Part shown: one piece after another, positions 1 to 59,880 of the stretch
Layout: every line of letters begins with the position of its first letter
Position numbering within the stretch: position 1 is the first letter of the stretch
Translations under genes and position numbers: made by a program
The notes under the pieces: model-generated
What the model saw: the letters and a program-made list of their open reading frames with translations, nothing else
Databases searched by the model: none
Told to the model about the DNA's origin: nothing
Source: Candidatus Micrarchaeota archaeon
Lineage (GTDB): Archaea > B1Sed10-29 > JAJRYS01
Reading direction: 5' to 3'
NCBI GenBank assembly: GCA_964643685.1
Contig: CAZXTN010000002.1
Coordinates: forward strand, 28,069 to 87,948
Length of the DNA stretch: 59,880 nucleotides

Positions 1-534
1 ATGGGCAATTTTTATTTGGATATTGAAACAACTGGATTGAATCCAAGCGTTGACAAGATTATCACTATTCAGTTTCAGGAACTTGACAGGCATACTGGAA
101 AGCCAATAGGCAAGCTTCAGATTCTGAAGGAATGGGAGTCAAGCGAAAGGCAGATTTTACAAGAGTTTATTTACAAAAGCAATGTGCATGACAAGTATCC
201 TTTCAGCTTCGTGCCAGTTGGCTATAACTTGACTTTTGAACATAATTTTTTGAAAGAAAGGACAACTGCCTATGGCTTGCGTCCAGTTGACATTCTTACT
301 CTTCCTTTTATTGACTTGAGAAGCGTGGGAGTGCTGATGAACAAAGGAGAATTCACAGGAAGCGGGTTGGATAAGATTACTGGAAAAAAGCAGAATGGAA
401 GCAAAGTGCCAATGTGGTATGCTAACAAGCAGTATGACTTGATTATTGAGTATATTAAAGATGAAGCAGAAGAATTTCTGAAGTTCCTGCAGAGGATGTA
501 TGAAGAGCTTCCTAAATTGAAAGAAAATTATTGA
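1..534 (+). CDS. RNase H-fold 3'-5' exonuclease (DnaQ/YprB-like)
   Basis: 177-aa ORF. N-terminal 'FYLDIETTGL' matches the Exo I D-x-E motif of DEDD-type exonucleases. The ATG is base 1 of the window, so an upstream start cannot be excluded. Confidence 0.5.
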   Translation: MGNFYLDIETTGLNPSVDKIITIQFQELDRHTGKPIGKLQILKEWESSERQILQEFIYKSNVHDKYPFSFVPVGYNLTFEHNFLKERTTAYGLRPVDILTLPFIDLRSVGVLMNKGEFTGSGLDKITGKKQNGSKVPMWYANKQYDLIIEYIKDEAEEFLKFLQRMYEELPKLKENY

Positions 535-551
535 AAAAAAGAGGGAAAAAA

Positions 552-1061
552 ATGCCTTTTATTAATGGTTTGGAAAAAGAGCAGGTAAGTGCAGAAGCAA
601 AAGAAGTTTATGAGGAATTTATTGAAAAAACAGGAAGTGTGCCTGAGTGGGTTAAAGTAATGGCTTACAGGCCTGAAATTTTAAAAAATTTTGTAAGCTT
701 ATTTAGAGCAATAATGATGCAAGGAACAGTTGAAAATTTATTAAAATGGAAAATTGCTTACCTTGTTTCTGAAACTTTAAAATGCCCTTTCTGCGTTGAC
801 GTGACAACTAAGATGATGAAAAAATTAGGAGCAAGTGAAGAAACAATAAGAGAGGTGCTGGAATTAAGCGAAGCAGAGGATAAAACTGTTTTTTCATTAG
901 TAAAGGACGTGACTCTTGATGGCCATTTAGATAACCCAGAATTGTTTGAAGAGTTGCAGAAGCATTTTACAAACCCTCAGGTTATTGAAATAATCTCAGT
1001 AATGGGTTTATTTAATTATATTAACAGGTTCAACAACACCCTTGCAATAATACCAGATTAA
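552..1061 (+). CDS. AhpD-like / carboxymuconolactone decarboxylase family protein
   Basis: 'KIAYLVSETLKCPFCVDVTTK' has the C-x-x-C core typical of the AhpD/CMD fold. ATG at 552 is preceded by GAGGG; the ORF track starts at TTG 531. Confidence 0.6.
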   Translation: MPFINGLEKEQVSAEAKEVYEEFIEKTGSVPEWVKVMAYRPEILKNFVSLFRAIMMQGTVENLLKWKIAYLVSETLKCPFCVDVTTKMMKKLGASEETIREVLELSEAEDKTVFSLVKDVTLDGHLDNPELFEELQKHFTNPQVIEIISVMGLFNYINRFNNTLAIIPD

Positions 1062-1170
1062 AGAGAAGCAAAAAATATTATTTTGCTTCGGCGTTGCCTT
1101 TTTATAGTGTTAGTGCGTTATTTTCAATGTTAAACTAACTTGTTTGATAGCGTTTTATTGGTGGCGTTTA

Positions 1171-4100
1171 GTGGCTAAAATTGAAAAAATCAAACTGAGG
1201 AACTTCAAGAGTTTTAAAAAAGTCGACTTGCCTATTGCAAGCGGTTACACTGTAATCATAGGACCTAATGGAAGCGGAAAGTCAAACATCATTGACGGCT
1301 TAGTGTTTGCCATTGGAACAGGCAGCATGAAGCACCTGAGAGCAGACAGGGTAAGCGACTTGGTTTATGAAGGAAGCAAAGATGGAGTAGGAAGCGTTGA
1401 AGTCGATTTCAGAGACGACGGCGGGGAAAAAATCACTATAAGCAGGTTGATTGACAAGAAAGGGCAAAGCGTTTTCAAACTCAACGGCAGAAGGACAACT
1501 CGTTTTCAAATCAATGAAGTCCTGCGCAGGATGAACATAGTGCCGGACGGGCATAACGTGATAATGCAGGGGGAAGTGACTCGTTTTATTAAAATGACTC
1601 CAATGCAAAGAAGAGGATACATTGACGAAGTCAGCGGAATAGCAGAGTATGAAATGAAAAAAGACGAGGCTCTAAGAGAACTTGGGAAAGTGGAGCAGAA
1701 GCTTAAAGACGCTTCAATAATACTTGGAGAAAAAGAAGGCTACCTCTCTACTCTTGAAAAGGAAAAAATAGAAGCAGAAGTTTACATTAAGCTAAAGCAG
1801 GAATTGAAGGGATACGAAGCAACGCTTGTGAAAAAAGAACTAGGAAGCGTTGAAAAAACTTATGAAAATTTAATGAAAGCAGTGATAGAATCAAAAGAAA
1901 AAATAAAAGAGCTTGAAAAGCAAAGAGAAGAGATAAGAAAGCAAGTAAAGGAATATGAAGAGGAAATAGACAAACTTGGAAAGGAAATTTTCAAGGAAAG
2001 CGACAAGAAGCAAGCAGGAGTAAGGAAAGAAATAGAAGAAGTGAAAGCAAGCATTGCAATACTTGAGGAAAAAATAAGAGCAGGTAAGGAAAACATTCAG
2101 AAAAACGAAGCCAAAAGAGAAGAAGTAAACAAGGAAATAGCACTTATTGTGAAAGAAATCAAAGCAAAGGAAAAAGAGCTTGAAATTTTAAGCGACGAGG
2201 AAGACGAGCTTTTGAAAAAGCAACATGAGCTTCAAAGAGAACTTGAAAAATACTTGAAAGAAGCTGGAAGCAAAGTTAATTTAAAGTCATCACTTGGAAA
2301 AGTTGACGAACTGAACTCAAGAATTGATGAGAAAAAACAGAGAATTTATTCAATTGAAGCTGACTTGAAGACAATTGAAGAAAAAATTAACTTGAAAAAA
2401 GCGTCTTTGAAAGCAAAGCAAGAGGAATTGAAGCAAGTTGAAGGCAAGGAGGGGGAAGTTCAAAAAAAGCTCAAGGAATTTGAAAAAAAGAAAAAAGAAG
2501 CTGAACAAAAGCTTGAGAAAATAAATTCTGAACTGCAGCTCTTGTTTGAAAAGGAAAAAAGAACAAATGAAAAACTCGGGCAAATTGAAACTAATTTAAG
2601 CAAAGGACAGAAGGAATTAAGAAGACTAAGCGAAAGAGTAGCTGTTTTGAAAAAAGAAGGCGTGCTGAACAAGGCAGCTACAAGCGTTTTGAAAGCAAAG
2701 GAATTGAAAGGAATTCTCGGCACAGTCGGCGACTTGATTTCATATGAACCGCATTATGCCCGGGCAATTGAAGCTGCAGGCGGCAACAGAATGTTTTTCA
2801 TAGTAACTGAAACAGCAGACGACGCTACAGAAGCAGTGAAGTATTTGAAAAAAAACAAGTTAGGAAGAGCTACTTTCATTCCACTTGACAAGATAAAGCC
2901 AGTCAAAAAGACAAGGGAGTCGATGAATGCAGTTGAAGAACCAGGCGCTTTAGGACATGCTATTGACTTGGTGAAATTCAATCCACGCCTTAAGAATGTT
3001 TTTGAATTTGTATTCGGAGACACTGTAATAGTTGAAGACATAGACGCGATTAAGAGAATAGGCGTTGGCAGGGTAAGAATGGCTACTCTTGAAGGGGACT
3101 TGGCTGAATCAAGCGGTTTGGTAAGAGGGGGTTTCAGCAAAGACAGCGTAAGCAGCAATGACTTGAAAATGCTAACTACCCTTGAAGAAAACGTTGACAA
3201 GCTTGAAGCAGAAAAAGGCATTTTGTTAAAAGACTTGGAAGCAAGCAGAAGAAGAATAAACAAACTAAGGGAAGAAAAAGGGGAACAGGAGTTGAAGTTA
3301 AAAGAAGCTGAAGTTATGGAAAGCGAGTGGAGAAAAAGGCTTAATGACTATAAAAGAGAAAATGAAGAAGGAACTTTGTCTCTGCTAAAGAAAGAAATTG
3401 AAGAACTTGAACTTGAAAAAGGAGAGAAAAAAAGGCTTTTTGAAAAACTAAAACCAGAGCTTGATAAATTGCTTGAAGAAAAAGTAAAACTTAAAGAAGA
3501 TTTAGGTGAAGTTGTTGTTGAACAGCCTGTTGAAATAAAGGAACTGCAGGATGAGATTCAAAAATCAAAGGACGCGTTAAGTGACTTGAAAATCAAGAGA
3601 AGCAGTTTGATAAGCGAAGTTGAAAAAGTTTTTGAAAAAAACAAGAAGGACTTGGAAAAGCAGTTGAAAGAAATTCAAAAAGAAAACGAAGAGATTGAAA
3701 AAAAAATACTGAAGTTAACTGATGAGAGAAACGGCTTGATTGATGTTCAGAAGCAGAAGGAAGAGAAGGCAAGAGAACTTGCTTCTTCAATGACTGAGTT
3801 ATACAAGGAAAAAGAAAAGAAGGAAAAAGAACAAAGGCAGTTGCTTAACAAGATTGGGGAGATTAACAGGGAAATTGACGTATTAAAAGACAAGAAAAGT
3901 GAAAAAGAAATTGAAGTAGCTAAAATTGAAGCCAAGTTGCTTGACTTGAAAAGAAAATGGGAGAAGCTGAAGGACGTTGAAGTTCATGAAAAAATGACTT
4001 TCAAGCAATTGAATGAAAAAATAGAGGCGCTGCAAAAGCAATTAGAAGCAATTGGAAACGTGAACATGAAAGCAATTGAATTATATGACAAATACTACAA

Positions 4101-4698
4101 GGAAATAGGAGAAATTGTAGAGAAGAAAAAAACTCTTGCAAAAGAAAGAGACAAGATCCTTGAAATGATTGACGAAATTGACAAAAGAAAATACGAAGTA
4201 TTCATGGATACTTTCAACGCATTGAACAAGCACTTCAACGAATACTTCATGAAACTCTACCCTGAAAAAGGAAGCAAAGCCAACATTTTCCTTGAAAACC
4301 CTGAAAACCCATTCGAAGGAGGGCTACTGCTTAAAGCTGCGCCTGCTGGAAAGCCAGTCAAGTCAATTGACTTGCTAAGCGGAGGAGAAAAAACACTTAC
4401 AGCCATTGCCTTCATTTTCGCAATACAAAAACACAAGCCAAGCCCATTCTACGTGTTGGATGAAGTTGACGCTGCTCTTGACGCTGACAACTCGACTAGA
4501 ATTGCGAAGATGCTGAAAGCTTCAAGCAAAGAAATTCAAATGATAATAGTAACGCATAACAAGAACATCTTGCAGAACGCTGACCAGATAATAGGAGTGC
4601 ATAGGGGAAAGGACGGCAGCAGCGTGGTGGAAGTTGACTTGAGCCAGTATGCGGCTGAAAAACTTGACGTGGAAAAATCAGGAAGAAGCGTGCTGTAA
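1171..4698 (+). CDS. smc: SMC chromosome segregation ATPase
   Basis: Walker A 'GPNGSGKSN', long coiled-coil arms, a hinge ('GTVGDLISYEPHYARAIEAAGGNRMFFIV'), ABC signature 'LSGGEKTLTAIAF' and Walker B 'FYVLDEVDAALD'. GTG 1171 preceded by GGTGG gives the canonical 'AKIEKIKLRNFKSF' N-terminus. The ORF track starts at TTG 1144. Confidence 0.9.
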   Translation: MAKIEKIKLRNFKSFKKVDLPIASGYTVIIGPNGSGKSNIIDGLVFAIGTGSMKHLRADRVSDLVYEGSKDGVGSVEVDFRDDGGEKITISRLIDKKGQSVFKLNGRRTTRFQINEVLRRMNIVPDGHNVIMQGEVTRFIKMTPMQRRGYIDEVSGIAEYEMKKDEALRELGKVEQKLKDASIILGEKEGYLSTLEKEKIEAEVYIKLKQELKGYEATLVKKELGSVEKTYENLMKAVIESKEKIKELEKQREEIRKQVKEYEEEIDKLGKEIFKESDKKQAGVRKEIEEVKASIAILEEKIRAGKENIQKNEAKREEVNKEIALIVKEIKAKEKELEILSDEEDELLKKQHELQRELEKYLKEAGSKVNLKSSLGKVDELNSRIDEKKQRIYSIEADLKTIEEKINLKKASLKAKQEELKQVEGKEGEVQKKLKEFEKKKKEAEQKLEKINSELQLLFEKEKRTNEKLGQIETNLSKGQKELRRLSERVAVLKKEGVLNKAATSVLKAKELKGILGTVGDLISYEPHYARAIEAAGGNRMFFIVTETADDATEAVKYLKKNKLGRATFIPLDKIKPVKKTRESMNAVEEPGALGHAIDLVKFNPRLKNVFEFVFGDTVIVEDIDAIKRIGVGRVRMATLEGDLAESSGLVRGGFSKDSVSSNDLKMLTTLEENVDKLEAEKGILLKDLEASRRRINKLREEKGEQELKLKEAEVMESEWRKRLNDYKRENEEGTLSLLKKEIEELELEKGEKKRLFEKLKPELDKLLEEKVKLKEDLGEVVVEQPVEIKELQDEIQKSKDALSDLKIKRSSLISEVEKVFEKNKKDLEKQLKEIQKENEEIEKKILKLTDERNGLIDVQKQKEEKARELASSMTELYKEKEKKEKEQRQLLNKIGEINREIDVLKDKKSEKEIEVAKIEAKLLDLKRKWEKLKDVEVHEKMTFKQLNEKIEALQKQLEAIGNVNMKAIELYDKYYKEIGEIVEKKKTLAKERDKILEMIDEIDKRKYEVFMDTFNALNKHFNEYFMKLYPEKGSKANIFLENPENPFEGGLLLKAAPAGKPVKSIDLLSGGEKTLTAIAFIFAIQKHKPSPFYVLDEVDAALDADNSTRIAKMLKASSKEIQMIIVTHNKNILQNADQIIGVHRGKDGSSVVEVDLSQYAAEKLDVEKSGRSVL

Positions 4699-4709
4699 AC
4701 AAAATGAAA

Positions 4710-6599
4710 TTATGCTTTTTTTACTTTTACTGCTACTGCTTTGTAATTAGGAGTGAATGTTTCTTCATCAAACATGAGTGGAAAGAGCTTGTTGATTAAC
4801 AGTTTCTTGTAATGGAATCTTGTTGCTATAATGCCTTCTGGAATTTTGTTGTTTGAAATTGCTTTTGCTTTGACTTTGCCTTCAGTGCTTTCAACAATAA
4901 CCTGCTCTTTGTTTTTAATTTCAAGTTTTTTCATATCTTTTTCATTGAAATAAAAACAAGGCCCGTCATCAAGCTTTTTAAGAACAGCTGATTCTGTCGT
5001 TTGTTCCCCTGTTAAAAATTGAAATTGAGACCTAAAAGTAGTTAAGATAAAGGGGTATTGTTTTGATGAAGTTTCATCTATTCCTTCATATTTTTCAGGT
5101 ATAAACTTTAAGAATTTAATAGATTTATCTGCCCATTGGTCTTCTCCTTCCCATAGTTTGCTCACGTTAATCTTAGAATAGGAGGGGACTGTTTTTTTAA
5201 TTTCTTTAAGAATTTCTTTTTTAGATTTGAACCCGAGAGTTTTGTTAAACTTGTTTGCTAATTTTTCAAAAAAAAGCCATTCATCAACCACTTTTCCAGG
5301 TGGCTTTATAACTTGGTTTGCTTTTCTTATCCTTTTTTCTCCATTTGTTATTGTCCCCTCTGTTTCCAGCAACAAGGGAGAGGGGATTATTACATTTGCG
5401 TATTTTGAAGTTTCATTAAAAACTGACTCTATTTGAATTATGAACATTTTTTTCAAAATTTTATGAACCTTATTCAAAGCAGGCATTGATTGTGCAGGGT
5501 TAAAATGAATGACAAAAGCAGCTTTAACAGGGTTTATTGCAAGCGCTTCAAGAATAGTCTTGCCTTTGCTTTTATTGATTTCAGCTTTCCAGATTTTTTC
5601 AAGTTTAGGTACAGAAGAGTAATCTCCTGTTGGAAGAGAATTAGGCAAAAAACCAATATCCCCTACTCCCTGTACATTTATTTCTCCTCTTAAAGTCTGA
5701 ACAAATGCCTTTTTTAAAATAACTAAATTCATTATTGAATGGATGTTCTCAAGCCCATTAACATGCTGAGTTAAGCCCATGCCATGCATTACAGCTAACT
5801 TTTTAGATTCATAAATAGCATCAACAAACTTGTCATAATCCTTTTCACTTATTTCACAAAGTGAACATACAACTTCTTTAGTGAAAGAAGAAACAGTTTT
5901 TTTAAGTTCTTCAAAACCCTCTTCTTTTGAACTCAATCCCCTTTTTATTAAACTGTTAATTAAACCATTTAACAAAGCTGTTTCTGAACCTGGTTTTATT
6001 TTTAAGTTCACGTCATATTCCTTGGTGTGGAAATTAAAAATGTTCTGAACACTTACAATTTTTATTTTTTTCAACCTGTTAAAAAAAACAGGGTAGTTGC
6101 TGAAAGGATTTGAACCAACTATCAAGAGGGTATCTGCTTTTTTTATATTATCCATAACAGTTAAATTTGACTGGCCGAACATTTCATTCATTGCTTGCAC
6201 AGTAGTTGCATGACAAAGCCTCCCGCAGCAAGAATCAGCATTAGCTGTCTGCAAAACAACCCTTGCAAATTTTAACACGGCATAATTGTCTTCATTTGTC
6301 ATTTTTCCAGAGCCGTTTACAAAAATTTCATCAGGTGATAAATCTTTTATATTCTTATAGATAAAATCAACAGCTTCAGAATAAGTAACTGGAACCAATT
6401 TTCCTTTTTTTCTAATCATAGGAGTGGTTATCCTATTTTTATCATAAACTTCTTTAATTGTCAAACCCTTAATACACGGCTTTCCTTCACTAACCTCATC
6501 TTCAACAACAGGAAGCACATTAACAATTTTATTACCTTCAACAACGTAATTTAAAAGACAACCGCAACCGCAATAAATACAAGTAGAAATTTTATTCAT
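4710..6599 (-). CDS. Molybdopterin oxidoreductase, formate dehydrogenase (FdhF)-like catalytic subunit, Cys type
   Basis: N-terminal 4Fe-4S motif 'CIYCGCGC...GKPCIKG'. 'DSCCGRLCHATTV' aligns from memory with E. coli FdhF 'DCCARV-U-HGPSV'. 'LRGEINVQG' aligns with FdhF 'VRGQNNVQG'. Confidence 0.8.
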   Translation of the reverse strand: MNKISTCIYCGCGCLLNYVVEGNKIVNVLPVVEDEVSEGKPCIKGLTIKEVYDKNRITTPMIRKKGKLVPVTYSEAVDFIYKNIKDLSPDEIFVNGSGKMTNEDNYAVLKFARVVLQTANADSCCGRLCHATTVQAMNEMFGQSNLTVMDNIKKADTLLIVGSNPFSNYPVFFNRLKKIKIVSVQNIFNFHTKEYDVNLKIKPGSETALLNGLINSLIKRGLSSKEEGFEELKKTVSSFTKEVVCSLCEISEKDYDKFVDAIYESKKLAVMHGMGLTQHVNGLENIHSIMNLVILKKAFVQTLRGEINVQGVGDIGFLPNSLPTGDYSSVPKLEKIWKAEINKSKGKTILEALAINPVKAAFVIHFNPAQSMPALNKVHKILKKMFIIQIESVFNETSKYANVIIPSPLLLETEGTITNGEKRIRKANQVIKPPGKVVDEWLFFEKLANKFNKTLGFKSKKEILKEIKKTVPSYSKINVSKLWEGEDQWADKSIKFLKFIPEKYEGIDETSSKQYPFILTTFRSQFQFLTGEQTTESAVLKKLDDGPCFYFNEKDMKKLEIKNKEQVIVESTEGKVKAKAISNNKIPEGIIATRFHYKKLLINKLFPLMFDEETFTPNYKAVAVKVKKA

Positions 6600-6633
6600 T
6601 AATCTCCTAAAAAGAAGACATCATTTATAAAAC

Positions 6634-7047
6634 TTAGTTAAACAACCGCATTACTTGAGGCAAGCTGATGTTGAACACAACCATTATTACAACCAAGCTG
6701 ATTACCCAAACTGCTCCAACTAAAGCTCTTTTCTTTGCAAATTCAAAGTTGTTCTTCTTGTCCAAGTCATTCACAACATGCCCATAATATCCAATTATCA
6801 TTGCTTGCATGTAAATTGTTCTCGGCACAATCAAATAAATCAAGAAAGGAATCAAGAAAGCTGTCGTAAACCAGTTTTCTTTTTTCAATTCAGTGCTGAA
6901 ATGAAAATCAAGGTTAGGAATCAAAACACCTAAAAAAGCAAAAAAGACAATCGGAACAATCAAGCTCCTGTCTCCTAAAATCACTGCATAAGTAAAACCG
7001 AACAATAACCCAAATGCAATTGACTTCAAATGCCTCTGCAATTTCAT
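6634..7047 (-). CDS. Small polytopic membrane protein, possibly a short YdjM/DUF457-like metal-dependent hydrolase
   Basis: About 4 hydrophobic helices. 'IPNLDFHF' and 'GHVVNDLD' weakly resemble the PDLD/H..D motifs of the clearer DUF457 gene at 35951-36436. Confidence 0.35.
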   Translation of the reverse strand: MKLQRHLKSIAFGLLFGFTYAVILGDRSLIVPIVFFAFLGVLIPNLDFHFSTELKKENWFTTAFLIPFLIYLIVPRTIYMQAMIIGYYGHVVNDLDKKNNFEFAKKRALVGAVWVISLVVIMVVFNISLPQVMRLFN

Positions 7048-7106
7048 AAGTAATTTTAATGAATTAATAAATTTAAAAAACCACGGGAAAAAAACAAGCT
7101 ATTTTT

Positions 7107-8543
7107 TTATTGGCTTATTTTTTCTTGTTTTCTGTTTTCAGAATATTCTTCAGCGTATTTTTCAACATCAGTTGGGTAACTGCCGTCAAGGCAAGCAGTG
7201 CAAATCCTGCGTGGAATTGCCTTTTTCAAATTTTCAACGCTTAAGTAAGTCAGAGAATCAGCTTTGATAAATTCTTTTATTTCTTCAATTGACTTGTTGC
7301 CTGCAATCAATTCTTCAGTCGTGCTCATGTCAACTCCGTAAAAGCAAGGTTTTTTAATAGGAGGAGCTGTGCTTGCAAAATGAACTTCACGAGCTCCACT
7401 TTTTTTAAGCATTCTCACAATCTTCTTAGAAGTCGTGCCACGAACAATAGAATCATCAACAAGCAAAATACTCTTGCCTTTAATTTCCTTGATAACAGGA
7501 GACAATTTCATCTTAACTGCATTCTCCCTTAGCTCCTGAGTAGGCATTATAAAAGTCCTCTGAGAATACCTGTTTTTAATAAGCCCCTCCCTGTAAGGAA
7601 TTCCAAGCTCCTCGGCGCAGGCAAGAGCAGCTGGACGGGAAGAATCCGGCACAGGCATTACTACATCAATGCTTAAATTCTTCTCTTTAATTTGATGCGC
7701 TAACTGCTTTCCAAGGTTACGCCTGGCTTCATAAACACTTAAATTTTCAATAACTGAGTCAGGGCGTGAGAAGTAAACCCATTCAAACATGCAATGCTGA
7801 GGCTTGTCATCAGTCAAAACCTCTGACTTCACAACGCCTTTGGAATTAATGTAAACAACTTCACCTGGCTTCACATCCCTTACAATTTCAAAACCAAGAA
7901 AATCAAGAGGAACAGTTTCAGAAGAAAAAGCATAACTCCACTCACCATTGCTTTTCTTCTTCCTGCCCATTACAAGAGGACGGATTCCCTTCGGGTCCCT
8001 GAAAGCAACCATGCGATTTCCAATTGAAACAGTAACCACTGAATAAGCTCCGTTAATTCTTTCAAAAACCCCCTTCACTGCCTTTTTTATCTTCTCAAAG
8101 CTATTGCTTGTTTCAGAACTTACTTTAATCAATTCCTCTGCAAGCACGTTGAGAATGACCTCAACATCGCATTTTGAAATCACAACCCTCCTATTCTCCT
8201 TCAATTCTCTCCTAAGCTCATGCAAGTTAACCACGTTTCCATTATGAGCCATTCCAATGCCAAGAGGGTAATTTAAGTAAAAAGGCTGAGCATCAAGCAA
8301 ACTAGAAGAACCAATAGTAGGATACCTTACCTGCGCAATGCCGCTTCTTCCGCTGAAAGTAGATAAAACATCCTCGTTAAAATTTTCAGAAACAAGTCCC
8401 TTGAACTTCTGCAAGTAAATAGTCTCATCATCAGCTGTCAGAATCCCACAAGAATCCTGCCCCCTGTGCTGCAAAAGCAGAAGCCCGTTATACAATTCCT
8501 GGGCTACATTGTCAGAATTATAAATGCCAATTACTCCGCACAT
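7107..8543 (-). CDS. purF: Amidophosphoribosyltransferase
   Basis: N-terminal nucleophile 'MCGVIGIY', PRPP-binding 'ILLVDDSIVRGTT', and C-terminal Cys ligands 'CFYGVD' and 'CTACLDGSYP'. The ATG at 8543 lies ~24 nt from a TATA-like box; the TTG at 8546 in the ORF track is less likely. Confidence 0.9.
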   Translation of the reverse strand: MCGVIGIYNSDNVAQELYNGLLLLQHRGQDSCGILTADDETIYLQKFKGLVSENFNEDVLSTFSGRSGIAQVRYPTIGSSSLLDAQPFYLNYPLGIGMAHNGNVVNLHELRRELKENRRVVISKCDVEVILNVLAEELIKVSSETSNSFEKIKKAVKGVFERINGAYSVVTVSIGNRMVAFRDPKGIRPLVMGRKKKSNGEWSYAFSSETVPLDFLGFEIVRDVKPGEVVYINSKGVVKSEVLTDDKPQHCMFEWVYFSRPDSVIENLSVYEARRNLGKQLAHQIKEKNLSIDVVMPVPDSSRPAALACAEELGIPYREGLIKNRYSQRTFIMPTQELRENAVKMKLSPVIKEIKGKSILLVDDSIVRGTTSKKIVRMLKKSGAREVHFASTAPPIKKPCFYGVDMSTTEELIAGNKSIEEIKEFIKADSLTYLSVENLKKAIPRRICTACLDGSYPTDVEKYAEEYSENRKQEKISQ

Positions 8544-8567
8544 CAACTAAACTTTTAACAGCAATAC

Positions 8568-8575
8568 AATAAAAA
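8568..8575 (-). promoter_or_regulatory. TATA-like box for leaderless purF
   Basis: The minus strand reads TTTTTATT, 24 nt upstream of the purF ATG. Confidence 0.4.
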
Positions 8576-8684
8576 GCTTATCATGAAAAAAATCAGAGAC
8601 AAAGAGAATCAAGCAAAAAAAATCAAATTGTTGGAAGAAAGCCTTAAAAGGCTTTCATTCCAAAGGTTTTAAAAAAAAGCCTAT

Positions 8685-9113
8685 TTACCTTCTTCTTTTT
8701 GCTTTCTTTTTTGTTGTTTTTTTCTTAGCTGCTTTTTTCTTGACTGTTTTTCTTTTTGTTGTCTTTTTCTTTGCTTTCTTTTTAACTGTTTTTCTCTTTA
8801 CAGTCTTCTTTTTCTTTGCTTTTTTCTTAACAACTTTTTTCTTTGGTTTTGCCAAGTGGATTACACCAAGTTTCTTTACATTTGGCTTGTAAACAACAGC
8901 TGCCATCCACTCTGGCCTTTCAGCAGGTGCTCTTACTTTTTTCCTCATTCCCTTGAAAGCATGTAGTTTTTTTGTTCCCCTTTCTCTTAGGAAAATGCTT
9001 GTGTATCCTCTGCTTGCTGCTTTCAAAGCTGCTTGCCTTGGTTGCCTTCCTGTGAACACAGCCAATTCTTTTCCGCCTTGGCTTGTTCTTAGAGCGAAAT
9101 ATCTTTTTTCCAT
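8685..9113 (-). CDS. MC1-family chromatin protein with a C-terminal lysine-rich (H1-like) tail
   Basis: 'FTGRQPRQAALKAASRG', 'LRERGTKKLHAFKG' and 'APAERPEWM' match the Methanosarcina MC1 sequence as I recall it ('FTGKQPRQAALKAANRG', 'LRERGTKKVHVFKAW', 'APKNRPAWM'). The last ~55 aa are K-rich repeats. GGAGG lies 9 nt upstream of the ATG. Confidence 0.8.
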   Translation of the reverse strand: MEKRYFALRTSQGGKELAVFTGRQPRQAALKAASRGYTSIFLRERGTKKLHAFKGMRKKVRAPAERPEWMAAVVYKPNVKKLGVIHLAKPKKKVVKKKAKKKKTVKRKTVKKKAKKKTTKRKTVKKKAAKKKTTKKKAKRRR

Positions 9114-9391
9114 TTTTCATTACCTCCGCATTTTGAGAAGTGCTGGGCGAGTAACTTATTCTCACTCCGCATAATGATTTATGATTAAAAAAAAGAGCAA
9201 TTAGTATATAAAGGTTACTATTGGCAAAAGTCGATTTTTCAACAACAGTTGAACAAAAACAACTTAAAAAATGCAATAATTTTCGATAACAGAGAAGCAA
9301 AACAACACAAGCAAAGTAAAAAAAAACAGAAAATGAGAGAAATCAGTTAAAAGAAATGCTTTTTATTAAGCATCATTCAAAATAATAGAAC

Positions 9392-9766
9392 ATGAGAAAC
9401 ATCTTCAAAATAAAAAAAACAAACAAAATCCCTCCAAAAATAGCAGATACAATAAGTGAAAAAGAAGCAAGAGAAAAAAAAGCTAAAAAGCAAAATGCAA
9501 AACAAAAAAGAAAGAAATTCATCTTGTTCAAGAAAAGAAAAGAAGAGATTGAAAAACTTGAAAAACAAATAGAACAACTAAAAAAACTGGAAAAAGGAGC
9601 AGAACAAAGCATAGGCATCTTCCACAGGCACGGATACTACGAAGACGAAAAAGAATTCAAAAAAAGAAAAAAAGAATACGAACAAAAAAGAGAACAAAAA
9701 CAAGAAGAACTCGACAAAAAACAAAAACACACCTATTGGATTAAAAGGATATTCAAAAAACAGTAA
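9392..9766 (+). CDS. Lys/Glu-rich low-complexity hypothetical protein
   Basis: 124-aa ORF with charged low complexity. Coding status is uncertain. Confidence 0.3.
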   Translation: MRNIFKIKKTNKIPPKIADTISEKEAREKKAKKQNAKQKRKKFILFKKRKEEIEKLEKQIEQLKKLEKGAEQSIGIFHRHGYYEDEKEFKKRKKEYEQKREQKQEELDKKQKHTYWIKRIFKKQ

Positions 9767-9798
9767 CAAAACAAAAAACACAACACTCAACCGATACC

Positions 9799-9806
9799 TT
9801 TATAAA
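9799..9806 (+). promoter_or_regulatory. Candidate TATA box of the rRNA operon
   Basis: TTTATAAA lies ~360 nt upstream of the 16S and just before the hairpin-rich leader. Confidence 0.3.
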
Positions 9807-10060
9807 GAGGTTCATGTAAAAATATTAAATACTTCTTTTCCCATGAAAAGAAGAAAGTGCCTCAAAAAGCACTGAAACTGTTTTTCAAAAAAAAAACTGA
9901 AATTTCCCTTCAAAGGAAATTTGATCAACTTCAACCAAAACACAAGCAACCTCAAAAAAGATTGCTTGCAAGAAAAAAAACATTTCTCGAGACCACCGTT
10001 TCATAAACGGGAATCAATGACAAAAAAAATGACGACTTTACACTTAATGTTTAGTCTGAT

Positions 10061-10102
10061 GGAAGTTCTTTTTTAGGTAAGAGTAAAAACTCGTTAAAAA
10101 TT
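10061..10102 (+). repeat. 16S processing stem, 5' arm
   Basis: 'GGAAGTTCTTTTTT' and 'AACTCGTTAAAAATT' are exact reverse complements of 'AAAAAAGAACTTCC' and 'AATTTTTAACGAGTT' in 11638-11679. An internal loop could hold a bulge-helix-bulge site. Confidence 0.75.
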
Positions 10103-10161
10103 CCTAAAAAAACAATGCGACCAGAATATACGTAGTACAACCCACACGCAAGTGTAGGTTA

Positions 10162-11628
<1,467 letters not shown>

Positions 11629-11637
11629 TTCAATCGA

Positions 11638-11679
11638 ATTTTTAACGAGTTGCTCGAATCACCAAAAAAAAGAACTTCC
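11638..11679 (+). repeat. 16S processing stem, 3' arm
   Basis: Complement of 10061-10102 (see that feature). Confidence 0.75.
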
Positions 11680-11697
11680 AAAAACAACAACAAAAAC

Positions 11698-11867
11698 GGG
11701 CTCGTAGATCAGTGGTAAAATCTCTTTCCGAAGGAAAAGATTTTCAAGAAAACCGGAAAGGATTTCGCAAGAGATCGCTCGCTTTGCAAGCGAGAGGCCA
11801 CGGGTTCAAGACAGCCGAATCCGGCTGATGAGCCGGTGGCGGTTCAGTGAAACTCCCGTCGAGTCCA
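11698..11867 (+). tRNA. tRNA-Ala(UGC) with two non-canonical insertions (D-loop ~11720-11771, T-loop ~11810-11852)
   Basis: Acceptor GGGCTCG/CGAGTCC with a G3:U70 pair. Anticodon arm CTCGC-TTTGCAA-GCGAG (TGC at 11885-11887 is wrong; correct position is 11785-11787). T-arm halves ACGGG and CCCGT are separated by ~43 nt. D-stem GATC/GATC is separated by ~52 extra nt. Total length is 170 nt. Confidence 0.8.
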
Positions 11868-12156
11868 TAGCAAACTTTAAAAGTTTGCATCAATAAGGCT
11901 ATTTTCGGCTTACGCCTCAATAGCCAAGTTCAAACTTCTTCGAAGTTTGAAAATGTTTTGCCTTCTTTGAAGGCAAAAAAAAGACTAAACAAGCAAAAGT
12001 TGTCATTTTATTATATTCACAGCATTGCAACGCAAAAGCATTGCAATGGTGTCCAAAACACTCCTCACAGCGAATTCGGTGAGGACACTTTTGAAGCTTC
12101 TGCTTTGAAAGTGCAACTCAACTCACTGGAGTTGAATTGAGTGTTAATGCGGGTAG

Positions 12157-12268
12157 CACGATTCAAAGATGAAATTTTTAGAACAAAAACAAGGAAAAAA
12201 AAGTGATTTCAAAAAAAAAACAACAACAAAAAGTTCCTGTAAAAAAAGCAGTTACTTTTAAAAAGTGC
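12157..12268 (+). repeat. 23S processing stem, 5' arm
   Basis: 'CACGATTCAA...AACAAGGAAAAAAA...AAAGTTCCT...TTTTAAAAAGTGC' is near-continuously complementary to 15974-16077. Confidence 0.75.
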
Positions 12269-14240
12269 ACTAAGCTACTTGGAGGATGACTTGGCTTGAG
12301 CGACGATGAAGGGCGTGACAAGCTGCGATAAGCCTAAGGGAGGCGCATGTAGCCTTTGATCTTAGGATCCCTGAATCACTCGCCTAAGGCGAGAGGCAAC
12401 GCGGTGAATTGAAACATCTTAGTAACCGCAGGAAAAGAAAGCAACAGCGATTCCGTTAGTAGTGGCGAACGAAAACGGAACAAGGCAAACCGAACGCTTA
12501 ACGGTAACGTTAAGTGAATGTGGTGTATGCTCTGGTTTCAAACCTTCAATTTTCACCTGAAGTCCACTGGAACGTGGCAGGCAAAAGGGTGATACTCCCG
12601 TAAGGAGAAAATTGAAGGCAGATAGCCAGTAAGCAGAGTAGCGTTGATTGGATTCAGCGCAAAGCTGGGAGCCACCAACTCCCAACCTTAAATACGTCTC
12701 AAGACCGATAGCGAACAAGTACCGTAAGGGAAAATTGAAAAGCAACCCGGAAGGGCGTTGAAAAGAGCCTGAAACCAAGTAGCGATAAGCGATAGGGCAC
12801 GAAAGCTACTCCCAGCGAAGGAAACGAGCTGGGATTACGCGGTGTTCTATCTTCAGTCATGAAGCACTGGGCAGGGAGTATATGGTTGTGGCGAGGCTAA
12901 CTCGAAGAGAGGTAACCGAAGGGAAACCGATAACCCGCAGTATACGAGGGGTGCCGTCTTAATAGGGCGGAAGTCACAGCTGTATTACCTGAAGCCGTAG
13001 TGATCTAGTCCTGGGCATGGTGAAGTCAGGAATCAACCTGATGGAAGCCATCAACCGGTGTTAGGTTCATTCTACTCGGGTGACCTGGGTCTAGGGGTGA
13101 AAGTCCATTCGAACTCGGCAATAGCTGGTTCCTCCAGATATACGCCGTAGCGTAGCCTCAACAGAGATAGATAATGTTGTAGAGCACTGATTAAAGAGTT
13201 AAGGGAAGAAATTCTCGGCTCTTTTGTCAAACTCCAAAGGCATTATCGTCGTAGAAGTTGGGAGTCGGGGTGCCGGGGTAAACTTGGTATCCGGAAGGGG
13301 AACAACCCAGCCTAAGGTTAAGGTCCCTAAAAAATGGCTAAGTGTTAAAGGGTAAAGGAAGTTCGTAGCCCAAAACAGCGGGAAGGTAGGCTTAGAAGCA
13401 GCCATCCTTTAAAGAATGCGTAACAGCTCACCCGTCTAGGTTACGAGCGCCGAAGATTGACGGGGCTAAAGCCATTTACCGATACCTTAGACAACACACA
13501 ATCCGTGTGTTGAAGTATGGAGGCATACTGCGAGGGCAGAAGCAAGGAGGTAACTTCTTGTGGACCTCGTTGTAAAGAAGATCCTGCCGAAAGTAACAGC
13601 CTAGAACCGTGAGAAACGGTTCCGCCGAAAGGGCCAGGGTTTCTCAGCAACGTTCATCAGCTGAGAGTAAGTCGATCCTAACCACCCCCCTAACCGGGCA
13701 AGTGGGAAAGGGAATCCGGTTAATAATCCGGAACCTTAGGAATACCAGCGGCAACGCACGCTGTTTTCACGACGCTTCGGGATAGTTTGAGCAAAACCGT
13801 CGTTTTGTTTAACAAGGATAAGATTATGGAGTTTCGTAATGAAGAGAAGTAATCTAAACCTTGGAATGGCCGCGCAAGCGGTTCAAACAAGTCCTGGAGC
13901 CCTTGAAAAGTGAAAACAGAAATGGGATTTCCTAAGATCGTACCGAGAACTGGCACAGGTGCCCCTAGCTGAAAAGGCTAAGGCGTAACAGGAAAAACTT
14001 CTCAAGGGAACTCGGCAAAATAGTCTTGTATCTTAGGTAGAAGAGATGCCTGCTTCCCCTGCACTAGTAGGGGAAAGGAGGTCGCAGTGACAAGGGAACT
14101 CCGACTGTTTACCAAAAACACAAGTCTCAGCTAGCCGGTAACGGTATGTACTGAGGCTGACACCTGCTCACTGCCAGTACGTGAAACCCCGGTTCAACGG
14201 GAATAAGCGCTGGTGAAGAGCGGGCCTAACTCTGAGGCTC

Positions 14241-14989
14241 AAGAAAATTTTTAAGGTTAGGCTCCATAGAAAAAAGTGAGTTTGGGAAAAAAACGCTACA
14301 AAAAAGGGTCTCATTAAACTTAGCTATATGCTGGAAATCCAAAGCAAGCCACCCCAGAGCATGGAAAAGAGTGGCAAGCGATGAGGACAATCAGCAGGGA
14401 AGCGTGATAAAAAATGAAAATAGAAAATTACTACAAGAAAAGAAAAAGGTTCTACGATTACGTAGCAGGTTTCGTAGACGGAGAAGCATCCTTTACAATA
14501 AGCATTAAAAAAGAACCAACAACAAAATACGGGTTTGCAATAGACCCTGAATTCAAAGTATCCCAATTGAAAGAAAAAGCACAGGTGCTTGAATTCATAA
14601 AACAAGCAATAGGATGCGGAAAAATTTTTGACAAACCAGGACAAAAAAACATGAAAATACTTGTTGTCAGAAACAGAAGGCAATTGGCAGAAAAAGTAAT
14701 TCCCTTTTTCAACAAACACAAGCTGATAGTAAAAGAACAAGAATTTAAAAAATTCAGCAGCATTGTAAAACAGCTTGAACAGAAAAAACAAGCAACTGAA
14801 AAAGGGTTTTTAAGCATAGTCAAACAGGCAACAAGTGACATGAAAAATAGAAAATACTCCTATGAGTTTGTCAAAAAAAACATGAAACGCCCCTCAGAGA
14901 CTATACGCTAAGCACAGTAGCTTTTGCGCTGTGAAGATATAGTCCAATCCTGGCAGTAATGTCAGACAACAAGAAAAGAACAAAAAAGC
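14241..14989 (+). mobile_element. 23S rRNA intron carrying a homing-endonuclease ORF
   Basis: The conserved 23S string is broken as '...CTAACTCTGAGGCTC | ~749 nt | TTAAGGTAGCGTAAT...'. The archaeal consensus, as recalled, is GACUCUCUUAAGGUAGC. Boundaries are ambiguous by 1-3 nt. Confidence 0.75.
14414..14911 (+). CDS. LAGLIDADG homing endonuclease (single-motif type)
   Basis: 165 aa with one 'YVAGFVDGEASF' LAGLIDADG motif. It lies entirely inside the 23S intron. Confidence 0.85.
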   Translation: MKIENYYKKRKRFYDYVAGFVDGEASFTISIKKEPTTKYGFAIDPEFKVSQLKEKAQVLEFIKQAIGCGKIFDKPGQKNMKILVVRNRRQLAEKVIPFFNKHKLIVKEQEFKKFSSIVKQLEQKKQATEKGFLSIVKQATSDMKNRKYSYEFVKKNMKRPSETIR

Positions 14990-15973
14990 TTAAGGTAGCG
15001 TAATACCTCGCCGCTTAATTGGCGGCTTGCATGAAGGGTGTAACGAGGGTTCCACTGTCCCTGAGAAGAACCTGGTGAAATCACTTGCTGGTGAATATGC
15101 CAGCGAATCCCTGTGGGACGCGAAGACCCCATGGAGCTTTACCGCAGTCATGTGTTAGAATATGCTTGTAAATACATAGCGTAGGTAGGAGGCTTCGAAG
15201 CAACCTCTGCGGGGGTTGTGGAGCCAACCATGTAACACTACCTATTTATACGTGTATTCTTCTACCCTTGAAGGGAACAGCGCATGATGGGCGGTTTGGC
15301 TGGGGCGGTACGCCCCTGAAAAGATATCAGGGGCGCCCAAAGGTTAACTCATCCGAGTCAGAAATTCGGAGTAGAGAGTAAAGGGCAAAAGTTAGCCTGA
15401 ATGGATTTCGTACAGAGAGAAATCCAAACTCGAAAGAGAGGCCTAGTGAACTATAGTGTCTCCCTTGGTGGGAGCCTATCCTGTCAAAAAAGTTACCCTG
15501 GGGGTAATGGTGTTGTCGCGGGCGAGAGTCCATATCGACCCCGCGGTTTGCTTCCTCGCTGTCGGCACGTGTCATCCTGGAAGGGCAGTACCTTCCAAGG
15601 GTGGGGTTGTACACCCATCAAAGACGCACGCGAGCTGGGTTCAGTACGTTGCGAGACAGTACGGTGGCATCTACAGGGATTGTTGGAAGTCTGAGAGGAA
15701 GGTTCATCAAGTACGAGAGGAACGGTGAGTCGGGACCTCTGGTGTATCAGTTGTCTGGCAAGGCAAGCTGAGCAGCTACGTCCCAGAAGATAAGAGCTGA
15801 AAGCATCTAAGCTCGAAGCTTCCCTTAAAAAGAGACTTCCATAACAAGTTACCCAAGCTTGACTTGGTAGTGACTTGTTCGAGAGCGCCCATAGAAGATG
15901 GGTTTGATAGGCAAGGGGTGTAAGCACTAAGCTCACGCGAGGTGTTCAGCCCGTCTTGTACTAAAAGCTCGAG

Positions 15974-16077
15974 GCACTTTTAAAAAAAAAAAAAGCTTTT
16001 TTAAAGGAACTTTTTTAAAAAAGAATCCCTTTTTTTCCTTGTTTGTTTAAATAAAAATTTACATCAATTGAATCGTG
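15974..16077 (+). repeat. 23S processing stem, 3' arm
   Basis: 'GCACTTTTAAAA...AGGAACTTT...TTTTTTTCCTTGTT...TTGAATCGTG' is complementary to 12157-12268. Confidence 0.75.
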
Positions 16078-16093
16078 TTATAACAACCCCTTT

Positions 16094-16204
16094 TTAAAAC
16101 CCGCTAGGCAGTCAGCGAACCAGCTCACGCTTCTTTTTCTTAAGAGGTGAGGAAGTTCGTCCCACTCCGTTTTAAAAAATTGGAAGAACCGGAGACGGTT
16201 TTAA
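16094..16204 (+). rRNA. Candidate divergent 5S rRNA
   Basis: It sits directly after the 23S stem. Terminal helix TTAAAACC/GGTTTTAA. 'CAGCGAACCAGC...GGAAGTTCGTCCC' resembles 5S 'CCCGAACCCGGAAGUUAAGCC'. 'GGAAGAACCGGAGACGG' resembles 'GGGAACCGGGGACGCCG'. It carries an AT-rich hairpin insertion and is shorter than canonical, so the call is tentative. Confidence 0.4.
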
Positions 16205-16366
16205 AATAACAGAAACGATACTGCTCGCAGGAACCAAAGCCAGTGACTTTTTAAAAAAGAGGTTTGAGCAAGCTGGAGCAGGTGAAACGAATTCCAAGAA
16301 ATTAGGAGTGCAAGAGCATTTAAAAGCTCGCTTAGTAAAATGCTGGTTAATGAAACAGAAGGACGG

Positions 16367-18127
16367 CTACAGCTGACTGCTTTCTTCAAGCTTTGTTCTC
16401 TTCTGGTTTTCAAACATTTGCTTAATTTCTTCAACAGTAGTGACATCAAATACTCCCTTGTCTTCTCTTATTTTTACAAAACGAGGAAACCTCAAAGCAA
16501 AGCCAAGTCCATTCTCGTCCCTGCCGCAAGTATGCACTGGGCTTCTGGTAATCTCATCAGCTATGACTTCAACAACCAGCTTCGGCTCGACCCAAAAATC
16601 AGGTTCAATTAAAGAATCAACCAAACTGCTTTTTTTCTTAAGTTTCAAATTAGTTAATTTTTCATTGAAAAAAGCCAAGTCTTCTTCGCTGAAACCGCTG
16701 CCAACTCTTGCAATTGTGACAAATTTTTCTCTTGTCTTGTCATAAACGCATCCGAGGAAACCGCCGAAACCAAAGCCAGTTCGCTTGCCTTTACCCCTGT
16801 AAAAACCAACAACAGCCAAGTCAACGCTGTCCTCCAAACCACCTGAATAACTTCTTTTTAATTTTACCCAGGCAAATTTACGCGCTCCGACAGTATAAGG
16901 AGCATTCAAATCCTTAACCACCACTCCTTCTAATCCTTTTTCAACTGCTTCATTAAAGAATTTTTCAAGCTCTTCAGCACTGTCAGTGATTATTTCCTTA
17001 GCTAATTTTAAAACATCATTTTCTTTAATCACTTCTTCTAAAATTTTCCTCCTTTGCTTGAAAGGCAATTCAGTTAAATCCTCTCCATCCTTGAACAAGA
17101 TGTCAAAGAAGAAAACGTGAACAGGAAACTCTTTTTTAAGCTTGTCCACGCCGTATTTCCTTTTCCTCTGCACTGTTCCCTGAAAAGGAAGGTATTCTCC
17201 TGTCACATCATTGAAGCTTAAAACTTCGCCGTCTAAAATAAGCGAGTCGAAAGGAAGCTCTTTAACTGCCGCGACTATTTCAGGAAACATTGAAGTCAAG
17301 TCATTCTGTCGTCTTGAAAAAATCTTAACTTTCTGCTTGTTTTTATGAACAAGCACGCGCATGCCGTCGTACTTGTGTTCAACAGCGCATTTTCCAAACC
17401 TTTCAATTATTTCCCTTGCATTTGGAAGGCGTTCGCATAAAGCAGGCATTACAGGACGCTCTGCAGTCATCTTCAATTCCTTGACTGCTTTTAATCCTTT
17501 TTCAAAAAAAGTCTTAGCAACCAAGCCCAGGTCGCTTGTCACGTTAAATGCTTTTTCAAAAACGCTTCGCAGTGACTTGTCTCCTGCTGAGTAAACGCTT
17601 AAAGCATCAAGCACAGTAGGTGCATTCACCCCCAGCCTTAATTCACCTAAGGCGATTCTTGTAAGGTACTTTGCTTCCAAGCCGTTTGCGTTTCCAAGCA
17701 ATTCCGACAGCAACCGGATTTTAAGAGTTTGAGAGCCGCTTCCCTCTGCTTCTGAAATTTTCTTAAGGCTGTTATAAACATGGCTGACTGTAAGGGCTTT
17801 TGAAAACAAGCTTGACTGCTTCTTTTTTTCAACTAATTTTTCAGCTGTTTCACCTAAATCGCCTGTTTTTTTGAACAATTCATCAACTTGTTTTAAGGAA
17901 TATCCTGTTGCATTTGCAATAGCTTGCTCCACTAAAGAAACACCTAAACCCAGTTCAGATTCATTGAAAGAAGGCCCGATTGTGCCTAGAAGAAGGTAGA
18001 TGATTTCATCAACTTCACTTGGATTTGATTTTTTAAGCAACTCGACTATGTAGTCAGTCATTTCAAGGCGCTTGGAAGTTGATTCAAGCTTGTTAAACAC
18101 TGTTGCTAATTCATTGAATCTCATCAA
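16367..18127 (-). CDS. lig: ATP-dependent DNA ligase
   Basis: Adenylation motif 'EHKYDGMRV', 'LILDGEVL', 'FFFDIL', 'EGVVVK' and an OB-domain C-terminus. 586 aa. Confidence 0.92.
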   Translation of the reverse strand: MMRFNELATVFNKLESTSKRLEMTDYIVELLKKSNPSEVDEIIYLLLGTIGPSFNESELGLGVSLVEQAIANATGYSLKQVDELFKKTGDLGETAEKLVEKKKQSSLFSKALTVSHVYNSLKKISEAEGSGSQTLKIRLLSELLGNANGLEAKYLTRIALGELRLGVNAPTVLDALSVYSAGDKSLRSVFEKAFNVTSDLGLVAKTFFEKGLKAVKELKMTAERPVMPALCERLPNAREIIERFGKCAVEHKYDGMRVLVHKNKQKVKIFSRRQNDLTSMFPEIVAAVKELPFDSLILDGEVLSFNDVTGEYLPFQGTVQRKRKYGVDKLKKEFPVHVFFFDILFKDGEDLTELPFKQRRKILEEVIKENDVLKLAKEIITDSAEELEKFFNEAVEKGLEGVVVKDLNAPYTVGARKFAWVKLKRSYSGGLEDSVDLAVVGFYRGKGKRTGFGFGGFLGCVYDKTREKFVTIARVGSGFSEEDLAFFNEKLTNLKLKKKSSLVDSLIEPDFWVEPKLVVEVIADEITRSPVHTCGRDENGLGFALRFPRFVKIREDKGVFDVTTVEEIKQMFENQKRTKLEESSQL

Positions 18128-18166
18128 GTAACTAGTAAAACATTTGAAGTTTAAAAAAACAATTTT

Positions 18167-19903
18167 TTAGAATACATCTTCTTTTGTTGTCATTATACCT
18201 TTTTTAACAAGCATTCTTTCCCTACGTAGAATCAGCACTCCTCTCATTAACAGGAACAAGCTGAGTATGAACACTACAACAGCTGCCAAGTCAAATACAA
18301 TGTCAACGTAAATTCCTATGAAAAAGAGAATAAGTGAAGTGATTAAGACAAAAAAGCTTGTGAAAATTTCACTGATTGCTTCTTCTATTCTGATTAATTG
18401 ACTTAAACTGTATTTGCTGAACACGTCGCTTGAAGCTACTTTTACAATGCTGAAAATCATCCTCCTGATTTCAATAAATATTGACAGCAATGGCTTGCTT
18501 ACAAACAACAATCCCATGAAAGAGAACAGCAGGGGATTGGAGTAGCCTACAAATACTTTTATGTGGCTTTCAATGACAATGTATGAAAGAACGTATAAGA
18601 TGCTTATTATGATGAAAAGGTTTAATCCAATCACTTTTAAGTGTTCGAAAACTTCATTTTGCACGTGAGTGCTTCTTAATGGAACTTGAATTAACTCGTA
18701 TGTTTTTAGCCTTATTTTTTTAAACGGGCGTTCAATAAATTCAGGTATGAGTAGAGAGAAGAAGTCAGCAAGCCACTCTGAGTATTTGATTAAAGTTGTC
18801 ATTGCAAAAGTGCTTGTGATTCCAAGGAAAATAGCTAGTCCAAGGATTTCCTGAGCATGAGGCGTACCTAAGCTAATTGCTACTCCTGCAATGATAAGTG
18901 AAAATTCTCCAATTGCAATCATTAAGTTAGCTAAGTGAACGCTGAAATGAGAGCTTAATCCAAGCAAGGCTCCGAACAAGCCATAGGCAAGGATTTGTCC
19001 AAGGATGTAGACAACAAGGATAACTAAGCCCATTAAAACTACGTTCCAGCTTGTTGGCACGAAATGCAGTCCTATTCCAACGAAGAAAAAAGCAGCGAAA
19101 AAGTCTCTGAACACGCTTAATTCTTTCTTGATTTTTTCAACATGCCCGAATCCAGCTAGAAGGAAGCCTCCTAAAAAAGCACCTATAGCAGGTGATAAGC
19201 CGAAGTAGCCTGCTAAAAAAGACATTGCTAATGCAATTCCAAGCGAGTATAAAGTAATGTGCCTTTCATAATCAAGTTTTTCCATTAGCTTAATCAAGTA
19301 ACCTGAGAACCTGCCAATTACGAAAATAGCAAATACTATGAAAAAAACGCTGTTAGAAATAACAGTGTTAATACCTCCTTGTCCTTCTACGCTGGATAAG
19401 AGAGCTAATGCAATTACAGCTACGAAGTCTTCAATTAACAGCATTGGAATTGCAATTTTAGCTTCTAAGCTACCCATCATTTCATTATCCATTAAATACT
19501 TTCCAATAATAGCAGTGCTTGTAAATGACATGATTAAGCCAAGCAAGATGCTTTCAATGCCAGTGAAGCCGAATAACAAACCAAGCAAGTAGCCTAAACT
19601 GAAGCATACGACTATTTTAGCAGGGCCCAGTACAAAAGCATACAAGCCACCTTCTTTGAATTTTTTCAAATCCAGCTCCAATCCGATAAAAAACAATAAA
19701 AGCAAGACACCTAGTTCTGAGAACAATTTAAGAACTTCAGTGTCTGTTTGTTTGATAAAACCAAGCACGTAAGGCCCAAGCAAAATGCCTCCAAGCAAGT
19801 AACCTATGATTTCAGATTGCTTGTATTTAGCAAACAAAGCTCCTAAAAGCATTGATACTAAGAGAGTTATTCCAATTTGAAACACGATGTTTTCAACAGC
19901 CAT
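18167..19903 (-). CDS. Cation:proton antiporter (CPA2/Kef-NapA-like) with an extra C-terminal membrane domain
   Basis: 578 aa with ~13 hydrophobic helices. 'GYLLGGILLGP', 'ELGVLLLLFFIGLELD' and 'PAIGAFLGG' are typical of Na+/H+ exchanger family proteins. Confidence 0.8.
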   Translation of the reverse strand: MAVENIVFQIGITLLVSMLLGALFAKYKQSEIIGYLLGGILLGPYVLGFIKQTDTEVLKLFSELGVLLLLFFIGLELDLKKFKEGGLYAFVLGPAKIVVCFSLGYLLGLLFGFTGIESILLGLIMSFTSTAIIGKYLMDNEMMGSLEAKIAIPMLLIEDFVAVIALALLSSVEGQGGINTVISNSVFFIVFAIFVIGRFSGYLIKLMEKLDYERHITLYSLGIALAMSFLAGYFGLSPAIGAFLGGFLLAGFGHVEKIKKELSVFRDFFAAFFFVGIGLHFVPTSWNVVLMGLVILVVYILGQILAYGLFGALLGLSSHFSVHLANLMIAIGEFSLIIAGVAISLGTPHAQEILGLAIFLGITSTFAMTTLIKYSEWLADFFSLLIPEFIERPFKKIRLKTYELIQVPLRSTHVQNEVFEHLKVIGLNLFIIISILYVLSYIVIESHIKVFVGYSNPLLFSFMGLLFVSKPLLSIFIEIRRMIFSIVKVASSDVFSKYSLSQLIRIEEAISEIFTSFFVLITSLILFFIGIYVDIVFDLAAVVVFILSLFLLMRGVLILRRERMLVKKGIMTTKEDVF

Positions 19904-19929
19904 ATTAAAACAAAAAAACGCAAAACAAG

Positions 19930-19937
19930 TATATAAA
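19930..19937 (-). promoter_or_regulatory. TATA box for the leaderless antiporter gene
   Basis: The minus strand reads TTTATATA followed by CTTGTT, 26 nt upstream of the ATG at 19903. Confidence 0.5.
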
Positions 19938-19980
19938 CAATAAACTAAAAGAAAGCTGTTTCAAGTTTAATTTAATTGCT

Positions 19981-22227
19981 TTAAAAAGCATCGAGTTTTT
20001 CAATTCTATTTTTTCCTTTTTCATCAGAGTAAGTGATGACCCACACTGGCTTAAGCAGTTTTGAAACAGACAACACTTTAGCATCCTCTAAGACAGCTGG
20101 AATTTTTTTCACAAGCTTTTCATCAACTTCAAAGTCATTTACAACAGCGCTTCTCGGCTCCTCTTCATTTAAAGACAAGGAGTAAGAATCAAAAGAAGGG
20201 ATTCTTACTTTTTTCTTTAAGTAATACTTGCCTTCTTTCTTGTCAACAAAGCCAAGCCGAGCCAAGTCATTCAAGTTCCTGCCTACAACTTGTGCATTAA
20301 ATCCAGTCAAAGAAACAAGCTTTTTCACATCGCTTGTTTTTTCAAGCAGTTTCAAAAGCTTTACTTTTTTTGAATTTAATGAAAGCAAATCCCTTACTTG
20401 AGTTGTTTTTTTCAGCTTGCTTTTCTCATCATAAAACAATTCAAGAGTTTCATCAACATACAGTGTTTTTTTAAGCAAGCCTTGTTTTGAATTAACCTGC
20501 ACTTCAAGCTTGAACAGCGGCTCGTAAACAAGCTCCACTGACTTGACTTTTTCTTCTTTTCCAAACAAGCCAAGCTTCTTTTTATGCTTGTGCTTTTCAG
20601 CATACTGCAAAGCCTGTTCCCTGCTGGTTTTCAGCTTCACTGCCTTCAACCCAAGTTCTTTTATTTTTTTCTTTTTTTCAAAGCCAGGTAAGATGATGAA
20701 ACCGTTTTGCATTTCAACTTCTTTTTCTTTCACAATCAATTCAATGACTTCAGCTGAATCTATTTTCACCCCGTATCTTTTTGAAATAACTTCCACGTAA
20801 TCATCAACTTTGCTTAAGCTTATCCTGCCAGTCGCAGCTGCTTTCTTGTAAACCAAGTCAACAAGCAATTTTTTAACGCTTTCCAAGTCAATCTTCTTCT
20901 CCTCATTAGTATTAACTTCCCTTCCTTCATGCTGGGACAACCTCGGGCGAACTTGCATTACAAAAGCACGTGAAGTCTCATCGCTTCTGTCTCCAACAAG
21001 ACAAGTGCCTATTGGAAGCTTTTTTACAAAACCGCTTTTAGTAAATTCTTTCGGCAGGCTTGTTGGCATTCTTTTCAAAACCGCTTTCACATCCTCGTCA
21101 AAAACAAGCTTATGGCATAACAACAAGTCCAATTGAGACAAGACACGGGTGTCGATTGCTGACGGCTGCTGAGTGGCAAACACTAAGCTGCATCCTGGAC
21201 GCCTCCCTTGTTTGACATATTCAATTAATGAGTTTGTTGCTGCTGTTTTTGAAGAACCGCTTGGAATAAGGGTGTGTGCTTCGTCTATGAAAAGCCATGT
21301 TGGTGGAATGTCTTTTTCAACAACTTCTTCCAAGTCATTTAATTCAACAAATCCCCCCATTGTCTCTTGGCGGGTAACCAGCTTGCGCGCGTTTAATATT
21401 TTACGCGCTAGCATTCCAATAACTAGTGAAGCTACGTTTTCATCTAAGAAGCTGATGTCAATTACGCTGACTACTCCTGCTTTGCACACTTCTGCAAGCG
21501 AAGTGCCTTCCTTGCTCAGCACTCCCCATGACTTAGCAGCCTCTAATCTTGAAACAAGTGCTCTTCTTGAATCGCTTTTATATCCTTTTTCTTTTGAAGT
21601 TAATTCCTTGTCTTTTTCAATTACTTTAATTAATTCATCCAAGCTGAAGTCTCCGTATTTTTCTCTTGCTTTTTCAATTGCTTTTTCAAGCAACAAGCCT
21701 GACGGCGAGAATCTTTCTATTCCAAAAGTAAGGCACCAGTCTTCTACATTCAACTCGCTTGGCTTCAAGGAAAACAGTTTGTCATAAGTGTTTTTAGGAA
21801 CGGTGTTTCTCAAGCCGTATGGCACGAACACGCGGGTGTTTTCAACTCCTGTTGGCTCTAAGCCCCAATCGCTTAAGACGTTTAATTCTTTTGCATCGCG
21901 GTTTGGAAACTTCATGCTCCAGAAAATCCCAATTGGATCAATTACTACGCTTGCTACATTCGGATTTTTCAGCACTAATTCTTCTGCAATAACTCCAAGA
22001 GAATATGATTTTCCGCTTCCTCTTGCTCCGCTTATGAAAACAACGTGAGGAGACAAGCCGTCTAGGAATACTTTTTTATGAAAACCTTGCTCGTCTAAAA
22101 TCCTGCCTAATAATAATGCTCCTTCTTCGCCGTATTTTTCAAAAACGCTTTTTTTCCTGCCTATGAAAAAGCCACTTTCTCCTTCAAGGAGGTTCAAATC
22201 TTCGCTGCTACTTACTTTGAAATTCAT
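19981..22227 (-). CDS. HerA/FtsK-superfamily ATPase (DUF87-like) with a ~300-aa C-terminal extension
   Basis: Walker A 'ISGARGSGKSYSLG', Walker B 'WLFIDEAHTLIP' and 'VFATQQPSAID'. The C-terminal third contains a winged-helix-like stretch, 'LVSLTGFNAQVVGRNLNDLARLGFVDKKEGKYYL'. Confidence 0.75.
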   Translation of the reverse strand: MNFKVSSSEDLNLLEGESGFFIGRKKSVFEKYGEEGALLLGRILDEQGFHKKVFLDGLSPHVVFISGARGSGKSYSLGVIAEELVLKNPNVASVVIDPIGIFWSMKFPNRDAKELNVLSDWGLEPTGVENTRVFVPYGLRNTVPKNTYDKLFSLKPSELNVEDWCLTFGIERFSPSGLLLEKAIEKAREKYGDFSLDELIKVIEKDKELTSKEKGYKSDSRRALVSRLEAAKSWGVLSKEGTSLAEVCKAGVVSVIDISFLDENVASLVIGMLARKILNARKLVTRQETMGGFVELNDLEEVVEKDIPPTWLFIDEAHTLIPSGSSKTAATNSLIEYVKQGRRPGCSLVFATQQPSAIDTRVLSQLDLLLCHKLVFDEDVKAVLKRMPTSLPKEFTKSGFVKKLPIGTCLVGDRSDETSRAFVMQVRPRLSQHEGREVNTNEEKKIDLESVKKLLVDLVYKKAAATGRISLSKVDDYVEVISKRYGVKIDSAEVIELIVKEKEVEMQNGFIILPGFEKKKKIKELGLKAVKLKTSREQALQYAEKHKHKKKLGLFGKEEKVKSVELVYEPLFKLEVQVNSKQGLLKKTLYVDETLELFYDEKSKLKKTTQVRDLLSLNSKKVKLLKLLEKTSDVKKLVSLTGFNAQVVGRNLNDLARLGFVDKKEGKYYLKKKVRIPSFDSYSLSLNEEEPRSAVVNDFEVDEKLVKKIPAVLEDAKVLSVSKLLKPVWVITYSDEKGKNRIEKLDAF

Positions 22228-22251
22228 TGAAAATAAAAAAAGCAGAACAAG

Positions 22252-22259
22252 TATAAAAA
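22252..22259 (-). promoter_or_regulatory. TATA box for the leaderless HerA-like gene
   Basis: The minus strand reads TTTTTATA followed by CTTGTT, 24 nt upstream of the ATG at 22227. Confidence 0.5.
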
Positions 22260-22289
22260 AGTAGACTTATTTAAACTTAATAAAAAAAC

Positions 22290-23021
22290 TTAATTCTTAA
22301 ACCCTTTAACAATCTCTGTTTTCACATCAACCAAGCAATCGCCGTCTCTCAAAACGCAATTATGCGCCTTCTTCAATTCCTTGTCATTCAAATAAATGCT
22401 TAAAATCTCCTCCTGCTTCTTCTTCCTCAAGCCGCTGTTCTCAAGCCAATTCCTCACACTACTTTTCTTAATCCAAAAATAAGAAGAAGACACCCTGTCA
22501 AAACCAGCTTCAACTAAAAGCTTTTCAACATCCCCCTCCCTGAACAAGATCCTCTTCTCCTTAATTGAAAAAATATCCTCATACTGCTTAAAAACAGAAT
22601 CACTAGGAGGCACTCCTTCACTAACAACAATTCTCCCCCCTAGCTTCAGCACCCTGTTAGCTTCTTTTAAAGCAGGCAAAGGAGAAGGAAGAATGTGATG
22701 CAAGACAGAGCGAACAGTAACCAAGTCAAACAAGTTATCTTCGAAAGGCATGCTGCGTGCATCAGCCAAAACAAAATTTTTATTGCCTCCCCATTTTCCT
22801 TTTGAAAGCATGTCAAGAGAAAAATCCAAGCCAACAACCCTCTTTACAAAAGGAAGAACAGCATCTGCAACCACTCCGCTTCCAGTGCCGACATCAAGCA
22901 CAACATCAAATTTATCAGGACTGCAAGCATGCAGAAAATGCTTCAAGTAAAAATTGTTTTTAACCCATTCCAGCTTGTTGAAATTACTGGAACGGTTTTT
23001 CCAAAATGCCAAGTCATCCAT
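22290..23021 (-). CDS. Class I SAM-dependent methyltransferase
   Basis: Motif I 'VLDVGTGSGVVA', 'FDLVTVRSVLHH' and 'LKLGGRIVV'. The ATG at 23021 (MDDLAFW) sits 25 nt from a TATA box. The ORF-track start at 23045 lies inside that promoter. Confidence 0.8.
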   Translation of the reverse strand: MDDLAFWKNRSSNFNKLEWVKNNFYLKHFLHACSPDKFDVVLDVGTGSGVVADAVLPFVKRVVGLDFSLDMLSKGKWGGNKNFVLADARSMPFEDNLFDLVTVRSVLHHILPSPLPALKEANRVLKLGGRIVVSEGVPPSDSVFKQYEDIFSIKEKRILFREGDVEKLLVEAGFDRVSSSYFWIKKSSVRNWLENSGLRKKKQEEILSIYLNDKELKKAHNCVLRDGDCLVDVKTEIVKGFKN

Positions 23022-23046
23022 TAAATAAAAAATTACAAAAAACAAG

Positions 23047-23054
23047 TATATAAA
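23047..23054 (-). promoter_or_regulatory. TATA box for the leaderless methyltransferase gene
   Basis: The minus strand reads TTTATATA followed by CTTGTT, 25 nt upstream of the ATG at 23021. Confidence 0.5.
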
Positions 23055-23078
23055 ATAGTCGTATAATTATACGACTAT
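23055..23078. repeat. 24-nt perfect palindrome ATAGTCGTATA-AT-TATACGACTAT
   Basis: Exact 11-nt arms. It abuts the methyltransferase TATA box on its upstream side and lies 5 nt after the stop of the 115-aa gene. Confidence 0.8.
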
Positions 23079-23082
23079 TGCC

Positions 23083-23430
23083 TTATCCTGCTATTTGCTG
23101 TTTTCCTGAACGATAATACTCATTTAAAGCTGAAAATAAGTATCTTTCAAATTCTTTTTTGCTTACTTTCACTTCTTCAGCTCCTTCAAAATAAACATAC
23201 TTGGAAGTGACTTTTGAAAGAAAAGAAAGTTGCTCAGCAACTTCTTCCAAGTCCTCTCCTTTGTAAAAAAATGAATTGGCATCTGAATGCAGTCGAAGCA
23301 CTCCCCCTTCTGCAGTATTTTCCATGCTAATCAAACAAAGCTGGTTGCCAGTTTCCTCAACATTTCCTTCCTCGTCAACCCTATAACCTAAATGAAACAA
23401 CACACTTTTCAAATCAATCTTCCTAGCCAT
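23083..23430 (-). CDS. Hypothetical protein
   Basis: 115-aa ORF with non-repetitive composition and no motif I recognise. Confidence 0.4.
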   Translation of the reverse strand: MARKIDLKSVLFHLGYRVDEEGNVEETGNQLCLISMENTAEGGVLRLHSDANSFFYKGEDLEEVAEQLSFLSKVTSKYVYFEGAEEVKVSKKEFERYLFSALNEYYRSGKQQIAG

Positions 23431-23577
23431 TGACTTAAATTAATAACCAAACAACAATAAAAAAGCAACTAGTCACTTATTTACTTATAAAAAGCAACTT
23501 TTTAAATGAAAAAAACATTAATAAAAAACAAGCAAAAAAACAGAAACCAAAAAAAAAGTTAACAGAGGAGTTAAAAA

Positions 23578-24498
23578 ATGTTCAATAGACTTAGAAGAAA
23601 ACAAAGAAAGCTTGATCACTATGGCTTAACTATTGAAAAGAAAGCAGGGGGGTGGCTGAAAAAACAACCAAAGGAAGAAAGGCCAAGCTTATGGCAAAAA
23701 AGAAGAGCAAAAAAAGCCAGAGAAGCGCAGCTATCAGAATATGAAGAAGCCTTACCTAATCTAGAAATGGATAAGAGAATGGAAGAAAAGTATGAAGAAT
23801 TTTTAGGAGGATTATCTGACAAGCAACTAAGAAAATGGAGAGCTTCAAAAATAAACAAAGAATTTTTAAAATGGCTGGAAAAGCAAGAGCCTAAGAAAAG
23901 ATTCTGGCAAAGAAAAGCAATTGAAGCAAACCAAGAAGAAATCAATGCTAGAAGAGAAGAACTAGCAAAGCGCTTTAGAAGCAGTGTATTAGCTGGAGAA
24001 GAAGTCTACAAGGAATATGAAAGATACTTGGAAACTTTGAATCCAAAAGAGCTAGAAGCATCAGGCAGTAAATTATACAGAAAATTTTTAAAATGGCATA
24101 AGAAGCAAAGGAAAGCAGAACAAAAAGCAGAAAAATCAGGGATTTTCGGCAGGCTATTCAGAAAAAAAGCAAGAGCACCTGAAGAAGAAATGGAAAGAGA
24201 AGAAGCAATAAAAATTGAAGAACCTAACCTTATAGAAACAGAACCTGAATGGCTCTCTGCTAGCAGAAACTTAAGAGAAGAACAGAAGAGGAGTACAGGA
24301 GCTGCAATTTCACATATCTCTACTAAAGAAGAATATCCTTTAATGGCAAGAAGGGACAGAGAGTTACTTGAAAGTGAGCCAGAGTTAATTGAAAAACCTA
24401 AAACAACAGCAAGACAGAAGAAAAAAAGAGAGTTTGGAAAAAGAAGAACAGGAATAGGAAGAAGAAAAGCAGCAAGAACAAGAGAAAAAGAGCCATAA
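23578..24498 (+). CDS. Lys/Glu/Arg-rich hypothetical protein
   Basis: 306 aa. GAGGAG lies upstream of the ATG. Internally repeated 'KFLKW(L/H)(E/K)KQ' segments. Confidence 0.45.
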   Translation: MFNRLRRKQRKLDHYGLTIEKKAGGWLKKQPKEERPSLWQKRRAKKAREAQLSEYEEALPNLEMDKRMEEKYEEFLGGLSDKQLRKWRASKINKEFLKWLEKQEPKKRFWQRKAIEANQEEINARREELAKRFRSSVLAGEEVYKEYERYLETLNPKELEASGSKLYRKFLKWHKKQRKAEQKAEKSGIFGRLFRKKARAPEEEMEREEAIKIEEPNLIETEPEWLSASRNLREEQKRSTGAAISHISTKEEYPLMARRDRELLESEPELIEKPKTTARQKKKREFGKRRTGIGRRKAARTREKEP

Positions 24499-24569
24499 AC
24501 CCCTCCTTTTCATCTTCTTTATTCCTCCTATTAGTTACACAATAAAACAAAAAAAGAGGAATTGAAAAA

Positions 24570-24971
24570 ATGAAAACAGTAGCTGACAAAAGAAGAAAAC
24601 CACACTATTACCTGACAATACTCTCACTCATAATAATGACAATCTACTTCCAACAATCAATGACAACCCTAAACATAACAAACATAATAACAACATACCT
24701 CAAAGCCATATTCATAATAATAATCATTCTATTTCTAACAGCTGAAGTAGTGAGGAAAAACAACAAGCAAAGATTCAAAACAATTGACTTGATTGAAAAA
24801 ACAATAAAAGACATTTGGAAGCCAGGGGCATTAATCGCATTAATAATCCTCTTGCTGAACTTATTAGCACGCCTCATTCCCCTAGGCTTCCTTGGAATAA
24901 CCTCAACAGAAATAACACTCATAATACTAGGAACAATAGCAGGAGCAGTTATTTACAAAGCAACAAGCTGA
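24570..24971 (+). CDS. Small membrane protein
   Basis: 133 aa with ~4 hydrophobic helices. AGAGGA lies upstream of the ATG. Confidence 0.45.
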   Translation: MKTVADKRRKPHYYLTILSLIIMTIYFQQSMTTLNITNIITTYLKAIFIIIIILFLTAEVVRKNNKQRFKTIDLIEKTIKDIWKPGALIALIILLLNLLARLIPLGFLGITSTEITLIILGTIAGAVIYKATS

Positions 24972-25018
24972 AAACTAACCGCAATGTTTAAAACAAGAAA
25001 CTGAATAAAAAACAAGCA

Positions 25019-25786
25019 ATGAAAAGCAAAAAAACTCGTTCTAAAAAAATAACAAAAACAAAAAAACAAACACCTTCAAGCGAAGAAAAACTAAACAATC
25101 TGCTGCAATTCGCGGCAATACTAGCAATATCAGCAATCCTGCTGAACTACTTAATGGCAACGCACAGGGACATGACGTTTGAAAAAAGAGCAATAGGAAG
25201 CCAAGTAAACTTCATGCTGAACTTAATTGGAATAAACTCATCTTTCTATGAACAAGTGGTGAGGATAAACAACTACCCTGAAAAAAACCAGACAATAATG
25301 CAACTTTCTAGGTACTTGGATGAAAAAAAAGAAGCAAACGGGCAAGTTGAATTAAGAGCAAAGCACATCCACCCTGATGATGAAAAAATAATAAAAGAAT
25401 ACATAAAAAAAGAACAAAGCAAAGGAAACCCAATATACTACTCCCCCTCATATGTAATAACAACAGGAAAACTCGGCGAAACACAAGTTGAAATAATCCC
25501 AGAATGCATCGGATGGATAGGATTATTCGCAATAGCTTCGCTTATACTCGCAACACCTGGAATTGCACTCAGAAAAAAAACAAAAGCAATCCTAGCAGCG
25601 CTTCCAATAATGTACTTGGTAAACCTGCTGAGGCTGACAACCACTATATACATAGGAACAAAAGCAGGAGAAACAGCTCTTCAGTTCACACACGACATTC
25701 TCTGGAGAATAATACTCATAGGCACAGCCTTAATCATCTGGCTAGCATGGTACATTAAAAACAAGCCTGAAAAAAGCAAAAACTAA
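25019..25786 (+). CDS. Exosortase/archaeosortase-family protein (compact form)
   Basis: Ordered Cys-Arg-His signature in membrane helices: 'IIPECIGWIGLF', about 40 aa later 'YLVNLLRLT', about 25 aa later 'FTHDILWRI'. Confidence 0.55.
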   Translation: MKSKKTRSKKITKTKKQTPSSEEKLNNLLQFAAILAISAILLNYLMATHRDMTFEKRAIGSQVNFMLNLIGINSSFYEQVVRINNYPEKNQTIMQLSRYLDEKKEANGQVELRAKHIHPDDEKIIKEYIKKEQSKGNPIYYSPSYVITTGKLGETQVEIIPECIGWIGLFAIASLILATPGIALRKKTKAILAALPIMYLVNLLRLTTTIYIGTKAGETALQFTHDILWRIILIGTALIIWLAWYIKNKPEKSKN

Positions 25787-25858
25787 ACTTTTTTAAACAA
25801 ACCTTGCTTTCATTAAAAAAAAGAAGAAACTGCAAAAACTTTCAAAAGGAGAAAAGAA

Positions 25859-27709
25859 ATGGTTGACGTTGACAAACTGAAAAAAAGCCAAGAAGAATTA
25901 AGGCAAAGCATAAGCAAAATGGAAACAAGCATAAACCACAAAAAACAGCTTGAAGGCTACTCCCGCGACAGGGAACTAGAAGACATGGTAAAAGTAGCGC
26001 TAAGGCAAAGCAAAAAAGTAGCAGACAAAGTAGATTACCTAATGGACGCCATGATAGAAGCAAGTGAAAACACAGACGACTCCACAGAAAAAACAATGAA
26101 AGCAATAGCAGAATCGCAACTCGCCTTAATGGAAGAAATCAAAAAAATAGAACAAAAAGTAAACCAAACCCAAAACTTGAAGCAATTAATAGACTCGCAA
26201 AAAGAAGCAACACAATCATTAAAGAAAAAACTACTCCAACTAGAAGAAGAAATAAAACAATTACCTGAAAACCTAAAAATAAACATTATAAAAAAAGAAG
26301 TCGAAGACCTCAGCCAAGAAATAAAAGAAGTCGAAGAACAAATGAAAAAATCACCTGAAAAAGCAGAAAAACAAGTTCAAGCAATCAAGCAAGAAATAGA
26401 CAGCATAAAAAACACAATACAAGAAACAGAAAAACAAATGCAAAAAATAAAAGAAGAAGACGACAAAATACTTGAAAAAACAAGCACATACGACACAATT
26501 AAAATAAAACTAGAAAACCTTCAAAACACAATCAACCACTTCGAAGAAATACTAAAAACAGGACAAATTCAAAAACAAAGCGACTTAAAAAAACAAATAG
26601 ACTCGATAGAAAACAAAATGAAAGAAATAGAACAGCTTCGAAAAATAGTGGACAGCGCAGTAAAAGAAAATCAAGAAGAAGAGCAAAAACTAGAACAAGT
26701 AATAAGCAAAATAAGCGAACTAAAACACGAAATTGAAAAAGTAAGCCAATGGACAGAATCATACCCAATAGGAGAAGCGCAGGAAATAAGCTTCATAACA
26801 CAAAAATTCGAAGAACTTGAAAGAAAATTCGAAGAACTAAGCTCCAGGCAAAACAAAGAAGCACTCAAGCCAGAAATAGAAAAAATAAAAAAACAACTGC
26901 AAGACATTCAAAAAAAAACACCAACAATCCATCCAACAGAACAAGACATTCAAAACACGCTTAATGAAATGAAAACAAGAATAAACCAAGCTGAAAAAAA
27001 CACAGAAACCCAGGAAAAAATAAACGAAACAATCCAAAAAATAAACGAAATAAAACAAAAACTAAAAACAAGCAACAGGATATCAAAACAAATCGAAGAA
27101 CTGGAAAAAAAAATAAAAGAACTTGAAAAAAAAGTAAATGAAACTTCAGCGCTTCCTGAAAAGCACATAAACGAAATGAAAAAACACCTCAATGAAATAC
27201 ACAGACACACGCAACAAGACGAAAAAAAACTAGCAAAAGAACACAAGTCAAACCTTTATCAAATACTTGAAGACATAAACTTTCCTGAAGAAAAAATACA
27301 TAAAAAACCAGACATAAAAAAAGAACTTGAAAAAATAAGAAAAAAAGCACCTAAAAAACACCAAGCAAAAATAGATGAGATAATAGACGCTTACGAACAA
27401 ATAATGAATTCTCTTGAAAAATACGAACAAAAAGGAAAAAAAGAAATAAAAAAATTAAAACAAGCAGAAAACACAGCTAAAAAAGCACAAACAAAAGAAG
27501 AGATAGTTGAAAAGTTCATTGAAAAAATGCCGGCAGGAATCAAACTGAAAATAAAAGACACTGCAAAAACAATGGAAATACCTGAACAAGAACTCCTGAA
27601 AATCCTTAAAAAAATGCAATCACAAGGCAGAATAAAACTAGTAAAAGAAGGAATAATTCCCCTATTAACAAACAAGCACACGCACATCGAAAAACCAAAA
27701 TCTTTATAA
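25859..27709 (+). CDS. Long coiled-coil protein (Glu/Lys/Gln-rich)
   Basis: 616 aa with heptad-like composition throughout. AAGGAG lies upstream of the ATG. The C-terminal ~60 aa are less repetitive ('ELLKILKKMQSQGRIKLVKEGIIPL'). Confidence 0.6.
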   Translation: MVDVDKLKKSQEELRQSISKMETSINHKKQLEGYSRDRELEDMVKVALRQSKKVADKVDYLMDAMIEASENTDDSTEKTMKAIAESQLALMEEIKKIEQKVNQTQNLKQLIDSQKEATQSLKKKLLQLEEEIKQLPENLKINIIKKEVEDLSQEIKEVEEQMKKSPEKAEKQVQAIKQEIDSIKNTIQETEKQMQKIKEEDDKILEKTSTYDTIKIKLENLQNTINHFEEILKTGQIQKQSDLKKQIDSIENKMKEIEQLRKIVDSAVKENQEEEQKLEQVISKISELKHEIEKVSQWTESYPIGEAQEISFITQKFEELERKFEELSSRQNKEALKPEIEKIKKQLQDIQKKTPTIHPTEQDIQNTLNEMKTRINQAEKNTETQEKINETIQKINEIKQKLKTSNRISKQIEELEKKIKELEKKVNETSALPEKHINEMKKHLNEIHRHTQQDEKKLAKEHKSNLYQILEDINFPEEKIHKKPDIKKELEKIRKKAPKKHQAKIDEIIDAYEQIMNSLEKYEQKGKKEIKKLKQAENTAKKAQTKEEIVEKFIEKMPAGIKLKIKDTAKTMEIPEQELLKILKKMQSQGRIKLVKEGIIPLLTNKHTHIEKPKSL

Positions 27710-27753
27710 ACACACTTTGATTTTCATAAACTCAAGAAAAACATTTATCTTAA

Positions 27754-27966
27754 AAAAAAATGGAGGTAAGATAAACATGAAAAAAGGAATATCACCAGTA
27801 GTAGCAGTAGTCCTACTAATAGCAATAGCAGTAATCGCAGCAGTAGGAGTATGGTACTGGGTAGGAGCATACACAGGACAACCAAACGTAACAACAAGCG
27901 TAAAAACATTCACAGTACAAAAATGCAACGGAACACACGTCTACGTACAAAACAACGGACAAGAAG
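27754..27966 (+). repeat. 213-nt block identical to 28699-28911 (RBS plus first 63 codons of a pilin gene)
   Basis: I compared the two copies base by base and found them identical from the A-run before TGGAGGTAAGATAAACATG through '...AACAACGGACAAGAAG'. Confidence 0.9.
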
Positions 27967-28169
27967 CACTAAGCACTAGTGTAAATGTTTATACAACAGC
28001 AGGAGCAGACACAGGAGCAAAAATAAACTTCTCAGGAACAAGTGTCTCAGCAGGAAATGCAGCATGGGTTCCATTAGTAAACAGCACAAACGGAATAATA
28101 CAAACAGCTCTTGATGGAAACTACCAAGTACTAGCAACAAACGTACAAACAACACCATTCAGCTGTTAA
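27777..28169 (+). CDS. Archaeal type IV pilin-like protein (class III signal peptide), paralogue 1
   Basis: 'MKKG|ISPVVAVVLLIAIAVIAAVGVWYWV' is a prepilin-type N-terminus. GGAGGT is the RBS. Two Cys residues (QKCNGTH and C-terminal PFSC). 130 aa. Confidence 0.8.
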   Translation: MKKGISPVVAVVLLIAIAVIAAVGVWYWVGAYTGQPNVTTSVKTFTVQKCNGTHVYVQNNGQEALSTSVNVYTTAGADTGAKINFSGTSVSAGNAAWVPLVNSTNGIIQTALDGNYQVLATNVQTTPFSC

Positions 28170-28203
28170 AAACAGCAACTAAAACCTTAATTTTTTAAAA
28201 AGA

Positions 28204-28229
28204 GAAGGCGGTAAACGCCTCTTCTTTTT
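28204..28229 (+). terminator. GC-rich hairpin plus T-tract after pilin 1
   Basis: GAAGGCG-GTAAA-CGCCTC followed by TTCTTTTT. Confidence 0.4.
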
Positions 28230-28284
28230 AAAAAAAAATAATTTTTTTATTTTTTACAAAGAAGAAGAAAGTGAAGTGTTCGTA

Positions 28285-28686
28285 ATGAAAAAAGGAATAT
28301 CACCAGTAATAGCAGTTGTTTTACTAATAGCAATAGCTGTCATAGCTTCAGTTGGCGTCTGGTACTGGGTAGGAAGTTATACAGGAAAACCAGGAGTAAG
28401 CGGAATGCAAAAAACAGCTGAAGTTCTCAAGTGCAACAGGACACACGTATTCGTACAAAATGTAGGGACTCAGAAACTAGACACTCAAGCAGAAATTTAC
28501 GATTCAAACAGCATACAAAGAGGGTACATTAACTTTCCAGGACTAGCAGGAGGAGGAATAGACCCAGGCGAATCAGCATGGGTTCCAATATACAATTCAT
28601 CTGACCAGCAAACACAACCAATAAGTACTGGAAATTACTACTTATTAGCATCAGGATACCAGGAAAAAAAATTCAGATGCGAATAA
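28285..28686 (+). CDS. Archaeal type IV pilin-like protein, paralogue 2
   Basis: 'MKKG|ISPVIAVVLLIAIAVIASVGVWYWV'. Cys in 'LKCNRTH' and in the C-terminal 'FRCE'. Diverged from paralogues 1 and 3 at the nucleotide level. Confidence 0.8.
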   Translation: MKKGISPVIAVVLLIAIAVIASVGVWYWVGSYTGKPGVSGMQKTAEVLKCNRTHVFVQNVGTQKLDTQAEIYDSNSIQRGYINFPGLAGGGIDPGESAWVPIYNSSDQQTQPISTGNYYLLASGYQEKKFRCE

Positions 28687-28698
28687 ATAACTATTAAT

Positions 28699-28911
28699 AA
28701 AAAAATGGAGGTAAGATAAACATGAAAAAAGGAATATCACCAGTAGTAGCAGTAGTCCTACTAATAGCAATAGCAGTAATCGCAGCAGTAGGAGTATGGT
28801 ACTGGGTAGGAGCATACACAGGACAACCAAACGTAACAACAAGCGTAAAAACATTCACAGTACAAAAATGCAACGGAACACACGTCTACGTACAAAACAA
28901 CGGACAAGAAG
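28699..28911 (+). repeat. Second copy of the 213-nt identical block
   Basis: See 27754-27966. The offset between copies is 945 nt. Confidence 0.9.
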
Positions 28912-29096
28912 ACTTGGATTCAAATGTAAACATTTATGATTCTTCAGGAACACCAAACGGAGCAATTGCATTTGGAACAACAAGCGTCTCAGCAGGAAGC
29001 AGCAACTGGGTTGCAATAACAGGAAACACATCAGCAGTAAGCGGAAGCTACGAAGCACTAGGTGCAAATATACAAACAACACCATTCAGTTGTTAA
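28722..29096 (+). CDS. Archaeal type IV pilin-like protein, paralogue 3
   Basis: The first 63 aa are identical to paralogue 1. The middle is diverged. The C-terminal 'IQTTPFSC' is conserved. Confidence 0.8.
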   Translation: MKKGISPVVAVVLLIAIAVIAAVGVWYWVGAYTGQPNVTTSVKTFTVQKCNGTHVYVQNNGQEDLDSNVNIYDSSGTPNGAIAFGTTSVSAGSSNWVAITGNTSAVSGSYEALGANIQTTPFSC

Positions 29097-29129
29097 AAAA
29101 ACAATTAAATCTTCTTTAAAACCAGCAAA

Positions 29130-29170
29130 AAGAGCTTTTAAAAAGCTCTTCTTCCTTATTCTTTTAATTA
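29130..29170 (+). terminator. 9-bp hairpin plus T-rich tract after pilin 3
   Basis: AAGAGCTTT-TAA-AAAGCTCTT followed by CTTCCTTATTCTTTT. Confidence 0.5.
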
Positions 29171-29222
29171 AAAAACAAAAAAAATACTTTTTAATTTAAA
29201 AAATGAAAAAAGGTTGAAAAAA

Positions 29223-29633
29223 ATGGCTTTTGCAAGATACAGAAAAGGAAACAAACGCGAAGAAATAAGAAAAAGTTTATACATGGCAAAAGGAGTTCCT
29301 CAGGAAGTGATAAATGAATTAAGCAAAAAAGGAGAGGGGCATGTTATAACAAAAAAAGGAAATAAATGGTTAGTTGTTCCAAGAGAAGAAGCAATAAGTT
29401 ATAACAAGAATAAAAGAGGAAAAGTCATGAAAAGAGGACAACAGCCTTTAAAAATACCAAGAGCAAAAGCAGCTGAAAACTTGTTAAAAATAATAAAAAC
29501 AGAAAACCCAACAGTAACAGAGATAAGAAAATATGCAAGAAGAAGCGACATTTACTTTACGGACAAAGAAGGAATGAAGGACATAATATTTGAATTAGAG
29601 CAGATAATTAAAAAAGCAGAAAAGAAAAGATAA
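29223..29633 (+). CDS. Lys-rich hypothetical protein
   Basis: 136 aa from the ATG at 29223 (MAFARYRKG). Confidence 0.4.
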   Translation: MAFARYRKGNKREEIRKSLYMAKGVPQEVINELSKKGEGHVITKKGNKWLVVPREEAISYNKNKRGKVMKRGQQPLKIPRAKAAENLLKIIKTENPTVTEIRKYARRSDIYFTDKEGMKDIIFELEQIIKKAEKKR

Positions 29634-29718
29634 ACAAACACAAACCCCCCCTCTCTTTTTTTAAAAAAAATTAAAAACTGCTTATTTTTTATTAAACAAA
29701 AACGCTTAAAATAAAACA

Positions 29719-30558
29719 ATGGCAAGAAGACTATCTTTCATTGAAAAAAAGAAAGGAGAAATACAAAAAGAAATCCCTGTAACTGAAGAAAATTTTCCAA
29801 AAGTAGTGCTTAAGCCAACAAAAAAGCAAGTTGAAGAAGCACTTAAAGAAGCTGGAATAAAACCAGGGCAAGCACTCACAGAAGAACAGTATAATCTATA
29901 CAAAGAAAAATTAAAAGAACAAATGAAATTAAAAAAAGAGCTTCCTGAAACTGAAGAAGAGTTAATCACAAGAGCAGTAGCAAGAAGAATGTATGAAAAT
30001 AGAATATTAGAAGGTAGGATGGAAAATAGGAAGGTAACAAGAGAAGAAGCTAAGAACTTTATTAATATATTCCTAGGAAAAGAGGGAGTTGAAAAATTCT
30101 GGGAACAAAACCCTGACTTAAAAAGAAGATATGATAAAGCGATAGAAAAAGCAAGATGGACTCCTGAAAAAGCATTAAAAGAGTTAACAAAAGCAGAGTA
30201 TGAATTAGAAGAAATGCCAAGAGTGTATAAAGCATACAAAGAAGTTACTGAAAAAAACCCAAACATTGAAAAAAAAGACTTAATAATCCAATTAGCATTA
30301 AAAGGCATAGATGCAAGGGAAATAAGGAAAATAATTGACGATGAAAATTTAAGAAAAGAGTACCAAAAAGCATACGAAGAAGCTGAAAAAAGAAAAGCAA
30401 GAAGAAAAAGAATAGAACAAGAGCAAGCAGAAAATCAAATAGGGCAAACAAGAGCAAAATGGATACAAGAATACTTAAGAAAAGGATACCCCTTAAAAGA
30501 AGCTCTTGAAAAAGCAGATGAAAAAATCAAAGAAGAACAGCAAAAAAGAGAAAGATAA
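29719..30558 (+). CDS. Lys/Glu-rich hypothetical protein
   Basis: 279 aa of charged helical composition. Confidence 0.45.
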   Translation: MARRLSFIEKKKGEIQKEIPVTEENFPKVVLKPTKKQVEEALKEAGIKPGQALTEEQYNLYKEKLKEQMKLKKELPETEEELITRAVARRMYENRILEGRMENRKVTREEAKNFINIFLGKEGVEKFWEQNPDLKRRYDKAIEKARWTPEKALKELTKAEYELEEMPRVYKAYKEVTEKNPNIEKKDLIIQLALKGIDAREIRKIIDDENLRKEYQKAYEEAEKRKARRKRIEQEQAENQIGQTRAKWIQEYLRKGYPLKEALEKADEKIKEEQQKRER

Positions 30559-30624
30559 AAAAAGCTATTTCTTAAGGATTTGAAGTCATGAGAAATCGTG
30601 ATTAAATCGAAACCTTTAAATACT

Positions 30625-30645
30625 TGTCATGACTTAATCATGACA
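30625..30645. promoter_or_regulatory. Candidate operator: inverted repeat TGTCATGA-CTTAA-TCATGACA
   Basis: Perfect 8-nt arms between a TATA-like box (TTTAAATA, 30615-30622) and the ATG at 30655. A third half-site, GTCATGA, lies at 30585-30591. Confidence 0.55.
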
Positions 30646-30654
30646 GGTAATAAG

Positions 30655-31080
30655 ATGTCTGACAAGTTAAATGACTTGATTAAAGATAAGGTTGAGCAGG
30701 AATATAAAGATTTGGTTTTTGACATCAAATACGACAAGGAGCAGTTCAAGGACCCAATGACAATTGGTCTCCTGCTTTACAGGCTGACAATGGAACGCAA
30801 GAAAACAAACGAGCTATTCACCCAGATACTTAAAAAATTGGACGAACAGCACCCAGCAAGAACAACTGCTCGCGCGCCTAAAATTGAATTAAGCGAAATC
30901 GAGCAGAACATCATAAATTTTGTTAAGACCCGCAAAACAACGGACGCAGAAGAAGTTCAAAAGCACTTTGGTTACAAGGGTAAGAATGCTGCCTCCGCAC
31001 GGTTGAATTCTCTCTACAACCAGGGGCTTTTGAACAAGAAAAGAATTGGAAAAAAGGTAAAGTATTGGATTCAGGAGTAA
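30655..31080 (+). CDS. Winged-helix DNA-binding protein (putative autoregulator)
   Basis: 141 aa. The C-terminal 'IINFVKTRKTTDAEEVQKHFGYKGKNAASARLNSLYNQGLLNKKRIGKKVKYW' has an HTH-plus-wing pattern. Confidence 0.5.
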   Translation: MSDKLNDLIKDKVEQEYKDLVFDIKYDKEQFKDPMTIGLLLYRLTMERKKTNELFTQILKKLDEQHPARTTARAPKIELSEIEQNIINFVKTRKTTDAEEVQKHFGYKGKNAASARLNSLYNQGLLNKKRIGKKVKYWIQE

Positions 31081-31098
31081 CTGCCTCAGTGACGCATT

Positions 31099-31136
31099 AA
31101 AAAGAGGCTTTTACTCCACTACACCTCTTTTTTTAA
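31099..31136. terminator. Hairpin between convergent genes
   Basis: AAAGAGG...CCTCTTT stem followed by a T-run. Confidence 0.35.
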
Positions 31137-31226
31137 ATTTAATAAATCGATGATTCTAGCAATTTTCTTAAATTCTTTAAAAAAAGAAACTAGAGATAAG
31201 GAAAAGAGCTGAAATAAGAAAATTAG

Positions 31227-31799
31227 TTAATATTTTTTAGTCACGTACCTGTCAAGGCGGTCTGTCTTGTAATTTTCAACTATTACTCCCATTGACTTAA
31301 GAAATTCAACTCCTACTTTGTCAGGGTAAGTTCCTTCATACACGACTCTTTTTACTCCTGCATTTATAATCATCTTAGCGCAGATTAAACAGGGATTAAT
31401 TGTCACATACATGGTACTGTTAAGAGTGGATACGCCTTGCCTTGCCGCGTTGATAATTGCATTCTGTTCAGCATGCACTGCCCTGCAAATCTCATGCCTT
31501 GTTCCACTTTCAATTCCAAGCTGGTCTCTTAAACAGCCCAGTTCAAGGCAGTCTTTGCTTCCTCTGACAGCACCGTTATACCCAGTGCTGATAATTTCCA
31601 TTCCTTCTCCTACAAGCACTGCTCCTACATTATGCCTTCTGCATGTGCTTCTGCTTGCAACCAAGTGAGCCAAGTCCATGAAATAATCATCCCATGACTT
31701 TCTTTCAATTTTCTCACCTCTATCTTTTCCAGGAACCCCTTTTAAAAAAGCTTCAACCAAATCAAATTTTTCAAAGTCAATTTCTTCATCGCCAGGCAT
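31227..31799 (-). CDS. dCMP (deoxycytidylate) deaminase
   Basis: Zinc motifs 'HAEQNAI' and 'PCLICAKMI', plus 'GYNG'. The ATG at 31799 is preceded by AGAGGTGA. The ORF track extends to TTG 31841. Confidence 0.85.
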   Translation of the reverse strand: MPGDEEIDFEKFDLVEAFLKGVPGKDRGEKIERKSWDDYFMDLAHLVASRSTCRRHNVGAVLVGEGMEIISTGYNGAVRGSKDCLELGCLRDQLGIESGTRHEICRAVHAEQNAIINAARQGVSTLNSTMYVTINPCLICAKMIINAGVKRVVYEGTYPDKVGVEFLKSMGVIVENYKTDRLDRYVTKKY

Positions 31800-31837
31800 A
31801 AGATTTTCACCTCTTTTTGTAAAAACAAATTTCCAAC

Positions 31838-32473
31838 TCAATCCTTAAACAAGGGATAGGTTACTCCTGAAAATATTAAAGCAGAGAACCAAGTTAGAGG
31901 AGGAAGGGGGTAAAAAGAAGACAGCATGAAATATGAAAAATTAAAAACAACAATAAATAACAAAGAGTAAGCTAAATAGCTTAATTTAAATCTTGTTTCC
32001 TTTGATTTTATCTTGTTTTTGAACTTGAAAAGGTTAAAAACAAGGAAAAGGAAGAAGAACAGTTCTACAAAAGAAAAGATAAGCAAAGGCATGTTCATCA
32101 AGTCAACGTATTTTACAAAAAAACCTTGCTTTACTTGAAAAAAAGGAAACAGCAAGATAAAAAAAGACAAGGGAATTAATGAAAGCCAGTCATTTTTTTC
32201 TTTTTCAAGCTCAAAAATAGTCTTAGCTAGAAAAAACAAAGTAATTGAAATAAAAAAGTAAGAAAAAATCATTGCAATCAAGGCAGTTAATTCAGTTGAA
32301 GAAGAGTATTCAATCAAGTCGCTTAAAATCCAAAAACCAGATGATAAAATGAAATAATTGTAGCTCTTCCGCGCTTTGGTTTTTGATTTTTGCTGAATCA
32401 AGGTAAAAAAAAGAGTGAACAGGACAACTGCTGAGATTAAAAATAACATTGTGAACAAATTAAATTCAATCAT
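31838..32473 (-). CDS. Polytopic membrane protein
   Basis: 211 aa with ~6 hydrophobic helices. Same strand as, and directly downstream of, the paralogue triplet. Confidence 0.5.
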   Translation of the reverse strand: MIEFNLFTMLFLISAVVLFTLFFTLIQQKSKTKARKSYNYFILSSGFWILSDLIEYSSSTELTALIAMIFSYFFISITLFFLAKTIFELEKEKNDWLSLIPLSFFILLFPFFQVKQGFFVKYVDLMNMPLLIFSFVELFFFLFLVFNLFKFKNKIKSKETRFKLSYLAYSLLFIVVFNFSYFMLSSFYPLPPLTWFSALIFSGVTYPLFKD

Positions 32474-32534
32474 TTTTCAAAACCTTTTCTTTTTCTTTTG
32501 TTTTAAATAAAAAAAATAAAAAAGAGGAAGAGGG

Positions 32535-33443
32535 TTACTGCAAGTGGCATGTCTGCTTTCCTGTTATTTCCTGCACTGTTGAAATCCACATGTTAGGAAT
32601 GCATCCTGGGTCAAGAGAGAAGTAATAAACACTTCCACCCATTATTCCTTTTTGTTCAACAACAGCAGGGACAGTTGAAGTTGTTCCAGTTTCCTTGTTT
32701 TCACCTGTTAAGATGCTGATAGTTCCACCTGCTAATGGATTAATGTCAATCACTTTCAAATCTCCGCTGCATGTCGGCTTGTCTTCAATCTTAGTTAAGT
32801 TCAATTTCAAGCCATAACCGACATTAATAGGGTTATTCAAATCAACTATTTTTAAAACAGGGTCAGATAATTGCAAAACAGGAATTTCAGTTGAATCCAT
32901 TGAAGCTGTTCTTCTCAATTCAATAGGCACTTTAATATGCCCCCATCCATTATACAAAGCATCTTCAGGATCTTTTGTAGCTGCATCTCCTATAATAATT
33001 ACTTTTCCTCCTTCTTCTAAATAAGTTTCAACAGCTGTCCTAACAGGACGAGTGTACATCCTATCGCCAGCTAAAACAAGCAAGTCATAATTTCTCAGCA
33101 AAGAACTTTGAACATAAGTTAAGTCATCAGGATTAAACACTTGATATTGCATGTTACAAGCCCTACCAAGCTCACCGTCAAGCAAAGCTCTTAACTCAGG
33201 AGCATTAACAACTGTTGCTCCACTTTTTCCAGTTTCTTCCAAGCTTCCAATAACAGCAATCTTAATAGTTCCTCCATTATTACATAAAGCTGCATTCAAG
33301 CCAGGCACTTCACAGAAAACATTAGTTGTCTTGCCAACAAGCACCACAGCTATTAAAACTAAAATAATCAAAGGCACCAAGCTTTCTAAATACTTCCTGG
33401 AACCACTTTCTTCTCCGTAATAATACGGCAAATCACTAGCCAT
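32535..33443 (-). CDS. Signal-anchored 'YY-TM-CxxPG' protein, paralogue 1
   Basis: 302 aa. 'LPYYYGEES', a TM helix, 'FCEVPGLNAALC', then 'IKIAVIG', 'YDLLVLAG', 'GGKVIIIGDAA' and 'GGSVYYFSLDP'. AGGAGGT is the RBS. The start overlaps the upstream stop (TAATG). Confidence 0.6.
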   Translation of the reverse strand: MASDLPYYYGEESGSRKYLESLVPLIILVLIAVVLVGKTTNVFCEVPGLNAALCNNGGTIKIAVIGSLEETGKSGATVVNAPELRALLDGELGRACNMQYQVFNPDDLTYVQSSLLRNYDLLVLAGDRMYTRPVRTAVETYLEEGGKVIIIGDAATKDPEDALYNGWGHIKVPIELRRTASMDSTEIPVLQLSDPVLKIVDLNNPINVGYGLKLNLTKIEDKPTCSGDLKVIDINPLAGGTISILTGENKETGTTSTVPAVVEQKGIMGGSVYYFSLDPGCIPNMWISTVQEITGKQTCHLQ

Positions 33444-34285
33444 TACTCACTACCTCCTAATAAGTATTTAACAGCATTTTTAAACAAGTTAGGTGTCCTG
33501 CTTGGGTGATAAGCAAAATAAATAGTCTTACCAGTCACGCCACTTGAACCCTCAACCAAGCCATACTCAGATAAAGTCTGCGTACCAACACTTGATTCAA
33601 TAACACCTAAACTCCTACCAGTTCCAACTAAATTAACAGGCAAGTACTCAAAACTTCCAGTGCCTTGAATTGGGATTGACTGAGTAGGATTATAACCTTG
33701 GAAAATAGGGTGATTAATATCTTGGATCATGAACTTCATTTGAGAAACACTGTGAGAATCAAACTCGCAGTCAACTGTCTTGCAAGAAACAGGCACAAAT
33801 TCGCCCATTCCACCAGCAGTCCAGCCATTCAAACTAGGCTCCACTGCATCCTTGGTTCCAGCTGCACCAAACAAAATAAACTTCTTATTCACTAATGCTT
33901 GAGCTAAATAACCGCGGAAAGCATTAGGCAATACATCCTTCTCTCCATTCAAGCCAGTGTTCTCAGTTAAAATAATCAAGTCATACTTTTTCAAATAATC
34001 AGCATCACGCAAAGTATTAATCTCATCAGGCTTCAGAATCTCGTGATTGAAATTCAAGCCAACATCACTAAGCATCAGCTCAATATTAGGGTCATCTCCT
34101 ATAATCAGAACATTATGAACAGCTCCACCGCAAGCGATAGCTCCAATGCCAGGCACGCCGCAAAGCCACTGCATCTTCCAAGCTAAAACAAGAACAACTA
34201 AAACAAGCAGAAGCAAAGGAATAGTCAATTCAAACCTCCTTTTCCATCCTTCTTCATAATCATAATAAGGCACTTCTTCCTGCAT
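33443..34285 (-). CDS. Signal-anchored 'YY-TM-CxxPG' protein, paralogue 2
   Basis: 280 aa from the ATG at 34285, which is preceded by GGAGG. 'VPYYDYEEG', a TM helix, 'LCGVPGIGAIAC', then 'VLIIGDD', 'YDLIILTE', 'KKFILFGAAG' and 'GKTIYFAYHP'. Confidence 0.6.
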   Translation of the reverse strand: MQEEVPYYDYEEGWKRRFELTIPLLLLVLVVLVLAWKMQWLCGVPGIGAIACGGAVHNVLIIGDDPNIELMLSDVGLNFNHEILKPDEINTLRDADYLKKYDLIILTENTGLNGEKDVLPNAFRGYLAQALVNKKFILFGAAGTKDAVEPSLNGWTAGGMGEFVPVSCKTVDCEFDSHSVSQMKFMIQDINHPIFQGYNPTQSIPIQGTGSFEYLPVNLVGTGRSLGVIESSVGTQTLSEYGLVEGSSGVTGKTIYFAYHPSRTPNLFKNAVKYLLGGSE

Positions 34286-34366
34286 GACAAAAACAACCTC
34301 CCTCAAAAAATAATTATACTAAATTAATGAAAATAATATTTATAAAACCCCCTCATAAGCAAAAAC

Positions 34367-35683
34367 TCACTTCAAACATAAAGTAAACTCCAACAAGTTA
34401 TCAATCAAATTAAGCCCCCTTCCTTCTTTAATCAACTCCTCAGGTGGGAAAGCATAGTAAATAACCAAGCCATTAGTGCCTATGCTTGGTCCAACAGGAT
34501 TTGAAACAAAAATAGCAGGATAAGAAACGCCATTAAAATTATCACCAAGCTTCAAATTCATAATAACCTTAGTTCTAAATTCATAACCAGTCGTATCAAC
34601 AATAGTGAAATTGCCTACTCCAAACCAATCAGCACTTACACTTGACTCATAACCCCTAATCAATAAATGATTAGCAACAGGAGTTAAAAACAAGTTGCTT
34701 CCCTGCTCTTCATTCAACTGCCCTACATAATCAGCACCAAGCACAGTGCTTCCGAAATTAATAGGACGAGTAATCTTATTAGTGCTTGACTTGCTCGCTC
34801 CCCTATCCCAGTAATTAACACCTGAATCACAGTATAAATGAACATCTTCGCTTGTAATTTCAGAAATGCTCTTGCCTGTATTAGACTCAACTTTTGCAAT
34901 GCAATTCAAGATATCCTCAGCATTCTTAACCTGATAAGGATTCCTTGTAATTGACTCATCATTGCATAAAGTAACAGAACCTGAAGTCGCTTGCTTGTAA
35001 TAACTTTCATTTTCTTCAATAAACTTCATAACAAGCCCAGGAAAATCATGAGCACACAAGCCAGCATTCAACTCGCTTGGAGAATCAGGGGTATAAGGGT
35101 CAGTCCACTGCCCGCAAACCTTCTTCTTTACCAAAACAGCTTGCCCATTCTCATCAACAACAGTGCTTCCATTCTCATCATACTTCGGCATCATCTGCTC
35201 ATAAGCAGGCAAGAAACTGAAACTAACTTCCTTGCACAAGTAATCAGTATCACTTAACCTGCTTCCAGCATCACCAATCCAAACAAGCTTGCCTCCTTTC
35301 TTGACATAATCACGGAAAGAAGCCAACGCCCTTGAATCCATTGTCTTAGCATGCTCAACAATAACCAAGTCATAATTATCCAAAACCCCTCCAGTCAACA
35401 AATCACTTACACTCAACTCCATCGGAAACTGATGAGCCCTGTCAATAATAGCGCTTCTCAACTCCTCAGGATTACCAGTTCCATCAACGCCACTTACAAT
35501 AGCAATACGAGGATAACCCCTGATTCCATAATACACTTTTTCAAAACCAGGCAAATCACAAGCCCTCATATAACCAAAATTAACAAGCAGAAACAGCAAC
35601 GCTACAACAAGCACAATCAAGCCAAAAATCTGAGGCAAATTCTTACTCAAACCACCGCTACTGCTACCATAATAATTATACAT
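34367..35683 (-). CDS. Signal-anchored 'YY-TM-CxxPG' protein, paralogue 3 (with a Cys-rich insertion)
   Basis: 438 aa. 'MYNYYGSS', a TM helix, 'ACDLPG', then 'IAIVSGVDG', 'YDLVIVEH', 'GGKLVWIGDAG' and 'GLVIYYAFPP'. The start is leaderless, 25 nt from a TATA box. Confidence 0.6.
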   Translation of the reverse strand: MYNYYGSSSGGLSKNLPQIFGLIVLVVALLFLLVNFGYMRACDLPGFEKVYYGIRGYPRIAIVSGVDGTGNPEELRSAIIDRAHQFPMELSVSDLLTGGVLDNYDLVIVEHAKTMDSRALASFRDYVKKGGKLVWIGDAGSRLSDTDYLCKEVSFSFLPAYEQMMPKYDENGSTVVDENGQAVLVKKKVCGQWTDPYTPDSPSELNAGLCAHDFPGLVMKFIEENESYYKQATSGSVTLCNDESITRNPYQVKNAEDILNCIAKVESNTGKSISEITSEDVHLYCDSGVNYWDRGASKSSTNKITRPINFGSTVLGADYVGQLNEEQGSNLFLTPVANHLLIRGYESSVSADWFGVGNFTIVDTTGYEFRTKVIMNLKLGDNFNGVSYPAIFVSNPVGPSIGTNGLVIYYAFPPEELIKEGRGLNLIDNLLEFTLCLK

Positions 35684-35708
35684 AATAAAAAAATAAACGA
35701 AACAAAAG

Positions 35709-35716
35709 TATATAAA
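35709..35716 (-). promoter_or_regulatory. TATA box for the paralogue-triplet operon
   Basis: The minus strand reads TTTATATA followed by CTTTTGTT, 25 nt upstream of the ATG at 35683. Confidence 0.5.
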
Positions 35717-35767
35717 TAAAACCCCTTCCTTATACTAAATAAACTAAAAAAAAAAAGAGGGAATTGA

Positions 35768-35962
35768 ATGAGAAGACCACGCCACTTAACACAAGGAATA
35801 CACTCTAGAACAGCAAACCAACTTATAAGAGAACTTAAAGAAGCTTATGACAAAGCAATGAAAATGGCACAAGAAGAAAAAGAAAAAAGAAAAGCAGAAG
35901 AACAAGCAGCTTTCTTCAAACAACTTGACAAAATAGAAAAAACAAAACAATCACAAAAATAA
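35768..35962 (+). CDS. Small Lys/Glu-rich hypothetical protein
   Basis: 64-aa ORF. AGAGGG lies upstream of the ATG. Coding status is uncertain. Confidence 0.3.
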   Translation: MRRPRHLTQGIHSRTANQLIRELKEAYDKAMKMAQEEKEKRKAEEQAAFFKQLDKIEKTKQSQK

Positions 35963-36436
35963 AGTAACAAGAAGCAAAAATAGCACAACTGAAAACCAAT
36001 GCTCTTCAATGCTTCCTGTTCTCAGCAGCCGCAAGCCACGCTTCTTATGCCTATTCACTCCGCTGAAAGTCAAAGGCACGCCGCTTCTAGTCAAAGAATC
36101 AAGAAACAAGTGCCCTGCAAAACCAGTAAAAAAACCAATAGCATTTAATGTTGCATTAAAACCAAAATAAGAAGAAACAGGCGCAATCAAAAAAGAAATC
36201 AGAAAACCTGCTTCAAGAGTATGCAAGTAAGTCCTGTGCCCAATAACTTTCTTAACTGCTTTTGAAACATCTTTCAAGACAAAATTAAAACAGCTGATCA
36301 AAGAGCTTGGATGATCCAAGTCAGGAAACAAGCTGCCAAGCAAAACAAAAACAACAACAGTTGAAGGCAAAGCAAGTTCTTTCACTGCAAAAAAGCCGAG
36401 AACCAATCCGAACAATAAGTGAGTGCGTCCAAGCAT
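35951..36436 (-). CDS. Membrane-bound metal-dependent hydrolase (YdjM/DUF457 family)
   Basis: 'MLGRTHLLFG', 'FPDLDHPSS', 'GHRTYLHTLEAG' and 'GHLFLDSLTRSGVPL'. Confidence 0.7.
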   Translation of the reverse strand: MLGRTHLLFGLVLGFFAVKELALPSTVVVFVLLGSLFPDLDHPSSLISCFNFVLKDVSKAVKKVIGHRTYLHTLEAGFLISFLIAPVSSYFGFNATLNAIGFFTGFAGHLFLDSLTRSGVPLTFSGVNRHKKRGLRLLRTGSIEEHWFSVVLFLLLVTLFL

Positions 36437-36470
36437 GAGATGAAAAAAGAAAGAAGAGAATAAATAAATA

Positions 36471-38201
36471 TCACTTTACAGTGACGCTTTTAGCCAAGTT
36501 TCTTGGCTTGTCAGGATCCAAGCCCTTTAAAACAGCAATGTAATAAGCAAGAATCTGAGCAGGAACCACAAACATCACTGGATTGAAATCGCCAACATCA
36601 AACACTTTAATCCAGTCATCAAACACCTCAGCTTTCTTCTCAGACACGCCTATAATCCACCCGCCTCTGCTTTTCATCTCCACAGCATTCGACAGCGTCT
36701 CCTTGTCGTCTCCGAAAACAATGCAAGGAGTGCCCTCCTCAACCAAGGCAATGTTGCCGTGCTTCAATTCACCACCTGCAAAAGATAAAACAGGAATGTA
36801 AGAAACTTCCCTTATCTTCAAGCCAGCTTCCAAAGCAGTAGCATAATGCTCATTCCTCCCTATGATGACAATGGCTTTCGCATCCTTCATCCTGTCAGCA
36901 ATTGCCTTAATCCTCTTCCTTTCTGACTTGCTTGTCAAGTTATACAACTCATTCCAAACCAAATCCAAACTGCCTTCTCCCCCAAAAGCTTCTTGAATAA
37001 TCAACACAAGCAAAGCAACTTGCGAAGTATAGGATTTCGTGGACAGCACGCAGATTTCAGGCCCTGCATTCAGCAACACAGCTGAATCGCTTTCCCTTTC
37101 AAGAGAAGAGCCTTTGACATTAACCAAGCTGAAAACTTTGGCTTCTTTTTCCTTAGCTTCTTTCACAGCTTCAAGAACATCAGCTGTCTCACCGCTTTGC
37201 GAAACAGCCACAACAAGAGTATCAGAATTAACTAAGTTCACATAATTGCTGAATTCAGAGGACTGCACTGCCCTTGCATCAACTCCTTTCTTAACAAGCA
37301 AAAGCTCAGCTGACAAGCACGCGTGAAAACTAGTGCCAGAGCCAACAAGCAGGATGCGCTTGGATTTTTTAAACAACTCAGCTGCTTGGCTCAAGTCCTT
37401 CCTTTTTGAAATGTTACGCAGAACTTCAACTTGCTCCAGAATTTCCTTCAGCATGAAATGCTTGAACTCCCCTTTCTTCGCCTGCTCAACATCCCAGTCA
37501 AGAGAATCAATAACAATCTCAACATTTTCATTCCTATGCAAGTTAAATATGCTGAAGTTTTCACGGGACAAAGTGAAGAAGTCGTAATTATTAAGCCACA
37601 CGACGCGGTTAGCCCTAGCTAAAAAAGCAGGAGCGTCGCTTGCTGCATAAAAACCCTTGTCAGACACTCCTAAAACAAGAGGAGAATCCTTTCTTATCCC
37701 GTAAATTTTATCTTCATTTTTTTTCAATACAAGCACTGCAAAACTGCCTTCAAGTTTCATGAAAGCTTTTTTCAAAGCAGTTTCAAAATCACTTCCCTGC
37801 TTTAATTCTTCTTCAATTAAATGAGGCACGACTTCGCTGTCAGTCTCGCTTTTAAACGCATGCCCCTTGCTGATTAAGTCTTTTTTTAATTCCTCGTAAT
37901 TTTCAATAATTCCATTATGCACGAGAGCTATTTCTCCGCTGCAGTCAAAATGAGGATGGGCATTTTGTTCAGTGACTCCTCCATGAGTAGCCCACCTGGT
38001 ATGCCCTATGCAAGTACTTGAATCAGCAAAGTTGCTGTCTAAACTGCTTACTTTTCCGACTTTTTTCAGAAAAGAAATTCCTTCACTTGTTTTCCAAGCC
38101 AAGCCATAAGAATCATAGCCCCTGTACTCTAAGTTTTTCAAGCCGTCTGCAACTATTTCAAAAGCGTTTTCTTCTCCAACATAGCCGATTATGCCGCACA
38201 T
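36471..38201 (-). CDS. glmS: Glutamine--fructose-6-phosphate aminotransferase
   Basis: 'MCGIIGYVG' N-terminal nucleophile, two SIS domains ('LLVGSGTSFHA', 'VSQSGETADV') and C-terminal 'LAKSVTVK'. The ATG at 38201 is 26 nt from a TATA box. Confidence 0.92.
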   Translation of the reverse strand: MCGIIGYVGEENAFEIVADGLKNLEYRGYDSYGLAWKTSEGISFLKKVGKVSSLDSNFADSSTCIGHTRWATHGGVTEQNAHPHFDCSGEIALVHNGIIENYEELKKDLISKGHAFKSETDSEVVPHLIEEELKQGSDFETALKKAFMKLEGSFAVLVLKKNEDKIYGIRKDSPLVLGVSDKGFYAASDAPAFLARANRVVWLNNYDFFTLSRENFSIFNLHRNENVEIVIDSLDWDVEQAKKGEFKHFMLKEILEQVEVLRNISKRKDLSQAAELFKKSKRILLVGSGTSFHACLSAELLLVKKGVDARAVQSSEFSNYVNLVNSDTLVVAVSQSGETADVLEAVKEAKEKEAKVFSLVNVKGSSLERESDSAVLLNAGPEICVLSTKSYTSQVALLVLIIQEAFGGEGSLDLVWNELYNLTSKSERKRIKAIADRMKDAKAIVIIGRNEHYATALEAGLKIREVSYIPVLSFAGGELKHGNIALVEEGTPCIVFGDDKETLSNAVEMKSRGGWIIGVSEKKAEVFDDWIKVFDVGDFNPVMFVVPAQILAYYIAVLKGLDPDKPRNLAKSVTVK

Positions 38202-38227
38202 GATAACAAATAATAAAGAACAAAGAG

Positions 38228-38235
38228 TATAAAAA
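38228..38235 (-). promoter_or_regulatory. TATA box for leaderless glmS
   Basis: The minus strand reads TTTTTATA, 26 nt upstream of the ATG at 38201. Confidence 0.5.
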
Positions 38236-38240
38236 TAAAT

Positions 38241-38915
38241 ATGAAAAGAAGAGAAATGCACAGAAAAAACACCCAAGCACGTGAATTGACAAAAGAGGAG
38301 TATTGGGAAATAAAAAAAGGGTATTTGTCAAAATTTGGAATAACAGAAAATGACATTGAAAAAAATTTGAAAAAAAGGCAAAATAAGATAAGTCACATTA
38401 AAAATGCAAAAGAAAGAAGCATGAACCTGCTTGACAGGACGATTGTCTTAAGATTGATTTTAGAATCAATGCCAGGAAAGACAATTGAAGAAAAAAGAAA
38501 AAAGTTTGAAGAAATAAGAAACAGTGACTTAATGGATTTTCTTGGAAAAATGCCAGGAGTAGGCAAAAGAAGCGGAAGCTCAGCTTCAAAAACAAAGTTT
38601 GAAAAAATGACAGCAGGCATTGAAAAAGTAACAATAGGCATAAGAGAGGAAATGAAAGAACTTTATGAAAAAAACTTTGACTTAGACGAATTCAGAAGAA
38701 ACCCTGAAAGAGCAGAGTTAAGAAGAGCAGCAAAAGACGCATTAAGACTGCTTAAAACAGCAGGGATAATAAAAATGGTAAGAAGCCCAAATGGAAGAGT
38801 TGAAAGAGTAAAAGTGCTTAAACCTGAAGCCCTTCAAAAAACAATTGAAACAGGATACATACAATTTCCAAATTTAAAACCAATATACGAAAGAGAAGAA
38901 AAAGAGACAAGATAA
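38241..38915 (+). CDS. Hypothetical protein (basic)
   Basis: 224-aa ORF. No motif recognised. Confidence 0.45.
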   Translation: MKRREMHRKNTQARELTKEEYWEIKKGYLSKFGITENDIEKNLKKRQNKISHIKNAKERSMNLLDRTIVLRLILESMPGKTIEEKRKKFEEIRNSDLMDFLGKMPGVGKRSGSSASKTKFEKMTAGIEKVTIGIREEMKELYEKNFDLDEFRRNPERAELRRAAKDALRLLKTAGIIKMVRSPNGRVERVKVLKPEALQKTIETGYIQFPNLKPIYEREEKETR

Positions 38916-38920
38916 GAGAA

Positions 38921-39340
38921 CTAGAACAAGTCTTCCAGCTTTATCTTCTGATTCTTAGGAAGGAAATCAAGAATGTAATTTTCAACAAAATCAACAAGCA
39001 CCTTGTTCAAAACATAATGATTACCTATCCTCTGAATAACCTCGTACCTCTCAAGCAATTCCAAGTCAGGCTTTACTTTCATTCCAACATTGAAGTAAAT
39101 GTCATCCAAATAAGCCTCTTCATGCTCAAGGATATAAAACAAGGCGCGGGCAAGCAATTCCCTGTTCTTGGATTCCAGAATCATGCTGCGCAGGGACTTC
39201 GCATTTCCAGTTTTGCCTTCCCTGATGCTGTAAAAAGACGGCTCTCCGCAATTCTTGCAAACCTTCCAGCCTTCCTTGGTTTCTCCGCTGAAGCCGATTT
39301 CCAAACCAGCTCCGCATTCAGGGCATTTCACAGTAATCAT
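38921..39340 (-). CDS. Zinc-ribbon protein with a helical C-terminal domain
   Basis: 'CPECGAGL...CKNCGEPS' forms a four-Cys ribbon at the N-terminus. 139 aa. Confidence 0.55.
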   Translation of the reverse strand: MITVKCPECGAGLEIGFSGETKEGWKVCKNCGEPSFYSIREGKTGNAKSLRSMILESKNRELLARALFYILEHEEAYLDDIYFNVGMKVKPDLELLERYEVIQRIGNHYVLNKVLVDFVENYILDFLPKNQKIKLEDLF

Positions 39341-39401
39341 ACAAATTAAATTATACGCAAAACACTATTTAAACATAATTGAGTTTAAAAAGAGGCTTGA
39401 A

Positions 39402-40541
39402 ATGAAAAAAAAGAAAATCAAAGAATGGAAAGTGAAAAACCAACGCCCAGAAGAAGAATATGGCGGAAAAGCAGAGCATTACTACTCAGAACAAGTTGCA
39501 GAAAACTACGCGCATTCAAAGCCCATGCAAAAAATGCAGGAATCAATTGCAGAAAGAGCCATTGAATTTTTAGGAATCAAAAAAGGTAGAATCCTTGACT
39601 TAGGAGCAGGCACAGGCTATTCAATGAAAAAACTTGAACAAAAAAGGTTTGAAGCAGTTGGAATAGATGTTTCAAATGAAATGATAAAACAAGCAAGCAA
39701 AAAAGGAATCAGGGTAATAAAAGCTGACATGAGAAGCCTCCCTTTCAAAGAAAACGAGTTTGACGGAGCAATTTCAATCTCAGCATTCCAATGGCTCCTT
39801 GAAGGAGACAAAAAAGAGGTAAGGGAAAACATTGAAAAAACAGCAGGGGAACTCAGAAGAGTTTTGAAACCAGAAGCATCTGCAGTCATACAATTTTATC
39901 CTAAAACAGAAGATGATATGAAGCTTTCTGCTAAGATTTTTTCAAAACAAGGTTTTGAAACAACAATAGCAGAGGACAATCCCAAGCAGAAAAACAAGAG
40001 AAAAGTTTACTTGATTGCAAAAAACAAAAAAGGAGACAATTACATCTCTGAAATTTATGAAAAAGCGTGGAAGAAAAAACAGGAAGAGAAGTACAAGAAA
40101 GCAATTCAGGTTCTTAAAAAGTATTTGGATGAAAAAGGAGAGGTTTTGGATATTGGAGCTGGACAAGGATGGTTTTACGAGAAGCTTGCTAAAAAGGGAT
40201 TCAGATTCAAACAAGTAACTGCAATTGAACCTGATGACAGAATGATGAAAAAGGAAAACGAGCAAAAGCTGAACATGAAATATGAAAATGAGACATTTGA
40301 GGAGTGGAGCGAAAAAAACAGGAATAAGAAGTACGATTATGTTTTTTCCTTTGATTCTCTTCACTTGCTGAAAAAACCAAGAAGTGTTTTGAATCACTTG
40401 AAAAAAGGAGGTATTTGTTTCATAGCTGTTCCATTTCATTTCGAAAACCTATTAAATCAATTCAATGAAAAGAATATAATTGAAAAAGGAGTAATTGGAA
40501 AACAAGAAAAAGACACTTACTTAATAATAAAAGAGGAATGA
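39402..40541 (+). CDS. Fused double SAM-methyltransferase (Bud23/WBSCR22-like N-domain plus a second class I MTase domain)
   Basis: N-domain: 'YYSEQVAENYAHSKPMQKMQ', 'ILDLGAGTGYS' and 'FDGAISISAFQWL'. C-domain: 'VLDIGAGQGWF' and 'YDYVFSFDSLHLL'. The ORF-track start at 39255 overlaps the neighbouring gene and is rejected. Confidence 0.7.
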   Translation: MKKKKIKEWKVKNQRPEEEYGGKAEHYYSEQVAENYAHSKPMQKMQESIAERAIEFLGIKKGRILDLGAGTGYSMKKLEQKRFEAVGIDVSNEMIKQASKKGIRVIKADMRSLPFKENEFDGAISISAFQWLLEGDKKEVRENIEKTAGELRRVLKPEASAVIQFYPKTEDDMKLSAKIFSKQGFETTIAEDNPKQKNKRKVYLIAKNKKGDNYISEIYEKAWKKKQEEKYKKAIQVLKKYLDEKGEVLDIGAGQGWFYEKLAKKGFRFKQVTAIEPDDRMMKKENEQKLNMKYENETFEEWSEKNRNKKYDYVFSFDSLHLLKKPRSVLNHLKKGGICFIAVPFHFENLLNQFNEKNIIEKGVIGKQEKDTYLIIKEE

Positions 40542-40547
40542 TGCCTG

Positions 40548-43163
40548 ATGGATTTCAATTTTAAAGAAATAGAAGAAAAATGGAGAAAAAAATGGAGAGA
40601 GGTAGGGATTTTCAAAGCTAAAGAAAAAGGGAAAAAATATTATGTGCTTGATATGTTTCCTTACCCCTCCGGCTACGGCTTGCATCTTGGCCATGCAAGA
40701 AATTACTTATTGGGAGATACTGTTGCTAGGTTTAAAAGAATGCAGGGTTATTCCGTGCTTTATCCCATTGGATGGGATGCATTCGGATTACCAACTGAAA
40801 ATGCAGCAATTGAAAAGGGGATACATCCATTCAAAAGCATTAAAGAGAACATTGAGACAATGAAAAAGCAGTTTGACAAGCTGTCTTTAAGTTATGACTG
40901 GGATAGGGAAATAAACACCTCAAGCTCAGAGTATTACAAGTGGACGCAGTGGATTTTCTTAAAAATGTACGAGAAGGGGCTGGCTTATCAGAAGTATACT
41001 ACTGCTAACTGGTGCCCAAGCTGCAAGACAACACTGGCAAACGAAGACGTTAAAGAGGGCAAATGCTGGAGATGTGACACTGAAGTAATTCAAAAAGAAA
41101 TCAAACAATGGTTTTTCAAAATAACAGAATATGCTGACAAACTGCTAGAAGGGCTTGACAAGATACAATGGCCTGAAAATTTAAAGATGATGCAAAGGAA
41201 TTGGATTGGAAAAAGCCAGGGAACAAACTTGATATTCAAAATAGAGGGAATGGACGAAGAAATCAAGACATTCACTACTCGTCCTGACACTTATTTTGGA
41301 ATAACTTTCATTGCAATTGCACCTGAACATGAATTAGTTGAAAAACTCATACAAGACACACCTAATAAGAAAGAGCTGGAAAAATTCATAGAAGAAGTCA
41401 AGAACCAGCCTGAAATAGACAGAATAACAAAAGAAAAAAAAGGCATATTCACCGGAAAATACGCGATAAACCCAGTTACAGGGGAAAAAATACAGTTGTG
41501 GCTTGCTAATTATGTCATAGCTAGCTATGGAACAGGAGCAGTAATAGCAGTTCCAACACACGACCAAAGAGACTTCGAATTTGCAAAAAAGCACGGCATT
41601 CCAATGAAAGTGGTGATAAGCAAGAACGGCAAACAAGAAGATGCTTCAAAAATGCAAAGGGCTTACACCAAAGAAGGGGTAATGATTAACTCTGAGCAGT
41701 TCAATGGAATGAAAAACGAGGAAGCTAAGAAAGCAATCACTGACTACTTGGTTGAAAAAGGTTATGCGGAAAGGGCAGTGAATTACAAGATAAGGGACTG
41801 GAATATCTCAAGGCAAAGGTACTGGGGAGCGCCGATTCCAATAATACATTGTGAAAAATGCGGAGCAGTTCCAGTGCCAGAAAAAGACCTGCCAGTTGAA
41901 TTGCCACTTGACGTTGAATTCGGAAAAGAAGGCACAGCACCGCTAGCAACTAATGAAAAATTCGTAAACACTGTTTGCCCGAAATGCGGAGGGCCTGCTA
42001 AAAGGGAAACAGACACCATGACAACTTTCGTCGACTCATCATGGTACTACTTGAGATTCTGTTCACCGAAAAGCAAATTTGCTTTTGACAAAGAAAAAGT
42101 TCATTACTGGATGCCGGTAGATCATTATACAGGAGGACTTGAACATGCTGTCGGGCACTTGATGTACTCCAGATTCGTCACAAAAGTATTAAATGAATTG
42201 GGTTACTTGAAATTTAATGAACCTTTCATGAGATTATTAAACCAAGGAATGATTCTAAAAGAGGGTAAAAAAATGAGCAAAAGCAAAGGAAATGTAGTCG
42301 ACCCGATTGAAGTTATTGACAAGCACGGAGTCGACGTGCTAAGGCACTACATTCTATCAGTAGCTCATCCTACCAAAGAATTTGAATGGAGCGACAAGGA
42401 CATACTAGGCTCAAAAAGAACAATAGAAAAACTAATAGAATTGAACGAAGAAACAAGAGGAAAAGAAAATGAATACATTGAAAGCATTGCCCAGAGAAAA
42501 ATTGAAAAAGTAACAAATTATGTTGAAGAGCTTGAATTCAATTCTGCTTTGCTTGAATTAACTGACTTTATTGACAAACTGAAAAAGCACCCGTCAGAAC
42601 AAGCATACAAGACACTTTTAAAATTGTTAAATCCTTTTACTCCGCACATCTGCGAAGAGTTATGGAGCAGAACAGAGGACAGCTTGTTGGCAAAGGAAAA
42701 ATGGCCAGAGCCAGATGAGTCAAAGATAAACTTGAAAGCAGAAAAAGCAGAAGAATTAAAAGAACAATTAGAACAAGATATTAAGAAAGTAATGGAATTG
42801 GCTAAAATACAAGAACCTAAAAAAATAAAAATATTCATAGCAGGAGAATGGAAAAGAAACGCTTGGAACAAGGCAAAACAAAACAAGGAAGAGAATAATC
42901 TAATTTCATTACTAATGCAGGATGAAAAATTCAAAAAACACGGCAAGGATGCAACGAAGTACGCGCAGTGGCTTCAGAAAAACAAGCACGCTTTGCCTGA
43001 AACAATGAGTTTCGAAGATGAAAAAGAAGCAGTTGAAAAAATAAAACAAGAAGTAAGCAAGGCATTCAGCAACGCTGAAGTCGAAGTCATTCCAGCTAAC
43101 GAGTCAAGCGAAGCAAAAGCAGGAAACGCCATGCCAAACAAGCCGGCAATATTAATTAAATGA
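40548..43163 (+). CDS. leuS: Leucyl-tRNA synthetase, bacterial-type core
   Basis: 'MFPYPSGYGLHLGHARNY', 'PIGWDAFGLPTENAA', 'NWCPSCKTTLANEDV...CWRCDT', 'MQRNWIGKSQG' and 'KMSKSKGN'. These align closely with E. coli LeuS as I recall it. Confidence 0.92.
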   Translation: MDFNFKEIEEKWRKKWREVGIFKAKEKGKKYYVLDMFPYPSGYGLHLGHARNYLLGDTVARFKRMQGYSVLYPIGWDAFGLPTENAAIEKGIHPFKSIKENIETMKKQFDKLSLSYDWDREINTSSSEYYKWTQWIFLKMYEKGLAYQKYTTANWCPSCKTTLANEDVKEGKCWRCDTEVIQKEIKQWFFKITEYADKLLEGLDKIQWPENLKMMQRNWIGKSQGTNLIFKIEGMDEEIKTFTTRPDTYFGITFIAIAPEHELVEKLIQDTPNKKELEKFIEEVKNQPEIDRITKEKKGIFTGKYAINPVTGEKIQLWLANYVIASYGTGAVIAVPTHDQRDFEFAKKHGIPMKVVISKNGKQEDASKMQRAYTKEGVMINSEQFNGMKNEEAKKAITDYLVEKGYAERAVNYKIRDWNISRQRYWGAPIPIIHCEKCGAVPVPEKDLPVELPLDVEFGKEGTAPLATNEKFVNTVCPKCGGPAKRETDTMTTFVDSSWYYLRFCSPKSKFAFDKEKVHYWMPVDHYTGGLEHAVGHLMYSRFVTKVLNELGYLKFNEPFMRLLNQGMILKEGKKMSKSKGNVVDPIEVIDKHGVDVLRHYILSVAHPTKEFEWSDKDILGSKRTIEKLIELNEETRGKENEYIESIAQRKIEKVTNYVEELEFNSALLELTDFIDKLKKHPSEQAYKTLLKLLNPFTPHICEELWSRTEDSLLAKEKWPEPDESKINLKAEKAEELKEQLEQDIKKVMELAKIQEPKKIKIFIAGEWKRNAWNKAKQNKEENNLISLLMQDEKFKKHGKDATKYAQWLQKNKHALPETMSFEDEKEAVEKIKQEVSKAFSNAEVEVIPANESSEAKAGNAMPNKPAILIK

Positions 43164-43235
43164 TTAAAATGGAGAAAAATTACGGTTTTATTCTTTTCAA
43201 GTACCTCGAAAAAATAAAAAAAATACAAGCAAAAA

Positions 43236-44531
43236 TCATGGTTTTATTCTTTTCAAGTCCCTCGGGTGCAAAACAACTTCTCTAATATTAGAAATTCCAA
43301 GCATCTTCTGCACAAGCCTGTCAACACCCAAGCCAAAACCGCCATGAGGAGGCATGCCAAACTTAAACGCTTCCAAGTAATCCTTGAAATTCTCAGGATT
43401 CAAGCCCTTCTTCTTCATGCGTTCAATTAACACATCATGCCTGTGTTCTCTTTGCCCACCTGAAGTCAACTCCTGCCCATCCTGCTCCAAGTCAAAAGAG
43501 CAACTGAACCCTTCGCCTGACTCCATTATATAAAATGGCTTCTCATCTTCTGGAAAACCAGTTAAAAAGAAAAAATCACTTCCTTTCTCCTTCTTAATTA
43601 ACTCCCCTAATTTTTTCTCATCTTCTGTTCCAATCTCATCGCCGATTTTTTTGCCAAGCAATTCAACCGCCTCTGAATAAGTTATTCTTGGAAAATGAAC
43701 TGAAGGAACTTGCAAATCAATTCCTAAAATTTTCAATTCATCACTGCATTTTTCCTTTACATGAGAATAAACGCTTACTACTCCCTCTTCTAAGAATTTC
43801 ATCACATCCTCCTGCGAGTCAATGAAAGCAAATTCAACGTCCCACATTGTAAACTCAGCCACGTGCCTTGACGTGTCGCTTTTTTCAGCCCTGAAATAAT
43901 TTCCAATTTCATAAACTTTGTCAAAACCAGTTGACATCAGCTCCTGCTTGTACAACTGAGGAGACTGTGATAAAAACGCCTTTTTGCCGAAGTAGTCAAC
44001 TTCAAACAAAGTCGCGCCTCCTTCAGCTCCGCTTCCTACAATCTTAGGAGTATGCACTTCAACAAAACCCTTAGATTCAGAGTAGTTGCGCAAAGCAGTT
44101 AAAACAGCATCGCGTATTAAAAAAATAGCTTTGATCTTATCTTGCCTCAAATCCATGAACCTGTTGCTTAACCTGGTTTCCAATTCAGAGTCAATTTTTC
44201 CTGAAATATCAAGAGGCAAAGGCACCTCCGCCTTGTTCAGCACTTGAATTTCATTTGGAATTAATTCCCATCCAGTCAAAGACTTCTCATTCTCCTTAAC
44301 TGTTCCCTTCACTGCCAAAACGCTTTCAGGAGTAATGGATTTAACCAGCTCAAAATTAGAATTGCTTGAAGGAATTGCAATTTGAGAAACTCCAGTAATA
44401 TCCCTTAATTTAATAAAAGCAATTTTGCCAAGCACGCGGATGCTATGCGCCCACCCAGCTAAAACAACTTCTTTGCCATAATCCTTCCTTTCAACTTCTT
44501 TAAAATAATGAGTTCTTATCATGCTAAACAA
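43236..44531 (-). CDS. aspS: Aspartyl-tRNA synthetase (archaeal type)
   Basis: 'LSQSPQLYKQ', 'FRAEKSDTSRH' and 'GGFGLGVDRLV'. 431 aa. Confidence 0.9.
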   Translation of the reverse strand: MFSMIRTHYFKEVERKDYGKEVVLAGWAHSIRVLGKIAFIKLRDITGVSQIAIPSSNSNFELVKSITPESVLAVKGTVKENEKSLTGWELIPNEIQVLNKAEVPLPLDISGKIDSELETRLSNRFMDLRQDKIKAIFLIRDAVLTALRNYSESKGFVEVHTPKIVGSGAEGGATLFEVDYFGKKAFLSQSPQLYKQELMSTGFDKVYEIGNYFRAEKSDTSRHVAEFTMWDVEFAFIDSQEDVMKFLEEGVVSVYSHVKEKCSDELKILGIDLQVPSVHFPRITYSEAVELLGKKIGDEIGTEDEKKLGELIKKEKGSDFFFLTGFPEDEKPFYIMESGEGFSCSFDLEQDGQELTSGGQREHRHDVLIERMKKKGLNPENFKDYLEAFKFGMPPHGGFGLGVDRLVQKMLGISNIREVVLHPRDLKRIKP

Positions 44532-44582
44532 ATCCCTTAAATCAATTGGAATAAATTAAGAGGAAAAGAGAATAAAAAGGTT

Positions 44583-45338
44583 TCAAAACCCAATTAATTC
44601 CTCAACTTGTTTCTTATGCTCGTCTTTTAACTTGTGTCTCGCTCTTACCAAAACCCACCTTACCCTTTTATCACCTGTTTTTGAATAATGTTTCGCCCAC
44701 TTCAAAGCATAACTCCTTCCTTTTTCATAATTTTTTTTGATGAACTCTCTTATCATCCAATCGCTTGCAGCAAGCACTTCCCTCTGCGCTTCATCAATCA
44801 CAAGCAAGTCAAGAATTTTTAAAGCAACATCATGCTCAGCATACTCATCTTTCAAAATAGTTATAAGAGAAACAGCTGCAAACCTCCTCTTCCATGGGTT
44901 CTTGCTTAACGCAAATTTTCTTAACTCAGGAATCTCCGCAGGATGCTTTTGAAAATAAGGACCGCTTACTCGCGTGCAGAACAAGTCAACATGAGCCCAG
45001 TTGTCAAAGCCCTCTGAAATTTTTTCAAAATCACTGACACTTAAATCAGCGTAAGCAAATGATTTAACTGCAATCATTTTCTTCTCAAAAACATTAGAAC
45101 CCCATAAAAAATATAAAAATTTCTTATAATACTTTGACTTCTTGTGCTTCTTCAAATGCTTAACCACTTCATCCAAATGCCTTGCCTTCACTCCAACAAT
45201 TTTGCTTGAAGTGTTGTTGAAGTAATTTTTCAAATCAAAACCAAATTCTTCTCTTCTTTCTTTCAAATACCTGTCAAGCAATTTATCTGCTTTTTTAAAA
45301 TCAGGCAAAGCATCTGCTATTTGAAACGCGCCAACCAT
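44583..45338 (-). CDS. DNA alkylation repair (AlkD-like HEAT-repeat) protein
   Basis: 251 aa and helical. 'SKNPWKRRFAAVSLI' and 'SDWMIREFIKKN' resemble the conserved W..R and W.(I/L)RE motifs of that family. Confidence 0.5.
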   Translation of the reverse strand: MVGAFQIADALPDFKKADKLLDRYLKERREEFGFDLKNYFNNTSSKIVGVKARHLDEVVKHLKKHKKSKYYKKFLYFLWGSNVFEKKMIAVKSFAYADLSVSDFEKISEGFDNWAHVDLFCTRVSGPYFQKHPAEIPELRKFALSKNPWKRRFAAVSLITILKDEYAEHDVALKILDLLVIDEAQREVLAASDWMIREFIKKNYEKGRSYALKWAKHYSKTGDKRVRWVLVRARHKLKDEHKKQVEELIGF

Positions 45339-45501
45339 TAAGTAGAAAATAAAGCAGTAAGAGAATAAAAAAGAAATTGATCAAAACTCAAAATGCTTTC
45401 AGGGAAAGTTTTGAACTAAAACTTAACTCAAATAAGGCTAAGTCAATTAAAAGAATTGCAAGATAACAATTAACTTTTTCATTTTATATCCTTCCGAAAG
45501 C

Positions 45502-45509
45502 TTTAAAAT
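45502..45509 (+). promoter_or_regulatory. TATA box for tRNA-Arg
   Basis: TTTAAAAT lies 27 nt upstream of tRNA position 1. Confidence 0.45.
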
Positions 45510-45536
45510 AGTTGAAATGAATAAATGTTTTTGCTT

Positions 45537-45611
45537 GGATCCGTAGCCTAGTCTGGATAGGGCAACAGCCTTCTAAGCTGTGGGTCGAGGGTTCGAATCC
45601 CTCCGGGTCCG
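45537..45611 (+). tRNA. tRNA-Arg(UCU)
   Basis: Acceptor GGATCCG/CGGGTCC, anticodon arm ACAGC-CTTCTAA-GCTGT, T-arm GAGGG-TTCGAAT-CCCTC. No encoded CCA. Confidence 0.9.
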
Positions 45612-45665
45612 TTTCTTTTTAATAAAAGTGTTTTTTAAAATGAATAAGCCATTGAAATGCAATGA
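45595..45665 (+). repeat. Direct repeat copy 1 (tRNA-Arg 3' end plus downstream)
   Basis: 'GAATCCCTCCGGGTCCGTTTCTTTTTAATAAAA' is identical (33 nt) to 45718-45750. Similarity continues for ~70 nt with scattered mismatches. Confidence 0.85.
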
Positions 45666-45717
45666 AAATGGCTTTATTTCTTTTGATGCAACTTTTCTTC
45701 TTAAGAAAAGATGCTGA

Positions 45718-45787
45718 GAATCCCTCCGGGTCCGTTTCTTTTTAATAAAAATGTTTCCAAAGTGAACAAGCCATTGAAACGAAGTGA
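45718..45787 (+). repeat. Direct repeat copy 2 (orphan tRNA 3' fragment)
   Basis: See 45595-45665. The offset is 123 nt, and this copy ends 3 nt before the argS stop. Confidence 0.85.
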
Positions 45788-45790
45788 GAT

Positions 45791-47464
45791 TTACATTTTT
45801 TCAATTGTTTCAATGCCAAGCAGGCTTAAGCCTGTTTTCAGGACATTGGCAACTGCTTCTGTAATCAACAGCCTTTCGTTGCTTTCGCTGATTTTAAGCT
45901 TTTCATAAAAAGAGGAGTAAAGATGAGCTAGTTCAAGCAGGTAATTTGCTAGGTGATGCGGCTCGTATTGCAACGCGCTTTTTTCAATAATTGAAGGAAA
46001 TTCTGCTAGTTTTTTTATCAATTGTTTTTCTTCTTTTTCTGTTATTTTTGAAAAGTCAGCTTTTTCTAATGCTCCTTTTTGTTTTTCTAGAATTGACTTG
46101 CACCTGACGTAAGCGTATTGAAGGTAAGGTGAAGTGTCTCCTTCAAATGAAATCATTTTGTCAAAGTCAAATACTACATCTTTGATTCTGTTCTGGCTTA
46201 AGTCAGCGAATTTAACTGCTCCTATTCCTATTTTTTCAGCTGCTTCTTTCTTGTTTTCAAGGTTTGGGTTTTTTTCTTCGATTATTTCAAGTGCTTTTTC
46301 AACTGCTTTGTCAAGCACGTCATTTAAGTGAATTATGTTTCCTTTTCTTGTGCTGATTTTTCCACTTGGTAGTGAGAATAAACCGAATTTTACGTGCTCG
46401 CAGTCTTTAGACCATTCATGCCCGAGAAGCTCAAGGGCTTTTTTCAACTGCTGGAAATGAAGGGATTGAGCAGATGAAACTACATAAAGGGCTTTGTAGA
46501 AGTCGTGTTCTTGTTTGCGTTTTTCAGCTGCTGCTATTTCACGAGTAATGTAAAGGGTTCTGTTGTTTTCCATTAAGCGGGCGTTTGTCAAGCCGTATTT
46601 TTCAAGTGGTATTATTATGGTGCCTGGTTTTTCTTGGATTGCTACTTTTTTTTCAAGGGTTTCTTTGATAACTTCGTTGTTGAATTTGGAGTAGTATGAT
46701 TCTCCTTTGAATGAGTCAAATGAAACTCCTAATTTTTTGTATACTTCGTTGAATTTTGACAAGCTGAGTTCTCTGAATTTTTTCCATAGCTCTTTGTTTT
46801 CTTTGTCTCCTTTTTCTAGTTTTGAAAATTCTTCTTCTGCTTTTGCTTTTAATTCTTCGTTTTCAAGTTCGTGGAATTTGATGTAAAGTTCATGCAGGTG
46901 GCTTATTGGGTCTTGTTTTAGTTTTTCTTCGCTTCCCCATTGCTTGTAAGAGTATAAGAGTTTTCCAAATTGCAGTCCCCAGTCTCCTAAGTAGTTTTCT
47001 CCGTGGCATTTGAATCCATTGTATTCAAGGAGCTTGTGTAACGAGTCTCCTATTATTGTGGAGCGGAGGTGCCCGACGTGCATTGGTTTTGCTATGTTGA
47101 CGCTTGAGTAATCGATTAGGATTGTTTTTCCTTGTCCTTTTTTTGAAGAACCGTAGTTTTTTTGAAGTGCTTGTGTTAGAACTTGTTTTGAGAAAAAAGA
47201 GTAGTCAAGGAAAAAGTTGAGGTATGGTCCTGTTGCTCGTGTCTTTTCAATTCCTTGTATGTTTTTCAGTTTTTCAGCTAGTTTTTCTGCTTCTTGTTTT
47301 GGGTTGGATTTGTTTTTTTTCGCTAGCTGGAATGAAATGTTTAAGCTTAAGTCGCCGAGTTCTGGATTTGGGGGTGTTGTGAAGTTGGCTTCTGTTATTT
47401 CAACTTCTTGTACTTTTTTTATTTCTTCTGTTATGTTTTTTTTGATTTCTTGCAAGGCAGTCAT
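45791..47464 (-). CDS. argS: Arginyl-tRNA synthetase
   Basis: 'NIAKPMHVGHLRSTIIGD' (HIGH region), an anticodon-binding C-terminus ending '...IETIEKM'. 557 aa. Confidence 0.92.
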   Translation of the reverse strand: MTALQEIKKNITEEIKKVQEVEITEANFTTPPNPELGDLSLNISFQLAKKNKSNPKQEAEKLAEKLKNIQGIEKTRATGPYLNFFLDYSFFSKQVLTQALQKNYGSSKKGQGKTILIDYSSVNIAKPMHVGHLRSTIIGDSLHKLLEYNGFKCHGENYLGDWGLQFGKLLYSYKQWGSEEKLKQDPISHLHELYIKFHELENEELKAKAEEEFSKLEKGDKENKELWKKFRELSLSKFNEVYKKLGVSFDSFKGESYYSKFNNEVIKETLEKKVAIQEKPGTIIIPLEKYGLTNARLMENNRTLYITREIAAAEKRKQEHDFYKALYVVSSAQSLHFQQLKKALELLGHEWSKDCEHVKFGLFSLPSGKISTRKGNIIHLNDVLDKAVEKALEIIEEKNPNLENKKEAAEKIGIGAVKFADLSQNRIKDVVFDFDKMISFEGDTSPYLQYAYVRCKSILEKQKGALEKADFSKITEKEEKQLIKKLAEFPSIIEKSALQYEPHHLANYLLELAHLYSSFYEKLKISESNERLLITEAVANVLKTGLSLLGIETIEKM

Positions 47465-47573
47465 TTTTTTTCACTTGTTTTCAGATTAAGTGACTCTTTT
47501 TGGAATTATAAAACTAATTGAAGGAGTGTGCTTTTAAGAAAAATTAAAGAAAGAGAAATGGTTTTATTTGTTT

Positions 47574-47741
47574 TTACATTAGGACGTTTAGAAGCAGTTC
47601 TATTGCTATGAAGCCTATGCATATTCCTACTAGGAGTTTTGGGCTTATTTGTGGGCCTCCTCCGCCTGATATTCCTGCAAAGCTGGTTATTCCTGCATTT
47701 GCTCTTGGCCCCATTATTGGATTGCTTTTTATTCCTTTCAT
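47574..47741 (-). CDS. secG: Preprotein translocase subunit Sec61-beta/SecG (55 aa; not in the ORF track)
   Basis: My translation: MKGIKSNPIMGPRANAGITSFAGISGGGGPQISPKLLVGICIGFIAIELLLNVLM. The 'AG(I/L)..(F/Y)' motif followed by '(I/V).P' and a single C-terminal TM matches archaeal Sec-beta as I recall it. AGAGGT lies upstream of the ATG. Confidence 0.6.
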   Translation of the reverse strand: MKGIKSNPIMGPRANAGITSFAGISGGGGPQISPKLLVGICIGFIAIELLLNVLM

Positions 47742-47889
47742 TGTACATTACCTCTTTATTTTAATCAGTTTATCAGCATAAAGGAATAAAAGTTGAGCAC
47801 GACACTGCGATTTTATTCCTTATGAAGTTCTCTTGTTGTTTTTAATTTTAAGCAAGGGGTTATATAAATGTAATTAAACAAGTATTTTG

Positions 47890-48354
47890 TTAGATTCCTA
47901 TGAATGAAGCTATTCCTAATGAAGCAAGGGTGACTAGTATTGCTGCTATTAAGACTCCTGCTGTGAGGCTCAGGAATAGTTGAGTATAGGTGTATTTTTT
48001 GTTCATTCCAAGAGCCCATGCTAGGATTGCCCCTGCATATACTCCGCTTCCTGGGAGAGGAACTGCTACGAATAAAGCAAGTCCTATTAAGCCGTATTTC
48101 TCTATTTTTTCTTTGTTTGCTTTTCTTACTTTTTCCAAGTGATGGCTTAGTTTGGATGATTTTGACAAGTGGCTGAAAAAGGCATTCAAGCCTATGAAGA
48201 TGAATGGAATGGAGAGGATGTTCACAAGCAAAATGAACAGCAGTGAAGGCATTAAAGGGTATCCTGAAGCTATTGCTACTGGAACTGCTCCTCTTAGTTC
48301 AATTTCAGGAATCAGGGTTATTAAAAGCAATCGCAGGTAGTTTATCATAAACAA
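47890..48354 (-). CDS. Small membrane protein (putative small multidrug-export family, COG2426-like)
   Basis: 'IPEIELRGAVPVAIASG' near the N-terminus, with 4-5 TM helices. Confidence 0.55.
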   Translation of the reverse strand: MFMINYLRLLLITLIPEIELRGAVPVAIASGYPLMPSLLFILLVNILSIPFIFIGLNAFFSHLSKSSKLSHHLEKVRKANKEKIEKYGLIGLALFVAVPLPGSGVYAGAILAWALGMNKKYTYTQLFLSLTAGVLIAAILVTLASLGIASFIGI

Positions 48355-48387
48355 TTATTAACAAGAAGTGATTTAAAAAATAATAAG

Positions 48388-48699
48388 GTGATGAAGATGA
48401 TGGAATTGAGAAATGAGATAACAAGCAAGCTTAACAACTCTGTGCTTATGAAAATAAGGAATTCTCCGAAGCCAACAAAAGTAGCTGAAGTGATTGCAGT
48501 TACTAAGAATTTTCCAGGCATGGCTCTGGGTTTTGACGAGATAGCTGAGTTGATTAATATAAGCAATCCAGGCGCTGATGAAAAGTCAAGAGAAAGCGAT
48601 TATGACGAGAATGAAATAAGAAGGCACCCTGACTTGCTTGTAGTGCATACTCCAAGCAAAACTTATGTCAGGTTCACAGGAGACACTTCAAAATACTAA
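48388..48699 (+). CDS. Hypothetical protein
   Basis: 103-aa ORF. AAGGTGA lies upstream of the start. Confidence 0.35.
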   Translation: MMKMMELRNEITSKLNNSVLMKIRNSPKPTKVAEVIAVTKNFPGMALGFDEIAELINISNPGADEKSRESDYDENEIRRHPDLLVVHTPSKTYVRFTGDTSKY

Positions 48700-48735
48700 A
48701 AAAATCTTTTTTTACTTTTTCTATTTTTTCTTTGT

Positions 48736-49143
48736 TTATGAAAAATCGTATTCAAGCTTTTCTCCTTCAAGAGAAACTCTTGTTTTCTTTCCTTTTTTTG
48801 CAGCTTCAATTAACTTGGATAATTCCTTCTGCTTTTTTTTGTACTTTTTTTCTTTTTCCTTTAAATCCTGTAAAGCATCACGAATCCCTGTTATTGAAGA
48901 TTCAACTTCATCAGAATACCTTTCTCTTTGCTCTTTAGGAACAGATTGTGTTATATTCCTTTTTTCTTCTCTTAATGATTTCAAGTAGTTATTAAGTTTA
49001 TTTTTTTCGTCTTCAATTCTTTTAAGTTCAGATGAAAGGGTAAAATAAGCTTTAAGTGAATTTGAAAAAACTCTCTGCCTTCTGCTGCCTTTCTGCATTT
49101 TAGTTTTAGCAAATTTTTCCTTAATTTTATTAATTACGCTCAT
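48736..49143 (-). CDS. Lys/Glu-rich coiled-coil hypothetical protein
   Basis: 135 aa. AGGAG lies upstream of the ATG. Confidence 0.4.
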   Translation of the reverse strand: MSVINKIKEKFAKTKMQKGSRRQRVFSNSLKAYFTLSSELKRIEDEKNKLNNYLKSLREEKRNITQSVPKEQRERYSDEVESSITGIRDALQDLKEKEKKYKKKQKELSKLIEAAKKGKKTRVSLEGEKLEYDFS

Positions 49144-49252
49144 TAAAACAACTCCTGTTATAAAATTAAGTTAAAACAAGTATAAAAAGCCTTTTAGAAC
49201 AGCAAAACATTTAAAAAGACAAAATGATTGGTTGTGAATTGGTGACGCACAG

Positions 49253-49612
49253 GTGATTGACAAGATTAGCCTTTGGCTTGAAATAGAAGACTTGCAGAAG
49301 CATGAAATGCTAGCTCACTTATATGGAATAAGCGAAACAGATGCCAAAGCATACTTTGAAATACTACAGGAAAATACCCTTACTTTAAAAGAACTTACTG
49401 AAAAACTAGGAAAAGACAGGACAACAGCTCAGAAGACAATTAAAAAGCTTGTTGAAAAAGGGCTCGTGCATAGGAGAAAAATAAACCTCGTAAAAGGAGG
49501 AATTAAATATTCTTACGAAGCATTGCCTTTTTCCCTTGTAAAAGAAAAAATGATAGAAAGAGTAAATGCCTGGCAATCAATAGCAGTCACTAAAATTAAT
49601 GACATTATGTGA
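49253..49612 (+). CDS. Winged-helix transcriptional regulator (TrmB/MarR-like)
   Basis: 'LTLKELTEKLGKDRTTAQKTIKKLVEKGLVHRRKIN' has an HTH-plus-wing pattern. Confidence 0.6.
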   Translation: MIDKISLWLEIEDLQKHEMLAHLYGISETDAKAYFEILQENTLTLKELTEKLGKDRTTAQKTIKKLVEKGLVHRRKINLVKGGIKYSYEALPFSLVKEKMIERVNAWQSIAVTKINDIM

Positions 49613-49616
49613 ATAA

Positions 49617-50339
49617 TTAATTCACAGACAATTTGTAACCAACAACTTTTTGAATTATTTTTTCAAATTCTTCGCTTGAACTGCTTTCTTTTAATATGAA
49701 TGGCTTGCCTTCATCACTTGCCTTTGACACGTCACTGCTTAAACCAAGCTTGCCTAGGAATTGAATTTTTTCTTCTTGTGCTGTTTTTTCAACTTTGCCA
49801 GTGCCGAATATTTCCCCACTCATGTTCTCAATCACTCCAATAACATTAATTCCTAATTGTTTTGAGAAGCGAATTGCTTTCTTTACATCCATTAAAGAAA
49901 CCTCTTGAGGAGTTGAAACTAACAATGCTTCAGCTGGCTTTTCAATCAACTGCGCAGTGCTTATTATCTCATCTCCTGTACCTGGAGGCATGTCAATAAT
50001 TAAAAAATCCAAATCTCCCCATTTGACATCATTAAGGAATTGATGAACTACCTTGTGCTTTAAAGGACCTCTCCAAATGACAGGTGAATCCTTGTTTTCC
50101 AACAAGAAGCTTATTGACAAAACTTTCAAATTGTCATTATATTGGACTGGCTGGATTTTTTCATCTTCGCTTTCAACGTTTTTTCCTTCCAAGCCAAGCA
50201 TCTTAGGCACGTTCGGGCCATGGAAGTCAATATCAAGCAACCCTACTTTGAATTTTTCACTGAGCTTAACAGCTAGGTTTACAGCTACTGTTGTCTTGCC
50301 TACTCCTCCTTTTCCGCTCATTACAAGAATTTTCCTCAT
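49617..50339 (-). CDS. Mrp/NBP35/ApbC-family Fe-S cluster carrier ATPase
   Basis: Deviant Walker A 'SGKGGVGKTTVAVNLA', 'DMPPGTGD' and 'GVIENMS'. The ATG at 50339 is preceded by GGAAGGTG. Confidence 0.85.
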   Translation of the reverse strand: MRKILVMSGKGGVGKTTVAVNLAVKLSEKFKVGLLDIDFHGPNVPKMLGLEGKNVESEDEKIQPVQYNDNLKVLSISFLLENKDSPVIWRGPLKHKVVHQFLNDVKWGDLDFLIIDMPPGTGDEIISTAQLIEKPAEALLVSTPQEVSLMDVKKAIRFSKQLGINVIGVIENMSGEIFGTGKVEKTAQEEKIQFLGKLGLSSDVSKASDEGKPFILKESSSSEEFEKIIQKVVGYKLSVN

Positions 50340-50352
50340 TAAAAACACCTTC

Positions 50353-50736
50353 CTATTCAACGTAAATTACTTCTTTGTCTCCTTCTACTGCTGCTTTTTG
50401 TTCCAACTCACTTATTCTCGTTTGCAGTTTTGCTAAAGCTTGTTCAATGTTTTCAATTCTTGAGATAATTGGAAGGAACTTTTTTCTCATTCTTACAATG
50501 TTAGGGCCCATTGCATAAGCAAAAACAGCTTTGACTTGATTTTGATTCAAAACACCTGCTATAAACTTTGCTTTTTCAGGATCACCATGCTGCTTTTCTT
50601 CAGGAGATTCGTTTGAAACTTTTTTAATTAAATCAAAACCATTCTCATTAACTTCATATACTAGAAAAAATTTAGAATCTCCAAAATGCTCTTTTGTAAA
50701 ATTCACTTCATCATCTGAACCGCATGCTACAATCAT
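50353..50736 (-). CDS. NifB/NifX-family (dinitrogenase FeMo-cofactor-binding fold) protein
   Basis: 'HFGDSKFFLVYEV' followed by 'AVFAYAMGPN' matches the HFG...(F/Y).(I/V)(Y/F) pattern of that domain. Confidence 0.6.
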   Translation of the reverse strand: MIVACGSDDEVNFTKEHFGDSKFFLVYEVNENGFDLIKKVSNESPEEKQHGDPEKAKFIAGVLNQNQVKAVFAYAMGPNIVRMRKKFLPIISRIENIEQALAKLQTRISELEQKAAVEGDKEVIYVE

Positions 50737-50759
50737 GGTTTAAAACACCCCCTAATTAA

Positions 50760-51713
50760 TTACTCCAATAATCCTTTTACTATGAAGTCAGTTGCTTCGT
50801 CTTTTGACAAGCCCCTGCTCATAAGAGTTTCAAGTTCTTTTTTATTTATCCTTCCAATTGCAGCTTCGTGAGTCACTTTTGCATCAGGGTGGTTCACTTT
50901 GATTTTAGGAATTGCCTCAGCTAAAGCCTTGTCTCCTTCTATTACTTCATTGCAGTCCACATGCCCTCTTGTATTCGCCGCATTGCCTACAACTTCGCTT
51001 AAAACAATTGCCCTTGACTCATCTTTCAGAACAATCCTGCTTTTAGCAGTCCCGCTTGCAGCTTCACCATTCAAAAACAACGCTTCTCTTACTTTGATTT
51101 CATCATCTTTTTTAGCGTAAATTTTAGTCATCAAATCGCACACGCTGTCCTTGCCTTGCTTGACTTCATAGTCAAGTTCAACCAAGCCAACTTTTCCCTT
51201 CACTATCTTAAACTCATCAAATAATTTAGCTTCTTCTTTTAACTCTGCTCTTAAAAAAGGCTTTACAAAAATGCTTCCTTCATCTGCGTGAAAATGCTCT
51301 TCAACATAGCTTACTTCAGCTCCTTCCTCTAAAACCATTTCAGAATTCATTATATGCTCTAATTTAACTGCGTTTGGAAATAAACAATGGGAAATGAATT
51401 TTACTTTGGCTCCTTTTTTCACAACAAACTTCTGCTTTAAAACCTGCCTTCCTTCTTGCGGCAAAATTCCAAAGCACAAGTGAACAGGATTCTTGACTTC
51501 AACTCCTTCTTCCACTGTTATTGTCACGTCAACGCCGTCTTCAATTTGCTCAGTGTTTATTTTTAACCCAGGCACTTGCACTTTTCCAAGCACCTTGTCT
51601 TCATTAATAACCAAGCTGGCTGTAGCTGTGTCTTTCAAATCAGCTTCTACTCCTCCTGCTTTTTCATAAACATCTACAATCTGCTTGAATTCATCAGAGT
51701 ATTCCATAAACAA
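50760..51713 (-). CDS. SufB/SufD-family Fe-S assembly protein
   Basis: 317 aa, beta-helix-like repeats, C-terminal 'HEAAIGRINKKELETLMSRGLSKDEATDFIVKG' as in SufB/D. Adjacent to sufC. Confidence 0.8.
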   Translation of the reverse strand: MFMEYSDEFKQIVDVYEKAGGVEADLKDTATASLVINEDKVLGKVQVPGLKINTEQIEDGVDVTITVEEGVEVKNPVHLCFGILPQEGRQVLKQKFVVKKGAKVKFISHCLFPNAVKLEHIMNSEMVLEEGAEVSYVEEHFHADEGSIFVKPFLRAELKEEAKLFDEFKIVKGKVGLVELDYEVKQGKDSVCDLMTKIYAKKDDEIKVREALFLNGEAASGTAKSRIVLKDESRAIVLSEVVGNAANTRGHVDCNEVIEGDKALAEAIPKIKVNHPDAKVTHEAAIGRINKKELETLMSRGLSKDEATDFIVKGLLE

Positions 51714-51714
51714 A

Positions 51715-52440
51715 TCACTTCAATTTATCTTCTTTAATCTCGCCTACATGCGTGCATTGCTCGCAATTGGTTTTGAAAAATAAGGCGACTTCTTCTCCTT
51801 TTCCCTGCTTAACTATCCTGCCGCTGCACATAAGAGAAATTGCATCTGCTTCTTCAGCCATTTTTTCGCTGTGAGTAATAACCAAGACGCTTGCATCTTC
51901 TTTTTTCAATTCCTTGATTATTTTCAAAAGAACTTCAAGGGAAACTAAGTCAATTCCAGAATCAGGCTCGTCCAAAACCAAGAGCTTAGGCTTCATTGAC
52001 AAAGTCGCAGCAAGCTCAACTCTTTTCCTTTCTCCTCCGCTTAGCTTTTCGTCAACAAACCTGTTCAAGTACCTCTCTGGATTCAAGCCAACCAAATTCA
52101 AATAATAACTAGGCTCTACTTCTTCTCTCCCCAGTTTAATGTAATCTTTTATTTTGATTCCTTCAAATGAAGCTGGAATCTGCCAAGCTAATTGAATACC
52201 TAATTTTGCCCTTTCGCTTGAACTTAAGCCATTAATTTCCTTGCCCTTGAAAATAATTTTTCCCTGTGTCGGCTTGTATCCTTCTAAACCCATTATCAAG
52301 TAAGCAAGTGTTGTTTTGCCAGCTCCATTTACTCCCATTACTGAATGAACTTCTCCTTCGCCTACTTCCAAGCTAAGCTCGTTTAAAACTTTTTTTCCAT
52401 TAAAATCAAAACTCACTTCTTTCAGCTCAAGCAAAGCCAT
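51715..52440 (-). CDS. sufC: Fe-S cluster assembly ATPase SufC
   Basis: Walker A 'GVNGAGKTT', signature 'LSGGERKR' and Walker B 'LLVLDEPDSGID'. Confidence 0.9.
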   Translation of the reverse strand: MALLELKEVSFDFNGKKVLNELSLEVGEGEVHSVMGVNGAGKTTLAYLIMGLEGYKPTQGKIIFKGKEINGLSSSERAKLGIQLAWQIPASFEGIKIKDYIKLGREEVEPSYYLNLVGLNPERYLNRFVDEKLSGGERKRVELAATLSMKPKLLVLDEPDSGIDLVSLEVLLKIIKELKKEDASVLVITHSEKMAEEADAISLMCSGRIVKQGKGEEVALFFKTNCEQCTHVGEIKEDKLK

Positions 52441-52619
52441 TTGAAAAAAACCACCTTTTAAAAAAGAAAAACTTTTCGCTGGTTAAATTATTAACTCAAC
52501 TGGTTTATAAGGCAATTACCAACTAAAAAGAAAAGAAAAAAGAAGTAAACTTATTTAAACTTGTTTAATTAAATAAAAATAAACAAGTAACTTAACAAGA
52601 AAATAATTTAAACAAAACA

Positions 52620-52726
52620 GGGTCTGTGGTCTAGCGGTTAGGACATCACCTTGACGACAACAGCTACAACTCTTGGGGTTGTTGGCAGCATGGTGAGGAT
52701 CCCCGGTTCAAATCCGGGCAGACCCA
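52620..52726 (+). tRNA. tRNA-Val(GAC) with a 34-nt intron at the canonical 37/38 position (~52657-52690)
   Basis: Acceptor GGGTCTG/CAGACCC. Anticodon stem TCACC/GGTGA enclosing TTGACG + 34 nt + T. T-arm CCCGG-TTCAAAT-CCGGG. Confidence 0.8.
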
Positions 52727-52747
52727 TTTTAAAAAAAATGTGTTTAT

Positions 52748-53356
52748 ATGAAAAAGGAAGTTATTGAAGGGACAAATGACAATTATGCTTTTTTTGCCAT
52801 GCTTTTTTTCGGCTTAGCTATTGCTAGTTTTGCTTTTTATTTCATTGAAGAAAATCCCAAGGGGTTATTTTTAGGATTAGGCTTTGCTTTGTTTGGCTTA
52901 ATTTATTCTTTAAAATGGTTCAATCCAACCGTGTTTATTTTCACAGACGACGCTATTGAAATACATAAAGAAAGAGAAGTTATTTATGTTGAAAACAAGG
53001 ATATTGAAAAAATTGGCATTTCTTCAACTGCTATGCGTTTTCCAGGTTCTTTTATTAGTTTTTTTAGCATTGCATACTTACCAAATTACATTTTCTCAAT
53101 TTTTATAAAGCTCTTAGATCCAAAAATAAAAAAAGTAGGTGTTGAGTTTTCAAGAAATTACTTTGGAATAAGGTTAAAAGACCCTGACAAATTTTTTTCA
53201 AACAAGTCAAAAGCTTATAAAATTTTTAAAGCTTATGAAGCAGAAATGACTTACTTTGATATAACAACCCCTTTAGAATTCAAAGTAACAAAATTGAAAA
53301 AAGCATTGAAAAAACACTACCCCAAAAAATTCATCGAAAAACAAGTAAAAGTGTGA
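52748..53356 (+). CDS. Membrane protein, hypothetical
   Basis: 202 aa with two N-terminal TM helices plus one central hydrophobic segment. Confidence 0.45.
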   Translation: MKKEVIEGTNDNYAFFAMLFFGLAIASFAFYFIEENPKGLFLGLGFALFGLIYSLKWFNPTVFIFTDDAIEIHKEREVIYVENKDIEKIGISSTAMRFPGSFISFFSIAYLPNYIFSIFIKLLDPKIKKVGVEFSRNYFGIRLKDPDKFFSNKSKAYKIFKAYEAEMTYFDITTPLEFKVTKLKKALKKHYPKKFIEKQVKV

Positions 53357-53362
53357 ATAAAA

Positions 53363-54619
53363 ATGAAAATCAGCATTATTTCAGACATGCATTTAGGAGT
53401 GAAATGGGGAAGCGAATTGCAGGAAGATAGCTTTGAGCAGTTTGAAGAAGCAATTAAAAAATCAATTGAAGAAAAAGTTGATTTTATTCTCATTCCTGGG
53501 GATATTTTTGACGTGCGCCTGCCCAAGCAGGAAGTATGGGCAAGGGCTTTGAAAAGCTTTCAAACGCATTTGTTAGCTGAAAAAACAAGCGCAGAGTTTA
53601 AAGGATTTGTTGGAGAGCATGAACCTGTTTCTGAAATGGCTTTAAAAGGAGTGCCTATTGTTGCTATTTACGGAAATCATGAAATCAGAGGAAGCCACCA
53701 AGTAAACCCAGTGCAGTTATTGGAAAAAGCTGGTTACTTGATTTACCTGCACAAGAACGGGGTAGTGTTTGAAAAAAACAACGAAAAAGTTGCTGTGCAG
53801 GGCTTGTCAGCTGTTGCTGAAAACGAAGCCAAAGAAGTTTTAGAAAAATGGAACCCGAAGCCAATTGAAGGAGCTTTTAACGTGTTTATATTTCATCAGT
53901 CAACAACAGAAGAAATTTACGACCCTGACAACACTTTCATGTCACTTGACGACTTGCCCAAGGGCTTTGACTTATACGTGGACGGGCATATTCACTGGAG
54001 GAAATGGGTGCCTGAAAAAAAATTCCTGATTCCAGGAAGCACTGTAATAACTCAAATGAAAGAAAAAGAAGCACTGCAAGGCAAAGGATTTTATTTAATT
54101 GAAACTAATCCATTCAAAGTTGATTTTGTGAAGCTGGAGAACCAACGTCCTTTCTACTTTAAAAAAATAGAGTTAATTGAAGCTGACCAGCTGAAAGCAA
54201 ACGAAGAAATTGCAAAGTTTTTGAACTCAATTCCAAAAAACACTATGAAGAAGCCTGTTGTTAAAATAAAGTTGGTTGGAAAAATGAAAGAAGGGTTGAA
54301 AGGTAATCAATTGAGTTTCAATGATTTTAAGCAAAGAGAGGATTTGCTTGTTTTCATTGACAATGAAATAGAGTCAGAGGAATTGAAAAAAACAATTGAA
54401 AAGCTCAGAGAGTTGCATCAGAACAAGAGAAGCGTGGATGAAATGGGTTTGGATTTAGTGAAAGAGTTGTTGAAGCAGACGAGTTATGACTCTTTCAATG
54501 TAAGCGAGTTAATAGAGCCATTAGCTGACGGAGATTCAAGTTACTTGATGAACTTGATTGAAAAGGATTTGGAGAAGATTAGAAAAAGCATTGAAGAAAA
54601 AGAAGTTACTTTTTCTTGA
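53363..54619 (+). CDS. mre11: Mre11/SbcD-family DNA repair nuclease
   Basis: Phosphoesterase motifs 'ISDMHLG', 'PGDIFD', 'GNHE' and 'GHIHW' in the canonical order. Confidence 0.8.
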   Translation: MKISIISDMHLGVKWGSELQEDSFEQFEEAIKKSIEEKVDFILIPGDIFDVRLPKQEVWARALKSFQTHLLAEKTSAEFKGFVGEHEPVSEMALKGVPIVAIYGNHEIRGSHQVNPVQLLEKAGYLIYLHKNGVVFEKNNEKVAVQGLSAVAENEAKEVLEKWNPKPIEGAFNVFIFHQSTTEEIYDPDNTFMSLDDLPKGFDLYVDGHIHWRKWVPEKKFLIPGSTVITQMKEKEALQGKGFYLIETNPFKVDFVKLENQRPFYFKKIELIEADQLKANEEIAKFLNSIPKNTMKKPVVKIKLVGKMKEGLKGNQLSFNDFKQREDLLVFIDNEIESEELKKTIEKLRELHQNKRSVDEMGLDLVKELLKQTSYDSFNVSELIEPLADGDSSYLMNLIEKDLEKIRKSIEEKEVTFS

Positions 54620-55964
54620 TTTCAGAGTATTGAATTAAAGCATTTAAGGAGTCAACTGCTTTTGCAGGGGTGTCAAACACAGGCACGTTGTTTTCCTCTA
54701 ATTTTTTAGACAATTCTTTCACGTAGTTTCCTCCTGCTGAGCAAACAACTAAAGGCTTTGTTTTTTTCTTATTGAATTCAATTACGTAGTCAACTACTTT
54801 TGAAGTAATAGGAGCTGTCTGGAACAAAAGAATTAGAAGGATTGCGTCGACGTTTTTGTCTTTGCCTGCTACTTCAAGCGCTTTCTTGAATCTTTCATCG
54901 TCAGCGTCTCCAACCAAGTCAAGAGGATTATGCACCTTAGCATAAGAAGGGAGAATTTTGCTTATTTCTTTTTTGCTTTTTTCAGTTAATTCAGCTAGTT
55001 TCATTTTTTTCAATCCAACTTGGTCAGTTGCCAGGACACCAAAACCCCCACCGTTTGTAATGATTAAAACTTTGTCTCCTTTTGGCAGAGGCTGTTCTGA
55101 CAACACTTTTGCAAAGTCAAACATTTCAATCAAGTGACGAGGACGCATGACTCCTATTTGCTTGAACACCGCGTCATACACTTTATCATCTCCAGCTAAA
55201 CTTCCAGTATGAGAAGAAACTGCTTTGCTTCCTGCTTTTGTCCTGCCTCCTTTGATTACAATCACTGGCTTTTTTTTCGTGACTTTTTTAGCTGTTTTCA
55301 TAAACTTCCTGCCTTCTTTGACTCCCTCCAAGTACATGCAAATTACTTTCGTCTTCTTATCCTCGCCTAAGTACTCTAACAAATCAGTTTCATTCACGTC
55401 AACTGCATTCCCGTAGGACACGAACTTGTTAAAACCGTAACCTTCTGAAGCCATCCAATCCAAAACAACTGAGCCAACTGCACCTGATTGTGAAATGAAA
55501 GAAATGCTTCCTTGCCTAGGACGCCCTAGTTTTTCAGGCGGCAAAAACAAAGTATCTATTTTTGAATAATTGTCAAATACCCCCAGGCAATTTGGCCCGA
55601 TGATGCTGATTTTCTTGCTTCTTTTCTTCAATTCTTCTTCTGCTTGCTTGTTTCCAATTTCGCCGAAACCGCTTGTGATTATGACAGCTGAAGGCACTTT
55701 TTTTTCAATGCATTCATCTAAAACAGTTAATACAAATTTAGCTGGGACAGTTATCACAGCCAAGTCAATTTTTCCAGGAACATCTAGAACGCTTGAGTAT
55801 GCTTTTTTTCCAAGTATCTCATTCGCTTTTGGGTTGACTGGATAAACTTTTTTGCCTGCTTCCACGAAGTTTTTCAAGACAGTGTATCCTATTTTGCCTT
55901 TTTTCCTGCTTGCTCCTATTACTGCAATTGTCTTCGGGTTGAAAAACAAATTCATTTTTTTCAT
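54606..55964 (-). CDS. ADP-forming acetyl-CoA synthetase alpha-type (CoA-binding / succinyl-CoA-synthetase-like) subunit
   Basis: 'IAVIGASRKKGKIGY', 'IIGPNCLG' and phosphohistidine loop 'SSHTGSLAG'. Confidence 0.75.
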   Translation of the reverse strand: MKKMNLFFNPKTIAVIGASRKKGKIGYTVLKNFVEAGKKVYPVNPKANEILGKKAYSSVLDVPGKIDLAVITVPAKFVLTVLDECIEKKVPSAVIITSGFGEIGNKQAEEELKKRSKKISIIGPNCLGVFDNYSKIDTLFLPPEKLGRPRQGSISFISQSGAVGSVVLDWMASEGYGFNKFVSYGNAVDVNETDLLEYLGEDKKTKVICMYLEGVKEGRKFMKTAKKVTKKKPVIVIKGGRTKAGSKAVSSHTGSLAGDDKVYDAVFKQIGVMRPRHLIEMFDFAKVLSEQPLPKGDKVLIITNGGGFGVLATDQVGLKKMKLAELTEKSKKEISKILPSYAKVHNPLDLVGDADDERFKKALEVAGKDKNVDAILLILLFQTAPITSKVVDYVIEFNKKKTKPLVVCSAGGNYVKELSKKLEENNVPVFDTPAKAVDSLNALIQYSEIKKK

Positions 55965-55981
55965 TCAAAATCCCTTCTCCT

Positions 55982-58849
55982 TTACATTAATTTCTTGGCT
56001 TTTTCAATAAGCTCCTGTGCTTGTTTCTCATCAAGGCCTTGGTTTATCAAGTCTTGTTTTACTCTGAATTCAGGCATTGCTTTTAATAACTTGCTTGTCA
56101 AGACAATTGGATCTTCTTCATTTTCTTGTTTTGCTTGACTGTCTTGCGGAAGCGGCGCAGGCGCTGCTTCTGCCTGCGTTTTCACTTGATCCTTGTTTTC
56201 ATCTGCATCTTCGTCTTGTTTTTTAAAGAGGTTCATTATTTTTGCTTTTTGAATTGCTTTTTCCCCTGCTTCTGCGTATTTTTCAAGAACTTGTTTTTTC
56301 ACTTCTTCTTCGCTTAAGCCGTAGTTGAGTTTTTGTTTAATGAACGCAAGGGCTTTTGATTCCTTGAATTCTTCAACAAGGTTTTGTTTTATGAATTCTT
56401 TCATTTTCTGCAGTTTTTGAAGCGCTTCATTTACGTATTGTGTCTTGTTTTCTTTAAGGAATGGGTTTTCTGACTCCAGTTCGCTTATGAGCATTTCTAT
56501 GTCTTGCTTGTTTTGAACAAGATTCTGCTGGAAGAGAACTTGGTCTTCTTTTTTAATCTGCCCTGTCATGAACTCGTAGGCAATGACGCTTTTAAGGTAA
56601 TTTGCTCTTTCTTTTTCAAACAAGAGCCTTTTATATTTTTGAATGAGGTTTTTCTTGTCAAGGATTGACTGTGTTTTAGCTTTAGCATAAGCATACAAGT
56701 AATAACCAATGAATAAAGCAACTGCTGCTGCTGTAAGAAGCCCTAGGATTAATGGAGCATTTTGCTTTGCTTTTTCCACAGCGCTTATTTCATACTGCAC
56801 TTGAGCCTGCTGGCTTAGCTTGTTTCCGTACTCGTCTGTACCTGAAAGGGAAAGGGATTGCTGTCCTTCAGTTGTTCCTAAGTCAAGTTCAGCGAACCAG
56901 CCTTGATCATCTTTTTGCAAAGGCACTTGCTTGCCTTGGCTTGTTATGATTGTAAAGTTTCCTTGCGTGACTTCACTGCCGTCTGGGTACAGGATTTTCA
57001 CGCGCGTGTACTTGTTTTTTTGAACTGTTTCTGGAATAATTACTTTTAAGTCATTGGTTATCGTAATTGTTAAAGGGTAAGGGTAGTTCATTGACTTTGT
57101 TTTAATCAAGAGGTTTAGCGTTTTCGTACCTGCACTTGCGTTTGGTGAAATGTTGAACACAAGCGCGTAGCCGTCTGCTGAGTAAGTGTATGTCTTGTTG
57201 TTCAAAATTATCTCAGCATCTGTTATGAATTTTTCATTCAACTCATCTCTTACTTTTCCTTTAATTACTGCTTCTTGTCCAGGAGCAAACGCCAGCTCGT
57301 CTTTATCTGGCACGAACTTCAATCCCTTGGCTGGACCTAACACGCTTTGCTCCATTGTCCCCTTGTTGCCATACGGGTCTGTGAATGAAACAGCAAACAA
57401 GTAGCTTGAATCATAATCGCTTGCAGTAAACAAAGAGTCAGCCACGTAGTAATCCCCTTGCTTTTCAAAAGACAAGTTAAGCGCTTCTGCTTGCTTTCCG
57501 TTGCTTGTAATGGTTACTGTTCCTTGCGGAGTTCCTGTTGCAACGCTTCCGCTTGGATAAGTTGCTTTTATTTTCAACGAAACTATTTTTCCACTGTGAA
57601 TAACACTAGTTGGTTCATTGTTTTCTAAAAAAACAGGGGTAATGTTTAACGAAAGAGGATTCAAGTTGAAAGTAATTGTTTTAGTGGTTGTCTTATGCTG
57701 GTTTTGCACTGTTGCTTCAGCTGTTATTGTTAAAGAATAAGTTTTTGGAGAGGAGTAGCTTGTCTGCAGTGTTCCAGTGTATTCTCCATTGCTTGTATGA
57801 GTGAATGTAACTTCAGGTGCTGACACAACAGCATTGTCAACTGCGACGTCGTCTGCAGTGACTTTAACTTTAATTGGAATCGAATCGCCTCTCATCGCCT
57901 CAAAAACAGTTGGAGACAAAACACTAACAGTCAAGCCGATGTATTTTGCCACATCTAAGGAGACAGTGGAATTTGCTTCTTGCCCTCCGTTTAAAGCGCT
58001 TACAGTGAAGTTCATGTTGTCACCGTAGCCGCTTACTGTACATGAACCTGAGTAAACTCCTGTGCCTGACTCGCTTAAAGTTGTCGAGCATCCGCCGTTT
58101 ACTGTTACTGTTGCTCCTGTCACTGGTTTTGAATCAACTCCTGTAACTGAAGCTGTGAAGGTAATTGAATCACCTTGTATTACTTCATCTGTTGATTTTG
58201 GACTTGTAATAGTGACTGTTGTTGGTTTCACTAGGGTTTTAAACTGCAGGGAGTCAGTCACCCAATTCCCAGCTAAGTCACTTGCTTTAAAAGTAACTAC
58301 AAATGTTTCTCCTTGATTAGTTGCAGTATAAGGAATTGTAACTGTTTGATCAGAATCGCTCCAAACAGGCGAACTGAACGTAATGTTACTTGAACCACTG
58401 CTAATACTAAAACTCGAAGTATTCATCGGCTCATCAAAAATAAGGGTAATGTTGCTCCCAGTCAAAGGCTCATTGTTTCCAGAAGGAGACTTACTAGAAA
58501 CAGAAGGGGGGGAAGTGTCAATGATAATAAAAGCAGGAGCAGAAGGAGTATTAAAAACAATATCCTTACCACAATCACTACTTGAACTACTGACCTTGTA
58601 AAGATATTTCCCATCTTCTTTTCCACTACGATCTATAAACTTATCAGAAGTTTGAGGAAGGGCATTCCAATTTCCAGTATCTCCTATTTTTTCCTCAACG
58701 AGATAACACCCTGCAAGTGTATTATTCTCCCAAGTAACAGTAAAACTACTAACATTAACCGTATTATTAGTAGGGTAAGTAATAGTAGGGATAGTTGAGC
58801 CTATTGAGGAAAAGAAAATTAATAGAGTTAATAGCAATAATTTTTTCAT
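55982..58849 (-). CDS. Large surface protein: signal peptide, FN3/Ig-like repeats, one TM, ~240-aa cytoplasmic tail
   Basis: 'MKKLLLLTLLIFFSS'. Repeated beta-rich Thr/Ser/Val modules, including 'DTSPPSVSSKSPSG...ITLIFDEPMN' (SbsA-Ig-like). TM 'LILGLLTAAAVALFIGYYLYAY'. The tail is charged. Confidence 0.7.
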   Translation of the reverse strand: MKKLLLLTLLIFFSSIGSTIPTITYPTNNTVNVSSFTVTWENNTLAGCYLVEEKIGDTGNWNALPQTSDKFIDRSGKEDGKYLYKVSSSSSDCGKDIVFNTPSAPAFIIIDTSPPSVSSKSPSGNNEPLTGSNITLIFDEPMNTSSFSISSGSSNITFSSPVWSDSDQTVTIPYTATNQGETFVVTFKASDLAGNWVTDSLQFKTLVKPTTVTITSPKSTDEVIQGDSITFTASVTGVDSKPVTGATVTVNGGCSTTLSESGTGVYSGSCTVSGYGDNMNFTVSALNGGQEANSTVSLDVAKYIGLTVSVLSPTVFEAMRGDSIPIKVKVTADDVAVDNAVVSAPEVTFTHTSNGEYTGTLQTSYSSPKTYSLTITAEATVQNQHKTTTKTITFNLNPLSLNITPVFLENNEPTSVIHSGKIVSLKIKATYPSGSVATGTPQGTVTITSNGKQAEALNLSFEKQGDYYVADSLFTASDYDSSYLFAVSFTDPYGNKGTMEQSVLGPAKGLKFVPDKDELAFAPGQEAVIKGKVRDELNEKFITDAEIILNNKTYTYSADGYALVFNISPNASAGTKTLNLLIKTKSMNYPYPLTITITNDLKVIIPETVQKNKYTRVKILYPDGSEVTQGNFTIITSQGKQVPLQKDDQGWFAELDLGTTEGQQSLSLSGTDEYGNKLSQQAQVQYEISAVEKAKQNAPLILGLLTAAAVALFIGYYLYAYAKAKTQSILDKKNLIQKYKRLLFEKERANYLKSVIAYEFMTGQIKKEDQVLFQQNLVQNKQDIEMLISELESENPFLKENKTQYVNEALQKLQKMKEFIKQNLVEEFKESKALAFIKQKLNYGLSEEEVKKQVLEKYAEAGEKAIQKAKIMNLFKKQDEDADENKDQVKTQAEAAPAPLPQDSQAKQENEEDPIVLTSKLLKAMPEFRVKQDLINQGLDEKQAQELIEKAKKLM

Positions 58850-58887
58850 GATTAGTTAATAAAGAGTAATGAGTTTTTAAACATTTT

Positions 58888-58912
58888 TTAGTTACCAAAT
58901 TTAGTTACCAAA
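58888..58912 (+). repeat. Tandem direct repeat TTAGTTACCAAA x2 in a divergent promoter region
   Basis: Copies at 58888-58899 and 58901-58912. A third related site, TAGTTACA, lies at 58985-58992. AAAGAGTAA occurs three times nearby. Confidence 0.7.
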
Positions 58913-59009
58913 AAGAGTAAAAACAAAGAAAGAGTAATAATTTTGTAAAAAACAATAAAGTTTAAATACTCTGTAACTCACAAATAGTTACAATATGGTG
59001 GGAGAATTC

Positions 59010-59880
59010 ATGGGGAAAAAGAAAATGTTAAAAAATATGAGTATAACACTATTAATTCTCATTAGTTTAATTGTTACTTCATATACAGTTGCACCAAGAA
59101 CACTAGAACCCATCACAAAAACAATTCAAACACAACAACCAATAACAAACTCAGCACCAAACCCACCAACAACAAAAGCAACCACCTTGATGTATTTTAA
59201 TCACATAAGATGGAATTATAAATCATTAGTGATATGGCCTAACCCAGATCCTGCCAATATAAGAAAGACAATATGTAATGCAAGCTTAGGTGCTAAATGC
59301 ACTCAAGTATATTATTATAATTCTACTACTGGACAGTGGATGAAATGGGATATAAATACAGATGATTCATTAAATGACTTTACAAATATAACAAGCGGAT
59401 ATGGATATTGGTTTAATGTAACTAGTACAGGTGAAAGTGATTCAATAACTGGTACTATAATTGATCCAATCACAGGAGAAACCACCTGGAATGAAATGCA
59501 GCCTGGTTGGAACGCAATGGGATGGACTAGCCCAGATGCAATGAACATCTCAGATGCTATTACTCTTATTTATGGAAACTGGTCAAAAAACATAACAAGA
59601 GTCTGGAAGTATGAAGATGACAATGAATCACTACCACAAGACACCCAAGACATAATTAAACAATATTGGCCAGAAAATAATTCAGCACAGTTTGAACCTG
59701 GAAAGGCATATTGGGTTTGCATTGAAAATGATTCCAATCGTGGTTATTGTGAAACAAGCGAACCTCCTTTGATGCCTTGGCAGAATCAACGTCCGGAGTT
59801 ATACAATGGAAGTGTGAATAATACAAATGCTAAAACAACAGATTCCCTAGAATTCACTGTTTATTATAAAGATGCTGACA
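59010..59880 (+). CDS. Secreted/surface protein, 3'-truncated by the window edge (not in the ORF track)
   Basis: I read this frame open from the ATG at 59010 to the window end (290 codons, no stop). Signal-peptide-like 'MGKKKMLKNMSITLLILISLIVTSYT'. Many N-x-S/T sequons and Trp-rich repeats. Confidence 0.55.
   Translation, partial: MGKKKMLKNMSITLLILISLIVTSYTVAPRTLEPITKTIQTQQPITNSAPNPPTTKATTLMYFNHIRWNYKSLVIWPNPDPANIRKTICNASLGAKCTQVYYYNSTTGQWMKWDINTDDSLNDFTNITSGYGYWFNVTSTGESDSITGTIIDPITGETTWNEMQPGWNAMGWTSPDAMNISDAITLIYGNWSKNITRVWKYEDDNESLPQDTQDIIKQYWPENNSAQFEPGKAYWVCIENDSNRGYCETSEPPLMPWQNQRPELYNGSVNNTNAKTTDSLEFTVYYKDAD

Follow-up and report, generated by a model that had tools for sequence, protein, structure and literature searches.

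GldG (PF09822), the N-terminal domain of IFT52 and OST48/Wbp1 all have a class-I glutamine-amidotransferase-like alpha/beta fold without the catalytic triad. GldG carries transmembrane (TM) segments at both ends and OST48 a C-terminal one, and IFT52 is soluble. GIFT domains have been described as modules of machines associated with membranes, where they serve docking or putatively sugar binding without catalysis, and in OST48/Wbp1 they are thought to bind sugars and act as docking modules (PMC7226087). In archaea, arCOG01314/DUF4350 (PF14258) is a membrane-anchored extracellular domain resembling GldG and GH42 domain B, predicted to form homo- or heteromeric cell-surface complexes (Makarova et al. 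2015, PMC5898192); its members combine a signal peptide with a C-terminal TM segment and occur in MoxR-ATPase/vWA operons. ThuA-like proteins (PF06283; PDB 4jqs, 4pxy, 4e5v) are soluble, and domain B of GH42 beta-galactosidases (Glyco_hydro_42M, the trimerisation domain) is a non-catalytic oligomerisation module internal to a cytoplasmic TIM-barrel glycosidase.

Here we describe a gene triplet, g1, g2 and g3, from a Candidatus Micrarchaeota archaeon, located in a contig segment of 59,880 nucleotides analysed as a whole (the window). Its products share the triad-less fold of the GIFT and GldG proteins according to structure models, but differ from GIFT proteins in having a type II N-terminal anchor, a juxtamembrane Cys motif with probable disulfides, and three paralogues in fixed order. 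The anchor also separates them from DUF4350, and both it and the Cys pattern and paralogue operon separate them from ThuA-like proteins. Unlike GH42 domain B, the ectodomains stand alone on a membrane anchor with no glycosidase domain, and unlike GldG, the proteins reach no curated threshold and have no ABC transporter genes nearby. In the explanation that we favour, and to which we give about an even chance of being right as a whole, the triplet consists of ancient paralogues within one undescribed protein family, which together form a non-catalytic, hetero-oligomeric platform that serves binding or docking during envelope or secretory biogenesis. The features of the locus are as follows.

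35709..35720, minus strand: candidate g1 promoter, TATA-like tttatttatata, about 31 nt 5' of the g1 ATG
34367..35683, minus strand: g1, ORF of 438 aa, predicted type II membrane protein
34820..35248, minus strand: Cys-rich insertion of g1, residues ~146-288, roughly 145 aa
33443..34285, minus strand: g2, 280 aa counted from an ATG whose Met is the shared start of its orthologs
32535..33443, minus strand: g3, ORF of 302 aa
32505..32534, minus strand: T-rich tract directly 3' of the g3 stop codon, candidate archaeal terminator
31838..32473, minus strand: polytopic membrane gene of 211 aa adjoining the module, lineage-specific
47574..47741, minus strand: Sec61beta gene (HMM E=4.8e-16; Pfam Sec61_beta E=1.8e-05, with 25.1 bits just under the cut-off of 27)

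Gene layout and protein family

The three genes lie consecutively on the minus strand and, as the first-pass annotation had proposed, encode paralogues. BLASTP aligned g2 with g3 over the full length (E=1e-19) and g1 with g3 at E=5e-12, while g1 and g2 matched at only E=0.022; hhalign profile-profile comparison of the ortholog families paired g1 with g2 and g1 with g3 end to end, at probabilities of 97.6% and 98.6%. The three proteins are homologous over their full length, far past chance. Among 1.84 billion proteins the family numbers 404 representatives, all from metagenome-assembled genomes labelled Micrarchaeota, Iainarchaeota or unclassified "archaeon", and 45 homologs of g1 were found. 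No curated Pfam or NCBIfam cut-off was reached and every source annotation reads 'hypothetical protein', so that the earlier failure to name a characterised family holds: the triplet is an unnamed, undescribed family restricted to two DPANN phyla.

Reading of the sequence also bore out the expression signals noted earlier. The distance from tttatttatata to the g1 ATG is a typical archaeal TATA-to-start spacing, and no Shine-Dalgarno site was found between them, an arrangement compatible with a leaderless or near-leaderless g1 transcript as a candidate. A GGGAGG lies 11 nt 5' of the g2 ATG, a GGAGG lies 8 nt 5' of the g3 start, and the g2 stop and g3 start overlap as TAATG. Oligo-T serves as a transcription termination signal in archaea, and the T-rich tract behind g3 is a candidate for the end of the g1-g2-g3 module. 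The three proteins would be expressed jointly from a unit resembling an operon, in which translation of g2 and g3 would be coupled.

Membrane topology and sequence motifs

A single N-terminal TM segment was predicted in 194 of 196 family members, preceded by an N-terminal tail that is short and conserved. The mean number of Lys plus Arg residues was 1.86 on its N-terminal side and 1.0 on its C-terminal side (N>C in 119 members, N<C in 24), and the number of cysteines past the helix was even in 186/196. The charge bias and the even cysteine counts argue for an extracytoplasmic ectodomain, in line with the original reading of the window; the family probably has an N-in/C-out orientation, and the even cysteine number points to extracellular disulfides in the outer domain. 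N-glycosylation sequons were not enriched in g1, g2 or g3, a point against the favoured reading. Within each of the three families, conservation is higher in the TM segments than in the ectodomains, and the invariant residues of the g3 helix fall on one face (p=0.0004).

In each window protein the hydrophobic helix is followed by C-x-[VL]-P-G, as reported at first. In g1, a short N-terminal tail and a TM helix at ~16-38 precede C42-D-L-P-G and an ectodomain with the inserted Cys-rich subdomain; g2 has the tail PYYDYEEGWKRRFE, a TM helix at ~19-39, C42-G-V-P-G and the C-terminal strand YFAYHPS; g3 has the tail LPYYYGEE, a TM helix at ~20-38, C44-E-V-P-G...C54, the elbow IIGDAAT and the C-terminal strand YYFSLDPGC. 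Two of these motifs had been taken as hallmarks of the group, and neither is general. C-x-x-P is common among Micrarchaeota-type members but occurs in 0/70 short Iainarchaeota-type g1 proteins, 67/70 of which have a C-x(3-12)-C pair next to the membrane in its place. An aromatic YY among residues 1-16 is conserved in the g3 (20/32) and g2 (15/26) families but was found in just 3/72 g1 members, which makes the 'MYNYYG' of g1 lineage-specific. The motif lists given at first mix the gene order, and the Cys-rich insertion had been assigned to the third paralogue; the insertion belongs to the first gene, g1, where it holds six of the eight cysteines. Alignment and the hhalign gap place it after the beta4 'GDAG' elbow and before the conserved Trp, and show that g2, g3 and the short Iainarchaeota-type g1 do not have it. 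It was modelled by AF2 with pLDDT >90, and Foldseek returned no separate structural match for it.

Ectodomain fold and active-site position

The first-pass annotation had guessed a ThuA-like or class-I amidotransferase-like fold with no catalytic triad, and both parts of the guess were upheld. With AF2 models of g1 (mean pLDDT 90.3) and g3 (79.9), Foldseek matched GH42 domain B, the IFT52 GIFT domain and ThuA-like proteins, all at a probability of 1.0 and with E values as low as 4e-7. GH42 domain B gave the top matches for both models, IFT52 (5fmr/5fms) matched at E about 2e-6, and ThuA-like structures gave the best normalised superposition, with TM-scores reaching 0.61 on the target. Profile matches in Pfam and PDB were sub-threshold but consistent (ABC_transp_aux, ThuA, GLMA_2nd, IFT52, GH42M). 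ThuA-like proteins were the best PDB sequence-profile match, although the triplet proteins score 15-17 bits against a ThuA cut-off of 33.4; ABC_transp_aux (GldG) was the Pfam model matched most often, by 34/56 members at E<=0.01 with a best value of 3.1e-07, and the DUF4350 model was matched by only 1/56 at the same threshold. The models support assignment of the ectodomain to the non-catalytic GIFT/GldG/ThuA/GH42-domain-B branch of the class-I glutamine-amidotransferase-like fold.

A Cys-His-Glu triad is absent from the family alignments, in which only Ala154, Trp167 and Tyr274 (g3 numbering) are invariant over the g1, g2 and g3 families. The elbow reads GDAG, GAAG or GDAA; the g1, short-g1 and g3 families keep GDA[GA], against just 1/26 members of the g2 family, and the elbow of g2 itself has degenerated to FGAAG. 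Acidic residues are nevertheless conserved at the former active-site crest, namely the elbow Asp in g1 and g3 and the Glu ending beta3 in g1 and g2; these could still make an unconventional catalytic site, which counts against a non-catalytic reading. It is conceivable, though unlikely, that at least g1 and g3 work outside the cell as enzymes on an envelope polymer or glycan through a non-canonical site of the elbow Asp and neighbouring acidic or aromatic residues, with g2 as an inactive partner. Conservation of GDA[GA] outside g2 fits such a division, as does the clustering of conserved polar residues at the C-terminal beta-strand ends, the position of the class-I amidotransferase triad, when alignments are compared with model secondary structure; some ThuA-like and GATase-like relatives are enzymes. 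However, the families share no conserved Cys or Ser nucleophile and no conserved His, the structures that match best are the non-catalytic GH42 domain B and IFT52 GIFT domain, and no catalytic family was significant in profile searches. Under the favoured docking platform, the likeliest task of the conserved acidic and aromatic residues at the C-terminal beta-sheet edge, the triad site of true amidotransferases, would be ligand binding and not catalysis, the ligand being probably a glycan or a partner protein.

Genomic neighbourhood and proposed role

The order g1-g2-g3 is fixed in every Micrarchaeota-type locus and persists across distant genomes, down to 35-45% identity, with g2-g3 gaps of -1 to 30 nt. 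From this order, the tight spacing and the conserved TM helices we infer that the three proteins act in one complex, a hetero-oligomer, probably 1:1:1, that would assemble via the TM helices and ectodomains. An oligomerisation or docking role would be in line with the related domains of GH42 enzymes, IFT52 and OST48, and the archaeal GldG-like extracellular family is likewise predicted to form complexes (PMC5898192). Iainarchaeota-type loci have one or two genes of the family, and 15 of them have a lone gene, so the hetero-oligomer is not obligatory; the existence of loci with one, two and three paralogues fits an oligomer whose subunits diversified through duplication.

The commonest neighbour is Sec61beta, within 3.5 kb in 27/42 loci and usually 38-148 bp away in divergent orientation; the next most frequent families occur at 13 loci. 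In the window it lies 11.9 kb from the module, the adjacency having been lost here and in a related locus (L001). A GlmU-like gene stands upstream in four loci (L005, with a 4-nt gap, L021, L024 and L025), L005 also has GlmM, and GlmS occurs both in the window and in L001; hexosamine-pathway genes adjoin the module in a minority of loci only. The ancestral head-to-head Sec61beta and the recurrent GlmS/GlmM/GlmU-like neighbours suggest that the platform takes part in envelope biogenesis, in a way coupled to secretion or related to glycans, and not in a function specific to symbiosis.

A more specific version of such a role, which we consider quite unlikely, has the proteins as translocon or oligosaccharyltransferase accessory subunits: a GIFT-domain complex, docked to SecYE-beta and/or AglB, would present lipid-linked glycan or nascent chains and be a functional analogue, possibly even a homologue, of eukaryotic OST48/Wbp1. 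The divergent Sec61beta at 38-148 bp from g1 recurs in about 22 species of two phyla, Glm-type neighbours occur at some loci, and the conserved cytoplasmic tails and TM helices suggest a membrane partner; the OST48/Wbp1 GIFT domain has been proposed to bind lipid-linked oligosaccharide or dock partners, and work on translocon-OST subunit interaction is cited in the same review (PMC7226087). Yet Pfam DDOST_48kD gave no match even at E<=10, OST48 chains were missing from the top 50 Foldseek matches, the proteins are type II where OST48 has the opposite, type I topology, and no AglB/STT3 gene was found in the window or in the annotated loci. The Sec61beta adjacency, moreover, may be inherited synteny without functional meaning, a reservation that applies to the favoured reading too.

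Confinement of the family to two DPANN phyla and its exposure to the cell exterior would agree with a device for host contact or surface remodelling tied specifically to the symbiotic life of DPANN cells, as speculated at first, but no specific pointer to host contact was found and we regard this as improbable: unlike typical adhesins, the proteins are small and strongly conserved and their genes sit within a vertically inherited housekeeping synteny block that includes Sec61beta, DNA ligase, Alba and tRNA synthetases. Neither repeats nor adhesin domains nor hypervariable regions were found, and long variants have no extra Pfam domain. GldG-like accessory subunits of an ABC-type exporter, the reading prompted by the 34/56 ABC_transp_aux matches, are very improbable, since all these matches fall under the curated cut-off and span only beta3-alpha3-beta4, the proteins have one N-terminal TM segment rather than segments at both ends, neither an ABC ATPase family nor an ABC-2 permease family recurs among the flanks clustered from about 45 loci, and annotated loci have no ABC genes adjoining the module.

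No MoxR or vWA neighbour was seen in the clustered flanks of triplet-family loci. The 211-aa membrane gene, expected at first to accompany the triplet, is no part of the conserved module: it was not found in the more distant triplet loci inspected, and occurs only in the closest relatives (L001, L002 and L054). Its product has only a sub-threshold HisKA_7TM match, and a 61-nt spacer with a long T-run separates the gene from g3.

Three paralogous genes and their conservation

The open reading frames reported by the first-pass annotation were all recovered, and they lie in archaeal DNA, as the archaeal SSU and LSU rRNA genes and the archaeal RNase P RNA of the window indicate:

34367-35683, minus strand: g1, ORF of 438 aa
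33443-34285, minus strand: g2, ORF of 280 aa counted from its ATG
32535-33443, minus strand: g3, ORF of 302 aa
31838-32473, minus strand: polytopic membrane ORF of 211 aa

The start Met chosen for g2 is the same Met as in its orthologs. The sequence details read earlier from the DNA were largely borne out. Some 31 nt ahead of its ATG, g1 has a TATA-like tttatttatata, and the stretch between the two lacks a Shine-Dalgarno site. GGGAGG precedes g2 and GGAGG precedes g3, and in TAATG the stop codon of g2 overlaps the start codon of g3. Between g3 and the 211-aa gene lie 61 nt that include a long T-run. BLASTP linked g2 to g3 over the full length (E=1e-19) and g1 to g3 at E=5e-12, while g1 and g2 matched only at 0.022. 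This weak pair was settled by profile–profile comparison of ortholog alignments, in which the g1 family matched the g2 family with 97.6% probability and the g3 family with 98.6%, both alignments running from the transmembrane helix to the C-terminus, confirming that the three genes are paralogues. The additional ~145 residues of g1 appeared in the profile–profile alignment as a single insertion after the elbow (the beta4 position of the amidotransferase nucleophile elbow); the insertion earlier assigned to the third paralogue is actually in the first gene.

Word-indexed searches returned 45 relatives of g1, 12 of g2 and 16 of g3, named 'hypothetical protein' wherever the source gave a name. 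When 1.84 billion cluster representatives were searched exhaustively by HMMER with a three-family profile, only 404 proteins matched at E<=0.001, essentially all of them full-length matches, and the three window proteins align end to end with these representatives and with each other. Scanning GTDB with one genome per species gave 43 loci, every one from a MAG whose label is Micrarchaeota, Iainarchaeum/Iainarchaeota or unclassified 'archaeon'. Two relatives bear other labels, Woesearchaeota in one case and Diapherotrites in the other. Most sampled Micrarchaeota and Iainarchaeota species retain one to three copies of the gene.

ORFs were called in all loci and classed by family HMMs, and gap sizes were computed from the locus coordinates. 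The triplet proved conserved as neighbours, with the order g1-g2-g3 in every Micrarchaeota-type locus, where g1 carries the insertion (403–496 aa) and the gaps are 13–128 nt between g1 and g2 and -1 to 30 nt between g2 and g3. Iainarchaeota-type loci take three forms: a short g1 (307–351 aa) with one g2/g3-like gene, a long g1 (664–689 aa) with one or two g2-like genes, or a lone gene (15 loci). A search of the 6 kb around the 15 lone genes gave no partner, even with the threshold relaxed to E<5; the genes beside them are of the housekeeping kind (TGT, M17 peptidase, deoxyhypusine synthase, ZIP transporter). The analyses support a fixed gene order, tight coupling and vertical descent of the genes in two DPANN phyla. 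The 211-aa gene, previously grouped with the module, does not belong to it, being present only in the closest relatives of the window (L001, L002 and L054). In two other MAGs, one gene of the module is broken into a pair of ORFs (g3 in L015, 8388-9263; g1 in L020, 2651-3916), which could reflect a frameshift, a pseudogene or an assembly error.

Membrane topology, fold and family assignment

The topology analysis covered 200 members with a length of 240 aa or more, 196 of which have a clear N-terminal hydrophobic helix; in 194 of these 196 it is the only one. Lys and Arg residues average 1.86 in the 15 positions that precede the helix, against 1.0 on its other side; the N-terminal side is the richer one in 119 proteins and the poorer in 24. 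Cysteines after the helix are even in number in 186 of the 196 (95%), as in disulfide-bonded extracytoplasmic domains, and the orientation was therefore taken as N-in/C-out. Judged from sequence, g1, g2 and g3 most probably encode three single-pass type II membrane proteins whose ectodomains are probably disulfide-bonded; on the strength of the cysteine counts and the charge bias, a cytoplasmic location of the large domain was rejected. Since the N-terminal tails and the helices are conserved, the anchor is argued to be kept rather than cleaved. Two other kinds of N-terminus were rejected. An archaeal type IV pilin-like protein with a class III signal peptide would carry the prepilin-peptidase motif [KRDE][GA][ALIFQMVED][ILMVTAS]x2 before the hydrophobic stretch, which a regular expression failed to match in any of about 200 members, and a weak ComGE match (E=0.34) spans only the transmembrane helix. 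A lipoprotein was discarded on inspection, the residues preceding the conserved Cys (MRA, NVF, QWL) being unlike a lipobox. N-glycosylation sequons were not enriched.

The sequence motifs by which the triplet had been defined hold in part. Two adjacent tyrosines occur within the first 16 residues in 20/32 members of the g3 family and 15/26 of the g2 family, but in only 3/72 of the g1 family. Similarly, C-x-x-P follows the helix in 27/32 g3, 12/26 g2 and 31/72 g1 proteins, the latter being long forms; short g1 proteins of the Iainarchaeota type lack it and have a C-x(3-12)-C pair in its place (67/70). Across the aligned sequences, the general features of the family are the helix, a juxtamembrane cysteine pair, a G-[DA]-A-[GA] elbow, a Trp and a C-terminal aromatic strand of the pattern Y-[YF]-x-[FY], and all three window proteins have them.

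AlphaFold2 models made from the family alignments reached a mean pLDDT of 90.3 for g1 and 79.9 for g3. Foldseek searches of the PDB matched them with probability 1.0, and E down to 4e-7, to domain B of GH42 beta-galactosidase and the GIFT domain of IFT52 (5fmr, 5fms), and also with probability 1.0 to the ThuA-like structures 4jqs, 4pxy and 4e5v and to PurQ and SpuA structures; true amidotransferase domains matched more weakly. The models thus have a flavodoxin-like alpha/beta fold and superpose on class-I glutamine amidotransferase (GATase)-like members, in agreement with the earlier guess of a ThuA-like or class-I GATase-like fold. The accompanying remark that no catalytic triad is visible was also right: only one Ala, one Trp and one Tyr are invariant across the three families, and the Cys-His-Glu triad of class-I glutamine amidotransferase enzymes, with its Cys at the nucleophile elbow and its His and Glu after the last strand, was not found across them. 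The elbow reads GDAG in g1, GAAG in g2 and GDAA in g3, and the place of the 'HPE' motif reads FPPE, YHPS and FDPG, respectively.

The view that the genes belong to no characterised family survived Pfam and NCBIfam scans of four proteins (the triplet and the 211-aa protein), in which all matches were sub-threshold. Pfam returned ABC_transp_aux (GldG), ThuA, GLMA_2nd, IFT52_GIFT and Glyco_hydro_42M at 12–23 bits against cut-offs of 26–35, and NCBIfam gave nothing meaningful. ABC_transp_aux (PF09822) scored 18.7 bits for g1 and 23.0 for g3, with no match for g2 (curated cut-off 34.7), the GldG model TIGR03521 gave 10 bits against a cut-off of 389.85, and ThuA (PF06283) gave 15.5, 15.5 and 16.7 bits against 33.4. 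Counted by E-value (E<=0.01) rather than by bit score, 34 of 56 members matched ABC_transp_aux, with a best E of 3.1e-07, nine matched GLMA_2nd, eight ThuA and one DUF4350. Profile searches of the PDB with three alignments (A1–A3) gave nothing better than E=0.07; ThuA-like, IFT52 and GH42M structures recurred there at E=0.07–0.7. The nearest described archaeal family is DUF4350/arCOG01314, a GldG-like extracellular domain of predicted surface complexes, which has a signal peptide and a C-terminal transmembrane anchor and sits in MoxR ATPase/vWA operons (PMC5898192). In contrast, the g1–g3 family has a single N-terminal transmembrane helix, its lone DUF4350 (PF14258) match is one in 56, and no MoxR or vWA family was seen among the clustered flanking genes. 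It is also small and clade-restricted, unlike the very large ThuA and GldG families. Because it falls below the curated thresholds of GldG, ThuA, DUF4350 and OST48, we regard it as a new family, still without a name, that shares the class-I GATase-like fold and belongs to its GIFT-like branch; it is distinguished by its type II anchor, juxtamembrane cysteine pair, three-paralogue operon and adjacency to Sec61beta. The only papers that a literature search for such a DPANN family brought up were general ones on GIFT domains and DUF4350.

Sec61beta and hexosamine genes beside the module

Clustering of flanking genes revealed one neighbour that is far more frequent than any other, a gene of ~58 aa that lies immediately upstream of g1 in the opposite orientation. 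Precomputed Pfam annotation identifies it as Sec61beta, and so does an HMM made for this analysis. Sec61beta lies within 3.5 kb in 27 of the 42 loci with enough flank, and 38–148 bp from g1 in about 22 loci. The next commonest neighbours are DNA ligase (13 loci), a ~940-aa class I tRNA synthetase (tRNA-synt_1; 13 loci) and Alba (12 loci). Sec61beta, Sm_multidrug_ex, DNA ligase and HerA directly flank the triplet in other Micrarchaeota; all four are present in the window but scattered, 12–15 kb from the triplet, which suggests local rearrangement of an ancestral block. A second, weaker association, seen in several lineages, is with hexosamine/UDP-GlcNAc pathway genes; GlmS lies 0.8 kb upstream of the module on the same strand in the window and is also near it in L001, GlmM and a GlmU-like gene stand directly upstream of g1 in L005 (4406-6996; gap 4 nt), and GlmU-like genes lie upstream in L021 (3634-5019), L024 (3788-5071) and L025 (816-2240). 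The corresponding genes of the window are:

47574-47741, minus strand: Sec61beta
47574-48354, 16367-18127 and 19981-22227, minus strand: dispersed block genes (Sec61beta, Sm_multidrug_ex, DNA ligase, HerA)
36471-38276, minus strand: GlmS

The place held by Sec61beta in other genomes is taken in the window by an unrelated, highly charged 64-aa ORF without Pfam match (35768-35962, plus strand), divergent from g1 across an AT-rich spacer of about 84 bp. One Micrarchaeota-type locus, L004, has an extra 423-aa gene (2943-4214) between Sec61beta and g1, with a faint BNR_2 (sialidase-like beta-propeller) annotation. A surface-structure block (25019-29096, plus strand), which also adjoins the triplet in L001 and L054, comprises:

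25019-25786, plus strand: archaeosortase/exosortase-like protein
25859-27709, plus strand: 616-aa ORF with only weak, sub-threshold Pfam matches
27717-29096, plus strand: three ORFs with an archaeal type IV pilin N-terminal domain (two pass the Pfam cut-off, the third is a weak match)

Possible role of the module and other features of the window

The three proteins may form a hetero-oligomer, as suggested by the fixed gene order and the g2/g3 translational coupling. The transmembrane helices, whose conservation exceeds that of the ectodomains in each family (0.78 versus 0.62, 0.89 versus 0.73 and 0.86 versus 0.68), and the invariant g3 residues E20-P24-I27-I31-V34-K38, which fall on one helix face (p=0.0004), point the same way. 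By analogy, the domain serves oligomerisation or docking in the closest structural relatives (GH42 trimerisation, IFT52 in IFT-B, OST48 in OST; PMC7226087), and the occurrence of loci with one, two or three of the genes is compatible with subunits having diversified through duplication. The ectodomains would bind rather than catalyse, given that the C-terminal edge of the sheet bears acidic and aromatic residues that are conserved, whereas no nucleophile or His is shared. The process served could be envelope or secretory biogenesis, possibly glycan-related, in view of the Sec61beta and Glm contexts and the sugar binding proposed for GIFT domains (PMC7226087). We give this overall picture an even chance, its structural part being far more certain than its functional part. 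The genomes of Micrarchaeota and Iainarchaeota are tiny, yet most sampled species keep the gene, usually in head-to-head orientation to a core gene of the translocon. This suggests that it has a basic part in constructing the envelope; the module is probably an essential, clade-specific surface complex of these reduced archaea.

An unconventional enzyme using the Asp that g1 and g3 have at the elbow is unlikely. The most interesting alternative, an OST48-like, translocon-associated complex, draws on the structural kinship and the Sec61beta adjacency but is distinctly improbable: DDOST_48kD (PF03345, OST48/Wbp1) gave no Pfam match at E<=10, no OST48 chain was among the best 50 Foldseek matches, no AglB gene was found in the window or in the annotated loci, and OST48/Wbp1 is a type I protein with a C-terminal transmembrane helix that associates with STT3, the opposite topology. 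In its boldest version, a long shot, a heterotrimer of GIFT-domain type II proteins would dock on SecYE-beta, and possibly AglB, through its conserved cytoplasmic tails and transmembrane helices and hold lipid-linked glycan or nascent secretory proteins at the channel exit, as an archaeal counterpart, by descent or convergence, of the OST48/Wbp1 portion of the multi-subunit oligosaccharyltransferase of eukaryotes; no Sec translocon of archaea would have had such an accessory ectodomain complex ascribed to it before. The host-contact device on which the first-pass annotation had speculated is very unlikely, as nothing specific speaks for it: small and conserved, the proteins resemble housekeeping ones, and a Pfam scan of long variants (nine of 638–790 aa, one of 501 aa) gave neither added domains nor adhesin domains. 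The least probable reading is a GldG-type ABC accessory, despite the ABC_transp_aux matches, because no ABC ATPase or ABC-2 permease (GldA/GldF-like) family recurs among the neighbours of about 45 loci and none occurs in annotated loci or near the triplet in the window.

The possible link of the proposed complex to the Sec translocon is tantalising. If it is functional, a prokaryote would offer a way to test how accessory complexes of the translocon arose; otherwise the module is a well-defined but ordinary new surface-protein family. Its role, once known, would define a lineage-specific component added to archaeal secretion or glycan handling, and a function for the GIFT/GldG/OST48 N-domain fold also relevant to bacteria and eukaryotes. 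The finding is real and of moderate interest, and had been largely well read at first pass, with three factual corrections.

Elsewhere in the window, the 23S gene (LSU rRNA, 12258-15984) is about 740 nt longer than the Rfam model and contains an ORF (14414-14911, plus strand) with a LAGLIDADG_1 homing-endonuclease domain (E=1.1e-17); the extra stretch is probably an rRNA intron with a homing endonuclease. A 955-aa ORF (55982-58849, minus strand) has no Pfam match at E<=1e-4. An Rfam tRNA match of 107 nt and 56 bits (52620-52726, plus strand), absent from the ARAGORN output, is probably an intron-containing archaeal tRNA.
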